The notes under the pieces were generated by a model. The model saw only the letters and a program-made list of their open reading frames with translations. It did not search any database and was not told where the DNA came from. A stretch of 64,000 bases of DNA from Ignisphaera sp. (lineage in GTDB: Archaea; Thermoproteota; Thermoprotei_A; Sulfolobales; Ignisphaeraceae): contig JAWAHS010000006.1 in the NCBI GenBank assembly GCA_038889075.1, positions 1-64,000 on the forward strand, given 5' to 3'. This document shows positions 1 to 64,000 of this stretch, in pieces. A program made the translations under genes and the position numbers. Each line of letters begins with the position of its first letter. Position 1 is the first letter of the stretch.

Positions 1-226
1 AAGAAACAGCTACCAAACCCTGGTTCGATGCATGTTAGCCGGCATTAAATCTCACTTCCTGCTATTCTTTATCCACTCCTAATACCATGTTCTGTAATTA
101 ATTCTAATCAGCTATTCTTAAGAAGAATCCTACCTCTACATCTCCATGCATCTTGGTCATCCACATCTCGTACAATAGATATTAACCCCTGTAAACCCTG
201 TAAAAACTTAATCGGGTTGTGGCGGT

Positions 227-1078
227 TTGGATAAAAATTTTATAAAATTAATTGATAAATTGATAGACTTAGGAATTAGATTAAGGGTTAGAAATCTGTT
301 AAGTCCGTTGGTAGATGCAATTTATCTATTGTATGAACGATATTTACTCAAACAAATAATTGATAAAAATATGCCTGTGCATATAGCCATAATACCTGAT
401 GGTAATAGAAGGTGGGCACGTGCACACGGATTAGACCCTCTTGAAGGCCATAGATATGGATATGAGAAGATGCGTGATGTTTTGCAATGGATTTACGATT
501 TGGGCATAAAGATTGTCACAGTCTATGCTATGTCGTATGAGAATTGTTTACGTAGACCTGATAATGAAAGGGAGAATCTATTCGATATAATTAGGTATGG
601 CTTTAAGGAACTTATAGATGGCGGTATAGTGCATAAGTATCGCGTTAGAGTTAAGGTTTTCGGGAAATTGGAGCTTGTTAGGGATGATATTGTTAGGTAT
701 GCGGAACTCTTAGAAAGAGAAACAGTTGGATATGATGATAGGTACTTAAATATAGCACTCTGCTATGGTGGGAGACAGGAGATTGTAAATGCTATAAAAA
801 GTATAGTATCAGATGTACTAAGTGGTAAACTCCATATAGATGATATATCAGAGGAGCACGTGAGAAACCATCTCAATACGTCCCATCTAACAAGTTTCTC
901 AGAACCTGACCTAGTTATTAGAACCTCTGGAGAAATGAGAATAAGCAACTTCCTACTATGGCAAATTGCATACAGCGAACTCTATTTTTGTGATGTATTT
1001 TGGCCAGACTTTAGAAAAATAGATCTGTATCGAGCCATACGTGCATATCAAAAAAGGGAACGGAGGTTCGGTAGATAG
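227..1078 (+). CDS. uppS: polyprenyl (undecaprenyl-type) diphosphate synthase, cis-prenyltransferase
   Basis: HIAIIPDGNRRWA, RTSGEMRISNFLLWQ and RERRFG motifs. Confidence 0.95.
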   Translation: MDKNFIKLIDKLIDLGIRLRVRNLLSPLVDAIYLLYERYLLKQIIDKNMPVHIAIIPDGNRRWARAHGLDPLEGHRYGYEKMRDVLQWIYDLGIKIVTVYAMSYENCLRRPDNERENLFDIIRYGFKELIDGGIVHKYRVRVKVFGKLELVRDDIVRYAELLERETVGYDDRYLNIALCYGGRQEIVNAIKSIVSDVLSGKLHIDDISEEHVRNHLNTSHLTSFSEPDLVIRTSGEMRISNFLLWQIAYSELYFCDVFWPDFRKIDLYRAIRAYQKRERRFGR

Positions 1079-1091
1079 ATTATATAAGGTT

Positions 1092-2012
1092 CTACTTCTC
1101 AACATCCTTTTCTTCCGTAGTTTCGCCTAAAGCAATATATAGATCGTATAGAGATAGCCTCTCACCTTTATTAAGCTTCTCAAGTGCACTCTTCCTTCTC
1201 TCCTTAAGTACCCTCTCTTTAGCAGATTCCCTAATCTCAATCTGAATCCTTTTAATTTCACTTAGTATCTCAACGTATCGCTGTCTCTTCTCATTTATTA
1301 AATTAGCTATAGATTTCAGTTTCTCCTTTATACTATCACGCCTGTTCTTAATCTCTACAATCTCTTTAATCAAATCAGCAATGGTTTGCTTAATCCTATT
1401 CCTCTCCTCCTTTGCTAAAGCAATGCTGTTTCTACATTCATTTAACTCCCTGCTAACCCTACTCAGTTCCTCCTTTACACTATCTACTGCTCCTCTTATT
1501 TCATCGTATCTCTGAATTAGCTCGGAGTAGCGTTTTTGATTTGTTGTTACAGTTTTGAAGATACGCTCTAGGTTTGCAATTTCATTAACCATTTTCTCCT
1601 CATCCCTTTGGTCAAGATATGGTGTTGTCATAATAGTCCATTCTAACTGTTCAATTCGCTGCTTTATTTCATCTAGGCTCATGTGTATCCTAATAGGTTG
1701 CGATTTCTTGAGCTCAATCGAAACTTCCTTCAATTCATATAAATGACCTCTTAGCGCATTCCTCAGCTTAGCTGATCTCTCCTTAAGCTCGGCTAGTTTC
1801 TGATAAAGTTCATTCAATCTATTCCTAACCTTATTCAACTCCTCCTTAAATTTCTTAACCTCATCACGTTTCCTAGCAAGCTCTTCCCTAATAGTAGTGA
1901 GTTCTTTCCTAAGACTATCTCTTTCAGTAATGAGAAGCTGAAGCTCTTCCCTAATACTCCCCAGCTCCCTTTGGAGAATCTCTATATCCATTCCTCCCCT
2001 AGATTCCTTCAT
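1092..2012 (-). CDS. archaeal coiled-coil protein
   Basis: Long heptad-rich ORF; IEQLEW...EEKMVNEIANLE and C-terminal KLNKGERLS resemble the COG1340-type family. Confidence 0.7.
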   Translation of the reverse strand: MKESRGGMDIEILQRELGSIREELQLLITERDSLRKELTTIREELARKRDEVKKFKEELNKVRNRLNELYQKLAELKERSAKLRNALRGHLYELKEVSIELKKSQPIRIHMSLDEIKQRIEQLEWTIMTTPYLDQRDEEKMVNEIANLERIFKTVTTNQKRYSELIQRYDEIRGAVDSVKEELSRVSRELNECRNSIALAKEERNRIKQTIADLIKEIVEIKNRRDSIKEKLKSIANLINEKRQRYVEILSEIKRIQIEIRESAKERVLKERRKSALEKLNKGERLSLYDLYIALGETTEEKDVEK

Positions 2013-2037
2013 ACTGCAAACCTTTCCTCAATACTCT

Positions 2038-2841
2038 TTAGAGAATCTCACTAGGCTCCTCAGTATAAAAGTCTTCACCACCTATTAATACCCTCTGTAC
2101 CAATGCATATAGTTCATCCAAACCCTGGCCAGTAATAGAAGATGTTGCAACAAATCCACCGATATTGAATCTCGCTATAATATCCTCAAAAGCTGCTATT
2201 ACATCACTATACTGTGTTACGAATACCGCATCCTCACTTTTAATATCCTTGAAAATCTCCATGGGATCCTCAATCCATCGAATTATATCCTCATACCTCT
2301 CTCTAGGCAGTAGATCGGTTTTCGTTATTGTAATGATCTGGGGTAGTTTGTGAGCTATGGATGCCGCTAATGCAAGCATGATGAGAGATAGAAATGTAGA
2401 TGGTTTTACCAGTATAGTCGATTCGACTAGGAAAAGCACTACGGATTTATCATTTAAAGCTAAGGATGACATTATTGTTGGCCCAGCCGATCTAAAAGCG
2501 AAGAGCTCCATTTGCCCAGGGGTATCCACAACAACATAGTTTGCCTTTAGTTCATCAATTTCGTTTCTAAGATTTTCGATAAAATTAATTGATAGATCAA
2601 TAGTTGCTACTAGTGCTCCATTAGGACCTAGATTGTATTTTCTCATTACCTCCTCTACAGTTATGTAGTCCCGTATATCTACATCGGGTGTATATGGAAG
2701 CCATGTTACAGCTGGATCGAGATTCACTATAGCTATATCCATTCCATGCTCTATTAACCAGTTCGTAAATGAATATGTTAAGTAGCTTTTTCCAGAACCT
2801 GCAGGTCCTAATATAAATATGAAATACACTCTATGATACAC
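2038..2841 (-). CDS. GPN-loop GTPase
   Basis: GPAGSGKS, NLDP, LGPNGA, DTPGQME and TKTD motifs. Confidence 0.92.
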   Translation of the reverse strand: MYHRVYFIFILGPAGSGKSYLTYSFTNWLIEHGMDIAIVNLDPAVTWLPYTPDVDIRDYITVEEVMRKYNLGPNGALVATIDLSINFIENLRNEIDELKANYVVVDTPGQMELFAFRSAGPTIMSSLALNDKSVVLFLVESTILVKPSTFLSLIMLALAASIAHKLPQIITITKTDLLPRERYEDIIRWIEDPMEIFKDIKSEDAVFVTQYSDVIAAFEDIIARFNIGGFVATSSITGQGLDELYALVQRVLIGGEDFYTEEPSEIL

Positions 2842-3678
2842 CTATGCTAGTGGTATATCTAGTGGAAGCTTAACAGGCTTCTTAATTTTAGTGTTAACAA
2901 GTTTATATTTGCAAACTCTACACCTTCCCAGCTCATCCACATTAACCCTGTATACTATACCGCTTCGTCTAACAACTACTATATTCCTACATCCTGGACA
3001 CAGCGTTGAAGCAAGCTCAACCATATCTGCTACTGGTGCTTGTACCAGTGGATGCTCCTTCCTAATCCTATTGATCTTATCAACATCTAGGGAGCTATAT
3101 TCACCACTAGAAAAAACTACATTTATGGGAATATTATTACCTCGTACAATACTAGCTACCTCTATAAGTAACCCATTTAAATCTCTGTTACACTCAGCAA
3201 CAACCACGATCTCAATATGTTTAGATTTAATGAGTGAATTGCATAGCATTTGTGACAGTAGTGAAACCTGTATATCGACATCCCTACTCGATACAACTTC
3301 AAACACCACTACATCGATGGAATCGATGAACGTTTCGAAACCACTAAAATCCTTAGCAATAAGTGGGTTCACCTTTATACCAACTGTTGCCGTAGTCTCA
3401 TCCTTAATCTTTCTTACCATATCGTGCTTAACATACATGTATGGTTCTGCACCATGAAGAAAAATAACATCGGTTTTGTAACGATTAGCTAAATCAATTA
3501 CATTTTGAACATCGAAATGTAGCAACCTGGCGCTTCTTCTATTGATATTTGACTCCCATGGACATCTATCACAGTTAATCGGGCATTCAATAAAATTCAG
3601 AAGCATAGCTAAACTACCTATACAATACAGTGATAGAGGTATTCTCTCTACATTTACCAGCCTGATTGATGATAACAT
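2842..3678 (-). CDS. divergent radical SAM protein (PFL-activase/AmmeMemoRadiSam-like)
   Basis: CPINCDRC (CxxxCxxC), GAEP and C-terminal TLCPGC...CRVC. Confidence 0.65.
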   Translation of the reverse strand: MLSSIRLVNVERIPLSLYCIGSLAMLLNFIECPINCDRCPWESNINRRSARLLHFDVQNVIDLANRYKTDVIFLHGAEPYMYVKHDMVRKIKDETTATVGIKVNPLIAKDFSGFETFIDSIDVVVFEVVSSRDVDIQVSLLSQMLCNSLIKSKHIEIVVVAECNRDLNGLLIEVASIVRGNNIPINVVFSSGEYSSLDVDKINRIRKEHPLVQAPVADMVELASTLCPGCRNIVVVRRSGIVYRVNVDELGRCRVCKYKLVNTKIKKPVKLPLDIPLA

Positions 3679-3748
3679 TTAAAACCCCATATCCGTTTTA
3701 CTAAACTAGTCAGCTATGTATATCTAGCATTATCTATAGTGATACACT

Positions 3749-4642
3749 ATGATGTTTTTATATCTTTCAGGGACACCGCCATCATTAGCCAAAGGTTTTG
3801 AAGAGAAGTGTGGTTGGAGAATGGTTAAACCTATTGGTAAGGTGTTTCCAGATGGTGAACAGTATCTTAGATTATCTGAGGCTGTAGCAAATGATTTAGC
3901 TGTCATTCAGTCGCTATACCCAGAACAGGATAGGAAAATCATTGAATTGTATTTGGCGTTAGAGGCTATTAATGGTAGTGAATCCAGAGTTAAATTCCTA
4001 ATACTACCATATATCGCTTATGCGAGACAGGATAAGAGATTTTTACGGGGAGAGCCTATTAGTACCAGGGCCATATATCAAAATCTAAAACTATTTGGAG
4101 TTGATACGATTGTTACAATTGACATACATTCTATACAATCACTGATATCGTTAGGGTTTAAGGTGTACAATATTTTACCTCATGCATATATGCTTAGTAG
4201 TATTAATGAAAAGATAGACCTTGTGCTAGCACCCGATAGAGGTGCTCTCTCAAGAGCTATGGAAGTTGCAAAGACCTTCAACATACCATATGACTATATG
4301 GATAAGTTTAGAGATAGGGTAACAGGTGAGATAAGAATAGATCGAAAGGAACTTAACGTAGCTGGAATGTCGGTAGCCATAGTTGATGATATTATAAGCA
4401 CTGGAGGAACGATGGCCAAGGCTACCCAAGCGCTATATAATGCAGGTGCTAATAGAGTTATAGCTGTCGTATCTCATTTCCTAATGCTACCTACAGCTAT
4501 AGATGTTCTATCATCTACAAACATTAGTAAACTAGTTACGGCAAACACTATACTGATGCCTACCGATCTTCCTAAATGGATTCACGTAATAGATGTAAGC
4601 AGTCTTATATGCAATGAAATTAGTGGATGGGTTAGCCATTAG
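3749..4642 (+). CDS. prs: ribose-phosphate pyrophosphokinase
   Basis: FPDGE, PYIAYARQDK, LAPDRGA and VDDIISTGGT. Confidence 0.93.
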   Translation: MMFLYLSGTPPSLAKGFEEKCGWRMVKPIGKVFPDGEQYLRLSEAVANDLAVIQSLYPEQDRKIIELYLALEAINGSESRVKFLILPYIAYARQDKRFLRGEPISTRAIYQNLKLFGVDTIVTIDIHSIQSLISLGFKVYNILPHAYMLSSINEKIDLVLAPDRGALSRAMEVAKTFNIPYDYMDKFRDRVTGEIRIDRKELNVAGMSVAIVDDIISTGGTMAKATQALYNAGANRVIAVVSHFLMLPTAIDVLSSTNISKLVTANTILMPTDLPKWIHVIDVSSLICNEISGWVSH

Positions 4643-4644
4643 AA

Positions 4645-5658
4645 ATGTACATAGCTAGACTCTCTAATGAGCTACTATCATTGGCAGTCTCAGAATTCTT
4701 TTCTATAGCAGTATCTGAGGGCTTTAGCTATAGGGTGCATAAGAAGATCGATGAATTCGTATTCTTTGAATCTGGTGAAGAGCTCGTTAAACTACTAACT
4801 ACACGCTCAGCTCTATTAATTGAGATTGGTAAAGTAGTAGATGTTTTAGCAGAGGATGACAATATATATGAGGCCGTAAGAACCTACATCAATAATACTG
4901 GAGATGCCTTTAGCTGTGTAGATGTCGACTCTATCAGAGGATTTGGACGTGAAATAGCACATAGTCTTCAAAAGACTGTTTCTGCAATGGGAGTTAGATG
5001 GGGAGAATGTAGGAGGAGAATTAAGATAGCTTTACTAGCTGGTCTAGCAATAATATATGAGGTGCTGTATAGAAGGAGAAGGGTTAAATTCTACAGCCGC
5101 GAACCCCATCATAGGCCATGCTATAGACCTGGTACCATGAAGCCTGTTTTAGCGAGGGTACTGGTCAATATTGCTAGAGTCAGTAGCAGGAGGAGGGACC
5201 ATTTACTAGATCCGTTCTGTGGTGTAGGAGGTATTGCAATAGAAGCATGTGATATGGGTCTCCAAGTCACATGCACAGATATCGATAGAAAGATGATAAA
5301 TGGTGCTAAAATTAATGGTGTATCATATGGATGTGAAAGTTTGGTAGAATTCATAGAGGCAGATTCTCTATACAATATATTCAGAGGTAGATTCTTCAAT
5401 GCTATTGTTACTGATCCACCCTATGGAATCCAGACGGTTCCCCGTTCACAAAATCTATCAAATTTAATTGAAAGATTTATATACAATTCTTACGAAATTC
5501 TTAAAGAAGATGGTCATATGGTATTTGCCATACCCATACACCTTGAAGATTACGTCGACAGAACACTATACACATTAAATCTCGGTATTTTAGAGAAGCA
5601 TTTAAATAGGGTTCACGGCTCGCTTACAAGAGTAGTATATGTTGTAAAAGTGAATTAG
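4645..5658 (+). CDS. tRNA m2G10 methyltransferase (Trm11/TrmG10 family)
   Basis: RPCYRPGTMKPVLAR, LDPFCGVGG and TDPPYG. Confidence 0.82.
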   Translation: MYIARLSNELLSLAVSEFFSIAVSEGFSYRVHKKIDEFVFFESGEELVKLLTTRSALLIEIGKVVDVLAEDDNIYEAVRTYINNTGDAFSCVDVDSIRGFGREIAHSLQKTVSAMGVRWGECRRRIKIALLAGLAIIYEVLYRRRRVKFYSREPHHRPCYRPGTMKPVLARVLVNIARVSSRRRDHLLDPFCGVGGIAIEACDMGLQVTCTDIDRKMINGAKINGVSYGCESLVEFIEADSLYNIFRGRFFNAIVTDPPYGIQTVPRSQNLSNLIERFIYNSYEILKEDGHMVFAIPIHLEDYVDRTLYTLNLGILEKHLNRVHGSLTRVVYVVKVN

Positions 5659-6537
5659 ATGAAGCCCCAAATAGTTTTTATTGGTACATCGGCTTCCACG
5701 CCTACACATACAAGGTTTTCACCAGCTATACTACTTTGTAGCTTTAAGACATGTATACTTCTAGATGTAGGTGAAGCTACACAAATAAATTTAGGGAGAA
5801 TGGGTATAGATCCGCTGAAGATAAGCATCATAGGCATAACACATATGCATGGAGATCACTACTATGGTTTATTACCTATTATGGATACTATTATAATGAG
5901 GCTTTCTTCCCAGAATAAGCAGGGGCAACATATAGTTAGATTACTAGGTCCTGAGGAATTGTGTTCAATGTATTTTAAACAGCCCCCCATATATGGCGAA
6001 GCAGTGAATAGCCACAGTAACTCAGACAAGAATCTCGTTGAAATTGAGTGTATTGATGCTGAAACTCTCTCTAGTGGTAAGAATTACATTCAGACAGACG
6101 GTGGTGATATTGCCATTACATCAGTGAACATGAACCACGGTAACATTAGAGCATACGGCTATGTTATTAAGGTGAGAACTGGTGAAGGAACGAATAACTT
6201 TGTAACAGTATTTTATTCTGGAGATGGTATCTGCAGTGATCAGTGTCCTAATACACTAAAGAGATTAGGTCCATGTATAGTGATTCACGAGGCTACATTC
6301 ATAGACTATGAAAATGATAGAGCTAAAGCTCGCAAGAGTTTTCATGCTACAATAAGTGATGCAGCATATATAGCCGAGTATATAGAAGCTAGGATGCTCA
6401 TTGTTACCCATATAAGTTTAAGGTATAGAGCTGATTGGATTAGAGATTATGTCTCTCGAGCTCAAAGGATATTCAATGGCGATATTTTTATCGCTGATGA
6501 CCTATCAGTACTTCCACTAGATAAAGTTAGCTGCTAA
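5659..6537 (+). CDS. rnz: ribonuclease Z
   Basis: GTSAS.P, THMHGDH, YSGD, IHEATF and THIS motifs. Confidence 0.85.
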   Translation: MKPQIVFIGTSASTPTHTRFSPAILLCSFKTCILLDVGEATQINLGRMGIDPLKISIIGITHMHGDHYYGLLPIMDTIIMRLSSQNKQGQHIVRLLGPEELCSMYFKQPPIYGEAVNSHSNSDKNLVEIECIDAETLSSGKNYIQTDGGDIAITSVNMNHGNIRAYGYVIKVRTGEGTNNFVTVFYSGDGICSDQCPNTLKRLGPCIVIHEATFIDYENDRAKARKSFHATISDAAYIAEYIEARMLIVTHISLRYRADWIRDYVSRAQRIFNGDIFIADDLSVLPLDKVSC

Positions 6538-6974
6538 GCATCCTTTGGAGGTTCCGTTTCCCATAGTGGTCTGCCGTGTGATGTCTTCGGCGCCAGCCAA
6601 TCGATTATGGCATTTATATTGCTACTTGTGATCATTACAGTTACGGCTCCTAGCGGACTTTCATTATCATTTTCAACAAAATTTATTATACCTTGAAATG
6701 CTGCTTGCTTATTCAGCTTGAATTCTGTTGTAGTGCTCCTTAAATTTCTCAACATTACGCTTCTTGCAGTATCTAGTATCCTCTGCCTCCTTAGAATGTC
6801 GTGAAGCTTTTTTAAGATGTCTAGACTACTTTCTTCGCATATAACTATCCTTCTCTCCCTACCTACATCTTCCACCTTAACATTTTTTATGTATAGTATA
6901 TTTTTTAAAGCCCTTAGCACCTTATCCAAATCCTCAGTAGGTCTAACCTCAGCTTCAACCCTTATGTACACCAA
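6534..6974 (-). CDS. UPF0201 family RNA-binding protein
   Basis: VRPTEDLDKV, QRILDTAR, LNKQAA, ESPLG and WLAPKT. Confidence 0.85.
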   Translation of the reverse strand: MVYIRVEAEVRPTEDLDKVLRALKNILYIKNVKVEDVGRERRIVICEESSLDILKKLHDILRRQRILDTARSVMLRNLRSTTTEFKLNKQAAFQGIINFVENDNESPLGAVTVMITSSNINAIIDWLAPKTSHGRPLWETEPPKDA

Positions 6975-7537
6975 TCTAAATACACCCTAGAGAGTGTGTT
7001 CCTTACATCACTTATAAACTCCTCATATGTGCTGTTATTGACTATAACTATATCTGCCAATGCTATGATATTTCCCAAACCCCATGAGAGTTCCTCTAGA
7101 TCTCTCCTTCTAAACTCATCCCATGTCTTGGGATCGCCTGGCCTTCCTCTAGCAATAAGTCTTTGGAACCTTGTCTTGGGTGAGGCATGTACTGCTAATA
7201 TCATGACCTCTACATCGATTTCCCCTTTAAGGTATTCTAATTCGTCGAGGCTTCTAACACCATCTATTACAACAATGCAATGTGTGGCAAGGGCCTCTTT
7301 TATTTTTGGAATTGCCAACTTCATTATAGCATCGTTTCCGAGGTTTTCCCTAAGCTGTTTAGCTACCTTTAATAGATTTTCCAAGTTTTGTTCCAGACCC
7401 CTTCTCATTACCTCCTCCCTTACTATGTCACCCAAGTTTACAACTTCTATATTTAACTCACCAGCAACCATGGATAGCGTTGATTTTCCAGAACCAGGCA
7501 TACCAGCTACCACGATAACTAATTTTCCGCCATCCAT
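6962..7537 (-). CDS. UPF0200 P-loop nucleotide kinase (dephospho-CoA kinase-like)
   Basis: GMPGSGKS, GDIVRE, IDGVRS and RRD.EEL.WG; typical partner of UPF0201. Confidence 0.8.
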   Translation of the reverse strand: MDGGKLVIVVAGMPGSGKSTLSMVAGELNIEVVNLGDIVREEVMRRGLEQNLENLLKVAKQLRENLGNDAIMKLAIPKIKEALATHCIVVIDGVRSLDELEYLKGEIDVEVMILAVHASPKTRFQRLIARGRPGDPKTWDEFRRRDLEELSWGLGNIIALADIVIVNNSTYEEFISDVRNTLSRVYLDWCT

Positions 7538-7628
7538 TGTCCGTAACCTAAAAATAGATTAGGTATACACTTCTAAAATACTTATAATTATCAATAAATA
7601 TACCTCAGCAGTAGTTAGGTGTATAGCT

Positions 7629-8876
7629 ATGGAATTCAAAGTTAGAGATACAACCCTAGCTGAAAGGGGATACATACAGATAGAGTGGGCTAGTAAACAC
7701 ATGCCCGTTGTTAACTTAATTGGTGATGAATTTGAAAGGTATAAACCTCTTAGTGGTATAAGAATCGCTGCTGTATTGCATGTAACTAAAGAGACAGCTG
7801 TACTTATAAAGACGTTAATGCGTGGTGGTGCAGAAGTATGGCTAGCTGCAAGTAATCCCATGTCAACACAGGATGATGTAGCTGCAGCACTAGCTTTAGA
7901 TGGTGTACATGTATTTGCATGGAGAGGTGAGACCCAAGAGGAGTACTTTTGGGCTATTAATAAGGTTGTAGAATGTGAACCGCATGTTGTTATAGACGAT
8001 GGAGGTGATCTGCATGTCCATCTAAATGTACAGAGAGCAGATATTGCTGCAAAGGTGTATGGAGGTACTGAAGAGACTACGACTGGCGTCTTAAGGTTAA
8101 AAGCTATGGAGAGAGACGGTGTTCTAAAGTATCCAGTTATAGCTGTAAATAATGCATTAACAAAATACCTATTTGATAATAGGTATGGAACTGGACAGAG
8201 CACTGTAGACGGTGTTCTACGAGCTACGAATATGCTGTTAGCTGGAAAGAATATTGTAGTTGCAGGTTACGGTTGGGTTGGTAGAGGAATTGCATGGAGA
8301 ATTAGAGGAATGGGTGCTCGTGTAATCATCACAGAGGTGAATCCCATTAGAGCTCTTGAAGCTATTATGGATGGTTTTGAGGTTATGAAAATGGATAAAG
8401 CTGCTGAAATAGGCGATGTATTTATAACAGCTACAGGTAACATCAATGTTATAACAAAGAGCCACTATCTAAGGATGAAAGACGGTGCTGTGTTAGCCAA
8501 TGCTGGACACTTCGATGTTGAAGTTAGTGTAAGGGATCTGGAAGATATAGCAATATCTAAACGAGAGTTGAGAGAGTGTATAACAGAATACACACTACCA
8601 AATAACAAAAGATTGTACCTGCTTGGAAAGGGACGTCTAGTTAACTTAGTATGTGCTGAGGGCCATCCAAGCGAAGTTATGGATATGAGCTTTGCAAATC
8701 AGGCATTATCAGTCAGATATATTGTAGAAAAATATGGTAGTTTAAATAAAAAGGTATACGATGTGCCTAGGGAGCTAGATATGGAGGTAGCAGAATTAAA
8801 GCTTAGGACCATGGGCATTGAAATAGATAGACTTACAGAAAGCCAGAGAAAATACATTGAAAGCTGGACCCTATGA
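7629..8876 (+). CDS. ahcY: adenosylhomocysteinase
   Basis: [29 protein letters not shown] and [11 protein letters not shown]. Confidence 0.97.
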
Positions 8877-8938
8877 CGACTCTAGTATTTGAAGGAAAAC
8901 TATGGTAGTTGGCTTAAGTGCTATTAGACCAATACATG

Positions 8939-9583
8939 CTAAACGCTATAACCACTAATTTGATCATAGTTTAGCGTCTTTCTGCTCATTACAATCCTAC
9001 CAAGAAGTGATGCCAGCCTATCTGCTACCTTGAGAGGATATGGTTCTATAAATACTCTTCTAACCTTCTCTATATGCTCTATAACTGCTGCCATTGAAAG
9101 TCCTAGAACATATACTCTTATTTTTGTATCATCCACTTTTACTTCAAGACTGTTTCTATATGTATAGTCTATAATGCTGTATCTATATGTATAGTCGATA
9201 AAGTGTTCCTTAAGTGCTTTGAATATTTTCATTACATCTAATTGATGTCTAAATATTACAGCCAGCGGTATGTTAAATATATTATAGATCCTTCTCGGAT
9301 CTATAATATTGAAACCTGCATATGTAACACCATCTAGAAACGCTACCTGTATTGGATATAGAGTAGATGCTTTAGCAATTACTCTACTTGCTGATGAAGT
9401 AGCATCGAGACCATCTATGGATATCCTATCTATGAACATGTCCGCGAACCTCCGTCCACACATTACAATACCGACTAGAACCGTTTTACTGCTTCTATTC
9501 ATCCTCTTGAGATTGATGTCGAAGTAACCATCATCTATCCCTAGATAACAGGGACTCGATGTAGCTATCTCCACGTATTGCAT
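8939..9583 (-). CDS. DUF99 / endonuclease V-like protein
   Basis: LGIDDG, DGLDAT, LDGVTYAGFNIID and PYPLKVAD. Confidence 0.8.
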   Translation of the reverse strand: MQYVEIATSSPCYLGIDDGYFDINLKRMNRSSKTVLVGIVMCGRRFADMFIDRISIDGLDATSSASRVIAKASTLYPIQVAFLDGVTYAGFNIIDPRRIYNIFNIPLAVIFRHQLDVMKIFKALKEHFIDYTYRYSIIDYTYRNSLEVKVDDTKIRVYVLGLSMAAVIEHIEKVRRVFIEPYPLKVADRLASLLGRIVMSRKTLNYDQISGYSV

Positions 9584-10751
9584 TTAATATCACATCATCT
9601 GGTACTGCAAGAGAGATCATTCTGGTCTTACCATATCTTCCACGACTTATTAACCTAGCTGTTATTATTCCAACCATATCAAGTTCGCTGATTATATCAC
9701 TAACTCTTCTCTGCGTCACACTTTCAATTCCTAATTTTGTGCACAGAGTTTTATAATGAATGTATACTTCGCCTGTCGTTGTTTTTACACTATTTCGTGT
9801 AAGATTATAGATTGCCAGTAGGACTAATTTACTATGGAGAGGCATTGTTGATATTAGTTCACCAACTCTATCCCTCTCTATCTCCTTTAGTGCTCCATAG
9901 ACGTGATTAACGGAAATCGTTTCTGCCCCCTCCCTCTCTGCAATTTCTCCTGCAACCCTTAAAAGGTCGAGAGCTCTTCTTGCATCACCATGCTCACGCG
10001 CTGCCAAACTCGCACATAAGCTTATCACTGCATCGTTTATAGCTTTTGGATTAAATGCTATCTTAGCCCTCCTCTTAAGTATATCCTCAAGTTGTATAGC
10101 ATTATATGGTGGAAACACTATTTCTATTTCACCGAGGCTGCTTCTTACACGTGGATCTAAATCTTCAATTAGCTTTAAATCATTTGTTATACCAATTATC
10201 GATATTCTCGAATGTGTAAGTTCATCACTACTTCTAGAGAGCCTATATAGAAGTTCGTCACCCTGCTTCTTAATGAGGAAATCTATTTCATCTAGTACAG
10301 TAACCATTATGGAATTTCTAGAATCTAGAACTTTAAGAAACCTTCTATATGCCTCAGCTGTTGATATACCGGTAAATGGTAGCTTTAATCCTATACATTC
10401 ACCCAGTCTTATTATAACACGATATGTAGTATCCTCCTGCCTGGTATTTATATAACATGGCACTATATCAGAGCCCACCTCAATAGCCTTACTATAGAGC
10501 CTCTTTAACACATACTTGGTCACAGCAGTCTTACCTGTACCCGTTAACCCATATATGAATATATTATTAGGCTTTGAACCTTTTAACGCAGGTGCTAAAA
10601 TAGATCCAAGCTTAGAGACTTGCTCCTCCCTATGGGGCAGCTCATCAGGTATATATTCAGGTCTCAGAACATCCCTATTAATAAATATCATAGATTTCAA
10701 TGCACTATTAAATACTTCCTCTAACTCATCTCCATATGCTAACATTTCCAA
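9531..10751 (-). CDS. cdc6: Orc1/Cdc6 replication initiator (Orc1-1 type)
   Basis: LPHRE, GLTGTGKT, LDEID, GDARRALDLL and the winged-helix wing RGRYGKTR. Confidence 0.96.
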   Translation of the reverse strand: MEMLAYGDELEEVFNSALKSMIFINRDVLRPEYIPDELPHREEQVSKLGSILAPALKGSKPNNIFIYGLTGTGKTAVTKYVLKRLYSKAIEVGSDIVPCYINTRQEDTTYRVIIRLGECIGLKLPFTGISTAEAYRRFLKVLDSRNSIMVTVLDEIDFLIKKQGDELLYRLSRSSDELTHSRISIIGITNDLKLIEDLDPRVRSSLGEIEIVFPPYNAIQLEDILKRRAKIAFNPKAINDAVISLCASLAAREHGDARRALDLLRVAGEIAEREGAETISVNHVYGALKEIERDRVGELISTMPLHSKLVLLAIYNLTRNSVKTTTGEVYIHYKTLCTKLGIESVTQRRVSDIISELDMVGIITARLISRGRYGKTRMISLAVPDDVILNAIRGDSYIESLLSRDR

Positions 10752-10852
10752 ACTCCCCTAGAAAACTAGTGTATGAGCTGAATGATTTAATTTGTGAATA
10801 ATATAAAAAAGTTGAAAACGCTTAAAACCCTGGCTAAATTAAGAGTATTTCA

Positions 10853-10929
<77 letters not shown>

Positions 10930-11242
10930 ACACAAAACAAACAACAGTACTCCACTATAGTAAATTTTTGGAGGCTCTAATTATTTGATGTACCTTTAGC
11001 AATTCCACTCTATAAAAGGACTGACTATTTCGAAAATTCGAAAACGAAATATTATTCTACATATACCGAATGTAGCAACCCCATAATTCATAACAGAGGA
11101 TTCTATCCTTTAGAATAGAAAGAGAATCTGCTGATACTATTAGTAGGAGCTGGCTCACCCAATAGATATCTACAACGGCTACCAACTAAATCTGGTATTA
11201 AGCTGAGAAACACTTATAAAACGCTCCAGAGCATATCAGTTT

Positions 11243-11306
11243 GGCTACCAGACACCTCGGGAGCCGAGGAGAATGAAGGGGGGAGCCGAGGGGGTCGAAC
11301 ACCCTT
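11243..11306 (+). ncRNA. candidate small structured RNA
   Basis: GC-rich island about 25 nt after a BRE/TATA-like gagaaacacttataaa; duplicated gggagccgagg; ends ACA-ccc-ttt. Confidence 0.35.
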
Positions 11307-11501
11307 TACTAGAATGTATCCCTCTATATGTTTCTAATCTCATGCAAATTCTAATAATCACCTATCCGTTAAGGAGGTGCTCTAGAACCGCTGGGTTGCA
11401 TCATTGAGTAATTACCCTTACTAAAACCTTACTAAAGATTCTTGCCAATGAATCTAAATTTCAATAACGAATACAGATTTAAAAACGTAAGATTTATTCG
11501 T

Positions 11502-13646
11502 CTATAGCCCAAATAGTATGAACGGTATTATAACTGATGATGATACTGCCATGACCTTCATCATTATATTTATTGCAGGTCCTGCTGCATCTTTTAGTGG
11601 ATCTCCAACTGTGTCCCCTACTACAGCTGCTTTATGTGTCTCTGTACCTTTCCCTCCGAAGTTTCCAGCCTCTATGAATTTCTTTGCATTATCCCAAGTA
11701 TTTCCGATATTGCCCTGGAATAAACCTAAGAGTAATCCTGATGCAATGGAGCCTATTAGTAGGCCTCCTAATGCTGCTGCTCCTCTCCATACATCCCCAA
11801 TGCCAAATGCTGTGACTATAATCAGTGGTGCCAATATTGATACAATTCCTGGTGCAATTAACCTTCTTAGAGCATAGTATGTAACTATCTGTACAGCTCT
11901 TTCGTAGTCTGGTCTTTCTTTCCACTCTAGTATACCTGGCTTTTCTCGAAACTGCCTCCTTATTTCATCTACAAGCTTTCCAGCTGCAGCAGTTACAGCC
12001 TGTATAACCATGGCAACAAATACTGCTACCATAACTGCACCGATTATTACCCCTCCTACAAAGTATGCACCGTAGAATGGATGTCCTGCATTGAATATTG
12101 TCTGCATAATAACTTCTATTCTTTGCCCACTTCTACTGGCAAGCACGCTCGCAAAACTAAATAGTAGTGCAAGTGCTGTCAGTGCAGCTGAACCTATTGC
12201 ATAGCCTTTCGATATGGATTTCATCGTATTTCCAGCAGAATCGAGCTTATCAGCCAAACTCCTTATATCTTCACCATAGTTTGCCTGTTCAGCCAGCCCT
12301 GCAGAGTTATCAACTATAGGACCATATGCATCAGCAGCCACTATCACTGGAGCAACAGATAACATTCCAGTACCTGCTAATGCAGCAGAGTATATCCCTG
12401 CTAGCAATTGCTCAGTAACACTTAGAGTTGAGCCGATGGCAAATGAGGCAACCGCTGCTATAGCTATTGCAATACTTGGTATAAAAACGCTGTAGAAGCC
12501 CATTGTCATACCGCTTAGTATCGTCAGTGCAGGACCAAACTGCGAATTCCGTGCTACTATTTTAACAGGTCTGTATAGAGGTGATGTGAAGTAGTCTGAT
12601 GTAAAGCCGACTATAGCACCTGTTACAAGTCCTAGTAATCCTATAGCCCAGGTTACTAGTAGAGTTGGAGTTAGTGAATACGTAAATATACCATTTACTA
12701 TGGCAACAGCTGCTATGGAGATTATCGATGTTAGGGTAAGCGTCTTTCCAGGCTCAGCCACTGGTGATATTGCTATGAATTGTGATGTAAATAGGCTAGT
12801 AAGTAGTGCTATTGCTGAGAATAGAACTGGATATGCAATCAAATTTGATGATCCTAAAACAGCTGCTATAGCCATTGGTGCGATAATGCCCTCAACGTAG
12901 GATTCGAATAGATCTGCTCCCATACCAGCACAATCGCCAACATTATCCCCTACATTATCAGCTATAACACCAGGGTTCCTAGGATCGTCTTCTGGAATAC
13001 CCACCTCTACCTTTCCAACGAGATCTGCTCCTACATCTGCTGCCTTAGTATATATACCTCCACCAACTCTTGCAAATAGAGCCGCAGTACTAGCTCCAAA
13101 TGCATATGCTAAAAGAAGCTGTGTAGTTTGAGCAGTGTACCTTGGATTAAATCCATCAAATGCTATGAATAGTAGTGATATGAATGTAAGCCCTACACCA
13201 CCCACTAGGAATCCTGTTATGGAACCGCCTCTAAATGCTAGTGCAAGTGCTTTGCCAATATTTTCTCTACTCAAAACATTTAACACACGAATATTGCTGT
13301 AAACACCCATGAGCATCCCAATAATGCTTACAATGGCCGAGCACACCCCTCCAAGAACATATGCGATTCCTGAAAATAGCAGAAGAGTATTCTGAAATAC
13401 GATACCAAACACTGTGAGTAGAATAGCGATAAGAGCTACTATAGAGAGTATTACACTATACTGTGCTCTTATATAAGCAAGTGCAGCGCTCTTAATATAG
13501 CCATGTATCTGTGCAGCAGCCTTTTCCTCATCACTATCCATAGCTATAGGTTTTTTAACAATGCTAAGAATTGCAAAGATCACGTATACCAGTGTTATAG
13601 TACCTGAAGCCAGCCCCAGATATATCGAAAGGCTCAATATATTCAT
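11502..13646 (-). CDS. hppA: membrane-bound proton-translocating pyrophosphatase, K+-independent signature
   Basis: DVGADLVGKVE, DNVGDNVGD and GDTVGDPLKD; GNTMK has Lys at the K+-dependence site. Confidence 0.95.
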   Translation of the reverse strand: MNILSLSIYLGLASGTITLVYVIFAILSIVKKPIAMDSDEEKAAAQIHGYIKSAALAYIRAQYSVILSIVALIAILLTVFGIVFQNTLLLFSGIAYVLGGVCSAIVSIIGMLMGVYSNIRVLNVLSRENIGKALALAFRGGSITGFLVGGVGLTFISLLFIAFDGFNPRYTAQTTQLLLAYAFGASTAALFARVGGGIYTKAADVGADLVGKVEVGIPEDDPRNPGVIADNVGDNVGDCAGMGADLFESYVEGIIAPMAIAAVLGSSNLIAYPVLFSAIALLTSLFTSQFIAISPVAEPGKTLTLTSIISIAAVAIVNGIFTYSLTPTLLVTWAIGLLGLVTGAIVGFTSDYFTSPLYRPVKIVARNSQFGPALTILSGMTMGFYSVFIPSIAIAIAAVASFAIGSTLSVTEQLLAGIYSAALAGTGMLSVAPVIVAADAYGPIVDNSAGLAEQANYGEDIRSLADKLDSAGNTMKSISKGYAIGSAALTALALLFSFASVLASRSGQRIEVIMQTIFNAGHPFYGAYFVGGVIIGAVMVAVFVAMVIQAVTAAAGKLVDEIRRQFREKPGILEWKERPDYERAVQIVTYYALRRLIAPGIVSILAPLIIVTAFGIGDVWRGAAALGGLLIGSIASGLLLGLFQGNIGNTWDNAKKFIEAGNFGGKGTETHKAAVVGDTVGDPLKDAAGPAINIMMKVMAVSSSVIIPFILFGL

Positions 13647-13820
13647 AAGCTATACCACCATTCCATAGGATGTTCAAAAACCTTACACTTTTGCAGAGGG
13701 AATAAAAGCTTTTTCTTTATTAAACTATATTAAACTATACACCTCTAAACACAGGAATACAAACATAAAATGTAGAGATACATCAAAAACAAATAAATTG
13801 GACACCACATAAAATGTTTA

Positions 13821-13898
13821 GGGCCCGTAGCTTAGCTCGGATAGAGCGCCGGCCTGCGGAGCCGGAGGTCCGGGGTTCAAATCCCCGCGGGCCCGCCA
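13821..13898 (+). tRNA. tRNA-Arg(GCG)
   Basis: ccggc-ctGCGga-gccgg; CCA encoded. Confidence 0.96.
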
Positions 13899-13985
13899 CA
13901 CAAAAGAATATTTTTAGAAACGACGAAAATAAGATTAATAAGCGAAACAGCAAAAAGAAACTATAAGCCTATATAATTTGTAGCT

Positions 13986-14038
13986 GGATGATGTTGGTTT
14001 TAAGATCTGAGGAATGATGATAAACCCACGCGATGACC
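13986..14038 (+). ncRNA. box C/D sRNA candidate
   Basis: C-like atgatgt, D' ctga, C' atgatga and D-like atga with 12-nt spacers. Confidence 0.65.
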
Positions 14039-14041
14039 TGT

Positions 14042-15496
14042 CTACATCCTTCGACTATTGAGTATCTTCATTAGTATATCCCTAGTTTTCTGTGGATCGG
14101 CTCTCCCCCCTGTTTTTTTCATTATTGCTCCTATAAGAAAGTTTATGGCTTTCGGATTCCTTAGTGCATCTTCAACGGCCTTGGGGTTTTCTCTAACGGT
14201 TTCTAAGGCTATCTGTTCCAGATACTGCTCATCATCGATCCTAGTATAACCCATAGCTCTAATATACTCATCTATATCTATCTCTCCTCTTATAACTTGA
14301 GGCATCAATTCTTTAACCATTTTTATAGATAGCACACCTCTATCTAGAAGTTCGAGAAGCTTAACAATGTCATGTGGTTTAACGCTAAGTTTTTTCACAT
14401 CCAGGGACAACTCTTTGACCCATCTGAGGAAATCTGTTATAAGTACATCTGCAAGTCTTTTGTAGTTACTATATATTTTTGTACCCTCTTCAAAGAAGTC
14501 AGCGAGCCACTTATTTAATACAAGTACTGTTGCCCTGTACTCATCTAAGTTGTATTGCATTATAAACCTCTCTATACGTTGATCGGGCAACTCTGGTAAC
14601 CTTGATAGGATCCTGTTCACCACCTCATTGGAGATCCTTATTGGCGGTAGATCTGGATCTGGGAAGTATCTATAATCCTCCTCGAACTCCTTAGCCCTAA
14701 GCGGTACCGTTATACCCTTTCTCTCATCCCAGTGCCTCGTCTCTCTAGCTATGGTACCACCCTGCTCAACTATTCTCTTCTGCCTTACTATCTCATACAT
14801 CAAAGCCTTTTCAACATCCTTTATTGATCCAATATTCTTTATCTCAACCCTTCCATACCCTTCAATTGAAATATTTGCATCTACTCTAAAAGAGCCTTCA
14901 AGGGCTGTATCAACCGCGCCTAGATATTCGAGAATTGCAATGAGTTTGTCGAGGAAAATCCTTGCTTCCTTTGGACTATCTATATCAGGTTCCGTGACGA
15001 TTTCAAGTAGTGGTATACCAGATCTATTGTAGTCTACCAGGCTGTATTGGGCCTCCTCAATACCTCCTATATAATGTATCTTCCCAGGATCTTCTTCAAT
15101 ATTTATCCTCCTTATCCTGATAAACTTTGTCCTACCATTAGAAAATATCTTGATGTATCCATTTCTAGCAATGGGTGTGAACCCGGGACCGTCATACTGG
15201 GATATCTGATAGTTTTTAGGTAGATCAGGATAGAAATAGTGCTTTCTAACAAATACAACTCTATCGCTTATTTCACAATTGAGCGCCTTAGCAACGGCTA
15301 TAGCATATTCAATCGCTTTTCTATTTACAACGGGCAGAGTACCTGGCAATCCCAGACAGACTGGACATACATATGTATTTGGATTGCCTTCCCTATAGTT
15401 GGAATGCGTTGAACAAAACAGTTTGCTTGCCAACGATGTTAGCTGGATATGTATTTCCAATCCTATTAAAACTTTCACCAATCTACACCTCCGCAA
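14042..15496 (-). CDS. gatB: Asp/Glu-tRNA amidotransferase subunit B
   Basis: IGLEIHIQL, YFYPDLPKNYQISQ and YRYFPDPDLPP. Confidence 0.97.
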   Translation of the reverse strand: MRRCRLVKVLIGLEIHIQLTSLASKLFCSTHSNYREGNPNTYVCPVCLGLPGTLPVVNRKAIEYAIAVAKALNCEISDRVVFVRKHYFYPDLPKNYQISQYDGPGFTPIARNGYIKIFSNGRTKFIRIRRINIEEDPGKIHYIGGIEEAQYSLVDYNRSGIPLLEIVTEPDIDSPKEARIFLDKLIAILEYLGAVDTALEGSFRVDANISIEGYGRVEIKNIGSIKDVEKALMYEIVRQKRIVEQGGTIARETRHWDERKGITVPLRAKEFEEDYRYFPDPDLPPIRISNEVVNRILSRLPELPDQRIERFIMQYNLDEYRATVLVLNKWLADFFEEGTKIYSNYKRLADVLITDFLRWVKELSLDVKKLSVKPHDIVKLLELLDRGVLSIKMVKELMPQVIRGEIDIDEYIRAMGYTRIDDEQYLEQIALETVRENPKAVEDALRNPKAINFLIGAIMKKTGGRADPQKTRDILMKILNSRRM

Positions 15497-16952
15497 TAAG
15501 GTCTCTAAGCTTTGTCATCTCCTCTAATTGTGCCGAGAGATATAGAAGCATAGATTCTGAAAGAGGTTTTGACATAAGTTGCAGCCCCACCGGTAGACCG
15601 TTCCAGAAACCCGCAGGTACGCTTATTGCTGGATAGCCTGTAAGATTAGCAATAACTGTTGATACATCCGCTAGATAGATCTTTAACGGATCCTCAAAAA
15701 ACTCGCCTAACTTAGGAGGAGGAATCGGCATCGTTGGACTTGCCACAACATCGACTTTGTTAAATATGGTATCGATATTCTCCTTAAGCATCCTCCTAAA
15801 TCTTAATGCCCTTATATAGTACATATCCCTATAACCCATGCTAAGAACGTATGCACCTAGTGCTACCCTTTTTTTAACCTCATATCCGAAACCTCTAGTC
15901 CTTACCTCGGTATAGACATCAACCCAACTTCTCCCTTCAACTGGTACCTTAAGACCGTATCTAATACCATCGTATCTAGATAGGTTGGAGCTTGCTTCAG
16001 CCATAGCTATTATATAATATGCTGCTACAGCCTCTCTAGTATATGGCATAGAGATATCTGTACACTCATGATATGAACATAGTTTGTCTATACAGCCATA
16101 AGCCACGGTTCTAACACTATCGTCAGAACCCTCGAACAGCTCCCTCAAAATACCTATTCTAAGTCTAGGTTCCTTATGGAGCTGTTCATTTAATGATTCA
16201 ATGTAGTTTGTAGTGCTTATAGGTAGAGATGTTGAATCCCTTGGATCGTTTCCTGATATAACGGTGAGTAGGAGTGCTAAGTCAGTAGTATTTCTAGCCA
16301 TAGGCCCAATCTGATCCATACTACTTGCATATGCGATCAAGCCATATCTACTTACAAGCCCATACGTAGGTTTAAGGCCGTATACCATTGTATAGGCTGC
16401 AGGATTCCTTATAGAACCACCTGTATCTGAGCCAAGTGCTATAGATGCTTCACCTGCTGCTAGAGCTGCTCCACTTCCACCTGACGATCCTCCAGGTACC
16501 CGATTTAAATCCCATGGATTCTTAGTAGGATAGAATGCACTAGTCTCTGTGGTCGAACCCATTGCAAATTCATCCATGTTTGTCTTACCGTGGATAATGA
16601 CACCTGTGTTCTTGAGCTTCTCAATAACAGTAGCATCATAGGGTGGGATATAGCTCTCAAGCATTCTGGAACCACATGTTGTTCTAATACCTTTAGTTGA
16701 GATGTTGTCTTTTACCCCTATCATTACACCAAATAATTTCGGGAGATTTTTACTGCCATAATTCTTTATAAGATTCTCTACATAATTGTATACTTGTTCC
16801 TTAGGAATGATTGTTATAAAGGCTCTTACCTTACCCTCTACACGTTCAATCCTGTCATAGATCGAGTCTACGTATTCGAACACCTTATACACATCAGAAG
16901 AAAACTCATCAATAAGTCTATAAACAGGCATGGATATGTATTTATATGACAT
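15483..16952 (-). CDS. gatA: Asp/Glu-tRNA amidotransferase subunit A
   Basis: Amidase signature GGSSGGS, GSDTGGSIR and ASSNLSRYDG. Confidence 0.97.
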   Translation of the reverse strand: MSYKYISMPVYRLIDEFSSDVYKVFEYVDSIYDRIERVEGKVRAFITIIPKEQVYNYVENLIKNYGSKNLPKLFGVMIGVKDNISTKGIRTTCGSRMLESYIPPYDATVIEKLKNTGVIIHGKTNMDEFAMGSTTETSAFYPTKNPWDLNRVPGGSSGGSGAALAAGEASIALGSDTGGSIRNPAAYTMVYGLKPTYGLVSRYGLIAYASSMDQIGPMARNTTDLALLLTVISGNDPRDSTSLPISTTNYIESLNEQLHKEPRLRIGILRELFEGSDDSVRTVAYGCIDKLCSYHECTDISMPYTREAVAAYYIIAMAEASSNLSRYDGIRYGLKVPVEGRSWVDVYTEVRTRGFGYEVKKRVALGAYVLSMGYRDMYYIRALRFRRMLKENIDTIFNKVDVVASPTMPIPPPKLGEFFEDPLKIYLADVSTVIANLTGYPAISVPAGFWNGLPVGLQLMSKPLSESMLLYLSAQLEEMTKLRDLIAEV

Positions 16953-16953
16953 G

Positions 16954-17244
16954 CTACTCTACCATAGTCTTTGGGGCTTTTACATAACCATGCACTAGCA
17001 AAGCATTGCCTCTAAGCATATCATGCTCCTCATCCACCTTATCGAGAGCCTCATCCTCCCTTAAGGGTGACGATATTTCATGGACATGGAACAGAGGCTC
17101 GTATCTATCTAGATTTTCAATATTCTTCAATTCATTGAATAAACTAACAATTTTATCTACCTCTACACTAATTCTCTTCCTCTCAATATCACTAAATTTT
17201 ATCAGTACAAGTCTCTCAAGATATCCTATAAGATCCTCCGACAA
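16954..17244 (-). CDS. gatC: Asp/Glu-tRNA amidotransferase subunit C (start re-assigned to a TTG after GGTG)
   Basis: LREDE...GYVKAPK; directly upstream of gatA; start uncertain. Confidence 0.85.
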   Translation of the reverse strand: MSEDLIGYLERLVLIKFSDIERKRISVEVDKIVSLFNELKNIENLDRYEPLFHVHEISSPLREDEALDKVDEEHDMLRGNALLVHGYVKAPKTMVE

Positions 17245-17375
17245 TATCAACACCAAAACACAGTTATTGGTTACATAGAATATAAGCCTGATACAAAAAT
17301 CTAGATCTGTCCTCAAAATATCTAAAATAGAGAGATTGGTGGACAATTATTAAGGTTGAGGATGTAATTAATGTA

Positions 17376-17786
17376 TTGAAGAATTTTGTTAAGGATCCAA
17401 CAATTGTATTTATGAGTATTGAAGAGGCCAAACTACTCGGTGCTAATATAATTAATTACACTCTAGATTTAGATAAGGATATAACCTACTCAGCAATTTC
17501 ATTCGAATACATAGCATCAATAGATGAGCTCATACCTATAGCTATAATTGTGCAACCTGCTGACAACCTGCTAGAAAATATAACAATATCTACTATCTCA
17601 AGCCTACTAAGTAATATTGGTGGTTACATGTATGGATCTGGTAACAGTATTGGAATTCTAATCCCCGTAGAGAATGAGCTCGACCTTTATAACAAAATTG
17701 CACTAACCATTCCTAGGATCATTAAACAGCTTTTAGGAAAAGATGTTAAGCCCACAGTTACTGGCTACAGTATTGAAACAGTATAG
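17376..17786 (+). CDS. hypothetical protein
   Basis: 136-aa ORF divergent from gatC; no motif recognised. Confidence 0.6.
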   Translation: MKNFVKDPTIVFMSIEEAKLLGANIINYTLDLDKDITYSAISFEYIASIDELIPIAIIVQPADNLLENITISTISSLLSNIGGYMYGSGNSIGILIPVENELDLYNKIALTIPRIIKQLLGKDVKPTVTGYSIETV

Positions 17787-18082
17787 ATTCATTATCTCTT
17801 AATAATAGGACTTTCAACATATCTACTCAGGACTCAGAGTTTTAGCAACCATGTAGCGGAGATGTAGATAGTACATTAGAGATTTCGCAGGAAATTGTCT
17901 ACCATCAAGAAGAATTCAATCTAGAGCTGGATTATTTTAGTTGCCTTAGTAATGAGAATAGTGTTCCATAGGCTTCACATTATGTTGTTATGAACTTCAA
18001 CATTAATTGTGCTTCCGATATTTTCACCGAGCTCCTATACCTATGGGTTACATATCTATCGTTATTTAAGGTACGTCGATGG

Positions 18083-18406
18083 CTAAGCATGTTCCGTTTG
18101 AACATAAAGATTGCATAATGAAATAGTATCCACACCTCTTCTACAGACACATAGACATACCGGTTTCCCATCAACTTTATATACCACTATTTTACCTCCT
18201 CTTACATAACCTATATGTTTGACCTCAATATTGGTTCCTTCTATAAGAGCCTCTATACAGTTACTATATAGCTCTTTAGCGCACCTTTCCTCTTCACATG
18301 AAAGTATCTCATCAACATCACAATATATGCTGTATATACTGGTATCTACAACTATCAGTACATCCGTAGTTGCAACTTCGGCTTCAGGAAGATTTTTTGT
18401 AGCCAT
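18083..18406 (-). CDS. hypothetical Cys-rich protein
   Basis: 107-aa ORF co-directional with the DUF61 gene. Confidence 0.6.
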   Translation of the reverse strand: MATKNLPEAEVATTDVLIVVDTSIYSIYCDVDEILSCEEERCAKELYSNCIEALIEGTNIEVKHIGYVRGGKIVVYKVDGKPVCLCVCRRGVDTISLCNLYVQTEHA

Positions 18407-18422
18407 ACTATATCAAACCATG

Positions 18423-18878
18423 CTATTCTATTGACGGCTCCTTATCACTATCTAGATTTACAGAAATTGCGTATTGAAATACTGTATCAAATAGCGATCG
18501 GAGGAGTGCTAGATGTGGTTTGTATAGAATGAGCCTCTTCATGTTTTTTGAGGATAGCTCTGTTCCAAGAATTCTAGCAATGACTTTAATCGCCAGTGAA
18601 TCTTCTACAACTGCTATACCATTATCTATATCAGGTCTAATGATAATTATTATTGGTAGTAAAAGCTTATCCCACTCATTCTGTTCTATATAGTTAGCCA
18701 ACACCTTTAACTCAGTTTTTCTGAAGAAATGTATTGTACCATCCCTTAGAATGACATGTGGAATCTCCATCTCGATCAGTCTATGGAGCGAGAGTCTCTC
18801 TTTAGGAAGATGTTTATTGACTACTCTCAATTCACCAACAACTAATCCTCTTATAATTAGATCTTCCCGATGGTCCAT
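18423..18878 (-). CDS. DUF61 family protein
   Basis: VNKHLPKER.SL, LRDGT.H.F and LLLPII. Confidence 0.75.
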   Translation of the reverse strand: MDHREDLIIRGLVVGELRVVNKHLPKERLSLHRLIEMEIPHVILRDGTIHFFRKTELKVLANYIEQNEWDKLLLPIIIIIRPDIDNGIAVVEDSLAIKVIARILGTELSSKNMKRLILYKPHLALLRSLFDTVFQYAISVNLDSDKEPSIE

Positions 18879-19040
18879 AAAACTACACTTACAATTAGTA
18901 TCCCTCTAGGATGTTTATTAATTTCCATGAACATCCCACATTCATATGTTTGTAGAGGTTTATTAGAGATTTTAGAAACGATAAATTTATTAGCTTCTAT
19001 ATAAACTCTAATATACTTAGTAAGAGTTGAAGGTGGAAAA

Positions 19041-19424
19041 ATGAGTGCAGAAATACTATTTGAAAAGAGAAGGAGAAGAAAAAGAAAACTCGAAGTAGTT
19101 GATAATAAAGTGATATTTAGAAAGAGACTTGAACACAGCTTTGAATTACCACAGGAGATAGCTGATTGGATTAAAAATAATATTGATATAATAGATTGGC
19201 TAGTATTTGACAGTGCTATATCCTCATCGCTTAGACATCCACATAGTGTTAGAACATTGATATATCTTCTCTATGCAAGAACGAATGGCATACCAATAGC
19301 TCAAATGGCTAAAAAGATTGATGTAGCACACGAACAGCTCTACAGACTTGAAAGACTTCTAATTAAAGCTGGATTAAAAGACACCATATACAATACTCTC
19401 AAATCGAGAGCCGCATCCCGTTAA
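19041..19424 (+). CDS. hypothetical basic protein with C-terminal HTH-like segment
   Basis: AAGGTGG SD-like site; KRRRRKRK; IAQMAKKIDVAHEQLYRLER. Confidence 0.7.
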   Translation: MSAEILFEKRRRRKRKLEVVDNKVIFRKRLEHSFELPQEIADWIKNNIDIIDWLVFDSAISSSLRHPHSVRTLIYLLYARTNGIPIAQMAKKIDVAHEQLYRLERLLIKAGLKDTIYNTLKSRAASR

Positions 19425-19593
19425 ATTTCAGAAAATATATCTGAATCAACTGTATTGAGCATTATCATCCCAATTCAAAATGTTTTTACATTACATCTCT
19501 TAGCTATTCATAGTATGTTAAAATAATGTAGGAAATTGCAAAACACTTTATACTTTCAATATATATATTATATTACCATATGGGATGTAGATT

Positions 19594-20016
19594 ATGTTTA
19601 GAGTATATCACGAAACAATAACATTATCCACATCAAGACGATTTCAATTGATAGATATAACTAAGGATATTGAAGATATTGTTAAAAGAAGTAATGTTAA
19701 GGATGGTATATGTGTAGTCTTTGCTCCTCATGCAACTGGTGCGATAATAGCTAATGAAAATGAAGTAGGGCTTGTAGATGATATAACAACATTTATTAGA
19801 GAGTTGACACAGGTAGATAGAGAATGGAAGCATAATAGAATTGATGATAATGCACATGCACATATAGGTTCTGCGGTAATCAGTAGTGAGAGAGTATTTC
19901 CGGTTATTGATGGAAAATTGCTACGGGGTACATGGCAAAATGTATTTTTCGTAGAAATGGATGGGCCAAGAATGCAGAGAACAATTATTGTTATAGTACT
20001 TGGCTCCACCCACTAG
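19594..20016 (+). CDS. YjbQ/UPF0047 family protein
   Basis: HATGAI..NE, DNAHAHI and GTWQNVFFVEMDGPR. Confidence 0.92.
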   Translation: MFRVYHETITLSTSRRFQLIDITKDIEDIVKRSNVKDGICVVFAPHATGAIIANENEVGLVDDITTFIRELTQVDREWKHNRIDDNAHAHIGSAVISSERVFPVIDGKLLRGTWQNVFFVEMDGPRMQRTIIVIVLGSTH

Positions 20017-20269
20017 GATTTACCATATCCATACATATTTCTATTTTCTATACTTTTTTAAACATTCTTCTATGCAATCATTTAATGCCTTACCATGGTA
20101 ACCTTCATCTATACACTTCTCTCTACAATATTTCAAAATATGTGTTCTATTATACTCTGAGAGTTCGTTTCCTGAAGCCAAGAGTTTTACCCCTACTCTC
20201 TATACCGGCAGTTTTCATAAATACTTTTATAAAATAGCGTACACAGTATATTAATGGGGTTGCAGATAT

Positions 20270-20503
20270 ATGCCTAAGGCAATAGTGCTTATAAATACTG
20301 ATGTTGGTATGGAGGAAGAGGTTGCAAAAGCCTTAACCCAGTTACCAGAGGTTAAAGAGGTTCACGTAGTTTATGGAATTTATGATGTTGTAGTTGTCGT
20401 TGAGGCTAATACATTTGATGAACTTCGAAGTGCTGTTATAACGAAGGTTAGAAAATTCCCACATATAAAGAGTACTACAACATTAATAGTTGTTGAACAT
20501 TAG
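20270..20503 (+). CDS. stand-alone Lrp/AsnC ligand-binding (RAM) domain
   Basis: VYGIYDVVV motif; 77 aa with no HTH. Confidence 0.85.
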   Translation: MPKAIVLINTDVGMEEEVAKALTQLPEVKEVHVVYGIYDVVVVVEANTFDELRSAVITKVRKFPHIKSTTTLIVVEH

Positions 20504-20612
20504 ATTGGGATTCAAAATCATTTTTCTAATTTAATACAGAGAATATTGATAATTAAAACACTTTTATTCTTGTTTAATAAGGTATTTTCAGTGTACAGAG
20601 CAGTGGCCACCA

Positions 20613-21449
20613 ATGAGCAGTATAACCTCATATAACGACCTTGTGGAGAATTTACTAAAGCTTCATAAATGTTATAGAGTGCAGATGTTAATATCTAGCG
20701 ACATCATCAATAAAATAGATCTTCTTGCGAGACCCTATAGTAGTCTGGTTCTCGCAACAAGCATATGGGTTGTTGATATGATGAAGAGGAATATTCTTGG
20801 ATATGGTGAAATAGTCTACATACAGAGACGTTTAGCACAATTTCTATCACAGGCAAGCAGATCAGAGAAAGAATTGTTAAAGAAGCTACTTAATCTACTA
20901 CCATCTAAAATTGGTGAGGATATAGGTGCAATTTTTAAAAGATGCATGATTGAACAACAAAAATTAGTTGATATTATAAGAATTCTCAATTTTATTAACG
21001 AAATTGTTATATTAGTTGAGAGTGAACAAAATATAAATGAACCTATTCGAAGAGTAAGAAAACTTTGCCTCTATGATCTCAATCTTCTCCCACCAACGCA
21101 TGGCAATAGCAAAACATATATACAGCTATTGATTAAGGCACTCAATAATACACCAGAGATTCAAAGAGAACCACTGCTACTCCAGTCACTAGAATTAATA
21201 GAAATGAAGTTTTCCAAGGATAATTTAGACACATCAGATCTAGCAGCAATAGCTCTTGTAGCCCTCACCATAGCTAGACATCTACACTCTACAACTATCT
21301 GTGTAGAACCGTGTATAGAGCTCGAGACCTTTGCTAGGAAAATATATACAGATCTAATGGACATGGGTGCGGATCCATCAAAATCGGAAATATATAAGAT
21401 CTATCAAGAACTCTCTACGAAATCTGTTTTTAGAAAATTTGGGGGATAA
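20613..21449 (+). CDS. hypothetical protein
   Basis: 278-aa helical-looking ORF, 3 nt before the GDPD gene. Confidence 0.7.
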   Translation: MSSITSYNDLVENLLKLHKCYRVQMLISSDIINKIDLLARPYSSLVLATSIWVVDMMKRNILGYGEIVYIQRRLAQFLSQASRSEKELLKKLLNLLPSKIGEDIGAIFKRCMIEQQKLVDIIRILNFINEIVILVESEQNINEPIRRVRKLCLYDLNLLPPTHGNSKTYIQLLIKALNNTPEIQREPLLLQSLELIEMKFSKDNLDTSDLAAIALVALTIARHLHSTTICVEPCIELETFARKIYTDLMDMGADPSKSEIYKIYQELSTKSVFRKFGG

Positions 21450-21452
21450 AGT

Positions 21453-22181
21453 GTGAATGGAGATTCATGGAAAGAGAAATTCCTTTTGATAGCTCATAGA
21501 GGAGCTTCAGCATACGAACCTGAAAATACGTTAGCAGCCTTTAGAAGAGCCATTGATATGGGATGTGATGCTATAGAATTCGATGTGAGATTTACAAAAG
21601 ATGGTGTGCCTGTAGTAATCCATGATGAAGATTTGAAAAGAGTTTCAGGTTTGAGTAAAAAGGTAAGGGAGCTTACATTAGATGAAATTAAAAGAATAAT
21701 AGTAATGGGAAAGGAGCGTATTCCGACTGTTGATGAAGTTTTAAGTGAAGTTGGTAGTAAAACAATCATATTTATGGAGATTAAGGAACTGGTTGATGAA
21801 AAGTATATGGTTAGAATGCTGAGAGATTATAATGTAATAGACCATTCTCTCATCATTTCATTCAACTATGAGTATCTAAAGATGGTAAAGGCTTTGGATA
21901 ACTCCATAGAGATAGGATTGCTAACCTATGTAAGGCCTCTGCCTATAGATGAGGCTGTTAGGTTAAAAGCTATGGCAATACTGCCTAGATACAATTTGGT
22001 AACACCAAATATTGTAAAAGATATCCATAGTAAAAAGTTGAAGATATATACATGGACTGTAAACGATGTAGCAATAGCTTTAAAAATGAAAAACTTTGGA
22101 GTTGATGGTATCGCTACAGATGATCCTGCAATTAGAGGCAAATTAGAGAAGCAGAATGCTCTCCTTAGATACAGAACATAG
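21453..22181 (+). CDS. glycerophosphodiester phosphodiesterase
   Basis: IAHRGAS..PENT, EFDV, HDEDL, WTVN and GIATDDP. Confidence 0.93.
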   Translation: MNGDSWKEKFLLIAHRGASAYEPENTLAAFRRAIDMGCDAIEFDVRFTKDGVPVVIHDEDLKRVSGLSKKVRELTLDEIKRIIVMGKERIPTVDEVLSEVGSKTIIFMEIKELVDEKYMVRMLRDYNVIDHSLIISFNYEYLKMVKALDNSIEIGLLTYVRPLPIDEAVRLKAMAILPRYNLVTPNIVKDIHSKKLKIYTWTVNDVAIALKMKNFGVDGIATDDPAIRGKLEKQNALLRYRT

Positions 22182-22235
22182 TTGATGAAGCTTCACCCCC
22201 CTGATCGATAAATGATGTGATTCCCTTATCTGATG
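22181..22235 (+). ncRNA. box C/D sRNA
   Basis: C ttgatga 22182, D' ctga 22201, C' atgatgt 22212, D ctga 22230. Confidence 0.8.
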
Positions 22236-22239
22236 TCCT

Positions 22240-23229
22240 CTAGTATATCGTTATCTTCCTTCCAAATCCTCTTCTCTCAGCTTCTTCATAAACATACCAT
22301 GCTGTTATAACATCTTGTATAGCTAGACCAGTCGAATCAAATACTGTTATCTCATTATCGGATACTCTTCCAGGTTTTATACCAGCTACTATCTCTCCCA
22401 ATTCACCATATATTTCATTTGGTTTGAGAATACCCCTAGTTATGGGAACATTAACCTCACCACTGTGGAGAGCTTGCTCCATATCATCAACTACAATCTT
22501 AGCTCTCTTAAGTATCATAGGGTCCAGCTCTTCTTTACCAGGAGCATCGGCACCCATAGCATTTATATGCATCCCCTCAGAAATCCATTCATTTTTTACA
22601 ATCGGCTCTCTTGAAGGCGTTAACGTTACAAGTATATCTGTGTCTCTAACAACATCACTACACTTCTCAGCAATAGTAGTAGTGATGCTGTAGTTAAGCT
22701 CTGTATCCTTTGCAAGTTTCTCAGCTCTACTTCTATTAATATCAAATATCTTAATACTTTCAATTTTTACCACATTGTACAGTGCTTCTATATTGAATGG
22801 AGCAATAAATCCTGCACCAATAATACCAACAGTCCTAGAGTCTTTTCTAGCGAGATACTTTGTAGCAACAGCTGCTGCAGCACCTGTTCTAATACCTGTA
22901 ATCAGTGTACCGTCCATTAAACACACTGGTCTTCCTGTTTTGGGGTCTACAAGAACTATTATAGCCATAACGGTGGGCAGGCCATATTTGACTGGATTAT
23001 TTGGATGTGAATTGACGATTTTAACGCCTGCTATATCTAGGTATGGAAAATATGCAGGCATAGTACGTAAATCACCATCATATTTATTAAAGAATAGATA
23101 GGTTTTTGCAGGCATTTGAACTCTTCCTAAACCCTTCTCCATAAATGCTCTTTCAACCAATTCTATAGCATTACTCATTTTTAATAATACTTTTACATCT
23201 GAGGAGTCCAGTATTCTTATTTCAATCAT
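22240..23229 (-). CDS. alanine dehydrogenase / ornithine cyclodeaminase (mu-crystallin family)
   Basis: GDLRTMPAY, RTGAAAAVA, GADAPGKEE and FDSTGLAIQD. Confidence 0.88.
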   Translation of the reverse strand: MIEIRILDSSDVKVLLKMSNAIELVERAFMEKGLGRVQMPAKTYLFFNKYDGDLRTMPAYFPYLDIAGVKIVNSHPNNPVKYGLPTVMAIIVLVDPKTGRPVCLMDGTLITGIRTGAAAAVATKYLARKDSRTVGIIGAGFIAPFNIEALYNVVKIESIKIFDINRSRAEKLAKDTELNYSITTTIAEKCSDVVRDTDILVTLTPSREPIVKNEWISEGMHINAMGADAPGKEELDPMILKRAKIVVDDMEQALHSGEVNVPITRGILKPNEIYGELGEIVAGIKPGRVSDNEITVFDSTGLAIQDVITAWYVYEEAERRGFGRKITIY

Positions 23230-23503
23230 TTGTACCGCCGTAGATTAATAAGGTGAATAAGGTATAAATTTATTCTGTTCTAAATGAACATTTATACAAA
23301 CCCAGAATATACCTATAGCTAAAACTAAAGTGGTATCGCTAGGAATACAGCAGTTTATATATAGAGGATCTAGGCGCATACAGGGGTTTATAGTGGGAGT
23401 TGTTAGTTACAGCACCTTTCCTTCCATACTTTATCACCAAGTTCTTTAACCATTCATTAAGCATGAAATTGAGATCCTGGTGTAGCTGTTTTCGTTTAAT
23501 TAG

Positions 23504-23899
23504 TTATAGGCGTGTGTATTTAAGGCACCTCCCTATATCTTCTGTGGAAATTGCTACATGAAGTAGCATCAGCACAAGCATAGTTTTATTTAGCGTAAAT
23601 ATGTAAAGTAGCAGCATAACTAGTGTAAGCATCTGTGGAAATAGTGCTGTTATAATATACTTTCTCTTGCTATCTACATTGACAACGAAGCCTATATACA
23701 ATCCTTTTACAACAAATCTATGTTCAATTCTAAACATATTTATAGCTATTAGGTGTAGCATTTCATGTAAGACTCCTATCAATAGAAGCAATGTGAGTAT
23801 AGTTATATAGGTTAAGCTACCCACGTCTAAGAAACTTGATAGCATCCAAGATACTGTGAAACCCAGTAGTACGTAGGCAGCAGCCTTTAGTTTTACCAA
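23504..23899 (-). CDS. small membrane protein with HEXXH (DUF3267-like zincin)
   Basis: Hydrophobic helices; LHEMLH; ALFP. Confidence 0.6.
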   Translation of the reverse strand: MVKLKAAAYVLLGFTVSWMLSSFLDVGSLTYITILTLLLLIGVLHEMLHLIAINMFRIEHRFVVKGLYIGFVVNVDSKRKYIITALFPQMLTLVMLLLYIFTLNKTMLVLMLLHVAISTEDIGRCLKYTRL

Positions 23900-24093
23900 C
23901 CTCCCACCCTATATCTATACAAAAATAGAGAAATCTAGATAATATAACTAAGCATTAAAAAGAGTAGGTGAACATAACATTCAGTGTTACTATAAGACCG
24001 AAAGTATCCCTATAAAACTTTTGGGAGGGTATCTGTAACGATAGTAAGTGTGTATAGAATGTCTAAGGTAAACCTCTTAAATAAATGGTAATA

Positions 24094-24627
24094 CTACCAT
24101 GGAACGCTCTTCAATTTCAATAAATATGCAATGCAGTTGGTTACAACATGTAGTACTAAGGTTATCATGAGTATATATGTCCACTCAATGATGCTCAACT
24201 CTATATAGTTAAAAAACTGGGTTGTAGCTATGGCTATAATTATGAAGAGTAGCTGATCTAGAATGGGTAAAGGATTTCCGGGCTCTATACCTAGTCTACG
24301 CTTTATAAATGCACCTATAAGATCCCCCATTAGAGCTCCAAAGCTGAGTGTAAACCCTCTATATAAATAGATTTCATTTCTAATTAACATATACTGTATG
24401 TAACCTGTTAAAATTCCCATTAAAAGACCTATAGATAGCCCTTCCCAGCTTTTGCTATCACCAAAAACCCTTTTACCGTCAAATAGGTGTTTGCCGAAAT
24501 CGATGGGATGTTTCCTTAGATTCAGCATACTTAAAATCTTTGCTACTATTACTGGCGTTCCATTTGCTATATAAGCGGGTAGTACGATCCATACCAGATT
24601 TAGCACAGTATCGAGGTCCATATACAT
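24094..24627 (-). CDS. carS: CDP-archaeol synthase (start re-assigned)
   Basis: PAYIANG.P, HPIDFG, GDSKSWEG, GDLIGAFIKRR and LDQL. Confidence 0.92.
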   Translation of the reverse strand: MYMDLDTVLNLVWIVLPAYIANGTPVIVAKILSMLNLRKHPIDFGKHLFDGKRVFGDSKSWEGLSIGLLMGILTGYIQYMLIRNEIYLYRGFTLSFGALMGDLIGAFIKRRLGIEPGNPLPILDQLLFIIIAIATTQFFNYIELSIIEWTYILMITLVLHVVTNCIAYLLKLKSVPW

Positions 24628-24705
24628 CCCGATACTTTGAGACAGCGCACCAAAATATTTTTTAAAGGTACTAATAACGCTAATACAGATTTGAGGTGGA
24701 TATAG

Positions 24706-25260
24706 GTGGATATAAGGCGCATTGAAATCAGATGGCATGGCCGTGGTGGACAGGGAGCTGTAACAGCGTCAATTATGCTTGCTGAAGCTGCAATATACCA
24801 AGGTAAATACGCTCAAGCTTATCCTGAATTCGGGGCTGAGAGGAGAGGTGCACCTGTAAGAGCATATACACGGATTTCTGAGGAGCCTATATACTCACGG
24901 ACCCCCATACTTAATCCTGATGTAGTAGTAGTTCTTGATCCTAGTCTCGATAAAAGTCTATATATGGAGGGTCTTAAGAGTAGTAGTATAGTTATAATCA
25001 ATAGTAGCAAAAGTTTGGACAGTATTAGGAAGGAGTTGGGAAGTGGTGTAAAGATAGCCAGAATCGATGCGACTAAAATAGCCCTTGAAATTCTTAAAGC
25101 ACCCTTTGTAAACATGGCTATGCTTGGAGCTGTAGTAAAGGTTGTACCTATAGTTGACATGAAATATATTGAGGAAGCTATAAAAGAGAGTTTTAGACCG
25201 AGAATTGCAGAAGCAAATATACAAGCTATGAAGAGAGCTTTTGAGGAGGTGGAATTTTAG
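24706..25260 (+). CDS. porG: 2-oxoacid (pyruvate):ferredoxin oxidoreductase gamma subunit
   Basis: GRGGQGAVTA and PEFGAERRGAP. Confidence 0.92.
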   Translation: MDIRRIEIRWHGRGGQGAVTASIMLAEAAIYQGKYAQAYPEFGAERRGAPVRAYTRISEEPIYSRTPILNPDVVVVLDPSLDKSLYMEGLKSSSIVIINSSKSLDSIRKELGSGVKIARIDATKIALEILKAPFVNMAMLGAVVKVVPIVDMKYIEEAIKESFRPRIAEANIQAMKRAFEEVEF

Positions 25261-25584
25261 ATGAGCAGTAAACGTCTCTTAGGATGGAAGTCACTGCCAT
25301 TAGGAGGAAGTATAGTCGAGCCTGGCAATAGTAGTCAAAGACCTACTGGTGATTGGAGGGTCTTTAAACCAGTTATAAATCAAGAGAAATGTATACGCTG
25401 CCTTTTATGCTGGATATACTGTCCAGAACCATCGATACACATAATCGATAGACCATACAAAACGTCTACGGGGAGAGAATGGAAGTTTAGCGTTGAAGTA
25501 GACTACAACTTCTGTAAAGGCTGTGGAATTTGTGTTGAAGAATGTCCTGTAAAGGCTATAGACTTTATTGAAGAGGTGAAGTAG
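25261..25584 (+). CDS. porD: 2-oxoacid:ferredoxin oxidoreductase delta subunit
   Basis: TGDWR; two CxxCxxCxxxCP motifs. Confidence 0.92.
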   Translation: MSSKRLLGWKSLPLGGSIVEPGNSSQRPTGDWRVFKPVINQEKCIRCLLCWIYCPEPSIHIIDRPYKTSTGREWKFSVEVDYNFCKGCGICVEECPVKAIDFIEEVK

Positions 25585-26778
25585 ATGGAGAGCGAGCTAT
25601 GGAAGAGAATGCCACTCAATTCAAATTATGCTGCTGCATATGGTGCTAAAGACTCTGATGTAGATGTTGTTGCAGCATATCCAATAACGCCACAAACTCC
25701 TGTTGTTGAAAAAATTGCTGAGTTTATAGCTAATGGTGAGCTGGATGCTGAAATGATACATGTGGAAAGCGAACACTCTGCCATGAGTGCCTGCATAGGT
25801 GCAGCTGCTACTGGGGCAAGAACATTTACAGCTACATCAGCACAGGGCTTAGAGCTTATGCATGAACTTCTACACATAGCATCTGGATTGAGATTGCCAA
25901 TAGTTATGTCTATAGCGAGTAGAGCTCTATCTGCTCCCTTAAGCATATGGGGAGACTATAGTGATGTTATAAATGTTCGAGATACATCATGGATAATATT
26001 AATGACATCGACAGCTCAAGAGGTTTATGATAGCATTATACAGGCCTATAAAATAGCCGAAAATCCTGATGTTCTATTACCAGTTATTGTAGCCTATGAC
26101 GGATTTATGATGAGCCATACATATGAGCCCGTCTATGTTGCTAGTAATCCAGAAATATTTAGAGACTATATACCAAAGAAGATATCTTGGACAACATTAA
26201 ATGTTGAAAAGCCTATTACAATGGGTGCTGTAGCGAACCCAGATTGGTACTACGAATTTAAATACCAACAGGTTGTAGCTATGAAGAAATCCTATGAAAT
26301 AGTTAAAGATGCTGCTAAAGAATTTGGAAAACGGTATGGGAGGTTTTATGATACCATAGAGACCTACAATTATGGTAATAACAAAATAGGTATTCTAACT
26401 TATGGCGGACTATTTGGTACAGTTATGGAAGCTATTGACCGTATGAATAAGCAGGGAATGCAGATTGCAGGAATAAAGCTACGCTTGTTTAGACCATTTC
26501 CATCGCAAGACATTAAGAGGATTCTAGAAGATTTGAAAGTATTGATCGTAATTGATAGAGCTATAAGCTATGGAGCTCCAATAGAGGGTTCTGTAGCTAT
26601 GGAACTCTCAGCATTAACATATAGAGAATCTCTTGATATACCCATATATAGCTATATTGCAAGTATAGGCCAGAGGACAACTACAGAGGAAGACATTATG
26701 GGCATAGTTAAAGATGCTATTAATTTATTTGAGAGGGGTAAAAGAGTTACCGAATCTATTTATTGGGGTGTGAGATAG
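25585..26778 (+). CDS. porA: 2-oxoacid:ferredoxin oxidoreductase alpha subunit
   Basis: YPITPQT, ESEHSA and ATSAQGL. Confidence 0.93.
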   Translation: MESELWKRMPLNSNYAAAYGAKDSDVDVVAAYPITPQTPVVEKIAEFIANGELDAEMIHVESEHSAMSACIGAAATGARTFTATSAQGLELMHELLHIASGLRLPIVMSIASRALSAPLSIWGDYSDVINVRDTSWIILMTSTAQEVYDSIIQAYKIAENPDVLLPVIVAYDGFMMSHTYEPVYVASNPEIFRDYIPKKISWTTLNVEKPITMGAVANPDWYYEFKYQQVVAMKKSYEIVKDAAKEFGKRYGRFYDTIETYNYGNNKIGILTYGGLFGTVMEAIDRMNKQGMQIAGIKLRLFRPFPSQDIKRILEDLKVLIVIDRAISYGAPIEGSVAMELSALTYRESLDIPIYSYIASIGQRTTTEEDIMGIVKDAINLFERGKRVTESIYWGVR

Positions 26779-27731
26779 TGAGCAGACCTATATATTATAG
26801 AACCGTATTCGATATACCAAAAGAGGAACTATTAGCCCCAGGGCATGGTCTTTGTGGTGGATGTATCGCAGGGACTATAATTAAGCTACTGCTAAAGGTG
26901 GCAGGTCCCAATACCATAGTCGTTAATGCTACAGGCTGTGTAGAAGTTTCAACAACAACATTCCCCTATACATCATGGAGAGTACCGTACATTCACGTAG
27001 CATTTGAAAATGCTGCAGCCGTTGCAAGTGGTATTGAAGCTGCTATAAAGATTCTCCAGAAAAAGAATATTATCGACCCAAGTAGGAAAATAAATATAAT
27101 TGCGATAGGCGGTGATGGAGCTACCGCAGATATAGGATTCCAAGCCCTTAGTGGAATGCTTGAGAGAGGCCATAGGGTAATGTATCTACTTTACGACAAT
27201 GAAGCCTATATGAATACGGGTATACAGAGAAGCGGTACAACACCTCTACTCGCCTGGACAACTACAACACCTGTTGGAAAGGTTCTTAAAGGCAAGGTTC
27301 AGATGAAGAAACCTGTATCAGAGATAGTGGCTGCACATAGGATACCATATGTAGCTACAGCAAATCCAGCGTACTTCCTCGATATGATGAATAAATTTAA
27401 GAGAAGTCTGAATGTTGATGGCCCTTCATTTATACACGTTATCCAGCCGTGTACCACCGGATGGAGATTTGATCCGAGGATAGGGATAAAAGTAGCTAGA
27501 CTTGCAACAGAAACCGCTATGTGGATTAACTGGGAGCTTGATAATGGAGAATTTAGAGTAACCGTAACAGTTCCTAAGAGGAAGCATGTCAAGCACTACA
27601 TAAGAATTCAAGGCAGATTCAACCACTTAACCGATGACGATATAGAAGCTTTACAGAAATACATTGATAAGGAGGTTGATAGAGTAAACAAACTTGTTGG
27701 TAAGGAAGTCATAGGACCTGTAGTTGAGTGA
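26778..27731 (+). CDS. porB: 2-oxoacid:ferredoxin oxidoreductase beta subunit (GTG start inferred)
   Basis: GHGLCGGC, GGDG and DNEAYMNTGIQRS. Confidence 0.93.
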   Translation: MSRPIYYRTVFDIPKEELLAPGHGLCGGCIAGTIIKLLLKVAGPNTIVVNATGCVEVSTTTFPYTSWRVPYIHVAFENAAAVASGIEAAIKILQKKNIIDPSRKINIIAIGGDGATADIGFQALSGMLERGHRVMYLLYDNEAYMNTGIQRSGTTPLLAWTTTTPVGKVLKGKVQMKKPVSEIVAAHRIPYVATANPAYFLDMMNKFKRSLNVDGPSFIHVIQPCTTGWRFDPRIGIKVARLATETAMWINWELDNGEFRVTVTVPKRKHVKHYIRIQGRFNHLTDDDIEALQKYIDKEVDRVNKLVGKEVIGPVVE

Positions 27732-30035
27732 CTAAGCCATCGTTTCCAATTCTACTATTTTTTCTCCTATAATAGACCTTCCACCTACTTTATTTACATA
27801 GAATACCTTATCAGCGAGATCGGTAACATCAGTATCATGGGTAACCACAATTACTTGCGGTACTTTCTCTGATAACCGCTTTATAATCTCAAAAAGTGTT
27901 CTCCTACGAGTTGAATCCAAGAACTGTGTAGGTTCATCTAGTATGAAGAATCCTGGAAGCTTGCCAAATACTGTATAGGCTGTAGCTATCCTTAATGCTA
28001 TTGCTAGAGCAACCATTTCTCCCCCACTGAGACTCCTTACATCAAGTTCTCCATTACCACTCTTAACCTCTATATTAAAATCCTCATCTATATCTACATT
28101 AAAATCGAGCCCCAATTCACTTAGTATCCTATTTGTATAAATTTGGATAAGTCTTCTCGCTTCCCTGGTTAGAATCTTCGCTAATAATCCATCCCTTCCA
28201 AGGAATCTATTTACCAATACATCTACAGCTCTATATATCTCAACCGATTTTTTCAACTCTCTAACCCTCTCATCAATATACTTCAATTTATTCTCGATTT
28301 CTATCCTATGTTTAGTGTAGGCATCTATTTCACCATTAAGTTTAGAGAGTATTTGTGAAAGATTGTTGTATTCACTATTTAGTTCACGATATTTCAATTC
28401 GATATCGTTGTAATTCATTTTATCGGGATCTACGCCAAGTTGTAGAAGTTCATTCTTAATGATATTGAATTCTTCAACAATTTTATTTAAATCTACTTCC
28501 CCACCTATATAGAGTCTTCTAATGAAGTTGATCTTTTCATTATAAAGGTTTGTAATTTCAATTGCTTTTCTCTGTAAACATTGTACTAATTTTACTGTCG
28601 AACTTCCATATTCCGTGAAGCACTCTTTGAATTCTTCAATATTTATAATTTCCTTAATTATTGATTGAATTTTCTGCTGCATATCACTATATTTCAATAC
28701 AGCCTTATTTATTTGATCTCCAAGTTCCGCAATTTTTGATAATAGTTCTGCCCTAATCCTATCATACTTCTTCACATCATTAAGTATCTTTCTCAAAACT
28801 ATCTCAATTTCATCCATGTGGTATATAGAGTTCTTTAACTCCTCTATGTGCTTTGTAATTCCATTAATTAACTCGGTTTTCAATTCCTCAGTTAGCTCCC
28901 TTTTGCATAGAGGACACACAGTACTGCTCTTCAGTATATCAATAGAATTTTCATTAAATGAAACTTCAGCAGCCATGGTGTGTTTGATTCTCCTAACTTC
29001 ATCTAGATATCGCTCAATAGCCTCCACTACTTCACCATCTTTATCCCATTTAAATTCCATGTTTGAAATATTCTTAACTTCCTCAATTAATTCCTTAATT
29101 CTATTATTAATATCGTATAGCTGTTTATTTAGTTCATCAATTCTCCTCTTAGCATCATTGTATATCTCAAGCGTGGATGCCAGCTCTCCTAAGTTAATTC
29201 TGCTTAACCTATTGCAGTAATCTAGCAGTTTTCCCAATTTATTCAATTCTACAACAATTTCTTTAACAATTTTCAATTCATTATACCTATACAGTAGATC
29301 TTTAATTCTCTCAATAAGTTTAAGTCTATCAGAGAGCATCTGAACCTTTTCGCTAAGTTCATCTCTTTCACTAATCTTTTTACTAATTATCTTATCCACC
29401 TCTAGCAGTTGCTTCTTCATATCATCACCTTGTTTACTCAATTCCTCAAATAGCCTAATATCACCCTCAATCTTCTTTAGATTCTCCTTCAGCAGCTCCT
29501 TAGCCTTCTCAATTTCATCTAAACCGAGTAATCTTAGTACCATTTCTCTCCTGCTACTAGACGTTTCCTCAATAAATGATGTAAGCTCATTTTGCCTAGA
29601 TACAATTGTATATCTTATGGACTCGAGTGACGGTATACCTAAGATTTCCTTAACAAACTCTAGCACTCTAGACACACTTGAAGCTAGCACCCTTTTCTTA
29701 TCACCCTCAACTTCAATTAATACAGCAGATTCTGATTTTGTTGAGCTTAAGATCCTCTGGATAATATATGATTTCCCACCCACATTAAGCTCAACCTCAA
29801 TTAGACCATCGCTTGCTCCTATTCTTAATAGGCTTCTCCTCCCACCACCTCTAAAACTTCTTGCAGATTGTGGATTGAAGAGAAGGGCATATACTATCGA
29901 ATCTATTATAGAGCTTTTGCCTGCACCATTTGGCCCTATGAGGGCTGTTAATCCAAGTGGGAATTGTATTTCTGTACTCTCATGTGATAGAATATTCTTT
30001 ATTTTAACCCTTTTAACAATAATCATATTGCTCAT
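27732..30035 (-). CDS. rad50: Rad50 ATPase
   Basis: GPNGAGKSS, CPLC zinc hook, LSGGE and LDEPT. Confidence 0.93.
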   Translation of the reverse strand: MSNMIIVKRVKIKNILSHESTEIQFPLGLTALIGPNGAGKSSIIDSIVYALLFNPQSARSFRGGGRRSLLRIGASDGLIEVELNVGGKSYIIQRILSSTKSESAVLIEVEGDKKRVLASSVSRVLEFVKEILGIPSLESIRYTIVSRQNELTSFIEETSSSRREMVLRLLGLDEIEKAKELLKENLKKIEGDIRLFEELSKQGDDMKKQLLEVDKIISKKISERDELSEKVQMLSDRLKLIERIKDLLYRYNELKIVKEIVVELNKLGKLLDYCNRLSRINLGELASTLEIYNDAKRRIDELNKQLYDINNRIKELIEEVKNISNMEFKWDKDGEVVEAIERYLDEVRRIKHTMAAEVSFNENSIDILKSSTVCPLCKRELTEELKTELINGITKHIEELKNSIYHMDEIEIVLRKILNDVKKYDRIRAELLSKIAELGDQINKAVLKYSDMQQKIQSIIKEIINIEEFKECFTEYGSSTVKLVQCLQRKAIEITNLYNEKINFIRRLYIGGEVDLNKIVEEFNIIKNELLQLGVDPDKMNYNDIELKYRELNSEYNNLSQILSKLNGEIDAYTKHRIEIENKLKYIDERVRELKKSVEIYRAVDVLVNRFLGRDGLLAKILTREARRLIQIYTNRILSELGLDFNVDIDEDFNIEVKSGNGELDVRSLSGGEMVALAIALRIATAYTVFGKLPGFFILDEPTQFLDSTRRRTLFEIIKRLSEKVPQVIVVTHDTDVTDLADKVFYVNKVGGRSIIGEKIVELETMA

Positions 30036-31291
30036 CTATTTTCACCAGCAAATGATAATAGTGATGCCCTTCTGTTTACCGAATCTTTTCTATCCCTATT
30101 TCTAACCGAATCCACCATATTGTTATTTGAATCTCGATATTGAGCTGAACTGTAAGTAGAGCTCATCTCTAGAGCTTTTACAGCTTCCACATTATTTTTC
30201 AAAAACTGTATAATTTCATCTGCTATCTGTCTCGTTGGCTCTTTCACGTATCTCGATATCAATAATGCTAAATTTTCATGCTTAATGATATTCTGTATGA
30301 TTTTGTCTAGGTCTATGTATTCATACACATCATCCATCTTAACCGTACTACCCTCTAGAATACCACCTTCATCGGCTACCTTAATCCTATAATATTCTAT
30401 TACTCCCTTATTAATCATCTCATTAAGAATCCTTGTAATAACTTCCACCCCTATCTTTAATAGCTCTACAGAAACTATAGGTCTCTTACTACTGTCTATT
30501 CGATGAACTATTTCAGAAAGCTCTTTAACGCATAGAGATGCATCAGCACACCTTACTCTCACCCACGGTCTGACACTCTTAAGCTTAAGAAAATTAACTA
30601 TGGGCTCCTTCGGACCTAGATCAACAAGAGCTACATACTTATCACAACACTCGTTTTCTCTATGAATTTCGGTCGCACCTGGATATATGGCTGGCGCACC
30701 ATCCACATGTCTAAGCTCTGTCTTCACATGGTAATCTCCTAATGCAATGTATGTGAAACCTTTTGGAATATGATTAAGTGATATATCTGCTTCTTCACTA
30801 GGTATACCAAGTTCTCTTAGAAGAAGGTGTGCTATAAGTATGTTCCTATTACCTTCTTTAGAAACAGCCATCTTAGATATGAGACTCCTTAATCCATAGG
30901 GTACAGCATAGATTGAGACTACCAATGAAGGATATTCGAATGTTTTATTAGATACAGAATTTATAGCGAGCACGTCTATTACTCCTAGATCTTGGAGTAA
31001 ATATAGTGGTGATATGGCATGCCTTCTAGGAATATCATGCTGCCCTGAGATGACAACCGTTCTTATCCCTGACTCTTTAAGCTTTTTCAATTCTCGGTAA
31101 GCTATTATATACGATTCTGGAGGTGGATTCGGGCTATCAAAAAAATCGCCCGCATGTAGATATATGGAAACTCTCTCCTTTAAAGCAATATCAACGGTTT
31201 CCTTAAACGCCTCATAGACATCCCTAGCTCTGGAAACAAGACCGTAGGGCATTGCACCAAGATGGGTATCACTTACATGAAGTATAAGCAT
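30032..31291 (-). CDS. mre11: Mre11 nuclease
   Basis: SDTHLG, AGDFFD and GQHD; lies between herA and rad50. Confidence 0.88.
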   Translation of the reverse strand: MLILHVSDTHLGAMPYGLVSRARDVYEAFKETVDIALKERVSIYLHAGDFFDSPNPPPESYIIAYRELKKLKESGIRTVVISGQHDIPRRHAISPLYLLQDLGVIDVLAINSVSNKTFEYPSLVVSIYAVPYGLRSLISKMAVSKEGNRNILIAHLLLRELGIPSEEADISLNHIPKGFTYIALGDYHVKTELRHVDGAPAIYPGATEIHRENECCDKYVALVDLGPKEPIVNFLKLKSVRPWVRVRCADASLCVKELSEIVHRIDSSKRPIVSVELLKIGVEVITRILNEMINKGVIEYYRIKVADEGGILEGSTVKMDDVYEYIDLDKIIQNIIKHENLALLISRYVKEPTRQIADEIIQFLKNNVEAVKALEMSSTYSSAQYRDSNNNMVDSVRNRDRKDSVNRRASLLSFAGENR

Positions 31292-31337
31292 ACAGTATCC
31301 CTCAAATCCTCCTCTATCACCTAAGTAATTAGTGGGA

Positions 31338-33062
31338 TTAGCTCTGTAGCAAATCCTTTAATTCACTATATGCATCTGTATCGATTCTCGTCACGATACT
31401 CGATACATCCTTTCTATACTTAGAAGCTCTCCAGATGGATGCTATGTCCAATGAGGAACCCATATGCTTTCCCAAGTGCCTTTCTATCTTAACATAGGCT
31501 GGGAATCTACCAATCCATTCACCTAAAATCAAAGCTTCCCCAACATTCATTGATGAAAGTGAACGTGCCAAATCTTCGGTAAGCATATCAGATATATTCA
31601 TAATTGCTAGTTGATCACTCTCCTGGATAAGCTTCATAAATATGAAGTTCTGTATTTGGCTAAGAGTATTTGGATCTATATTCCTTGGTCTCTGTGAGAC
31701 TATAGCTAGCGATAAACCGAATTTCCTCCCCTCCCTAGCAACTCTCTCTATAGAGGTTTTTGAAATGGTTGCCCTATTTACATTGAGGAATAGGTGTGCT
31801 TCTTCAATAAAGATAAGAATGGGATTTGGGGCATTCTCTATCATTCTACCTCTTACGTATCTTAGAAGTTCATCTAGTATTATCTTGAGGCTGTAATCCC
31901 TCTGATCGTCATTTAGCATCGATGCATTAACTATAATTATAGATGAAGGTGCTGCCAACTCTATGGGGTGTGGCGTATTAAAGCTTACAGCTGCGTATTC
32001 AAAGAATTCATCAACCTTACTACACGCCTTTGCTACAGCTTCGCTATTACTATCCCTAGAACTCTTTATAAGAACCTTTACGTATTCCTTTAAAAGCCAC
32101 GCTAGCCTATCGTTGATATCCATATCTTCCTCATCATCTACCATATAACCTCTAAAATCATATTGTAGAGAAGGACACTTATCTCTATCCCGAAGCAGTT
32201 TCCCAACTTCGGAAGTACTTGGATTACTAAGGATTTTAACCGCCTCCTCTGATATACCATACATCTTCACCACCGACTCAAATAGCAGCTTTGCACAACC
32301 AAGTGCTCTCATTGTCAATGCTCTCTGAATCGTTGCGGCGGCCTCAGGTATTATCATTCTAGCTAAAGTTCTTGGATGTATTTTAAGAGGATTCAGCTTA
32401 TAGTCTATAACATGTATATACACATCGCTATACATACTCCTCAATGATGAGTACTCCCCATGGACATCGAATATGATGACTGTTCCTCCTAATGATGCTA
32501 TTTTATCTGCCAGTAAAGCAACTGTATTGCTTTTTCCCGAACCTGTTGTACCTGTTATAAATAGATGCTTTGTTAGTGCATTAACATCTACATATATTTC
32601 TACATCACTTCTACTGGTCAGATGCCCTATCTTTATCGAACTATCACTTCTTCTACTGAACATTTTAGATAACACAGATGGTGGTGCGAGAAAGACGTGA
32701 CTATCTGGAGGTGGTGGTACAGAGGCAACCTCAATACCATTTTCATACACATCGGCTATTATTCTAGCCACTGATGGCGAATACCTCAGAAGTTCATCAT
32801 CTATACCGATAGTTTGCATCGATGTAGCGGTAATCGTAGGACTTGTCGGGATGAGTTTCCTATATCCAGTACGACTAACGACTCCAACTAGACAGTGCTT
32901 CTTTACACTACCATTTAGAACATTAAGAGACTCAAAGGGTATTGTTATATATGTTCCAAGCGGTATTGGTCTTCTTGAAATAATTTCAACGTAGATTGGA
33001 GTGGATTCGGAGCCTACACGACCCACTATAATATCAGAGCTGCAATCCATAGCCATCAGCAT
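31338..33062 (-). CDS. herA: HerA DNA translocase
   Basis: HAS-barrel-like N-terminus, GTTGSGKS, DVHGEY, EEAH, REGRKFG and SQRP. Confidence 0.92.
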   Translation of the reverse strand: MLMAMDCSSDIIVGRVGSESTPIYVEIISRRPIPLGTYITIPFESLNVLNGSVKKHCLVGVVSRTGYRKLIPTSPTITATSMQTIGIDDELLRYSPSVARIIADVYENGIEVASVPPPPDSHVFLAPPSVLSKMFSRRSDSSIKIGHLTSRSDVEIYVDVNALTKHLFITGTTGSGKSNTVALLADKIASLGGTVIIFDVHGEYSSLRSMYSDVYIHVIDYKLNPLKIHPRTLARMIIPEAAATIQRALTMRALGCAKLLFESVVKMYGISEEAVKILSNPSTSEVGKLLRDRDKCPSLQYDFRGYMVDDEEDMDINDRLAWLLKEYVKVLIKSSRDSNSEAVAKACSKVDEFFEYAAVSFNTPHPIELAAPSSIIIVNASMLNDDQRDYSLKIILDELLRYVRGRMIENAPNPILIFIEEAHLFLNVNRATISKTSIERVAREGRKFGLSLAIVSQRPRNIDPNTLSQIQNFIFMKLIQESDQLAIMNISDMLTEDLARSLSSMNVGEALILGEWIGRFPAYVKIERHLGKHMGSSLDIASIWRASKYRKDVSSIVTRIDTDAYSELKDLLQS

Positions 33063-33191
33063 ATGCTTACAGTACCGTAATGTATCTTAAGATATGCTTA
33101 GGGCAAATATAAACTGTGCTATATGTTCAACTTCAACAATACACGGCTCTATGAAAATCGGTGTTGATGTGTATTTTTGACTATCATATAA

Positions 33192-34868
33192 CTATTGCAC
33201 TTCCTCTTCCACCAATAAACCTTCAAATAGCATTTTGAGTGCCTCTCTACGTTTCCTCGACTCAGCTTCTTCGAATGTACCCTTAACGATAACTTCATAC
33301 AGTCTTGCTTCTTTACCTGGTAACGGTCTTAGAAGTCTACCTAGTCTCTGTATAAATTGTCTTCTAGATCCTGTTCCCGCTACTATTATCCCGACATTTG
33401 CATCCGGTATATCTATACCTTCATCACCAACTGTTGTCAGAACTAACACTCTTATGGCCCCCTGCTTAAACATCTCTAACCTCTTTTTTCTAGCATCCTC
33501 ATCAAGATCCCCAACAATGTAATATGTGGATAACTTTTCTGCAATCTTCTTAGCTTGCTCAATGTATTGTGTAAATATAAGTATTTTGCTATTATTTTCA
33601 AGTTCTTTATTCACTATCTTTATAATTGCATCAATCTTCTTTTCAGCATTATGTACCAGCGATCTTAATTCGCTTCTTACTTTTATAGCCTCTAGAGCCC
33701 CCATATCCCCCCTTCTGCTATCAGCTAATAACTGTTCAAATACTCTATTCTTTGCTAATTTTTTATATCTCTCTAAAAGATCTTTATACTTCTTCTTTTC
33801 ATCAGATGTAAGCTGTACGTACACTCGCTCAACTCTAAACGGTGCTACATAACCCTTCTCTATAAGCTCCTGAAGAGTCTTATTATATACGATTCCTCCC
33901 ATTAGCGGAAAAAGATCTGTGTGCCTTCCATCCTCTCTTATAACAGTAGCTGAAAGACCGAGCCTTATAGGAGCATACATGTTCTCAGCTATAAATCTAA
34001 ACTTATCAGCAGGTAAGTGGTGAACTTCATCAACTATTAGCATCGAAAAACCCATTGCAAGAATATCTACATATCTAAATGCCGACTGATATGTAGTTAT
34101 GGTTATTGGGGCAACTCTCTTCTCATTTCCATAAAAAAGTCCAACAATAGCGGGAGAAACATCTGTGAATTCTACTATTTTATCTCTCCATTGAAACATT
34201 TGCTCTTTCGTATATGTAACCACAAGTGTTTTGACATTAACTTCAGCCATGGCTGCTATAGCAATTACAGTTTTTCCGGTACCTGTAGGTAAGGATATGA
34301 TCCCTCTATACACATTTTTTCTCCAGGCTTCCAAAGCTTCAGTTTGGTAGTCTCGAAGAGTTCCTTTAAACGCTAATTTTAACGGAAGCTCTATTCTTTC
34401 CTCAATACCAGTTCTATTTACTACATCAATACCTCTCTTTTTAAGAGTATTAATGATGTCAAAGAGATGCATGGGTTTAGCTAGTTTGAATACCTTTGAA
34501 TTCTTATCATATATAAGTTTACCCTCTCCCCTAAGATCCTTAATGGTGTCACCTAAGAAGAAGTTTGGTACAAACACTATATCTCTTCCATAAAGCTCCA
34601 CAATTATTCTTGGTACATAGTTTTCAACGAGCCTCTTAATATCATCCATACTCCCCCTCTCAAACTCTACTTCATAGCTCATCAATACATCTAAAATATC
34701 GGATGGCTTCAACTCCGATCTTCTTAGAACTTCAGAAAGCTTATTCAAATCTATGGAGAATTTCGATTTACCTTCTTCTCTACCGAGATACCTAGAAAAC
34801 TTCAATAAAAGTTTAAAATCTTGTTCATCAATCCATTCATTAATATAAAATATGACACCAGCCGACAT
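33192..34868 (-). CDS. xpb: XPB/Rad25-like SF2 helicase
   Basis: LRDYQ, PTGTGKT, DEVHH, LSAT and QRLGRLLR. Confidence 0.88.
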   Translation of the reverse strand: MSAGVIFYINEWIDEQDFKLLLKFSRYLGREEGKSKFSIDLNKLSEVLRRSELKPSDILDVLMSYEVEFERGSMDDIKRLVENYVPRIIVELYGRDIVFVPNFFLGDTIKDLRGEGKLIYDKNSKVFKLAKPMHLFDIINTLKKRGIDVVNRTGIEERIELPLKLAFKGTLRDYQTEALEAWRKNVYRGIISLPTGTGKTVIAIAAMAEVNVKTLVVTYTKEQMFQWRDKIVEFTDVSPAIVGLFYGNEKRVAPITITTYQSAFRYVDILAMGFSMLIVDEVHHLPADKFRFIAENMYAPIRLGLSATVIREDGRHTDLFPLMGGIVYNKTLQELIEKGYVAPFRVERVYVQLTSDEKKKYKDLLERYKKLAKNRVFEQLLADSRRGDMGALEAIKVRSELRSLVHNAEKKIDAIIKIVNKELENNSKILIFTQYIEQAKKIAEKLSTYYIVGDLDEDARKKRLEMFKQGAIRVLVLTTVGDEGIDIPDANVGIIVAGTGSRRQFIQRLGRLLRPLPGKEARLYEVIVKGTFEEAESRKRREALKMLFEGLLVEEEVQ

Positions 34869-35185
34869 TTTATCTGTGCACCATAATCAAGCACTCATAG
34901 CTATGCTAGTTCTAACCCTAGACTACCAGCTACTATAGCTTTAGTTCTAAATTTAGGTTTAGAAATCTTAAAAGCTAGAAACATCTATATATCATTTACT
35001 AAATCCGTTTTCCTAAAATTTATTAAATTGAATCCAATGATTAATTTAAACACGATACACAGTTGTTAGGGTTTTCCATTAATGTGCGTAGTGAGGGTAT
35101 TCTAATCAATTTTTATTTATAGAGAGATTCTTTTTATCTAACAAGATTTTAGATACATTTATATGGAGAACTGAACTCCTAAGAT

Positions 35186-35860
35186 GTGATTGAAATGGAT
35201 GCGTGTGAGAGGCTATCCAAATATCTAGCTACATTCAAGGAGAGTTTAAAGAGTTTGAAACTCATTGATACATCTTCATCTAGAATTGTCGATCTCGCCT
35301 TAAGCTATTTCAATGATTCTAAGTACTATTTTGAAAAAGGTGATTGTATAACAGGTTTGGTAACAATATCATATGCAGAGGGCATACTCGATGCTTTAAA
35401 ATTATTGAATATGATTGAATGGCATTGGCAAAAACCTATCGAAAGGATAGTACTAGCAGCAGGTTCCTTTGATATTATTCACCCTGGCCACATTGAGTTT
35501 CTTAAATGGGCTTCCTCACTAGGCAGTAAACTGTATGTTATTGTATCAAGAGATGAAAACTATAAGAGATTTAAAGGATTCAATCCTGTCTTTAAGGAAA
35601 GCGAAAGACTGTGCATTGTTAGTTCTCTACGCTACATCTATCGAGCTCTTTTAGGTTCTATAGAGAACATCTTAAAGTCTGTAGAGGAGATAAAACCCGA
35701 TGTTATAGCTTTAGGATATGATCAGCTACTTGATATTAACTTTGATAAAGAAATTAGGATAAAGGGCTTGAATGCTAAAGTTATTAGAATGGATAGCAGA
35801 ATTGGTTCGTACTCCTCATCCAATATAAAGGATAGAATTTGTAGTGAATGGTGTAGATAA
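35186..35860 (+). CDS. DUF357-like domain fused to a RibL-like FAD synthase/nucleotidyltransferase
   Basis: N-terminal LA.SY..DSKYY...SYAEGILDA; C-terminal GSFDIIHPGH, LGYDQ and SSS.IK. Confidence 0.8.
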   Translation: MIEMDACERLSKYLATFKESLKSLKLIDTSSSRIVDLALSYFNDSKYYFEKGDCITGLVTISYAEGILDALKLLNMIEWHWQKPIERIVLAAGSFDIIHPGHIEFLKWASSLGSKLYVIVSRDENYKRFKGFNPVFKESERLCIVSSLRYIYRALLGSIENILKSVEEIKPDVIALGYDQLLDINFDKEIRIKGLNAKVIRMDSRIGSYSSSNIKDRICSEWCR

Positions 35861-35914
35861 TACCACTTTCACATTCTAAAGATAGACTTACTTTATCTTA
35901 TGTGTGAAAAGTAT

Positions 35915-37849
35915 TTAGATATTGTAAGCTAGCGTATAGGAGTCTAGAAGATTTGGAGTCAGTACCCTTACATCTCCCAATCCTAGTCTCTTTTTACTAC
36001 TTCTCTGAATTTCATTAGCAAAGCTCTGTATGGAATTCTTTTCACCATGTACAAGCATAATCGTTGATGGTTTTGGTTCTACATACCTTAAATACTCTAG
36101 TAATTGGTATCTATCTGAGTGCCCGGAAAATCCTTCTATTGCATGTACTTGCATCCTTACCCTAACTACCTCAACCTTACCCCTCTCATTTACGAATGCA
36201 ACCTCCCTAGAACCATCCTTTATCCTTCTACCTAGAGTCCCTTCAACTTGATAGCTGACAAAGACAATGCTATTATTGGGATTGGAGGCCATAAGCTTAA
36301 AGTATTCAACTGCAGGACCTCCCGTGAGCATACCCGATGTAGCTATTATTATAGCGGGCTCCGGATTCTCAACAATTTCTGTTCTAGGTTCTCTACCTTC
36401 TAACCTAACAAACGTTTCAAAATTGAATGGATTTTCACCATTTCTAAGTCTTCTCCCCAATTCTCTAGATAGTAATTCCGGATACGCTGTGTGGATTGCT
36501 GTAACCTCGTGTATCATACCCTCTATGTATACAGGTATCTTTGGAATTTTTCCTAACCTCATTGCATCAGCAAGTATTAACATTATCTCTTGAGCTCTCC
36601 CAACACTTAGGCTTGGTATCAACACTTTCCCCTTCTTTTCATAAGTACCTAGCACTATCTTCAACAGTTCATCTTCAGCTTCCTCCCGTTTAGGTTGGTC
36701 CGTGGCACCATATGTACTTTCCATAATGATTGAGTCGACTCTTGGAAACTCATGATCGGCTCTTTCCAATAGCTTTGTTCTACCAAATTTAAAGTCTCCT
36801 GTATAAACGATGTTGTGAAATCCGTTACCGATATGAAGATGCGCTATAGCAGATCCTAGTATATGACCAGCATTATAGAGTGTTAACCTTATATCAGGTG
36901 CTATATCCGTTACAATACCGTATTTCAGTGCTATTGTATGTAGAAGCATTTTCTCAACATCTCTTAATGTGAATGGAGGCTCCGTGCCCTCTCTTTCACT
37001 TATCTCTAGGAAATCCTTTAGCAGTAACACCATTAAATCTCTTGTAGCATCTGTGGTATATACAGCTCCCTTGAACCCATATTTAAATAGGTATGGTACC
37101 AAACCAGCGTGATCAAGATGTGCATGCGTAACTATGACAGCATCGATATCTTCCGGATCTATGTTAAGAAGGTCTATCCTTGGAAAGGCATTCGTTGACA
37201 TGCCCCTTCCAGGGTTTAGTCCAAAATCTAATAGTATCTTGCTCTCTGCGGTTTCTAGAAGTACAGCCGATCTACCAACCTCTTGTGCTGCTCCTAAAAA
37301 GGTAGTCCTAACATAGTTGTTGCCATCCTTAGCCAGTAGAACATCTCTGTGTATAGCCTCCCCTAACTCTCTAAGAAATTTCAATCTGTAGCTACTCTCA
37401 GCAAGATATCCCATCATAATCTCTTCATATATCTTAGATCTCATTGGTGGCGAACGTATTATTCTAGGCCTCCAGCCGGTTGATACAAGAATCTGGTTAG
37501 CTTTATCCTCTATTAACTGTGGATTCCTAGCCTTGATAACAACTTCTCCTAGAACATCATCGATTTCTATAGATTCGATACCTGCTTCGGGTATTGCTAA
37601 GCTTTTAATATACTCCTTAACCTCCTCACTAGGTTTTCTAACAGAAGGATCTGTTCTTATAACTATACGCTTCTTTATGGTCTTGGCGATCTGGGATACT
37701 ACATCTCCTTGCTGTAGGAGAAACTCAGGGTTTTTCACATAGACAGCTATCTCCGGCCCTTCAAATTCTAGTCTGGTTAGCTGCGCTGATGGTGGCATCA
37801 TTTTAAATATTACAGATCTTATGTATGAGAGATCTATGTTGAAGCTCAT
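35915..37849 (-). CDS. fttA: beta-CASP ribonuclease aCPSF1 (FttA)
   Basis: KH-like N-terminus (FEGPEI), THAHLDH, AGHILGS and GFSGHSD. Confidence 0.95.
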   Translation of the reverse strand: MSFNIDLSYIRSVIFKMMPPSAQLTRLEFEGPEIAVYVKNPEFLLQQGDVVSQIAKTIKKRIVIRTDPSVRKPSEEVKEYIKSLAIPEAGIESIEIDDVLGEVVIKARNPQLIEDKANQILVSTGWRPRIIRSPPMRSKIYEEIMMGYLAESSYRLKFLRELGEAIHRDVLLAKDGNNYVRTTFLGAAQEVGRSAVLLETAESKILLDFGLNPGRGMSTNAFPRIDLLNIDPEDIDAVIVTHAHLDHAGLVPYLFKYGFKGAVYTTDATRDLMVLLLKDFLEISEREGTEPPFTLRDVEKMLLHTIALKYGIVTDIAPDIRLTLYNAGHILGSAIAHLHIGNGFHNIVYTGDFKFGRTKLLERADHEFPRVDSIIMESTYGATDQPKREEAEDELLKIVLGTYEKKGKVLIPSLSVGRAQEIMLILADAMRLGKIPKIPVYIEGMIHEVTAIHTAYPELLSRELGRRLRNGENPFNFETFVRLEGREPRTEIVENPEPAIIIATSGMLTGGPAVEYFKLMASNPNNSIVFVSYQVEGTLGRRIKDGSREVAFVNERGKVEVVRVRMQVHAIEGFSGHSDRYQLLEYLRYVEPKPSTIMLVHGEKNSIQSFANEIQRSSKKRLGLGDVRVLTPNLLDSYTLAYNI

Positions 37850-38556
37850 AGTTGGACTCTACCGAGGATTTTCTTAACCTCATCTCCTTGGAACGTGTAT
37901 TCATTAAATGTATTTCTACCTATAACAATAACATCTACACCTGTACCGCCACTAAATACATCCCTTACCGATGCAGCAGCAACAGCTTTTACAGCAAGTT
38001 TTACAGCTCCATCAATAGACATCTCTGGATCGTATTCAGATTCTATAATACCCATAGCTATTGGCGATCCAGATCCTGTAGCAGCATATTTTTCCTCAGT
38101 TACATCACCGTATGGCTCTATGGCAAACAGCTTTGCACCTTCATAATAATCATAGCCTCCAAGTATAAGCTGTACAATAAATGGAAAGTATTTGTACTCA
38201 TTTAGTACGAGACTCAGTAGGTAGGCTATGCTTCTAAGACCCATCGGCCTACCATTTATCAATTGATAGTACTGTGCCTCTGCCCTTATATAGTCCGCCA
38301 ACGACTGTGCATCTGCAACAAGGCCCGCTATTGTTAATGCAAATCTATCTGTTATCTTTATGATTTTCCTAACGTTCTTGTGAGCAACATATATACCTGC
38401 AGTAGCTTTTTTATCAGCTGCTAGTACTACATGCTCTTTCAATGCCATACCTACTGTTGTTGTTCCCCTGTAAGCTTTCTCTAAAGCCTTTGCTATTCTA
38501 TCCAGACCATCCTCTCTATTCCCTGGTAAATTAGCTGTATATGAATGAATAGGCAT
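37846..38556 (-). CDS. psmB: proteasome beta subunit
   Basis: Propeptide then G/TTTVG; ATGSGS. Confidence 0.95.
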   Translation of the reverse strand: MPIHSYTANLPGNREDGLDRIAKALEKAYRGTTTVGMALKEHVVLAADKKATAGIYVAHKNVRKIIKITDRFALTIAGLVADAQSLADYIRAEAQYYQLINGRPMGLRSIAYLLSLVLNEYKYFPFIVQLILGGYDYYEGAKLFAIEPYGDVTEEKYAATGSGSPIAMGIIESEYDPEMSIDGAVKLAVKAVAAASVRDVFSGGTGVDVIVIGRNTFNEYTFQGDEVKKILGRVQL

Positions 38557-38653
38557 AGTTTGGCTGCACCATTCAGAAACCTTTCTAGATGCATACTGTT
38601 GTGTAAGCTTAATAAACTTCTATGCTGTGAATTAATGATATAGCTGTACACGT

Positions 38654-39724
38654 GTGTGTAACATGGATACTAGTATCCATAGAATCGATCTACCTAAACG
38701 TATTATTATAGGTGGTGATATTCTACATGAAATTCCGAGCCATATACTCGATCTTAATCTTGGCAAGAGAATACTCATTGTTAGTGGATACGGAGCTACA
38801 AAGAACTATGCCAACATGGTTAGGGATTACTTAGTCGATAGTAGATTAGAATGCTGGATCGTATCCATAGCTAGAACATCCATAGAGGAGATAACTAAAG
38901 TTTCAAATATATCTAAAGAGATAGGTGCAGAAATTCTCATAGGTGTTGGTGGTGGTAAAGCCATTGATGTAGCTAAATATGTTGCTTCGAATAATCATAT
39001 GAAATTTGTCAGCATTCCTACAACACCATCCCACGATGGTATTGCCTCTCCCTTCGCATCAATAAGGAACCTAGATAGACCTACATCGATCAAAGCAGCT
39101 ACACCAGCGATCGTCATGGCTGATATCAGTATTATTTCCAAAGCACCGAGAAGAAATATTATTGCTGGATGCTGTGACCTAATAGGAAAGTTCTCATCTA
39201 TTCTTGATTGGAGACTTGCCCATAGACTTAAGGGTGAGTACTACGGCGAATATGCCGCCTCTTTAGCACTCCTATCGGCTAAACATATTGTGAAGTATAG
39301 TGAATGGTTTGCAGCAAAGGATATCCCGGTGGAAGCTATCAGAGTACTTGTTGAAGCTCTTATAAGTAGTGGAATAGCCATGGCTATAGCAGGGTCGACC
39401 AGACCTGCGAGCGGTTCTGAACATCTAATAGCACACGCAATAGATGTTATAGCAAACTACCCTGCACTTCACGGTGAAGAGGTTGGTATAGGCTCCATAA
39501 TTGCTCTCTATCTACACGGAAAAAACTGGAGGAAAATTAGAGACATACTTAGAATAATTGGCGCACCAACTAAGGCAAGGGAAATAGGTATAGATAGGGA
39601 ACAGCTAATAAAAGCTTTAACCATCGCACATACAATAAGGCCAGAGAGGTATACAATACTAGGTGAAATGGGGATTAGTAATGAAGCTGCTGAGAAAATC
39701 GTCCAGATACTCGAACTCTGCTGA
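38654..39724 (+). CDS. egsA: glycerol-1-phosphate dehydrogenase
   Basis: GGGKAID, SHDGIASP, RPASGSEH and LHGE. Confidence 0.95.
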   Translation: MCNMDTSIHRIDLPKRIIIGGDILHEIPSHILDLNLGKRILIVSGYGATKNYANMVRDYLVDSRLECWIVSIARTSIEEITKVSNISKEIGAEILIGVGGGKAIDVAKYVASNNHMKFVSIPTTPSHDGIASPFASIRNLDRPTSIKAATPAIVMADISIISKAPRRNIIAGCCDLIGKFSSILDWRLAHRLKGEYYGEYAASLALLSAKHIVKYSEWFAAKDIPVEAIRVLVEALISSGIAMAIAGSTRPASGSEHLIAHAIDVIANYPALHGEEVGIGSIIALYLHGKNWRKIRDILRIIGAPTKAREIGIDREQLIKALTIAHTIRPERYTILGEMGISNEAAEKIVQILELC

Positions 39725-39847
39725 GCAGTATATGAATCGACAAAATAACTATGGTACACATATCAATAATGTGCAGAAATACCCAGGATCAAAACTGTTT
39801 AAAACGTTGGAGAAGTAAAAGCATATACCGTAGATAGGTTACATGCC

Positions 39848-40966
39848 ATGAAGATCTTGATTAAAGATTCCTCTATATTGACTATGGATAGTAAGAGACT
39901 ATTTATAGATAGAGGCTATGTCTATATAGATCGAGATAGAATAGTAGCTGTAGGTGAGGGTGAACCTCAGCCTGAATTTGAATTCGCTGACTACATTATA
40001 AATGATAGATTTACCGTATTGCTTCCTGGATTTACAGTTGGATTAGGGGATATAATCAGCTACTTATTTAGATTCATTGAAAATCCCATGGATACTAGAG
40101 GGATTATAGATACGCTTAGTAAGGGCGATTTGAATGCCTTAATCGAGGTTGCACTAACATCCCTAGTAGCAAATGGTGCTACATCGATTATAACCCTTCT
40201 ACATAATACGGATCCAAAAATACTTTCTGCCATAGTCTCTGCAGCATCATCTAATTGGATACGAACACGGATCGTACTACTAGATAGCAGTATTGACCTT
40301 GATAGCATAGAAAATGATATTCGAAATGCTTTAAAGAGTTCTAGGGATCCTGAAGCTGTATCAAGAAATATTATATCGTTCGGATTATACATCAAAAACG
40401 AATCTGTAATTAAGAAAATAGCCAGCATTATAAATTCCACCATATCTATATATGTGGATTCCGCTATCCAACAGACGTTGTATGAGACTTTTCCAGACTT
40501 CGAAAATAAACACGTCATTGTAGTCAATCCTACCACTGCCTATACGAAATGCATCTTTAGTGAAATAGAGCTTTGGAAGTACAATTGTGGTATTTCACCA
40601 TACAATCCAATACTCCTTAATCCTAAAAGACTACTACAGAGGTTGTACCACATTATAAATGATGAAGAGAAAAGTATTGCTATACTCTCATCACTTAACC
40701 CGGCTAATCACGGTATGGGCTCAGGTGTTATTAAAGAGAACACGCTTGCTGATGTAATCATTCTCGACTTTAGCGAACCTCCATACGGACCCATTCCCAT
40801 GACAAGAAGAGCTATAGCAAGCGAAATGATTAATGCTAGTTTTCTAGTTAAGACAGTTATCATAGGAGGTGAAATAGTTTTGGATAACGGTGTTCTTTTA
40901 ACAATAGGTAGAGAATCTATAGTAAGAGTTCAAAATCTTCTAAAAGAATTTGAATCTACTATATAA
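39848..40966 (+). CDS. degenerate amidohydrolase-fold protein
   Basis: Conserved N- and C-terminal beta-sandwich (RIVAVG, LLPGF, G.IKE..LADVII, VKTVIIGG) but no HxH. Confidence 0.65.
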   Translation: MKILIKDSSILTMDSKRLFIDRGYVYIDRDRIVAVGEGEPQPEFEFADYIINDRFTVLLPGFTVGLGDIISYLFRFIENPMDTRGIIDTLSKGDLNALIEVALTSLVANGATSIITLLHNTDPKILSAIVSAASSNWIRTRIVLLDSSIDLDSIENDIRNALKSSRDPEAVSRNIISFGLYIKNESVIKKIASIINSTISIYVDSAIQQTLYETFPDFENKHVIVVNPTTAYTKCIFSEIELWKYNCGISPYNPILLNPKRLLQRLYHIINDEEKSIAILSSLNPANHGMGSGVIKENTLADVIILDFSEPPYGPIPMTRRAIASEMINASFLVKTVIIGGEIVLDNGVLLTIGRESIVRVQNLLKEFESTI

Positions 40967-41043
40967 ATATTCCAAAATTGAATTACTTCATTGGATTCAC
41001 AGCCTAAGTTTACTTCTTTGCCATACATAAGTATGGTGTAACC

Positions 41044-41517
41044 TTGTCCAGCGATACTACTACATTCTGCATATACAAGATATGTTTAGATACACATCAG
41101 GTATATAGACTACTATCTACTATTGCAGCACTCTATAGAGAGAAGTTGTATGAATACAATAGTATGATAAAGGATACAGGCTACTATCTAAAACCCTTTC
41201 ACATCGTTACTAAAAAGTATGGAAATAAGATAAAAACGTACTACTATTATGGCAGATACTGGTATAGACTTTCTGCACAGGGTTCTAGGTTAAAATGGTA
41301 CTATGTTGGTAGCAGAAAGCCTTTACAGAATTTACCGGATCCTCCTATTAATCCTCTTATTCTCATTAAGATTGTTAGTAGTGGTGATGAAAACTGCCTA
41401 TGCTTATTGGAATATCATAAAGGTGATTTAGAGATGGTACTCGGGTATCTAAAGAGAGCTTTACCTCTATCAGAGATCGATGGAGATCCCAGTAAAGTTT
41501 TGCCGATCTCTCTATAA
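41044..41517 (+). CDS. hypothetical Tyr/Trp/Lys-rich protein
   Basis: YYYYGRYWYR and KWYYVG; upstream of priL. Confidence 0.7.
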   Translation: MSSDTTTFCIYKICLDTHQVYRLLSTIAALYREKLYEYNSMIKDTGYYLKPFHIVTKKYGNKIKTYYYYGRYWYRLSAQGSRLKWYYVGSRKPLQNLPDPPINPLILIKIVSSGDENCLCLLEYHKGDLEMVLGYLKRALPLSEIDGDPSKVLPISL

Positions 41518-41558
41518 AATTTGCTAGCATAGATAAATAGTATGGGGTTGTGTAAGTT

Positions 41559-42737
41559 ATGGAGCATCTGATAAAGATGTTTCTTGCTGGTGAGAACTGT
41601 AGCGATCTCTATAGTGCTCTCTTAAATGATAGCATTCTAGCTGATTTTATTAGAGTGTGTAGAAATGCTAGCTGTAGAAACGCCCTTGAATTCTTTCTTC
41701 AAAAAGATAGCGAGAGTATGGCTAGCATCATTACAGTAGATTCCTATCTTAGGCTTTCTCCACTTGCACTAATCATCAGTATTCATTTCGGTAATCCATA
41801 TATAAATAGATTTGCATATAGGTTCTCTAAACTTTATGTAGATTACTATCTCGCATCTCTTAGTGAAGTTGAATTTATTAAAATAATTAGAGGTTTGGGA
41901 TTGGAGGTTGAGAAATCTGATGGATGTTTTAGTGAAGCTGATCTATACATAAATAGAAATAATGCTATCGTTAGGATATGCTATAGGTATAGAATACCCT
42001 TTACATCATATCTTAAAGCAGTTCGAAGCCTTTCATCAACAGAAGTTGTATGGAGTTTATCTATGATGCTCTTACAAAGGGGTTTTGTTCTTATTGAGAA
42101 TCGTGAGAAAGTTGCTAGAATTGCTATGGAATATTTAAGGAATCTTATAAGTAATAGAATTAGATCTATTCATACATCATGTAGCGATAGTAAGCTACTT
42201 CTTCAAAAATTTGTTGATAAGCTCTATTCATTTGACCAGAATCTGGCCAATGATATAAGGGATTTTGTTAAGCTTTTAGAATCAGAGACTCTACAGATCA
42301 GTAACTCGATTTCAACCTCTAAGGAAAAGACTCTAGAGATGAAAATCAATCTATCTGAGGCTTTAAAAGATGCAAAAAGTCTTCTACTATTCTCCGAGAA
42401 TTTCTTTCCACCATGTATGCAAGTTATATTAAGGTCATTAACCTCTGGTGAAAACCTAACTCATCATCAAAGGTTTGCCTTGGCCACTTTCTTAATAAAT
42501 CTAGATATCGATATCAATGAATTGCTGCAGATCTTCAGATCTAGTCCTGATTTTAATGAGAGAATAACTAGATACCAGTTGGAGCATTTAGCAGGTTTGC
42601 GAGGTTCGAAAAGACGTTACCTACCCTATAGTTGTTCAACCATGAAGACTCTAAATATGTGTAATAGTGAATGCGGTGTCAAAAACCCTCTTCAATACAC
42701 CTATCATAAACTCGGACTAAGACCCTTTCCTCACTAA
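41559..42737 (+). CDS. priL: DNA primase large subunit
   Basis: FPPCM, H..RF.LATFL, PDFNERITRYQ.EH and C-terminal Fe-S cysteines. Confidence 0.92.
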   Translation: MEHLIKMFLAGENCSDLYSALLNDSILADFIRVCRNASCRNALEFFLQKDSESMASIITVDSYLRLSPLALIISIHFGNPYINRFAYRFSKLYVDYYLASLSEVEFIKIIRGLGLEVEKSDGCFSEADLYINRNNAIVRICYRYRIPFTSYLKAVRSLSSTEVVWSLSMMLLQRGFVLIENREKVARIAMEYLRNLISNRIRSIHTSCSDSKLLLQKFVDKLYSFDQNLANDIRDFVKLLESETLQISNSISTSKEKTLEMKINLSEALKDAKSLLLFSENFFPPCMQVILRSLTSGENLTHHQRFALATFLINLDIDINELLQIFRSSPDFNERITRYQLEHLAGLRGSKRRYLPYSCSTMKTLNMCNSECGVKNPLQYTYHKLGLRPFPH

Positions 42738-42868
42738 CAATCCTCTACATTAATTTGGATAGCACATTTTCATTCATAGTACCATAGCTTTTCGAACTTG
42801 AAATTGCATCCACAACCTATTGATGAGGTAGTGTTTAGAAATTCGGATAGTTTCTGCTGGAACAAGCT

Positions 42869-43516
42869 TTACTGAGAGATCGATATGGCCTTCGGTACTA
42901 TCGATTTCAATTCAATTAATTTTTTGTTTATGAACTCCATCCTGGTTCTGATTAATGTTAAAAGTCTTTTTATATGCATTTTACTTAGTGAAGTTTCCTT
43001 AGCTATTCTACTCATATCTATATTGCTATCTAAAATCATGTGCTTCAATATTATGGCTAAAGCTACCTTTCCTCTTAGAGTTCTTGAAGATAGTACTGGG
43101 TCTTGCTCTATAATTTCTTCAATTATTATCCTTACTAGTCGATCCATATCCACCGCCCTCTTTATAGAATCTTCAGCAACATGCTTGTATATCCTAGACT
43201 TATCGCCTTGCAATCTCTTTTGTAAGGCATCCCAATCAACATATACACCTCTTCTGCTCTTCTTAGCAAAATTTTCATATATTTTTACATCCCTACGGAC
43301 CTTGGCTAATTGCCTTAGCCTATTTTTAGCTAATTTCCTCTCAAATCCTTCACGAACTGTTGGAAGACCTTTGAATTTGAATATTTCACCATCCTTAACC
43401 GGTATGTAGTGTTCCATAAATATATCATCATTAATGGTACCACAATTACTGCAGACAATATACCCATGCATGTAATCGTACAGTAGATTCTGAGAGCCAC
43501 AGTATATGCATTCCAT
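42869..43516 (-). CDS. TFIIB-type zinc-ribbon protein (truncated TFB-like)
   Basis: CIYCGS...G.IVCSNCG; 215 aa; C-terminal HTH-like segment. Confidence 0.7.
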   Translation of the reverse strand: MECIYCGSQNLLYDYMHGYIVCSNCGTINDDIFMEHYIPVKDGEIFKFKGLPTVREGFERKLAKNRLRQLAKVRRDVKIYENFAKKSRRGVYVDWDALQKRLQGDKSRIYKHVAEDSIKRAVDMDRLVRIIIEEIIEQDPVLSSRTLRGKVALAIILKHMILDSNIDMSRIAKETSLSKMHIKRLLTLIRTRMEFINKKLIELKSIVPKAISISQ

Positions 43517-43624
43517 ATTTGATCACGAGAAGGCTACTCGCTCCCCAATTTATATAGATGTATGTAAAACTATGTAGCTAGTCTCTGTGAGAGTAGCCCG
43601 AAACTATACACAGATATAGAAAGT

Positions 43625-43678
43625 TATCAGTACTCATATACCTCATCATAACCAGCAGTGGGAGACCTTTCATCATCT
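43625..43678 (-). ncRNA. box C/D sRNA
   Basis: Minus strand: C atgatga, D'-like ctgg, C' atgatga, guide ggtatatgagta, D ctga. Confidence 0.75.
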
Positions 43679-43745
43679 AAATGAAACTATTGGCTATAAC
43701 TACTTAAAAATTTTGAAGTCTATAAACTGGTACTGGGGATTACCA

Positions 43746-44507
43746 GTGGATAGTATAGCCATTACAATAGAGCCGAAGATACTAATAGCATACCCCAATG
43801 CAAAAGAATTTGCAGATGTGCTTAGTATAGTAAGCGAAATTGTTGATGAGGTTCTGATAAATATCGATTCACAGAGCTTTAGCATTAAAGCGCTAGATCC
43901 TAGTAAAATCGCCATGCTTTCAATAAATCTGCCTCCTGAAGCCTTTCAAGAATACAGAGTATCTGAAGAGGTTAGTATAGGTATAGCAGTTTCGGTTCTA
44001 TCAAAAATACTGAAACAGTTAAAGAAGAGCGATAGAATAACAATAGCAGCTAATAACGAACATGTTGAAATACTGGTAGAGGGTATGTCGATAAGGAGAT
44101 ACAAGTTTAAGAACCTTGAAGTTATAGCTGAGGAAGCACCTGAACTTACACCAGAATATGATGTAGAGGCCTCTATACTTTCATCACCACTTAGAACAAC
44201 CCTTAGTGAATTGACATCCATTAGTAGCACAACTGGTATTACAGCCAAGGATGATACAGTATTGTTCTTCGACTATGATACCAAGAAAAGTATATATAGA
44301 CTTACAACAACATCAGGTACGGTTATTAACTTGAATATTAGGAAGGAGTCTACCGCTGCATATGATAGTGAATACCTTTCAAAAATCATAGAGATGCTGA
44401 AGCTTAGTAATATAGTTGAACTGAAATATGGCTCGAAAGCCCCGCTACACCTCTCAATAGAATTTGCAGGAGGAAGAATAGAATATTTCCTTGCAATAAA
44501 AATGTAG
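43746..44507 (+). CDS. pcn: PCNA sliding-clamp subunit (start uncertain)
   Basis: ALDPSKIAM, FQEY, YDSEYL and PL.L...YFLA. Confidence 0.9.
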   Translation: MDSIAITIEPKILIAYPNAKEFADVLSIVSEIVDEVLINIDSQSFSIKALDPSKIAMLSINLPPEAFQEYRVSEEVSIGIAVSVLSKILKQLKKSDRITIAANNEHVEILVEGMSIRRYKFKNLEVIAEEAPELTPEYDVEASILSSPLRTTLSELTSISSTTGITAKDDTVLFFDYDTKKSIYRLTTTSGTVINLNIRKESTAAYDSEYLSKIIEMLKLSNIVELKYGSKAPLHLSIEFAGGRIEYFLAIKM

Positions 44508-44890
44508 ATTGCCCAATTGCAGATCTTAATCCTATCAACATTAGCTGTATACGGAGATACATTCGCCACTATCAATCAAAGTGCTGGAATGCCAAAACAT
44601 AGAGATACAACCATAGCTAGGCTATGCTGATTCGCGTGCTGCATCCTATAGGCTACGTCAAAAGACCACTGGTGTGTTCGTGAATTAGTTCACTTTGTCT
44701 CTCTACCCCATTTTATAGTTTGTTACAGTTCTTAGAGATTCTAATGGATATCTAGATGGAGCTGGTTTAGAAACCCTTAGATGCAGAGGGTTCAAAATAT
44801 CTTGAATGACACTAAGAGTATCATGGTCTATAGGTATATTGAATGCAGTATGTGCTATTTTAATACTGGTTTTTAATTGATAATTAGCGA

Positions 44891-44964
<74 letters not shown>

Positions 44965-45067
44965 TCTTAGGTTAATTGATTCACGTCCTAGGTATATAAA
45001 TGCTCTTGGTTGCACAACCATTGCTATTCTATTTTATTGTTGCAATGTGTAGAACTAGATCTCTATC

Positions 45068-45916
45068 CTACTTAAGCCTGTGTATTCTTTCCAACAGTTT
45101 ATGTAAATCTGTGTATTGCGAAGGTGTGTAACATTGTATCTTCTCTATATTATCTAGACACTCTCTTTCAATTGGATGCAGTTTTCTTGCTGGTATTATC
45201 ACCGTGTACGGTGGTTCACCAAATTCCGTTACGCTATCTACTATCCTATTAACGGTCTCTACATAAACTCTACCTTTACCACTTGTAATAGCCTGCTGTA
45301 CTATGATCACATCATCTAATGCTATTACTTCCTCCCCCCATCTTCTCTGTATATTGAGGAGAACCTCTATTGCTTCTCTAGGCGTCATAAAGTAATTGTT
45401 TTCTGCATCCATTTCTAGAAGTAGCATTGTATGGAGATCCTGTACCCTATTGAGTTTCACAATATGAAGAGGGTGCTCGTATTCTATTCCATTCTTTGGC
45501 CTAACCACAGTAGCTATTCTACCAAATCTGTATACCTGAAGACATGACATTGATATACCAACATTTAATATAGATGAGGATGGTGAAACTTCTACAGGTA
45601 CTCCCTTCCTCAGAGCCTCAACGACTATAGCAGAATGTGTCGTAGCTATTAATGGATCTCCTGGTGTAGCTATACATATATCCTTACTTCTAGCCTCCTC
45701 TACAACAACATCGATACCTTTTCCCTCGAGATCATTTCTACATGCATACACAACCTCTATACCATCCATATTTAGCATCTTAAAAAGATCTATACCCTCG
45801 GAAAACCAGATGCTTGTATATGTATCAACCAGAATTTTATTACATCTTAAGAGTTTCACTAAGTTACCAATCGGTAGGAGATATATTGAAAGCCCTAAAC
45901 CTATTAATCTAAGCAT
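45068..45916 (-). CDS. dph5: diphthine synthase
   Basis: LIGLGL, DTYTS, GDPLIATTH, LQVYRFG and LHTMLLL. Confidence 0.9.
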   Translation of the reverse strand: MLRLIGLGLSIYLLPIGNLVKLLRCNKILVDTYTSIWFSEGIDLFKMLNMDGIEVVYACRNDLEGKGIDVVVEEARSKDICIATPGDPLIATTHSAIVVEALRKGVPVEVSPSSSILNVGISMSCLQVYRFGRIATVVRPKNGIEYEHPLHIVKLNRVQDLHTMLLLEMDAENNYFMTPREAIEVLLNIQRRWGEEVIALDDVIIVQQAITSGKGRVYVETVNRIVDSVTEFGEPPYTVIIPARKLHPIERECLDNIEKIQCYTPSQYTDLHKLLERIHRLK

Positions 45917-47213
45917 CTATAACCCCCCTCTCAATAAGGTATTCCCTTACCTCCTGCCACCTACTGCCTATAGCATATAGCCTCTTTATATGATACCTTT
46001 TGGGGATACTCTTCACAACACTATTTCCAACATCTATAATTGGTATAGACGCTCTTCCATCAACTATGACTCTCGGAACTACATAGGGGTCTTCATCTAG
46101 AATCTTTATATCATCAACAAAGAGTGCTATCTGGTGAACTCCAATTCTACTCCTCATACTATTTATGATTTCCTGAAGTACTGCTATATCCCTATCCCTC
46201 TCTATATCGATGGGATTCACATCAAATTTAGATCTATCTACCACCACCTTATACCCCTTTCTAAAGAAAAACGCTTCTATAAGCTCCTTCAACTCTCTAC
46301 ATCTACCCTTCCGATACATGTCTATCATCACTCCCAGAAACCAATCATCGTGCCATACAGCTATTTCTCCAGAACGGGCAATCCTTATAATATCTTCTCT
46401 AGACTTTGGAAGCAGTGGATCTTCAACATACTCATTTACGTACTCATAGATTTTTCTAAGCATCATCTCATAGCCTACCAGTGTCTTATGATAGTAAACA
46501 GCTCTATACATATGCATTCGAGCAAGGTAGAAATTCTCGAGAGCATCTATACCTTTATCAAGTATCGCTAAATTGCCATCTCCATCGACAACCAGTGTTG
46601 CTATTATTCTCTGTAAATCTATTGAACCGTATGTCACACCTGTATGAAGTGCATCCCTTATTAAGTAATCCATCCTATCTACATCAACATCACCTGAGAG
46701 GAGCTGGTTGTATAAGGGTTCCTTATACCTACCCTCTAGGAGCGCTACAACGGTTTTTGGATCATATCCATAGCTATCCAGTGTTTCTCTAATCTCGCTA
46801 TTCTCTAGAATAACTATCTTTGAAAGATCTTCATGTCCTATGTACAGCCTATGCTTATAGAATGGCTCTATTGCATGGCTAAATGGTGTATGTCCAATAT
46901 CATGTAGAAGTGCTGCTAATCTTAGTAGCTGTACGTCGTCCGCATTGTATATGTACCCCAGATTGAGCAGTCTCGAAGCTATCAATCCCATTATATGCAT
47001 TACTCCAAGACTGTGGCTAAACCTAGTATGGGTAGCTCCTGGATAGACGTACCATGCAGCTGCTAGCTGTTTTATGAATCTCAATCTCTGAAAAACAGGC
47101 GAGTCAACTATTTTTAACTCAACGTCACTCAATTCTATATATCCATGTACCTCATCGTATATCCTCTTAACACCACGTATCTTTGGAGCACCACTAGGGC
47201 TAACCTTAATCAC
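45909..47213 (-). CDS. HD-domain phosphohydrolase (SAMHD1/YwfO-like dNTPase)
   Basis: FQRLR.IKQL, HTRFSHSLG, LLHDIGH, DVDRMDYL.RD and MYRAVYYHK. Confidence 0.9.
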   Translation of the reverse strand: MIKVSPSGAPKIRGVKRIYDEVHGYIELSDVELKIVDSPVFQRLRFIKQLAAAWYVYPGATHTRFSHSLGVMHIMGLIASRLLNLGYIYNADDVQLLRLAALLHDIGHTPFSHAIEPFYKHRLYIGHEDLSKIVILENSEIRETLDSYGYDPKTVVALLEGRYKEPLYNQLLSGDVDVDRMDYLIRDALHTGVTYGSIDLQRIIATLVVDGDGNLAILDKGIDALENFYLARMHMYRAVYYHKTLVGYEMMLRKIYEYVNEYVEDPLLPKSREDIIRIARSGEIAVWHDDWFLGVMIDMYRKGRCRELKELIEAFFFRKGYKVVVDRSKFDVNPIDIERDRDIAVLQEIINSMRSRIGVHQIALFVDDIKILDEDPYVVPRVIVDGRASIPIIDVGNSVVKSIPKRYHIKRLYAIGSRWQEVREYLIERGVIDA

Positions 47214-47268
47214 ACTGTTTTCACCAAATATACTGAAAATAAACTATATCGCTTCTGAGGTAATACCT

Positions 47269-47814
47269 TTATATACAAATGCCAAGCTTATCAATAACAT
47301 TCCATACCTTTAGAACATCTTCCCTCGACAGCTTCTTTCGCAGGACGAGTTCATCAACAGGATTTAGAGGCTTGGGATACACATCCCTACATAACATTAT
47401 CAAGCTTGCTACAATTTCAAGAACCTTAATATCCAACTTAGCCACCTGTTCCCTTACACTAAAAAGCAACCTCTTGACCGCCTCTAGAGCATTCCGTTCA
47501 AAAGTACTTAACTCTACTAATAAGGTATTTGGGTCACCCGCTAAAGATCTTGCTACCCTTTGATAGTAAATCTGTAAACCCTTTGAGTAGGGACCCATAG
47601 AAAGCCACTCAAACTTAAACCCCAGATCAAGCCCTCCAACAACTTGAAGCAGATATACAAACTTCTGTACCGCTATCCTAAACTCTATACCATCCATAGA
47701 AACCTCCTTAATGATATTCGTATCCTTCAAAAGTTGCGCAACCAGTAAATCAACTCTACTCCTACTCTGCGCCACATCTAATACATTTGCTGCACACATT
47801 TCCACAACCTTCAC
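47269..47814 (-). CDS. YwgA/Panacea(DUF4065)-like protein
   Basis: R..VQKFVYLLQ, F.W...GPYS..L and LEIVAS. Confidence 0.6.
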   Translation of the reverse strand: MKVVEMCAANVLDVAQSRSRVDLLVAQLLKDTNIIKEVSMDGIEFRIAVQKFVYLLQVVGGLDLGFKFEWLSMGPYSKGLQIYYQRVARSLAGDPNTLLVELSTFERNALEAVKRLLFSVREQVAKLDIKVLEIVASLIMLCRDVYPKPLNPVDELVLRKKLSREDVLKVWNVIDKLGICI

Positions 47815-48008
47815 ATCTATATCTTGATATTAACATAAAATTAAGGAGAGACCCTACTGAAACAATTGCATTCACACAATAACACGTAGATACACCGTGG
47901 ATATTCTAAATACATTTTTAACAGGCTGTGTTAAAGGCTACCAAATCTCCATGGAAGCTCATCGTAATGGATACAAATTGTAAACATAGATCGTTTTCAT
48001 CTATGTGT

Positions 48009-48085
<77 letters not shown>

Positions 48086-48195
48086 ACCAAATATGCTAGC
48101 TATATTCTACAGCTATCGACAAAGTTAATAAGCTTTAACAGATCTTAAGATACTATCCAACCACATCCCAACCACACCATAGAATTTGATGCATA

Positions 48196-48255
48196 GATCA
48201 GCCAAAGAGGTCTCGTCATATTTTATATTTCACAGGCCTGCGTAGATCATCATTC
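48196..48255 (-). ncRNA. box C/D sRNA immediately downstream of tRNA-Val
   Basis: Minus strand: C atgatga, guide tctacgcaggcct, D' gtga, C' atgacga, guide gacctctttgg, D ctga. Confidence 0.78.
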
Positions 48256-48265
48256 TCTTATTTAG

Positions 48266-48339
48266 TGGGCCCGCGGGGATTTGAACCCCGGACCTCCGCC
48301 TCGTCAGGGCGGCGTCCTACCAGACTAGACGACGGGCCC
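48266..48339 (-). tRNA. tRNA-Val(GAC)
   Basis: ccgcc-ctGACga-ggcgg. Confidence 0.95.
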
Positions 48340-48456
48340 ACTTTAGATCTAGAGCTCTGTATAACAGAGCTACCTATTAAATTTTTATTGGAACACTTTA
48401 TCCATACAATTTTCACCAAATTTTCCAAATCTCTTATAGCACTTGAGAATGGGTTT

Positions 48457-48563
48457 TGGAGCCGGGGCCGGGATTCGAACCCGGGGAATAACGGGTCTCG
48501 ACGGACGGAAGTCGGAAATGCGCCACTGCAGCCCGCCGCCTTAGACCGCTCGGCCACCCCGGC
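48457..48563 (-). tRNA. tRNA-Cys(GCA) with 29-nt intron at 37/38 (48497-48525)
   Basis: gcggg-ctGCAg[intron]a-cccgt; CCA encoded. Confidence 0.9.
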
Positions 48564-48617
48564 TCATAGGTACTGTTTATTTTTAGGAGTAATAAAGATT
48601 GCTGGACTGTAATTGGA

Positions 48618-48709
48618 TGCCGCCGGGGGGATTTGAACCCCCGACCTCCCGGTTTCTACAGGATCTCTTCTTCAGCCGGGCGCTCTCCCGGAAGCTGAGC
48701 TACGGCGGC
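48618..48709 (-). tRNA. tRNA-Phe(GAA) with 16-nt intron at 37/38 (48654-48669)
   Basis: cccgg-ctGAAg[intron]a-ccggg. Confidence 0.9.
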
Positions 48710-48767
48710 TCTTTCCAAGATTATGTATTGGATGTCTATTTATAACTTTTAATTAAAATCGTTTTGT

Positions 48768-49955
48768 CTATTCTATAAAATCTTTTGTTCCAATTTTCGT
48801 AGGTATATATGTATCTGCCAGAAAGTAGAGACCCTTGCCTGTTAGTGCCTCTATCTCAAGCTTGCTCTGCTTATCTATGAAAATGTTTATCTCCCTCAAC
48901 CATCCCTCTGTTTTAAACCATTCGTAGTTTAGCAGCTCCTGTGCTCTCTTAATATCTGTTTTCTTTGCCTTTATGATAAAATTCCTTCTCTCATTTTCAG
49001 AGAGGTATGGTTTCTTGCCTCTCTGCTTATCTCCAAAAATATCACTCATACTAACACCTAGAAACTTTGCCTTTGGTGTTGCAAGTCTTTCAGATTCGTA
49101 TGATAGTGTAATCGATCCTGTTCTAAATACGCTGTATATATACCATCCATACGGATCTGCATCTGTGAGTATGTATACTGGTAGGTTGAGCTCCTCATTC
49201 AATCTTCTTACAAATCTTCTAGTAGCTCTATCGGGCTGTCCAGCACTTGTTATCAATATAGCCCTGTACTTTCTCCAAAATCCGGCTCTATGGAGTTGCT
49301 GGAATACAGCATCCTTCTCTACAACTAGAACAAACTCAGCGCTAACATCCACGAATTCTATCAGATCCGGCGTCGGCTCTATGGAATATGCTCCGTGGCC
49401 CATCTTACTAAGATCTATCACATCATCACCTGATCTAATCCTCATATCACCCACAACCTTGCCCTTCTCCTTACTAAGTATCAACATCTCCTCTCTAAGC
49501 AGATTCACATACACCTCTATATCTCTTAGAACAGAATCGCTCTCCTTCTGCTCATCCCATGTATTCTCCTCTCCAATCCTGTTCCTATGATCCCTATACC
49601 TTATGCTGTGCTTTCCACGATAGAATAGATCTCTTATCGTAGGGTACTCGTTACTTATGAGAGCCTCATATATAATCCTAGCCATCAGCATGGTCTGCAT
49701 AAATTTCCTAGACTCCTTTACATCCATAAAGCTCCTCTCAAAGGTTGCTGAACCTAGTAGCAGAATACCCTTCTCTACATCATATACAGTATTGGATAGT
49801 GTCCTCCTAGGTATTATAAGCTTTGGCTCCTCACCACTAAGTACAGCTTTAGCGATTTTCTCAAATGCCTCTCTAATTCTTTCAGCAGCTAGCTGCCTAG
49901 CCTTAATATCAATTGACGATGCGAACTTTCTCCCCTCATCCATACTACCCACCAC
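48768..49955 (-). CDS. top6A: DNA topoisomerase VI subunit A
   Basis: TIRDLFY catalytic Tyr, VVEKDA, GQPD and DADPYG. Confidence 0.96.
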   Translation of the reverse strand: MVGSMDEGRKFASSIDIKARQLAAERIREAFEKIAKAVLSGEEPKLIIPRRTLSNTVYDVEKGILLLGSATFERSFMDVKESRKFMQTMLMARIIYEALISNEYPTIRDLFYRGKHSIRYRDHRNRIGEENTWDEQKESDSVLRDIEVYVNLLREEMLILSKEKGKVVGDMRIRSGDDVIDLSKMGHGAYSIEPTPDLIEFVDVSAEFVLVVEKDAVFQQLHRAGFWRKYRAILITSAGQPDRATRRFVRRLNEELNLPVYILTDADPYGWYIYSVFRTGSITLSYESERLATPKAKFLGVSMSDIFGDKQRGKKPYLSENERRNFIIKAKKTDIKRAQELLNYEWFKTEGWLREINIFIDKQSKLEIEALTGKGLYFLADTYIPTKIGTKDFIE

Positions 49956-49961
49956 ATAGAA

Positions 49962-51545
49962 TCATTCAATTGATAGAACTACATCCCTTGGAATGGATAT
50001 TCCTTTAATATACTCACCATATCTCCTCTTTACAAGCTCAAACAGCTTATCCTCTATAAGCTTTGGATCCACGGGTTCAGGATTTGAACGGAGAAATGTT
50101 GCTAACGCTATCGATACCTCGGGTATATACTTGATGATAGTGACCGCCTTCCTCATGTATTCCTCTTCCCTCTGCTTCCTCGTCAAGTAAAGCTTCAGAG
50201 ATCTTGCAACATGCCTTACACCCTCCTCAAGTTCACGTTCAATTACAGGCACCTCTGCTACACTCTCCTTACCAACACCCTTGTATGGTATCTTTGTCCC
50301 ACATATATGGGTGAGAATAGCTATGGGAGCTGGAAACGTCACATCATAGTAGTTCCAATCTATATTCTCCGATACAACCTTCCAAGAAACATCTGTTCTC
50401 TCGTCATACAGTAAAGGTATCTTGTTAGCGAATCGTAGAAGTTGGGGCTCATCTGAAGGCTCTATAGCTCCCCCATATGCTATCCCCACCTCAATAACTA
50501 CTGCGTGCCCCTCATAGACTATAGGCTTCATTGTTACAGCATCGGCGAATTCGGGTTTCAAAATACTGCTAAGCCCTATCTTTATCAGATCCGCTCCTAT
50601 TGGTGATAGATGCTCTGCTCTAGGTTTTCTAAACTCATTAAATTCCCTTAATGCTTTGGCCAAAGCTTCCAGCTCCTCCTTAGAAAGCTCCTTTGGATTC
50701 TTACTAGGTTCAAATCCATAGCTCTGTAGAAACCGTCCAGCAATCACCTTTCCAACGCCTTGGAATTCGTTGGCTATAAAATCTAGCAATGTCGGCTCCT
50801 TTGTTTCACTTATCATAGCCTTTAGCATCTCTATATCAATCCCATGTGGATGCGGTTTCGTCTCCCTGGGTGGTGGAGGTAGCTTATCCGTAGCTCTAGG
50901 ATACGTATATATCTCCCCATCCGGTGTCCTAAGAACGATGTTTGCATACGGGGTAACGATAGCTGTCCTCTTAACATAGTCCAATATCTTCTGCTTAGCT
51001 CTACCCCAATCACCTTCAACAGATATCTTTACTATGGTGCCATGCCAACCACCTATATTGGGCCATACCCCCCGCTGAAGAACTATTGGTTTGTTCTCCT
51101 TCACATCAATTGAAATTTTGTATGAGTATATCTTTTTAGAGCCTATGGTAGCGGAGACTATTTCAGCTGGCTCACCAACCGTTATCTGACCATAGAGGAC
51201 GATCATCTTTGCACCAAGACCGAAAAGTCCTCGGGTCTGTCTTAGAACATACTTTGAGCTAAATAGAACCCTTCCAAAAGCCTCAGGTATGTATTTCTCT
51301 GGAATCCCTATACCATTATCCTTAACAGTTATTCTATACACCATAGGCTTATCGGGACTCCTATCAATAGATATCTCTATATCTGGTAGAATTCCGTGGG
51401 CATCCGTAGCATCTAACGCATTCTCTAGCAATTCCCTTACAGATTGATAGAGGGCTCTAGCTGGATTGGAAAACCCTGCTATCTCCTTATTCCTATAGAA
51501 GAATTCCGCAGGACTTATAGCTCTAAATTTCTCCAGTGTACTCAT
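49962..51545 (-). CDS. top6B: DNA topoisomerase VI subunit B
   Basis: ELLENALDA, DNGIG, QTRG.FGLG and RFANKIPL. Confidence 0.96.
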   Translation of the reverse strand: MSTLEKFRAISPAEFFYRNKEIAGFSNPARALYQSVRELLENALDATDAHGILPDIEISIDRSPDKPMVYRITVKDNGIGIPEKYIPEAFGRVLFSSKYVLRQTRGLFGLGAKMIVLYGQITVGEPAEIVSATIGSKKIYSYKISIDVKENKPIVLQRGVWPNIGGWHGTIVKISVEGDWGRAKQKILDYVKRTAIVTPYANIVLRTPDGEIYTYPRATDKLPPPPRETKPHPHGIDIEMLKAMISETKEPTLLDFIANEFQGVGKVIAGRFLQSYGFEPSKNPKELSKEELEALAKALREFNEFRKPRAEHLSPIGADLIKIGLSSILKPEFADAVTMKPIVYEGHAVVIEVGIAYGGAIEPSDEPQLLRFANKIPLLYDERTDVSWKVVSENIDWNYYDVTFPAPIAILTHICGTKIPYKGVGKESVAEVPVIERELEEGVRHVARSLKLYLTRKQREEEYMRKAVTIIKYIPEVSIALATFLRSNPEPVDPKLIEDKLFELVKRRYGEYIKGISIPRDVVLSIE

Positions 51546-51641
51546 TCTTCCTCAGCACCACTCACTACTAAATATACTCTATTCTAAGGGTAAACTAATA
51601 AGCAATGTGCTTAAACAAGAATATCCATTGGATTGAATAGG

Positions 51642-52571
51642 TTACGTGAATAGAGCACCGTAGGCTATTATAGGTATGAGAACTGTTGCATCACCGTACA
51701 CTACAACGCTTCTTGCACACTCTCTAATCTTACTCCACGTAATGGCCTCTCTAGGTCTAGCGCCACTCAAAGAACCATCCCATTCAACAGCTGTTGTTAT
51801 ATAGACAGCATAGTCTAGCCCTCCATGGAATTGCGCCCACCATAACGTGTGGTGCTTGCTTATTCCACCACCTACTATCAGTGCCCCCATACACCTAGAT
51901 CTAAATGCAATATCTGCAAGTTCACTCTCATCTCTAAACACATCTATATAGATTTTATTGAACTGTGAAAATGTGAATAGCGCTGTACCAAATGCTCCAT
52001 CTAGGAAACCTGGAACATAGATAGGTATTCCATTGCTACTTGCTATTCTAAGTATCGAATTTTCATCTCCTATCTTCCTCCCTACCTCCCATAGAATATC
52101 CTTAACGCTATAGGTTCTTCCGCTACCATTTCTATTGACAAGTTCGCTAAGCACACTATGGACGACCTTCTCGATTATGGGTCCGTAATCATTAACAGGG
52201 ATATAAACATTGCCCAGTCTATGTATGCCCTCCCTATGAAGTTGAACATCGTCTGAGTCAAAAAACCCCTTCATATACCTACCTCCGAAGCTTCTTGCAA
52301 TATCGTGATCCACAGTACCACATGTTGTTATAACTACATTGAATATCCTCTCCTTAAGTAGCTGCGATATAATTCCTCTAACCCCTGTTGCAACAATATT
52401 CCCTGTAAAGGAAATAATCCTAGTATCGCACTTCTCCTTGAATTCCTTGATAATTTTTATAGCCTCATGTATATGTGATGCCATAAAGCCATGGATAGAG
52501 CCGTACAGCTCTATTAAATCCTCTATTCTCATACCCTTAAATAGCTTTACATCACCTATAACATCATCCAA
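51642..52571 (-). CDS. dys: deoxyhypusine synthase
   Basis: FTGNIVATG, GGGISKHH and DGSLSGARPREAITW.K. Confidence 0.93.
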   Translation of the reverse strand: MDDVIGDVKLFKGMRIEDLIELYGSIHGFMASHIHEAIKIIKEFKEKCDTRIISFTGNIVATGVRGIISQLLKERIFNVVITTCGTVDHDIARSFGGRYMKGFFDSDDVQLHREGIHRLGNVYIPVNDYGPIIEKVVHSVLSELVNRNGSGRTYSVKDILWEVGRKIGDENSILRIASSNGIPIYVPGFLDGAFGTALFTFSQFNKIYIDVFRDESELADIAFRSRCMGALIVGGGISKHHTLWWAQFHGGLDYAVYITTAVEWDGSLSGARPREAITWSKIRECARSVVVYGDATVLIPIIAYGALFT

Positions 52572-53865
52572 ATCTACTCACCAAAAACTCTGCAAGTTTA
52601 TTAATGGGTATTTCATACTGCTCCCAGTGCCCCATATCTCTAACCAGTATGGTGCCCTTTTCTAGCTCCTTCTTACCGACGATCAATGTATAGTCGAATC
52701 CTCCCTTAGAAGCGTACTCTAGCCATCTACTCAATCTATGAGTTGCTGATACCATCTCCACCTGCACTATAATACCCTTTCTCCTAACATCTCTTATAAC
52801 TGTATTAACCACAGTGATTATCGAGGGATCTCTTACAAGTAGTAGGAGTAGAGCTCTTTTCCTAGATATTGAAGGTTTGGATCCCTGGGATGATAAGGCT
52901 AGCATTGTTCTTTCAACCCCTATAGCGAATCCTGTACTTGAAAGCTCTTCACCACCGTATACAGTTGTTAGATTATCGTATCTACCTCCACCAGCTATGC
53001 TTATACTTAGTGGAGGAGCCAACACCTCAAATATTATCCCGGTATAATATGCTATCCCTCTTGCAAAAGCTGGATCTAGAACTACCCTAGCTCCAATAGA
53101 TTTCACAAAATCTATATACCTTATGAGGTTATCTATATGTGTTTTGAAATCGTTGTATATTCCTTCATCTTCTAGTATGCTGATCAGCGGTTGTAGATCG
53201 TTTGCACCTCTATGCTTGGCAACCTCCCTTATTATTCTCGCACCCTTTATGGCACCCCTACTCTCAAATAGGCTAGCAGCTTCATCAAATAGACCTTTAT
53301 CCAATAGATGTAGTAGTCTATCTACACTATTTTCATCTAGGTTTGAACGCATAGCGAGCTCCCGAAATATTGCAACGTTATTTACCTTGTATCTACGATC
53401 TGCTAAACCTATTCTATCATAGAACTCTTCTAGAACTTCTATCAACTCAATATCATAGCTTAAATCATCTGCTCCCAGAACCTCTATACCAGCTTGTGTA
53501 AATTCTCTATACCTACCCAACTGAGGTTCGTCGTATCTAAATACATTGGCTATATAGAAGAGCTTTATAGGCTTTGGCCATGCCTTCAACTCCTTTAGAT
53601 AGACCCTTATAACACTTGGGGTTACCTCTGGTCTTAGAGCTACCTCTCTATCTCCCTTATCCTTAAACACATACATCGATTCTCTAATCTCTTCACCTGA
53701 CTTCATTGCAAAGAGCTTGAAGCTTTCAACAGTTGGTGTCCTTACCTCTCTATAGCCAAACGACTCTACAACCTCTCTGAATACACTGCATATCCATGAC
53801 AGAATCTCGCTCTCTGGAGGTATATAGTCTCTAAAACCTCTCACCGGTTCGTAGAGTTCCTTCAT
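52564..53865 (-). CDS. hisS: histidine--tRNA ligase
   Basis: LRPEVTP, FRYDEPQ.GRYREF, RGIAYYTG and GGGRYD. Confidence 0.96.
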   Translation of the reverse strand: MKELYEPVRGFRDYIPPESEILSWICSVFREVVESFGYREVRTPTVESFKLFAMKSGEEIRESMYVFKDKGDREVALRPEVTPSVIRVYLKELKAWPKPIKLFYIANVFRYDEPQLGRYREFTQAGIEVLGADDLSYDIELIEVLEEFYDRIGLADRRYKVNNVAIFRELAMRSNLDENSVDRLLHLLDKGLFDEAASLFESRGAIKGARIIREVAKHRGANDLQPLISILEDEGIYNDFKTHIDNLIRYIDFVKSIGARVVLDPAFARGIAYYTGIIFEVLAPPLSISIAGGGRYDNLTTVYGGEELSSTGFAIGVERTMLALSSQGSKPSISRKRALLLLLVRDPSIITVVNTVIRDVRRKGIIVQVEMVSATHRLSRWLEYASKGGFDYTLIVGKKELEKGTILVRDMGHWEQYEIPINKLAEFLVSRFG

Positions 53866-54366
53866 TTACATCTCCCTTCTCTCTATTTTTGGAAAGGTCA
53901 TTTTACCAACCTCGTAGTATGTGACATCTCCATGCATATCTACTACTGCGATTAAAACTCTATAACCTTGCTTAATAGCTCTATCAACAATATCGTATAG
54001 TTCTGCCGCTCTAATCATCGAATCCTCATCCATTGCATAGACAAGCGTTTTCTCACCAACTATAATTAGCTCATTATCGCTATTGCCAAAGACTACCCGT
54101 TTACCACGTCTTACAAGGTCCTGGAATACAAAGAAGAGTGTTGAATACATCGGATTATCGATGCATCTCACTACATCAGATGTATCAATACTATTTCCAT
54201 ATTCATCGACTATTTTGACGGACTTCGTGCTTAACAGGTAGAGAGCTAGTACCGGATTTACCTCTCCACCCTCTATAATACCGAACCGTTCACATAGTTC
54301 AGGTGGTACCTTCTTAGCGTATATTCTGCAGTTAACTAATGTGAATAAAGCATTATTTGCACTCAA
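53866..54366 (-). CDS. tRNA splicing endonuclease structural (beta) subunit
   Basis: VFQDLVRRG and IAVVD..GDVTYYE; catalytic Tyr/His/Lys not evident. Confidence 0.75.
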   Translation of the reverse strand: MSANNALFTLVNCRIYAKKVPPELCERFGIIEGGEVNPVLALYLLSTKSVKIVDEYGNSIDTSDVVRCIDNPMYSTLFFVFQDLVRRGKRVVFGNSDNELIIVGEKTLVYAMDEDSMIRAAELYDIVDRAIKQGYRVLIAVVDMHGDVTYYEVGKMTFPKIERREM

Positions 54367-54444
54367 TATATGTGTACCTAGTCTATCTATATTTTACTAA
54401 AGATTTTTAGGCTATAATGAGCAGAGATTTGACGGTGCTATTAA

Positions 54445-55509
54445 ATGGATTTTAGGTACCCTCTTAAGGTAAAGGCTGTAGAATGGATTGATGGACGGGT
54501 TAGATGGATTAATACCAATCTTCTACCACATGAAGAGGTCTATGAGGAAAGTATTGATTATGAAAGAATTTCAAGGGCTATAGAGAGTATGGAGATTAGG
54601 GGTGCTCCAGCAATAGGTGTTGCAGCTGCACTTGCCGTAGCGGCTACAGTAGCAAACAGCTCCGTGGCTAGCGTTGAAGAGTTGCGGAATCTAGTCCTAA
54701 GAGTTGTAGATAGACTTAGGAGAACGAGGCCTACAGCATATAATCTATTCTGGGCTTTAGATAGAATTAAAAGGGTGGTCCTAGAACAGAGATACCGGGA
54801 TTTAGAGAGCTATAGAAGAGCTATTATCGATGAAGCTCTAAGGATATATCGTGAAGATATTGAGGTAAACATCAAAATTGGTGAAATAGGTGATAGGATT
54901 ATAGATGATGGTGATACGATACTCACACACTGTAATGCGGGTGCACTAGCAACAGCAGCATTTGGTACAGCTCTAGCTATCATAAGAGTAGCATGGTATA
55001 AGGGTAAGAAGATAAGGGTTATTGCCACAGAGACTAGACCAATGTTACAAGGTGCTAGACTAACTGTATGGGAGCTCGTAAAGGAGGGTATACCCACCAA
55101 GCTGATAACTGATAATATGGTTGGCTATCTAATGTATAGAGGACTTGTTAGTAAGGTTATAGTTGGTGCTGATAGAATTCTTAGCGATGGACATGTGGTG
55201 AATAAGATAGGTACCTATACAATAGCTATTGCTGCCAAAAGACATGGAATACCATTCTATGTTGCAGCACCCACCTCTACATTTGACCTCAATTCAACAA
55301 TAGAAAATATTGTCATAGAGGAGCGCAATCCAGATGAGGTAAGGCGTATACTTGGAAAGGTCCTTATAACGGTGGAGAATGCTGAGGTATTCAATCCATC
55401 ATTTGATATAACACCACCTGATCTCGTATCAGGTATTGTTACAGAGAAAGGTATTATAGAACCACCACTTAATACAAATATCCGACGTATCCTTGGTGGA
55501 GAGATTTAG
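54445..55509 (+). CDS. mtnA: methylthioribose-1-phosphate isomerase
   Basis: IRGAPAIG, RPTA.NL, THCNAGALAT, ETRP.LQGARLT and FDITP. Confidence 0.92.
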   Translation: MDFRYPLKVKAVEWIDGRVRWINTNLLPHEEVYEESIDYERISRAIESMEIRGAPAIGVAAALAVAATVANSSVASVEELRNLVLRVVDRLRRTRPTAYNLFWALDRIKRVVLEQRYRDLESYRRAIIDEALRIYREDIEVNIKIGEIGDRIIDDGDTILTHCNAGALATAAFGTALAIIRVAWYKGKKIRVIATETRPMLQGARLTVWELVKEGIPTKLITDNMVGYLMYRGLVSKVIVGADRILSDGHVVNKIGTYTIAIAAKRHGIPFYVAAPTSTFDLNSTIENIVIEERNPDEVRRILGKVLITVENAEVFNPSFDITPPDLVSGIVTEKGIIEPPLNTNIRRILGGEI

Positions 55510-56258
55510 AAGCGTTTAATACTTCTTATGATATTTAAAGCTTTATCAACATTCTCCTCTATAATAGTCCCTGTTACGATAATATCTGCACCAGCTTTTG
55601 TTAAATCACGAGCCACTTCAGAATCTCTGATACCTCCACCAACTATTAGTATAGTGTCATCGATACAGCTTTTAACTACCTTAACAAATGATGGTGGAAT
55701 TGCATTTGGAGCACCTGAACCTGCTTCAAGGTACACAAACCTCATCCCCATATACCTGGCCGCTAATGCGTACGCTGCTCCTATCTCAGGTTTCTTTAGG
55801 GGTATAGGCCTAGCTCTACCCATTATACTTACAGAGCTCGGCCAGTCACTTACAATTATGTAACCTGTTGGAAGAACCTCCAGTTTAAATCTCTTAACTA
55901 ATGGAGCTGCGTAAACCTGCGCCCCTACTATAAAATACGGATCGTCCGAGTTGAGTAGCGAGATGAATAGTATCGCATCTGCATATGGTGAAAGCCCTGC
56001 TATACTGCCTGGAAACAGTATAGATGGTTTATTGTAATCATCCACTAATTTAACAATAGATGTAACATCTTCACTAAATACCTGAAGACTGCCACCAATC
56101 AATAGAGCGTCCGTTCCAGCATCGATTACCATCTTTAAGATTTTGTGGAGCTCGCCGATATCCGAAACCTTTTCAGGATCTATGAGAGAAAAGTGTAGTT
56201 TTGCTCCTCTATCGATCTCACTCCTAATATAGCTGTATACCCTACCTCTCCATCTCAA
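55506..56258 (-). CDS. geranylgeranylglyceryl phosphate synthase
   Basis: LIDPEK, IGGS, YLEAGSGA, GGGIR and VTGT. Confidence 0.93.
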   Translation of the reverse strand: MRWRGRVYSYIRSEIDRGAKLHFSLIDPEKVSDIGELHKILKMVIDAGTDALLIGGSLQVFSEDVTSIVKLVDDYNKPSILFPGSIAGLSPYADAILFISLLNSDDPYFIVGAQVYAAPLVKRFKLEVLPTGYIIVSDWPSSVSIMGRARPIPLKKPEIGAAYALAARYMGMRFVYLEAGSGAPNAIPPSFVKVVKSCIDDTILIVGGGIRDSEVARDLTKAGADIIVTGTIIEENVDKALNIIRSIKRF

Positions 56259-56310
56259 AATGGTACCCCATATACAGTATTTCCAAGTTTCAGAAATACG
56301 GTATTCCAGT

Positions 56311-56688
56311 CTAGCTCCTAATAATCTTTCTTAGCTTTGGAGAAAATCCTTGGAAAACAACTTCGCTAACTATAGAAATTAGTGTTGCGTGATCTAGTTC
56401 TACATATTTCAATCTATTCTGTTTCTCAGCAATAGTAAACCCTACAACATGATAACAGGGGTAGCCCCTCTTTCTACCAATAAAATTTATAATAAAATCG
56501 CTACATGTACACATTCTACATGGTGATACGATATAGTCTCTATCGCTGCCTCTAAATACGTATACCATTAAACCATACATTCTGTCAATTAGAACTAGAA
56601 ATCTATTCATATTGATAGCACTCAAAAGCTTCTCATGATTTGCAAAGTGCTTCAGTATCTCATCTCTACATAGCGTCTCTAGCTCCAT
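56311..56688 (-). CDS. SWIM zinc-finger protein
   Basis: CTCSDF...CYH. Confidence 0.75.
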   Translation of the reverse strand: MELETLCRDEILKHFANHEKLLSAINMNRFLVLIDRMYGLMVYVFRGSDRDYIVSPCRMCTCSDFIINFIGRKRGYPCYHVVGFTIAEKQNRLKYVELDHATLISIVSEVVFQGFSPKLRKIIRS

Positions 56689-56770
56689 TAAACTCCACGG
56701 TAAATCTTTCTCTACAAATCTATCTACAGGTGATGTAAGCTTAATAAACCTATGTCATATCTAGTAGATA

Positions 56771-56959
56771 ATGAGGTTAGTGGAAATGTCTTCAAGAAGA
56801 CGTAGACAAGGACCTTCACTGGCCAGCTACGTCGGCCTAGTTAGATTCTATGAGGAGTTAGAGAGCATTGTAAAGCTTAATCCATACCTTATAATACTAA
56901 TAGCCATATCTACATCTATTATCATAATTCTATCTAGAATACTTATACCTTTCCCATAA
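56771..56959 (+). CDS. secG: preprotein translocase Sec61beta subunit
   Basis: GLVRFYEE...KLNP plus one C-terminal TM helix. Confidence 0.85.
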   Translation: MRLVEMSSRRRRQGPSLASYVGLVRFYEELESIVKLNPYLIILIAISTSIIIILSRILIPFP

Positions 56960-57084
56960 ATAGATATATTATACAGTAATTGAATACAGGATCTGTGTAT
57001 CCTCATTTTACACTAATTGTAAGGTCTTTAGCTGCGATTCGCTTTCATACAGCTATATAATCCAAATAGTATCTAACCACTTAT

Positions 57085-57401
57085 GGGTCCAGCCCATAGG
57101 CCGTTACGGGAAACCGAGGAAACACCGTCCTCCGTATGGAGCTGGAGCCCCGTAAGGGGCTGGGGCAATACCCCAGGCTCTGGCACAGAAACGATATGCC
57201 CACAAATCGATGAGGATGATGTGGCGAGGCCCTCTAGGTAACTAGGGGGCAGAGACCTATTGACGAGATTTGTGGAGGCAGTGAAACGGCCATCCTCCAG
57301 GGAGTAAGGACTACTCCAATGAATCTCCATATGAGGGGTAGAGAGCCGCTCTAGCCGAATACGGCTTGATCACAGAAGACGGGTTATTATGGGCTGGACC
57401 C
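57085..57401 (+). ncRNA. rnpB: RNase P RNA
   Basis: P1 gggtccagcccata/tatgggctggaccc; CR-I gaggaaac, acagaaac, gtgaaacgg and CR-V acagaagacgggtta. Confidence 0.95.
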
Positions 57402-57409
57402 AACAATGG

Positions 57410-57721
57410 GTGTTCTCTATAGGAACCAGAGGGGTTAGTAATATCCAACTGATACAATATTGCTAGATCATCATCTGATGTTGATGTACCCAGACCCCGT
57501 GTTTCACGTGCATCATTCGTTTTTAAAATACATTCCTGAAGTTTGTATAAAGATCTATGTATAGTTTTGATACTGATGTTGATTAAATCTATAGATAATA
57601 ATATGATGCATAGGAAATAGAGGGGTCTGGGATAATATATATGAAAATAATTGATTATTACATGATATGGTTGCTGTTAATGTGTGGGAAGAAAGTGTTC
57701 TCTACAGGAACCAGAGGGGTT
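57410..57721. other. putative chromosomal replication origin (4 ORB-like boxes plus AT-rich DUE)
   Basis: 27-bp direct repeat gtgttctcta(t/c)aggaaccagaggggtt at 57410 and 57695; inverted pair 57489-57516 and 57603-57631 around an AT-rich spacer. Confidence 0.8.
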
Positions 57722-59102
57722 CAATAATCTGGCTGATATGAGCCAACTCTATATTCGTTACCAGCGGTTTCCATATTTTTTCCTTTCCATACCTAGATAA
57801 CGGTTTAATGAGATGTTTTTGCATTCTAGCTGGTGGAATATATAGTTTCTGTTCAACAACTCTAGGCAGCTGTTCACAGTCAAGCTCAGGGTTAACAATG
57901 TTTACATCACATCTTTTGCATCTATATCCCTTACCCAATCCCATTTTCTCAACTCTTTTCTTACATACTTGACACCTAGGTGCTCTACACATATATCTCG
58001 ACTTAATATCTACAACTTGAATCTTCTCGACATGGAATACCATGGTCTTTCCCCAAGGTTTTACATGACCTTGCACAATTATCTCATCACCTATATTTAG
58101 ATCCATTGCTATACTTGTTAAAGTTGATGGTTTGAAGAAAACGAGATCTATACTACCTGTAGCATCGAATGCCTTCACCATAACAGCTCCGCCTGGAAGG
58201 ACCTCAGGTCTCGATATAATAACTGCGTGAAGTTTAGCTGTTGTGTACATTCTCAATTCATCTATATTTCTAGAGATACCATGCGCATCTGTTGCTTGGT
58301 TACTTCTAAACACTGTCCAAGCTACAATAGGTTCACATGTTTTAATGATATTGAGTGACATTCTCACCGCTTCTGGAGACTCACCCCTTACACCATAGAG
58401 TACGGGATCTGCACCATGTGATTCTATCAATATTCTTCCACTCTCATCATCAATATTATTGAAGGTGCTAGATCTGCTAATCTCATCGAATTCTTTAACT
58501 GAGTCTATCTCAATGCACCTTCTCATTCCGTACAGCTTCTTCGATCTGTATGTAAGAAGCTCGTATGTATAGTCACCTCCAGCTAAAAACCATCCGATTG
58601 CAGCAGATGCTCCAACCACTCCACGGTTTTTGAATACATCAATCAGATACACATTTCTATATCTCATAAGTTTTTCTATCACTATAGATGGTAACACTAC
58701 ATCTGATAAAGCTTTTGTATAGATTTCAGCCATTATTGAAGGAATAGTATTTGCAACGATAACAAGACCAGGTTCAACATCGTGTGTCGAGAGGGATAGA
58801 TCTAGAGTGCTGCTGATGCTATCACAATACTCTAGTAGCACACGTCGACAGTAATCTACAATATCTTGAACCTTGCTGCATTCTACTGAAATTCTTAGAG
58901 CGACAGCACCATTTCCTCGAGTTTTCCATGGAATAGAAGGATTTAGTCTAACTAAATTTGGATAGTCTATAAATGCTATCCTAAATCTATCAACTAATCT
59001 ATGCAGTAGATGTGTTGCGGCATGCGTTGTACAGCCATATTGATAGGAATCGAAATCATCGATCCCTATATGGAGTATGCAGGCGCTGTTATCTAGGCTC
59101 AC
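57702..59102 (-). CDS. tiaS: tRNA(Ile2) 2-agmatinylcytidine synthetase
   Basis: IGIDD.D...GCTT, LVRLNP.IPWKTRGNGA, SNQATD.H, Zn ribbon and HL.KP. Confidence 0.93.
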   Translation of the reverse strand: MSLDNSACILHIGIDDFDSYQYGCTTHAATHLLHRLVDRFRIAFIDYPNLVRLNPSIPWKTRGNGAVALRISVECSKVQDIVDYCRRVLLEYCDSISSTLDLSLSTHDVEPGLVIVANTIPSIMAEIYTKALSDVVLPSIVIEKLMRYRNVYLIDVFKNRGVVGASAAIGWFLAGGDYTYELLTYRSKKLYGMRRCIEIDSVKEFDEISRSSTFNNIDDESGRILIESHGADPVLYGVRGESPEAVRMSLNIIKTCEPIVAWTVFRSNQATDAHGISRNIDELRMYTTAKLHAVIISRPEVLPGGAVMVKAFDATGSIDLVFFKPSTLTSIAMDLNIGDEIIVQGHVKPWGKTMVFHVEKIQVVDIKSRYMCRAPRCQVCKKRVEKMGLGKGYRCKRCDVNIVNPELDCEQLPRVVEQKLYIPPARMQKHLIKPLSRYGKEKIWKPLVTNIELAHISQIIEPLWFL

Positions 59103-59151
59103 TATGTATCTATGCCCAACAACGATTTATATATTTATATAAGTCAAGATT

Positions 59152-59421
59152 CTATCCAATCTTTTTCTCAACATTACTAGAGCTTGAAGTTGTAGACACT
59201 ATGACCATTGTTATGGTCGATCTTACCTTTGGGAGTCTCCTTATTTTAGTAGATATTATATTCTTTAAATCCTCTATGGTACCAGCTTCAATTCTTGTAT
59301 ACAAATCATATACACCATATACTATGTATGCCTCCTTTACACCGTTTATACTCCTTACCTGATTCAATACCTCTTCCTCAGCACCAACGTCAGTATTTAT
59401 AAGGACCAGAGCTTCAGGCAT
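59152..59421 (-). CDS. stand-alone Lrp/AsnC ligand-binding domain
   Basis: VYGVYDL; paralog of 20270-20503. Confidence 0.85.
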   Translation of the reverse strand: MPEALVLINTDVGAEEEVLNQVRSINGVKEAYIVYGVYDLYTRIEAGTIEDLKNIISTKIRRLPKVRSTITMVIVSTTSSSSNVEKKIG

Positions 59422-59771
59422 GCGTTGCTACCACCTTAAGAGCAATAGTAATGGCAGGTATATAAAAACTTACTTGACCTATATACATCAATTGCAATTG
59501 TGACTACACCGTCCTTTGAGCTAGATGAAAGGTTTATAAATCTGCATCCTCCAGCTACAACTTTGGTTATGAGAGTACAGCAGATGTGAAATCAATGCAC
59601 TCTGAACTCTATAGGGTGGTTCTCCAAAATGTAAGTACCTCCTTCCCTGGCTACTCTGCAGGTGAGACCTACAAATAGGTGTGAGAACCCGTGAAGAATC
59701 TTACGAACTCTAACCATTTAAATGAATTCATCGACATCTGTACCACCTCTCCAAGGGTGTATAAATAGAGT

Positions 59772-60335
59772 ATGCCTAGGCTATTGATCTTAACTAAAGG
59801 TGAAGATAATCCAGGTATGTGTACAGCTGAGCGTCTAATTCGGAGAGGAAAGGCTAGGAGAATAGGTAGAGTGGGTGAGATACCGAAATGCAGCATAGTA
59901 CTCAATCCATATGCATATAGCTATCTAAAGCGAAGCGATAGGCTATGGATTGAAGAGTGCGGACTTGTGGCTATAGATGTGTCATGGAGAGAAGGTATAG
60001 AGTTCTTGAAGAATATTAGAAGAGGTCAGCATAGAGTTCTACCCATACTAATAGCTGTAAATCCCATAAACTATGGAAAACCATTCAAATTGAGTACTGT
60101 AGAAGCATTAGCAGCAGCATTACTAATTACAGGATTTAGTGATGAAGCTAGAGAAATCTTGGAAGAATTCAAATGGGGTCCACAATTCATCGAAGTAAAT
60201 AGGGATAGACTTTTCAAATACACAAATGCGTTAACAGATGATGAAATCGATGAAATACAGAGGGAGCTATTCAATATAACTACCAGTAAGAAAATCATAG
60301 AAATACTACACAGAGAAATAGCTAATAAGGACTAA
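59772..60335 (+). CDS. tsr3: rRNA aminocarboxypropyltransferase Tsr3
   Basis: D.P..CTA, IDVSW and R.LP.LIAVNPINYGKPFKLSTVEALAAAL. Confidence 0.92.
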   Translation: MPRLLILTKGEDNPGMCTAERLIRRGKARRIGRVGEIPKCSIVLNPYAYSYLKRSDRLWIEECGLVAIDVSWREGIEFLKNIRRGQHRVLPILIAVNPINYGKPFKLSTVEALAAALLITGFSDEAREILEEFKWGPQFIEVNRDRLFKYTNALTDDEIDEIQRELFNITTSKKIIEILHREIANKD

Positions 60336-60501
60336 ATACTATAAATTGCTTCATAGAGTAGAGAGTGCGTAGCTACAATTAATTCAACACTAGCTGGAGT
60401 AGGATATACCTAATAAATTAATATAGTTGACAATAAGATAGGTAATTAAGTTTATAAATGGAGCTTGCAAAATCTCTATATACCTAGAAACAATGGGATC
60501 G

Positions 60502-60575
60502 GGGCCCGTCGTCTAGTCTGGTAGGACGCCGCCCTCACGAGGCGGAGGTCCGGGGTTCAAATCCCCGCGGGCCCA
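60502..60575 (+). tRNA. tRNA-Val(CAC)
   Basis: ccgcc-ctCACga-ggcgg. Confidence 0.95.
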
Positions 60576-60701
60576 CTAAATAATTCGTTGATTAAACTGT
60601 GGTGTGCTACCTTCTATGAATATGTATTAAGGTATTGTTAGGCTATTTATATATAGAGGTTATATATTTTGAAGATGTAGTAGATTTGTGGTGTGTAGGT
60701 T

Positions 60702-61646
60702 ATGTATGTGGATAGTCTAAAGGGGAGGGATCTGCTTTCAATTGCTGATCTGTCCTCTAATGAGCTCTACTCTATATTAGAACTTAGTCTCAGATTTAAG
60801 AGGATGTTTTATGAGGGGTATAGGGTGCTACCTATACTAATGAATAGGGTACTGGCACTAATATTTGAAAAACATAGTACTCGAACACGTGTAAGTCTTC
60901 AGGTAGCTATGCATCAGCTTGGTGGAACTTCGCTGTATCTATCGTCGCAGGAGCTTCAGCTCGCTAGAGGAGAGCCGGTGAAGGATACTGCAAGGGTTTT
61001 AGAGAGGTACGTGGATTGTATTGCTGCGAGGGTGTATAGGCACGAGACCCTAGTAGAGTTGGCCGAATACGCTAGGATACCTGTAGTCAATGCATTGAGT
61101 GATCGTGAACATCCTCTCCAAGCTCTAGCTGATGTAATGACCATTATGGAGGTGAAGGGCGATGTAAGGAAGCTTAAGATAGCGTTTCTAGGTGATGGAA
61201 GTGACAATGTTCTACATAGCCTGCTACTAGCGGTAGCTAAACTCGGTGGCACGATATACGTAGCTACACCACTAGGCTACGATCCTATCAAGGAAATCGT
61301 AGCTCTAGCTAATGAAGATGCACAAAAAAGTGGTGCTACTATTGCGGTAGTAAGAGATCCTATAGAAGCTGTAAGTGGTGCTGATGTGGTGTATACCGAT
61401 GTATGGGTTAGTATGGGCCAGGAAATGGAAAGGGAGAAGAGAATCAGGGATCTGAGAAACTATCAAGTGAATAGAGAGCTTGTTTCCTATGCTAAGAGGG
61501 ATTACATATTCATGCACTGCCTACCTGCACACAGAGGTGAGGAAGTAACAGATGAAGTTATAGAATCCAGCAATTCTATTGTATGGATTCAAGCTGAAAA
61601 CAGGCTACATACATCTAAGGCTGTTCTAGCCTCAATAGTGAGATAG
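60702..61646 (+). CDS. argF: ornithine carbamoyltransferase
   Basis: STRTR, HPLQ, DVWVSMG, HCLP and QAENR. Confidence 0.96.
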   Translation: MYVDSLKGRDLLSIADLSSNELYSILELSLRFKRMFYEGYRVLPILMNRVLALIFEKHSTRTRVSLQVAMHQLGGTSLYLSSQELQLARGEPVKDTARVLERYVDCIAARVYRHETLVELAEYARIPVVNALSDREHPLQALADVMTIMEVKGDVRKLKIAFLGDGSDNVLHSLLLAVAKLGGTIYVATPLGYDPIKEIVALANEDAQKSGATIAVVRDPIEAVSGADVVYTDVWVSMGQEMEREKRIRDLRNYQVNRELVSYAKRDYIFMHCLPAHRGEEVTDEVIESSNSIVWIQAENRLHTSKAVLASIVR

Positions 61647-61795
61647 TATCTCGTGCAACTTTCCTAATCTCATAAAGATCTTATAAAGCTACACCATGCC
61701 TTGAGAAGTAGGCTAAGTAGAACAACATGGTAGAATACGAGGTTATACCAGACAGGTTATACCAGAGATAGGTAGCGGGGTTTGGGTTTCGTGTT

Positions 61796-61912
61796 GGTTG
61801 ATGTTGTTTGTTGTCAACCCTTGGCTTCACAGACCTCGGGGCACCTTTCATCGGAGCCCATATCATCGGTCTCCACCACAAACCTGCATCGTGGACAGGC
61901 TCATCCCACGGT
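61796..61912 (-). ncRNA. candidate K-turn-rich structured RNA
   Basis: Two back-to-back K-turn patterns sharing gacc/ggtc, a possible pseudoknot and a terminal hairpin. Confidence 0.45.
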
Positions 61913-62037
61913 AACACAACTTACATCAAACCCTACAAACCTATACGAAAACTGAAACAGTTGCACAAGGTTCTCGATGGTGGGGAGCTGTGGGTCGAGG
62001 TTACCTTGAATGCAACTACTATGAAACCTGAACTTCG

Positions 62038-62349
62038 TTAGGATAGTTTTGTAAGTATATACTCTATTTTACTATCGATACATGCATTTATACAGGAGAT
62101 GAGACACTCATTCATGCTCTTTCCATTACTCTCAATACAGTATGGGTTGCACTCTCTCTCACAGATTATAGTATTGGGCTCTATTATGGTATAGCCCTTA
62201 ATCCTATGGATTTGAAACAGATTAGCTATGCCGATGCTTCTCAGATACTCTAAAATAGCAGACTCACTACTATTTTCAACCACTATGAATCTAAAATTCC
62301 TTAGCACCTTTATAATTGCACTCCTATCTATGCTTTGCATATTCATCAA
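62038..62349 (-). CDS. hypothetical Cys-rich protein
   Basis: CERECNPYC...CLISCINAC; overlaps the upstream ORF. Confidence 0.6.
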   Translation of the reverse strand: MMNMQSIDRSAIIKVLRNFRFIVVENSSESAILEYLRSIGIANLFQIHRIKGYTIIEPNTIICERECNPYCIESNGKSMNECLISCINACIDSKIEYILTKLS

Positions 62350-62725
62350 TCCTGTGAATATTGTTTAATGCTATTAGAGCGTAGCTCTTATATCTATCAT
62401 CACCTGAAACCTTCTTCATAGTATTATTAACATACTTTAGCCTTAGCACTTCATAGCCACCGTCGTTAAGGATGCTTATATAGCCTCTATTCCTTCCACT
62501 AAGACCATATGTTATGTAAATAGAGACCGCTATGTAGCCCCTAGGTATACTATATTCACCACAGTAGGCGAATCCATTGATGTAGACACCTCTACAAGGT
62601 TTTAGTTCCCTGGGGTCAGGGATCACCATACCACCACCTGGATTGATTAGTAGTAGTAGTGACATTCTATGGTGTTTGCCTGTTCTACTATATGTATGTT
62701 CTATTCTTATAGGGATTCTAACCAA
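62324..62725 (-). CDS. hypothetical protein
   Basis: 133 aa; overlaps both neighbours. Confidence 0.65.
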   Translation of the reverse strand: MVRIPIRIEHTYSRTGKHHRMSLLLLINPGGGMVIPDPRELKPCRGVYINGFAYCGEYSIPRGYIAVSIYITYGLSGRNRGYISILNDGGYEVLRLKYVNNTMKKVSGDDRYKSYALIALNNIHRIDEYAKHR

Positions 62726-62954
62726 TTTTCAGAACCCTTCCAACAGCTTCAACTCTTTCATCGGACTCGATGGAGATGCACAGCATATTCTTTGGGAATA
62801 CGAATGCGCTATAGTCTATCCTTACAGTTCCTTTAATTTCAATCAAATCTATATCCCTATATCCATACTCAGCAATGCTTTTCCCATCTCTATCAAATAA
62901 TATTAATCTGATCAGGGGCTCCCGGCGGTCTAGGCAGAGATTTATAAATGGCAC
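62718..62954 (-). CDS. hypothetical protein
   Basis: 78 aa; first gene of an overlapping trio. Confidence 0.5.
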   Translation of the reverse strand: MPFINLCLDRREPLIRLILFDRDGKSIAEYGYRDIDLIEIKGTVRIDYSAFVFPKNMLCISIESDERVEAVGRVLKIG

Positions 62955-63097
62955 CTAATCTACACCATTTACATAAGATAGTTTCGTAGCTATTAGTTAA
63001 AAGTTTATCCTAGAAGGCTGGAGCTAATCGAATTCTATTCTATATTTGGCATAAGATATAAATCTGTGCAACCCTATTTTTAACGGGGTTGTAAAGT

Positions 63098-63592
63098 ATG
63101 TCATCGGCACTCAAATTTGATGTAATTGATGTACCAATACCACACGGCTCCAATGTGATTATTGGGCAGAGCCACTTCATAAAAACAGTTGAAGATCTAT
63201 ATGAAGCACTGGTAACACACGTTCCTGGGATAAAATTTGGTTTAGCATTCAATGAGTCTAGTGGAAAGAGGTTAATAAGATATGAAGGAAATGATGAGGA
63301 GTTGGTGAAGTATGCTATAGATGTTGCCAGGAGAATAGGTGCTGGGCATGTATTTGTTGTATATATAAGAAATGCCTGGCCAATAAATATTGTGAATGCA
63401 ATTAAGAGTGTCCAGGAGGTGCTTAGAATATATGCTGCTACAGCAAATCCTCTTCAAGTTATAGTTGTTGAGACAAATCAAGGTAGGGGTATCGTAGGTG
63501 TTGTAGATGGCTATACACCACTAGGTGTTGAGGATGAGGAGAGTAGAAGGGAGAGATATGAGTTTCTAAGAAGAATTGGGTATAAGAAATGA
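63098..63592 (+). CDS. adenosine-specific kinase family (DUF355)
   Basis: [23 protein letters not shown] and GVVDG. Confidence 0.88.
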
Positions 63593-64000
63593 GTAATGGT
63601 ATCGGTACAGTATCTATAGAGCTGTATAGATTAAATGAATACAGCTTTCCTGAGGTATCTATATCCCTATACAGATTTTTTAAAAACTTAGAATTAGAAT
63701 ACGATAACGTAGATAGATTGGTAAACGATGAAGATCTCTACCTATCCTGGATCATGAGCATATGCTCTTCCGAGAATGCGGATCTCATTAAAGCTACATT
63801 TAGATTGAATGGTGTAACCCATACTGCAATGTATCCTATTACAAAATACAGATCCAGCTACGATTTCTACCTACCAGTACCGCAGCTTACAAGAATAAAG
63901 AGAATATACTTAGTCTACAACGATTTATCTATATTGAATAGAATTGTTCTGGGAGCCGGCATCCAAGATAGCAATATAGTATCGTACGACCTATCCAACG
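63589..64000 (+). CDS. partial hypothetical protein (runs off the window)
   Basis: ATGA overlap with the previous stop; frame open to the window end. Confidence 0.65.

Follow-up and report, generated by a model that had tools for sequence, protein, structure and literature searches.

A probable Orc1-1-dependent replication origin beside tiaS, distant from its presumed initiator gene, in an Ignisphaera-like archaeon

The DNA analysed here, a window of 64,000 nucleotides from an uncultured, heat-loving, Ignisphaera-like lineage, probably contains a replication origin at 57410-57721 that is served by the Orc1-1 protein encoded in the same window, a reading to which we assign a probability of roughly 85%. 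The locus would very probably belong to a known kind, the Orc1-1-dependent oriC1-type chromosomal origins, and binding, unwinding and firing are predicted by analogy with that class. An earlier proposal of an oriC at this site, made from the letters and referred to below as the original prediction, gains support from a weight matrix built on relatives only, a conserved order of boxes, an initiator gene that groups with Orc1-1 and a ucm motif in the spacer. The motifs, their specificity and arrangement, their conservation in relatives, the orthology of Orc1-1 and the lack of an ORB near orc1-1 were all computed directly.

The locus is flanked by two convergent genes. On its left lies rnpB, the RNase P RNA gene (57088-57398, plus strand), which matches Rfam family RF00373 over the full model (1-288) with 170 bits against a gathering score of 84. 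On its right lies tiaS, encoding tRNA-Ile2 agmatinylcytidine synthetase (57702-59102, minus strand), with the Pfam domains TiaS_FLD, TiaS_TCKD, Zn_ribbon_TiaS and OB-fold and with homologues named TiaS. Both genes are transcribed towards the putative origin, and since the region lies between their 3' ends, no promoter is needed there.

Four ORBs can be recognised in the locus. The two outer boxes, ORB-a (57410-57436, plus strand; core 57413-57435, TTCTCTATAGGAACCAGAGGGGT) and ORB-d (57695-57721, plus strand; core 57698-57720), form a 27-nt direct repeat, for which a repeat search gave 26/27 identities (96%), in line with the single mismatch originally noted. The same search returned a third, weaker copy at 57601-57627 (67%). 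The two inner boxes are inverted relative to each other: ORB-b (57489-57516) lies on the minus strand, which reads ATGATGCACGTGAAACACGGGGTCTGGG, and ORB-c (57603-57631) lies on the plus strand and reads ATGATGCATAGGAAATAGAGGGGTCTGGG. The repeat search detected their arms as 22 nt at 57495-57516 and 57603-57624 (73% complementary and 86 nt apart), which by eye extend to the full boxes (ATGATGCA..GAAA..GGGGTCTGGG). The G-runs of the pair sit at the spacer-distal ends and thus face outward, confirming the polarity given in the original prediction.

The AT-rich spacer between the inner boxes (57517-57602), presumed to be the duplex unwinding element, measures 86 bp with a GC content of 22.1%, practically the figures of the earlier hand count (about 86 bp, about 22%). 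A GC content as low as this is reached by just 0.39% of the 86-bp windows that the 64 kb contain, against a mean of 38%. The resulting layout of ORB-b(-), AT-rich spacer and ORB-c(+) is the ORB(-)/DUE/ORB(+) pattern, which the Ori-Finder-Arch preprint reports for the main origins of S. acidocaldarius, M. jannaschii and H. butylicus (bioRxiv 10.64898/2026.08.15.744077).

The boxes are highly specific to this locus within the window. A 22-nt motif, allowed up to three mismatches, matched twice in 128 kb (both strands) and not at all in any of 100 shuffles. With AGGAANNNGAGGGGT and at most one mismatch, three matches were obtained, all at this locus, against 0.23 expected, and none of 100 shuffles reached three. 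Further, an ungapped ORB weight matrix was built from 32 boxes of eight relatives with the window sequence excluded. In the 64-kb window it scored ORB-d at 34.2 bits (the best of the window), ORB-a at 32.2 bits and ORB-c at 25.8 bits. The next best hit, at 16.0 bits, falls within the range of the maxima of ten block-shuffled windows (8.3-18.8 bits), and no better ORB cluster was found elsewhere in the 64-kb window. A matrix scan of this sort had been proposed as a check, and it picks these boxes and nothing else above noise in the window.

ORB-b is the most degenerate of the four boxes and is missing from the top 20 matrix scores in the window. Its low score can be attributed, by eye, to a GAAA-GGGG gap that is 1 nt shorter than the ungapped matrix presupposes. 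Among the relatives, too, no box is less conserved, and its dyad is poorly kept.

The conservation of the locus was followed through the neighbouring tiaS gene. The best matches of the window's TiaS are 68-72% identical and the matches named Ignisphaera 47-53%, and the window was placed nearest Ignisphaera, a genus that NCBI classes in the Desulfurococcales. A profile search of genome contigs with the TiaS alignment gave 80 loci (handles L001 and upwards) out of at least 590 relatives, mostly from Bathyarchaeia. Six of the 80 (L001-L006) are Ignisphaera MAGs, roughly a dozen come from other Thermoprotei, and A. pernix K1, H. butylicus and I. aggregans DSM 17230 are not among them. Twenty of the loci were chosen for a first motif scan, which, at up to one mismatch, found ORB pairs directly past tiaS in seven (L002, L004, L005, L006, L007, L008 and L013). 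L003 was missed at one mismatch and recovered by the matrix, and L001 ends inside tiaS.

Nine regions, all just past tiaS, were available for comparison, namely the window, L002-L008 and L013, covering Ignisphaera, other Thermoprotei and Pyrodictiaceae. All nine have the order ORB-a(+), ORB-b(-), ucm-like 9-mer, ORB-c(+), ORB-d(+), at TiaS identities to the window of 40-67%; non-conservation of the repeats in relatives had been named as an outcome that would count against an origin. In eight regions the outer boxes are spaced 285-302 bp apart, and in L006 342 bp. Aligned with MAFFT, the nine regions span 456 columns with a mean identity of 51%, and 40 of the 50 invariant columns fall within the four ORB cores and the ucm (11 in ORB-a and 10 in ORB-c). 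The sequence between the motifs is not conserved, and the rest of the spacer aligns poorly. At the place of ORB-b, a minus-strand GGGGT is present in eight of the nine regions and AGGGT in L005.

Across all 80 loci, the matrix at a threshold of at least 19 bits matched 13, eight of which are training loci that match by construction. Four loci outside the training set carry boxes 0.7-7.3 kb past tiaS, two to three in each of L010, L012 and L056 and one in L054, and L009 (Bathyarchaeota) has one isolated match. The other 67 loci had no matrix match at this threshold. The window's ORB cores share TTCC..GAA with Pyrococcus ORB oligonucleotides reported to be bound by Cdc6 (PMC1904270), and TCCAGTGGAA, present in boxes of L013, L010 and L012, matches the same stretch of the oligonucleotides given in that source.

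Among the nine loci scanned for it, rnpB is the immediate neighbour of the ORB region in five (L002, L003, L004, L006 and L007), and the ORB block is kept in L005 and L013, where rnpB does not adjoin. A wider gene order is common to L003, L004 and L006. It runs from topoVI-B through deoxyhypusine synthase, HisRS, IF-2B, PcrB, a 125-aa protein and Sec61-beta to rnpB, and continues with the origin, tiaS, an AsnC-type protein and a ribosome-biogenesis protein.

Two short elements accompany the outer boxes. The extension TAGTAATA (57436-57443, plus strand) abuts ORB-a, and its GTAATA is kept in eight of the nine sequences, including that of L005, which has no adjacent rnpB. A GTGGGA box (57684-57689, plus strand) precedes the 27-nt repeat of ORB-d by 5 nt and the 23-nt core of that box by 8 nt. 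The GTGGGA box is kept in eight of the nine aligned sequences and reads GTCCCA in L013, while L054 and L056 have GTGGGA-N6-TCCCAC directly before an ORB.

The spacer carries an independent mark of an origin that the original prediction had missed. Dhanaraju et al. (2025, PMC12141716) report an 11-bp ucm, which reads GTTTGTATAAT according to the wild-type and scrambled S. acidocaldarius oligonucleotides that served to purify the ucm-binding protein (UBP). In Sulfolobus oriC1, the same source places the ucm in the unwinding element, between the inverted ORB2 and ORB3, and it reports the motif in both A. pernix origins as well. It further reports that 10-bp substitutions across the ucm abolish firing of oriC1 in vivo in S. 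islandicus, that UBP, an abundant nucleoid protein contacting MCM, binds the ucm, and that ubp is known only from Sulfolobales and Desulfurococcales. In the window, GTTTGTATAAA at 57541-57551 (plus strand) matches the published ucm at 10 of 11 bases and is the presumed UBP site.

The window contains two copies of the pattern GTTTGTATAAW, where 0.16 would be expected. The related loci, 1.147 Mb in total, hold 11 copies, nine of them inside ORB clusters, and these include copies in L010 and L056, both outside the training set of the matrix. The pattern is present in the corresponding spacer of seven of the eight relatives. In L013 the ucm-like 9-mer has the opposite orientation. The other copy in the window, at 23291-23301, was considered as a second origin and rejected: the matrix finds no ORBs there and the only repeat is a local 18-nt inverted one, so that a nucleoid-protein site is the probable explanation. 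A conserved neighbour gene (56311-56688) was likewise considered as the ucm-binding protein and rejected as far as sequence comparison goes, having neither a solved-structure match (E up to 1) nor a Pfam hit.

The alternative that survives best, though improbable, is that the locus genuinely binds Orc1 and fires rarely or no longer, being a dormant or relic origin or a site for chromosome organisation or transcription control. Orc1/Cdc6 proteins of S. islandicus are reported to have many non-origin sites and to affect transcript profiles (PMC3607249), and dormant origins are reported from haloarchaea (PMC4595724). The degeneracy of ORB-b, with its low matrix score and poorly kept dyad, speaks against an origin and fits such a site, given that each inner ORB is reported to be individually required in S. 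islandicus (PMC12141716). However, four ORBs, the AT-rich spacer and the ucm retain their order and spacing even where TiaS identity falls to 40%; conservation of the whole set points to selection on the full assembly rather than on a single binding site. Nor does the 64-kb window hold a better ORB cluster. The cumulative GC skew is weakly consistent with an origin, having its minimum near the site at about 58-60 kb, with only 6 kb of right flank and a trend that follows gene strand. Genes to the right of the site show no strand preference (four on each strand by hand count). The joint conservation of boxes, spacer and ucm favours a working origin.

The presumed initiator gene, orc1-1 (cdc6-1), lies at 9531-10751 on the minus strand, and its product has the Pfam domains Cdc6_C, Cdc6_lid and AAA. 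Against solved chains, the protein scores 465 bits to S. solfataricus Cdc6-1 (2qby_A) and 436 bits to A. pernix ORC1 (2v1u_A), and only 179 bits to Cdc6-3 and 76 bits to A. pernix ORC2. The winged-helix stretches RGRYGKT and VTQRRVSDIISELDMVGI are conserved with respect to both DNA-bound crystal structures. Based on this pattern of scores and on the conserved winged-helix stretches, the gene is assigned by sequence as the Orc1-1 orthologue. A Pfam scan of 66 ORFs of the window gave no second match to the Cdc6 family.

The gene is 46,659 bp from ORB-a, and the best matrix score around it (8000-12000) is 8.1 bits, within noise, so the description of an Orc1-1 gene some 47 kb away with no ORB beside it proved accurate. 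In L002-L008 and L013, a tblastn query with the window's Orc1-1 likewise detected no orc1 closer than 10 kb to the origin; its sole match came from L012, which has orc1-1 2.3 kb upstream and an inverted pair of ORBs 7.3 kb downstream of tiaS. Adjacency to the initiator gene is reported as typical of archaeal origins in general (PMC4010727), a feature that is not universal; its absence at the present locus counts against an origin. An origin unlinked from its initiator gene is already on record: according to PMC5333045, neither cdc6 gene of A. pernix adjoins a predicted origin, and for the main oriC of H. butylicus the initiator gene is given as not adjacent (bioRxiv 10.64898/2026.08.15.744077).

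In a second alternative, the origin is active but depends on a different initiator whose gene lies elsewhere in the genome, either a second Orc1 paralogue or a protein like WhiP. The analysis covers 64 kb of the genome, Crenarchaea are reported usually to have at least two Orc1/Cdc6 genes (PMC5333045), and each Sulfolobus origin is reported to have its own initiator (PMC12141716). However, the ORBs of Sulfolobus oriC1 are described as Orc1-1 binding elements (PMC12141716), and the window protein is a clear Orc1-1 orthologue by the scores above (465 and 436 bits against 179 and 76). Further, A. pernix ORC1 is reported to bind oriC1 despite its unlinked gene, while the second paralogue did not (PMC5333045). 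WhiP-type origins also differ in design, with an IR(+)/ucm/IR(-) pattern without canonical ORBs next to whiP (bioRxiv 10.64898/2026.08.15.744077). We consider another initiator very unlikely. An assignment of the locus to the WhiP type itself (Sulfolobus oriC3, A. pernix oriC2) was rejected, as canonical ORBs with G-runs are present and no neighbouring ORF is named by Pfam as an initiator, on the assumption that Pfam recognises WhiP.

The position between rnpB and tiaS also raises the question of an element acting at the transcript level, such as a shared 3' region, a terminator or a small RNA. The locus does fold better than shuffled sequences (z = -2.23, with 2 of 100 shuffles as good) and has two terminator-like hairpins against 0.8 +/- 0.9 expected. 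The good fold, however, arises from pairing between the inverted arms of ORB-b and ORB-c, and the terminator scan used bacterial consensus patterns, with promoter and terminator counts near those of shuffles. The consensus fold of the nine aligned regions reaches -6.24 kcal/mol over 456 columns with a covariation term of +0.35, and comprises only 16 pairs, mostly of G-runs with C-runs. The block matches no Rfam family, and it persists in L005 and L013 without an adjacent rnpB. A structured RNA was rejected on the near-zero consensus energy, the absent covariation and the lack of an Rfam hit, and the chance that any transcript-level element explains the locus appears slight. The idea that the 27-nt repeats are an attachment-site duplication or the ends of a small mobile element, to which a direct repeat with 285-bp spacing beside a stable-RNA gene (a common integration target) might point, has next to no probability, given that the repeat pair occupies the same position in nine genomes from several genera around an interior diverged except for ORB-b, the ucm and ORB-c, that the enclosed 258 bp hold no listed ORF of at least 50 aa and are overlapped only by the tail of tiaS, and that the window has no further copy.

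The locus is not strictly intergenic. Its placement between rnpB and tiaS was correct as to the flanking genes, but ORB-d runs into tiaS: 21 bases of the box spell the final six codons of the gene and its stop codon (57702-57704), and the minus strand of the box reads GAA CCC CTC TGG TTC CTG TAG, that is, EPLWFL*. Among 31 aligned TiaS C-termini, 20 end in EPLxFL and two in EPxxFL, and all of these proteins belong to the closest 24 homologues. Other endings are seen in the seven more distant proteins and in P0018 and P0019 (I. aggregans DSM 17230 protein). In L007, L008 and L013, ORB-d is intergenic, and the TiaS proteins of lineages with an intergenic ORB-d are without the EPLxFL tail. The variable residue x coincides with the variable triplet of the ORB. 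Further, the codons of the tail are minority codons by the usage counted over 44 genes (15,214 codons), with CCC making up 14% of Pro, CTC 11% and CTG 10% of Leu, and TTC 35% of Phe. The match of the variable residue, the minority codons and the absence of the tail where ORB-d is intergenic together suggest that the DNA motif, and not protein function, keeps the tail, so that the motif would dictate the C-terminus of TiaS. Tentatively, and with less than even confidence, the origin of the Ignisphaera lineage could be regarded as anchored to tiaS and not to the initiator gene, with a dual-coded outer ORB and with GTGGGA and GTAATA as sites where at least one still undescribed origin factor would act.

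By analogy with Sulfolobus and Aeropyrum, Orc1-1 monomers from the gene 46.7 kb away would bind the four ORBs with fixed polarity. The ORB set would consist of two strong outer boxes (a and d) and the inverted inner pair b(-) and c(+), which would bracket the 86-bp unwinding element of 22% GC. ATP-bound Orc1-1 may then load MCM at the unwinding element, a UBP-like nucleoid protein on the ucm of the spacer may help MCM to leave the origin, and replication would thereafter run bidirectionally.

If read in this way, the locus gives an uncultured Ignisphaera-like lineage an origin annotation with good support. The ORB/AT-rich spacer/ucm/ORB design, with the ucm only recently characterised, extends, with its order and spacing kept, to Ignisphaera, Guaymas-type Thermoprotei and Pyrodictiaceae, and in those lineages it adjoins tiaS and not orc1-1. 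This could be useful for origin-prediction tools that favour initiator-adjacent intergenic regions, and the relatives offer a natural set of variants for studying the requirements for ORBs and ucm. The understanding of archaeal initiation is unchanged. A literature search found nothing specific on Ignisphaera origins or on a link to rnpB and tiaS, although DoriC, the Ori-Finder-Arch tables and bioRxiv supplements may list such origins.

Among known systems, oriC1 of Sulfolobus/Saccharolobus is reportedly the subject of studies by Robinson et al. (2004) and Samson et al. (2013). Like the window, it is described as having an inverted ORB pair around an AT-rich element with an 11-bp ucm inside (PMC12141716). 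The orc1-1 gene is immediately adjacent to oriC1 in Sulfolobus according to the same source, whereas in the window it is 46.7 kb away and the putative origin lies between rnpB and tiaS. Sulfolobus oriC1 has three ORBs and the window four, and the outer boxes of the window differ in their dyad, TCTAYAGGAA. The likeness to Sulfolobus oriC1 rests on the layout, the ucm and the initiator score of 465 bits, and not on box-to-box sequence identity.

The oriC1 of A. pernix is said by Grainge et al. (2006) to have two ORB pairs, four boxes in all, around an AT-rich region, and further studies of it are reportedly those of Gaudier et al. (2007) and Robinson and Bell (2007). A. pernix resembles the window in being a Desulfurococcales-grade crenarchaeon, in having unlinked cdc6 genes (PMC5333045) and in the reported presence of a ucm (PMC12141716). 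Its ORC1 scores 436 bits to the window protein.

In Pyrococcus, the cdc6 gene is adjacent to oriC. The Pyrococcus boxes share with the window a TTCC..GAA dyad core and a G-run, but their G-run is separated from the dyad by about 10 nt, and mini-ORBs are numerous (PMC1904270). A ucm/UBP system is not expected in Pyrococcus, since ubp is reported only from Desulfurococcales and Sulfolobales (PMC12141716). The main oriC of H. butylicus, compared by figure legend, is like the window in its ORB(-)/DUE/ORB(+) pattern and in having no adjacent initiator gene. Finally, the Pyrodictiaceae locus L013, although it has rnpB on the other side of tiaS and a reversed ucm-like 9-mer, shares with the window the four-ORB layout just past tiaS.

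One outer box of the putative oriC1-type origin between rnpB and tiaS, ORB-d (57410-57721 being the span of the boxes, 57695-57721 that of ORB-d), runs into the end of tiaS. The overlap (57702-57721, minus strand) covers the tiaS stop and its final six codons, EPLWFL*, which are minority codons in this genome. In the protein alignment, 20 of the 31 TiaS proteins end in EPLxFL and 2 further ones in EPxxFL; these tails are confined to the 24 closest homologues and were not found in the 7 more distant proteins of the set. The x of EPLxFL falls at the same position as the variable triplet of the ORB.

Two shorter boxes adjoin the ORBs, namely GTGGGA (57684-57689), immediately ahead of ORB-d, and (T)AGTAATA (57436-57443), which immediately follows ORB-a. 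Each is present in eight of the nine genomes aligned, and at two further tiaS loci of relatives (L054 and L056) an ORB is preceded by GTGGGA-N6-TCCCAC. Both boxes could be sites for an additional origin factor. Two genes from the origin lies the gene for a 125-aa protein (56311-56688, minus strand), which is kept at this distance in L002-L004, L006, L007 and L013. The protein had no match in Pfam or the PDB; it contains a CxC...CxH pattern, which we take to be SWIM-zinc-finger-like.

The 11-bp ucm motif of the origin spacer, GTTTGTATAAA, has a sole other exact copy within the window, at 23291-23301 on the minus strand. This copy sits in a 275-bp intergenic region between the arms of an 18-nt inverted repeat (23260-23277 and 23303-23320), and an ORB matrix scan of the window placed no ORB near it. 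It is probably an ordinary binding site of a nucleoid protein resembling UBP, the ucm-binding protein of Sulfolobus.

The window is rich in genes for replication and repair. Besides orc1-1, the presumed initiator gene (9531-10751, minus strand), these include Rad50-, Mre11- and HerA-like genes (27732-33062) and the genes for a helicase resembling XPB (33192-34868), the large subunit of primase (41559-42737), PCNA (43713-44507) and topoisomerase VI A and B (48768-51545). Two long Rfam tRNA matches on the minus strand, of 104 nt (48460-48563) and 92 nt (48618-48709), received no ARAGORN call and are probably intron-containing tRNAs, clustered with tRNA-Ala and tRNA-Val.

The longest orc1-1 ORF starts with TTG (start region 10692-10751). 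When it is aligned with the two proteins of known crystal structure, the match starts only at residues 18-20, and residue 21 is a Met; the true start probably lies ~60 nt downstream of the TTG. In one Desulfurococcales MAG (L012), tiaS is preceded at 2.3 kb upstream by orc1-1 (L012:6541-7728) and followed at 7.3 kb downstream by two ORBs in inverted orientation that enclose an AT-rich spacer (L012:18533-18699), an initiator-origin linkage of intermediate degree.
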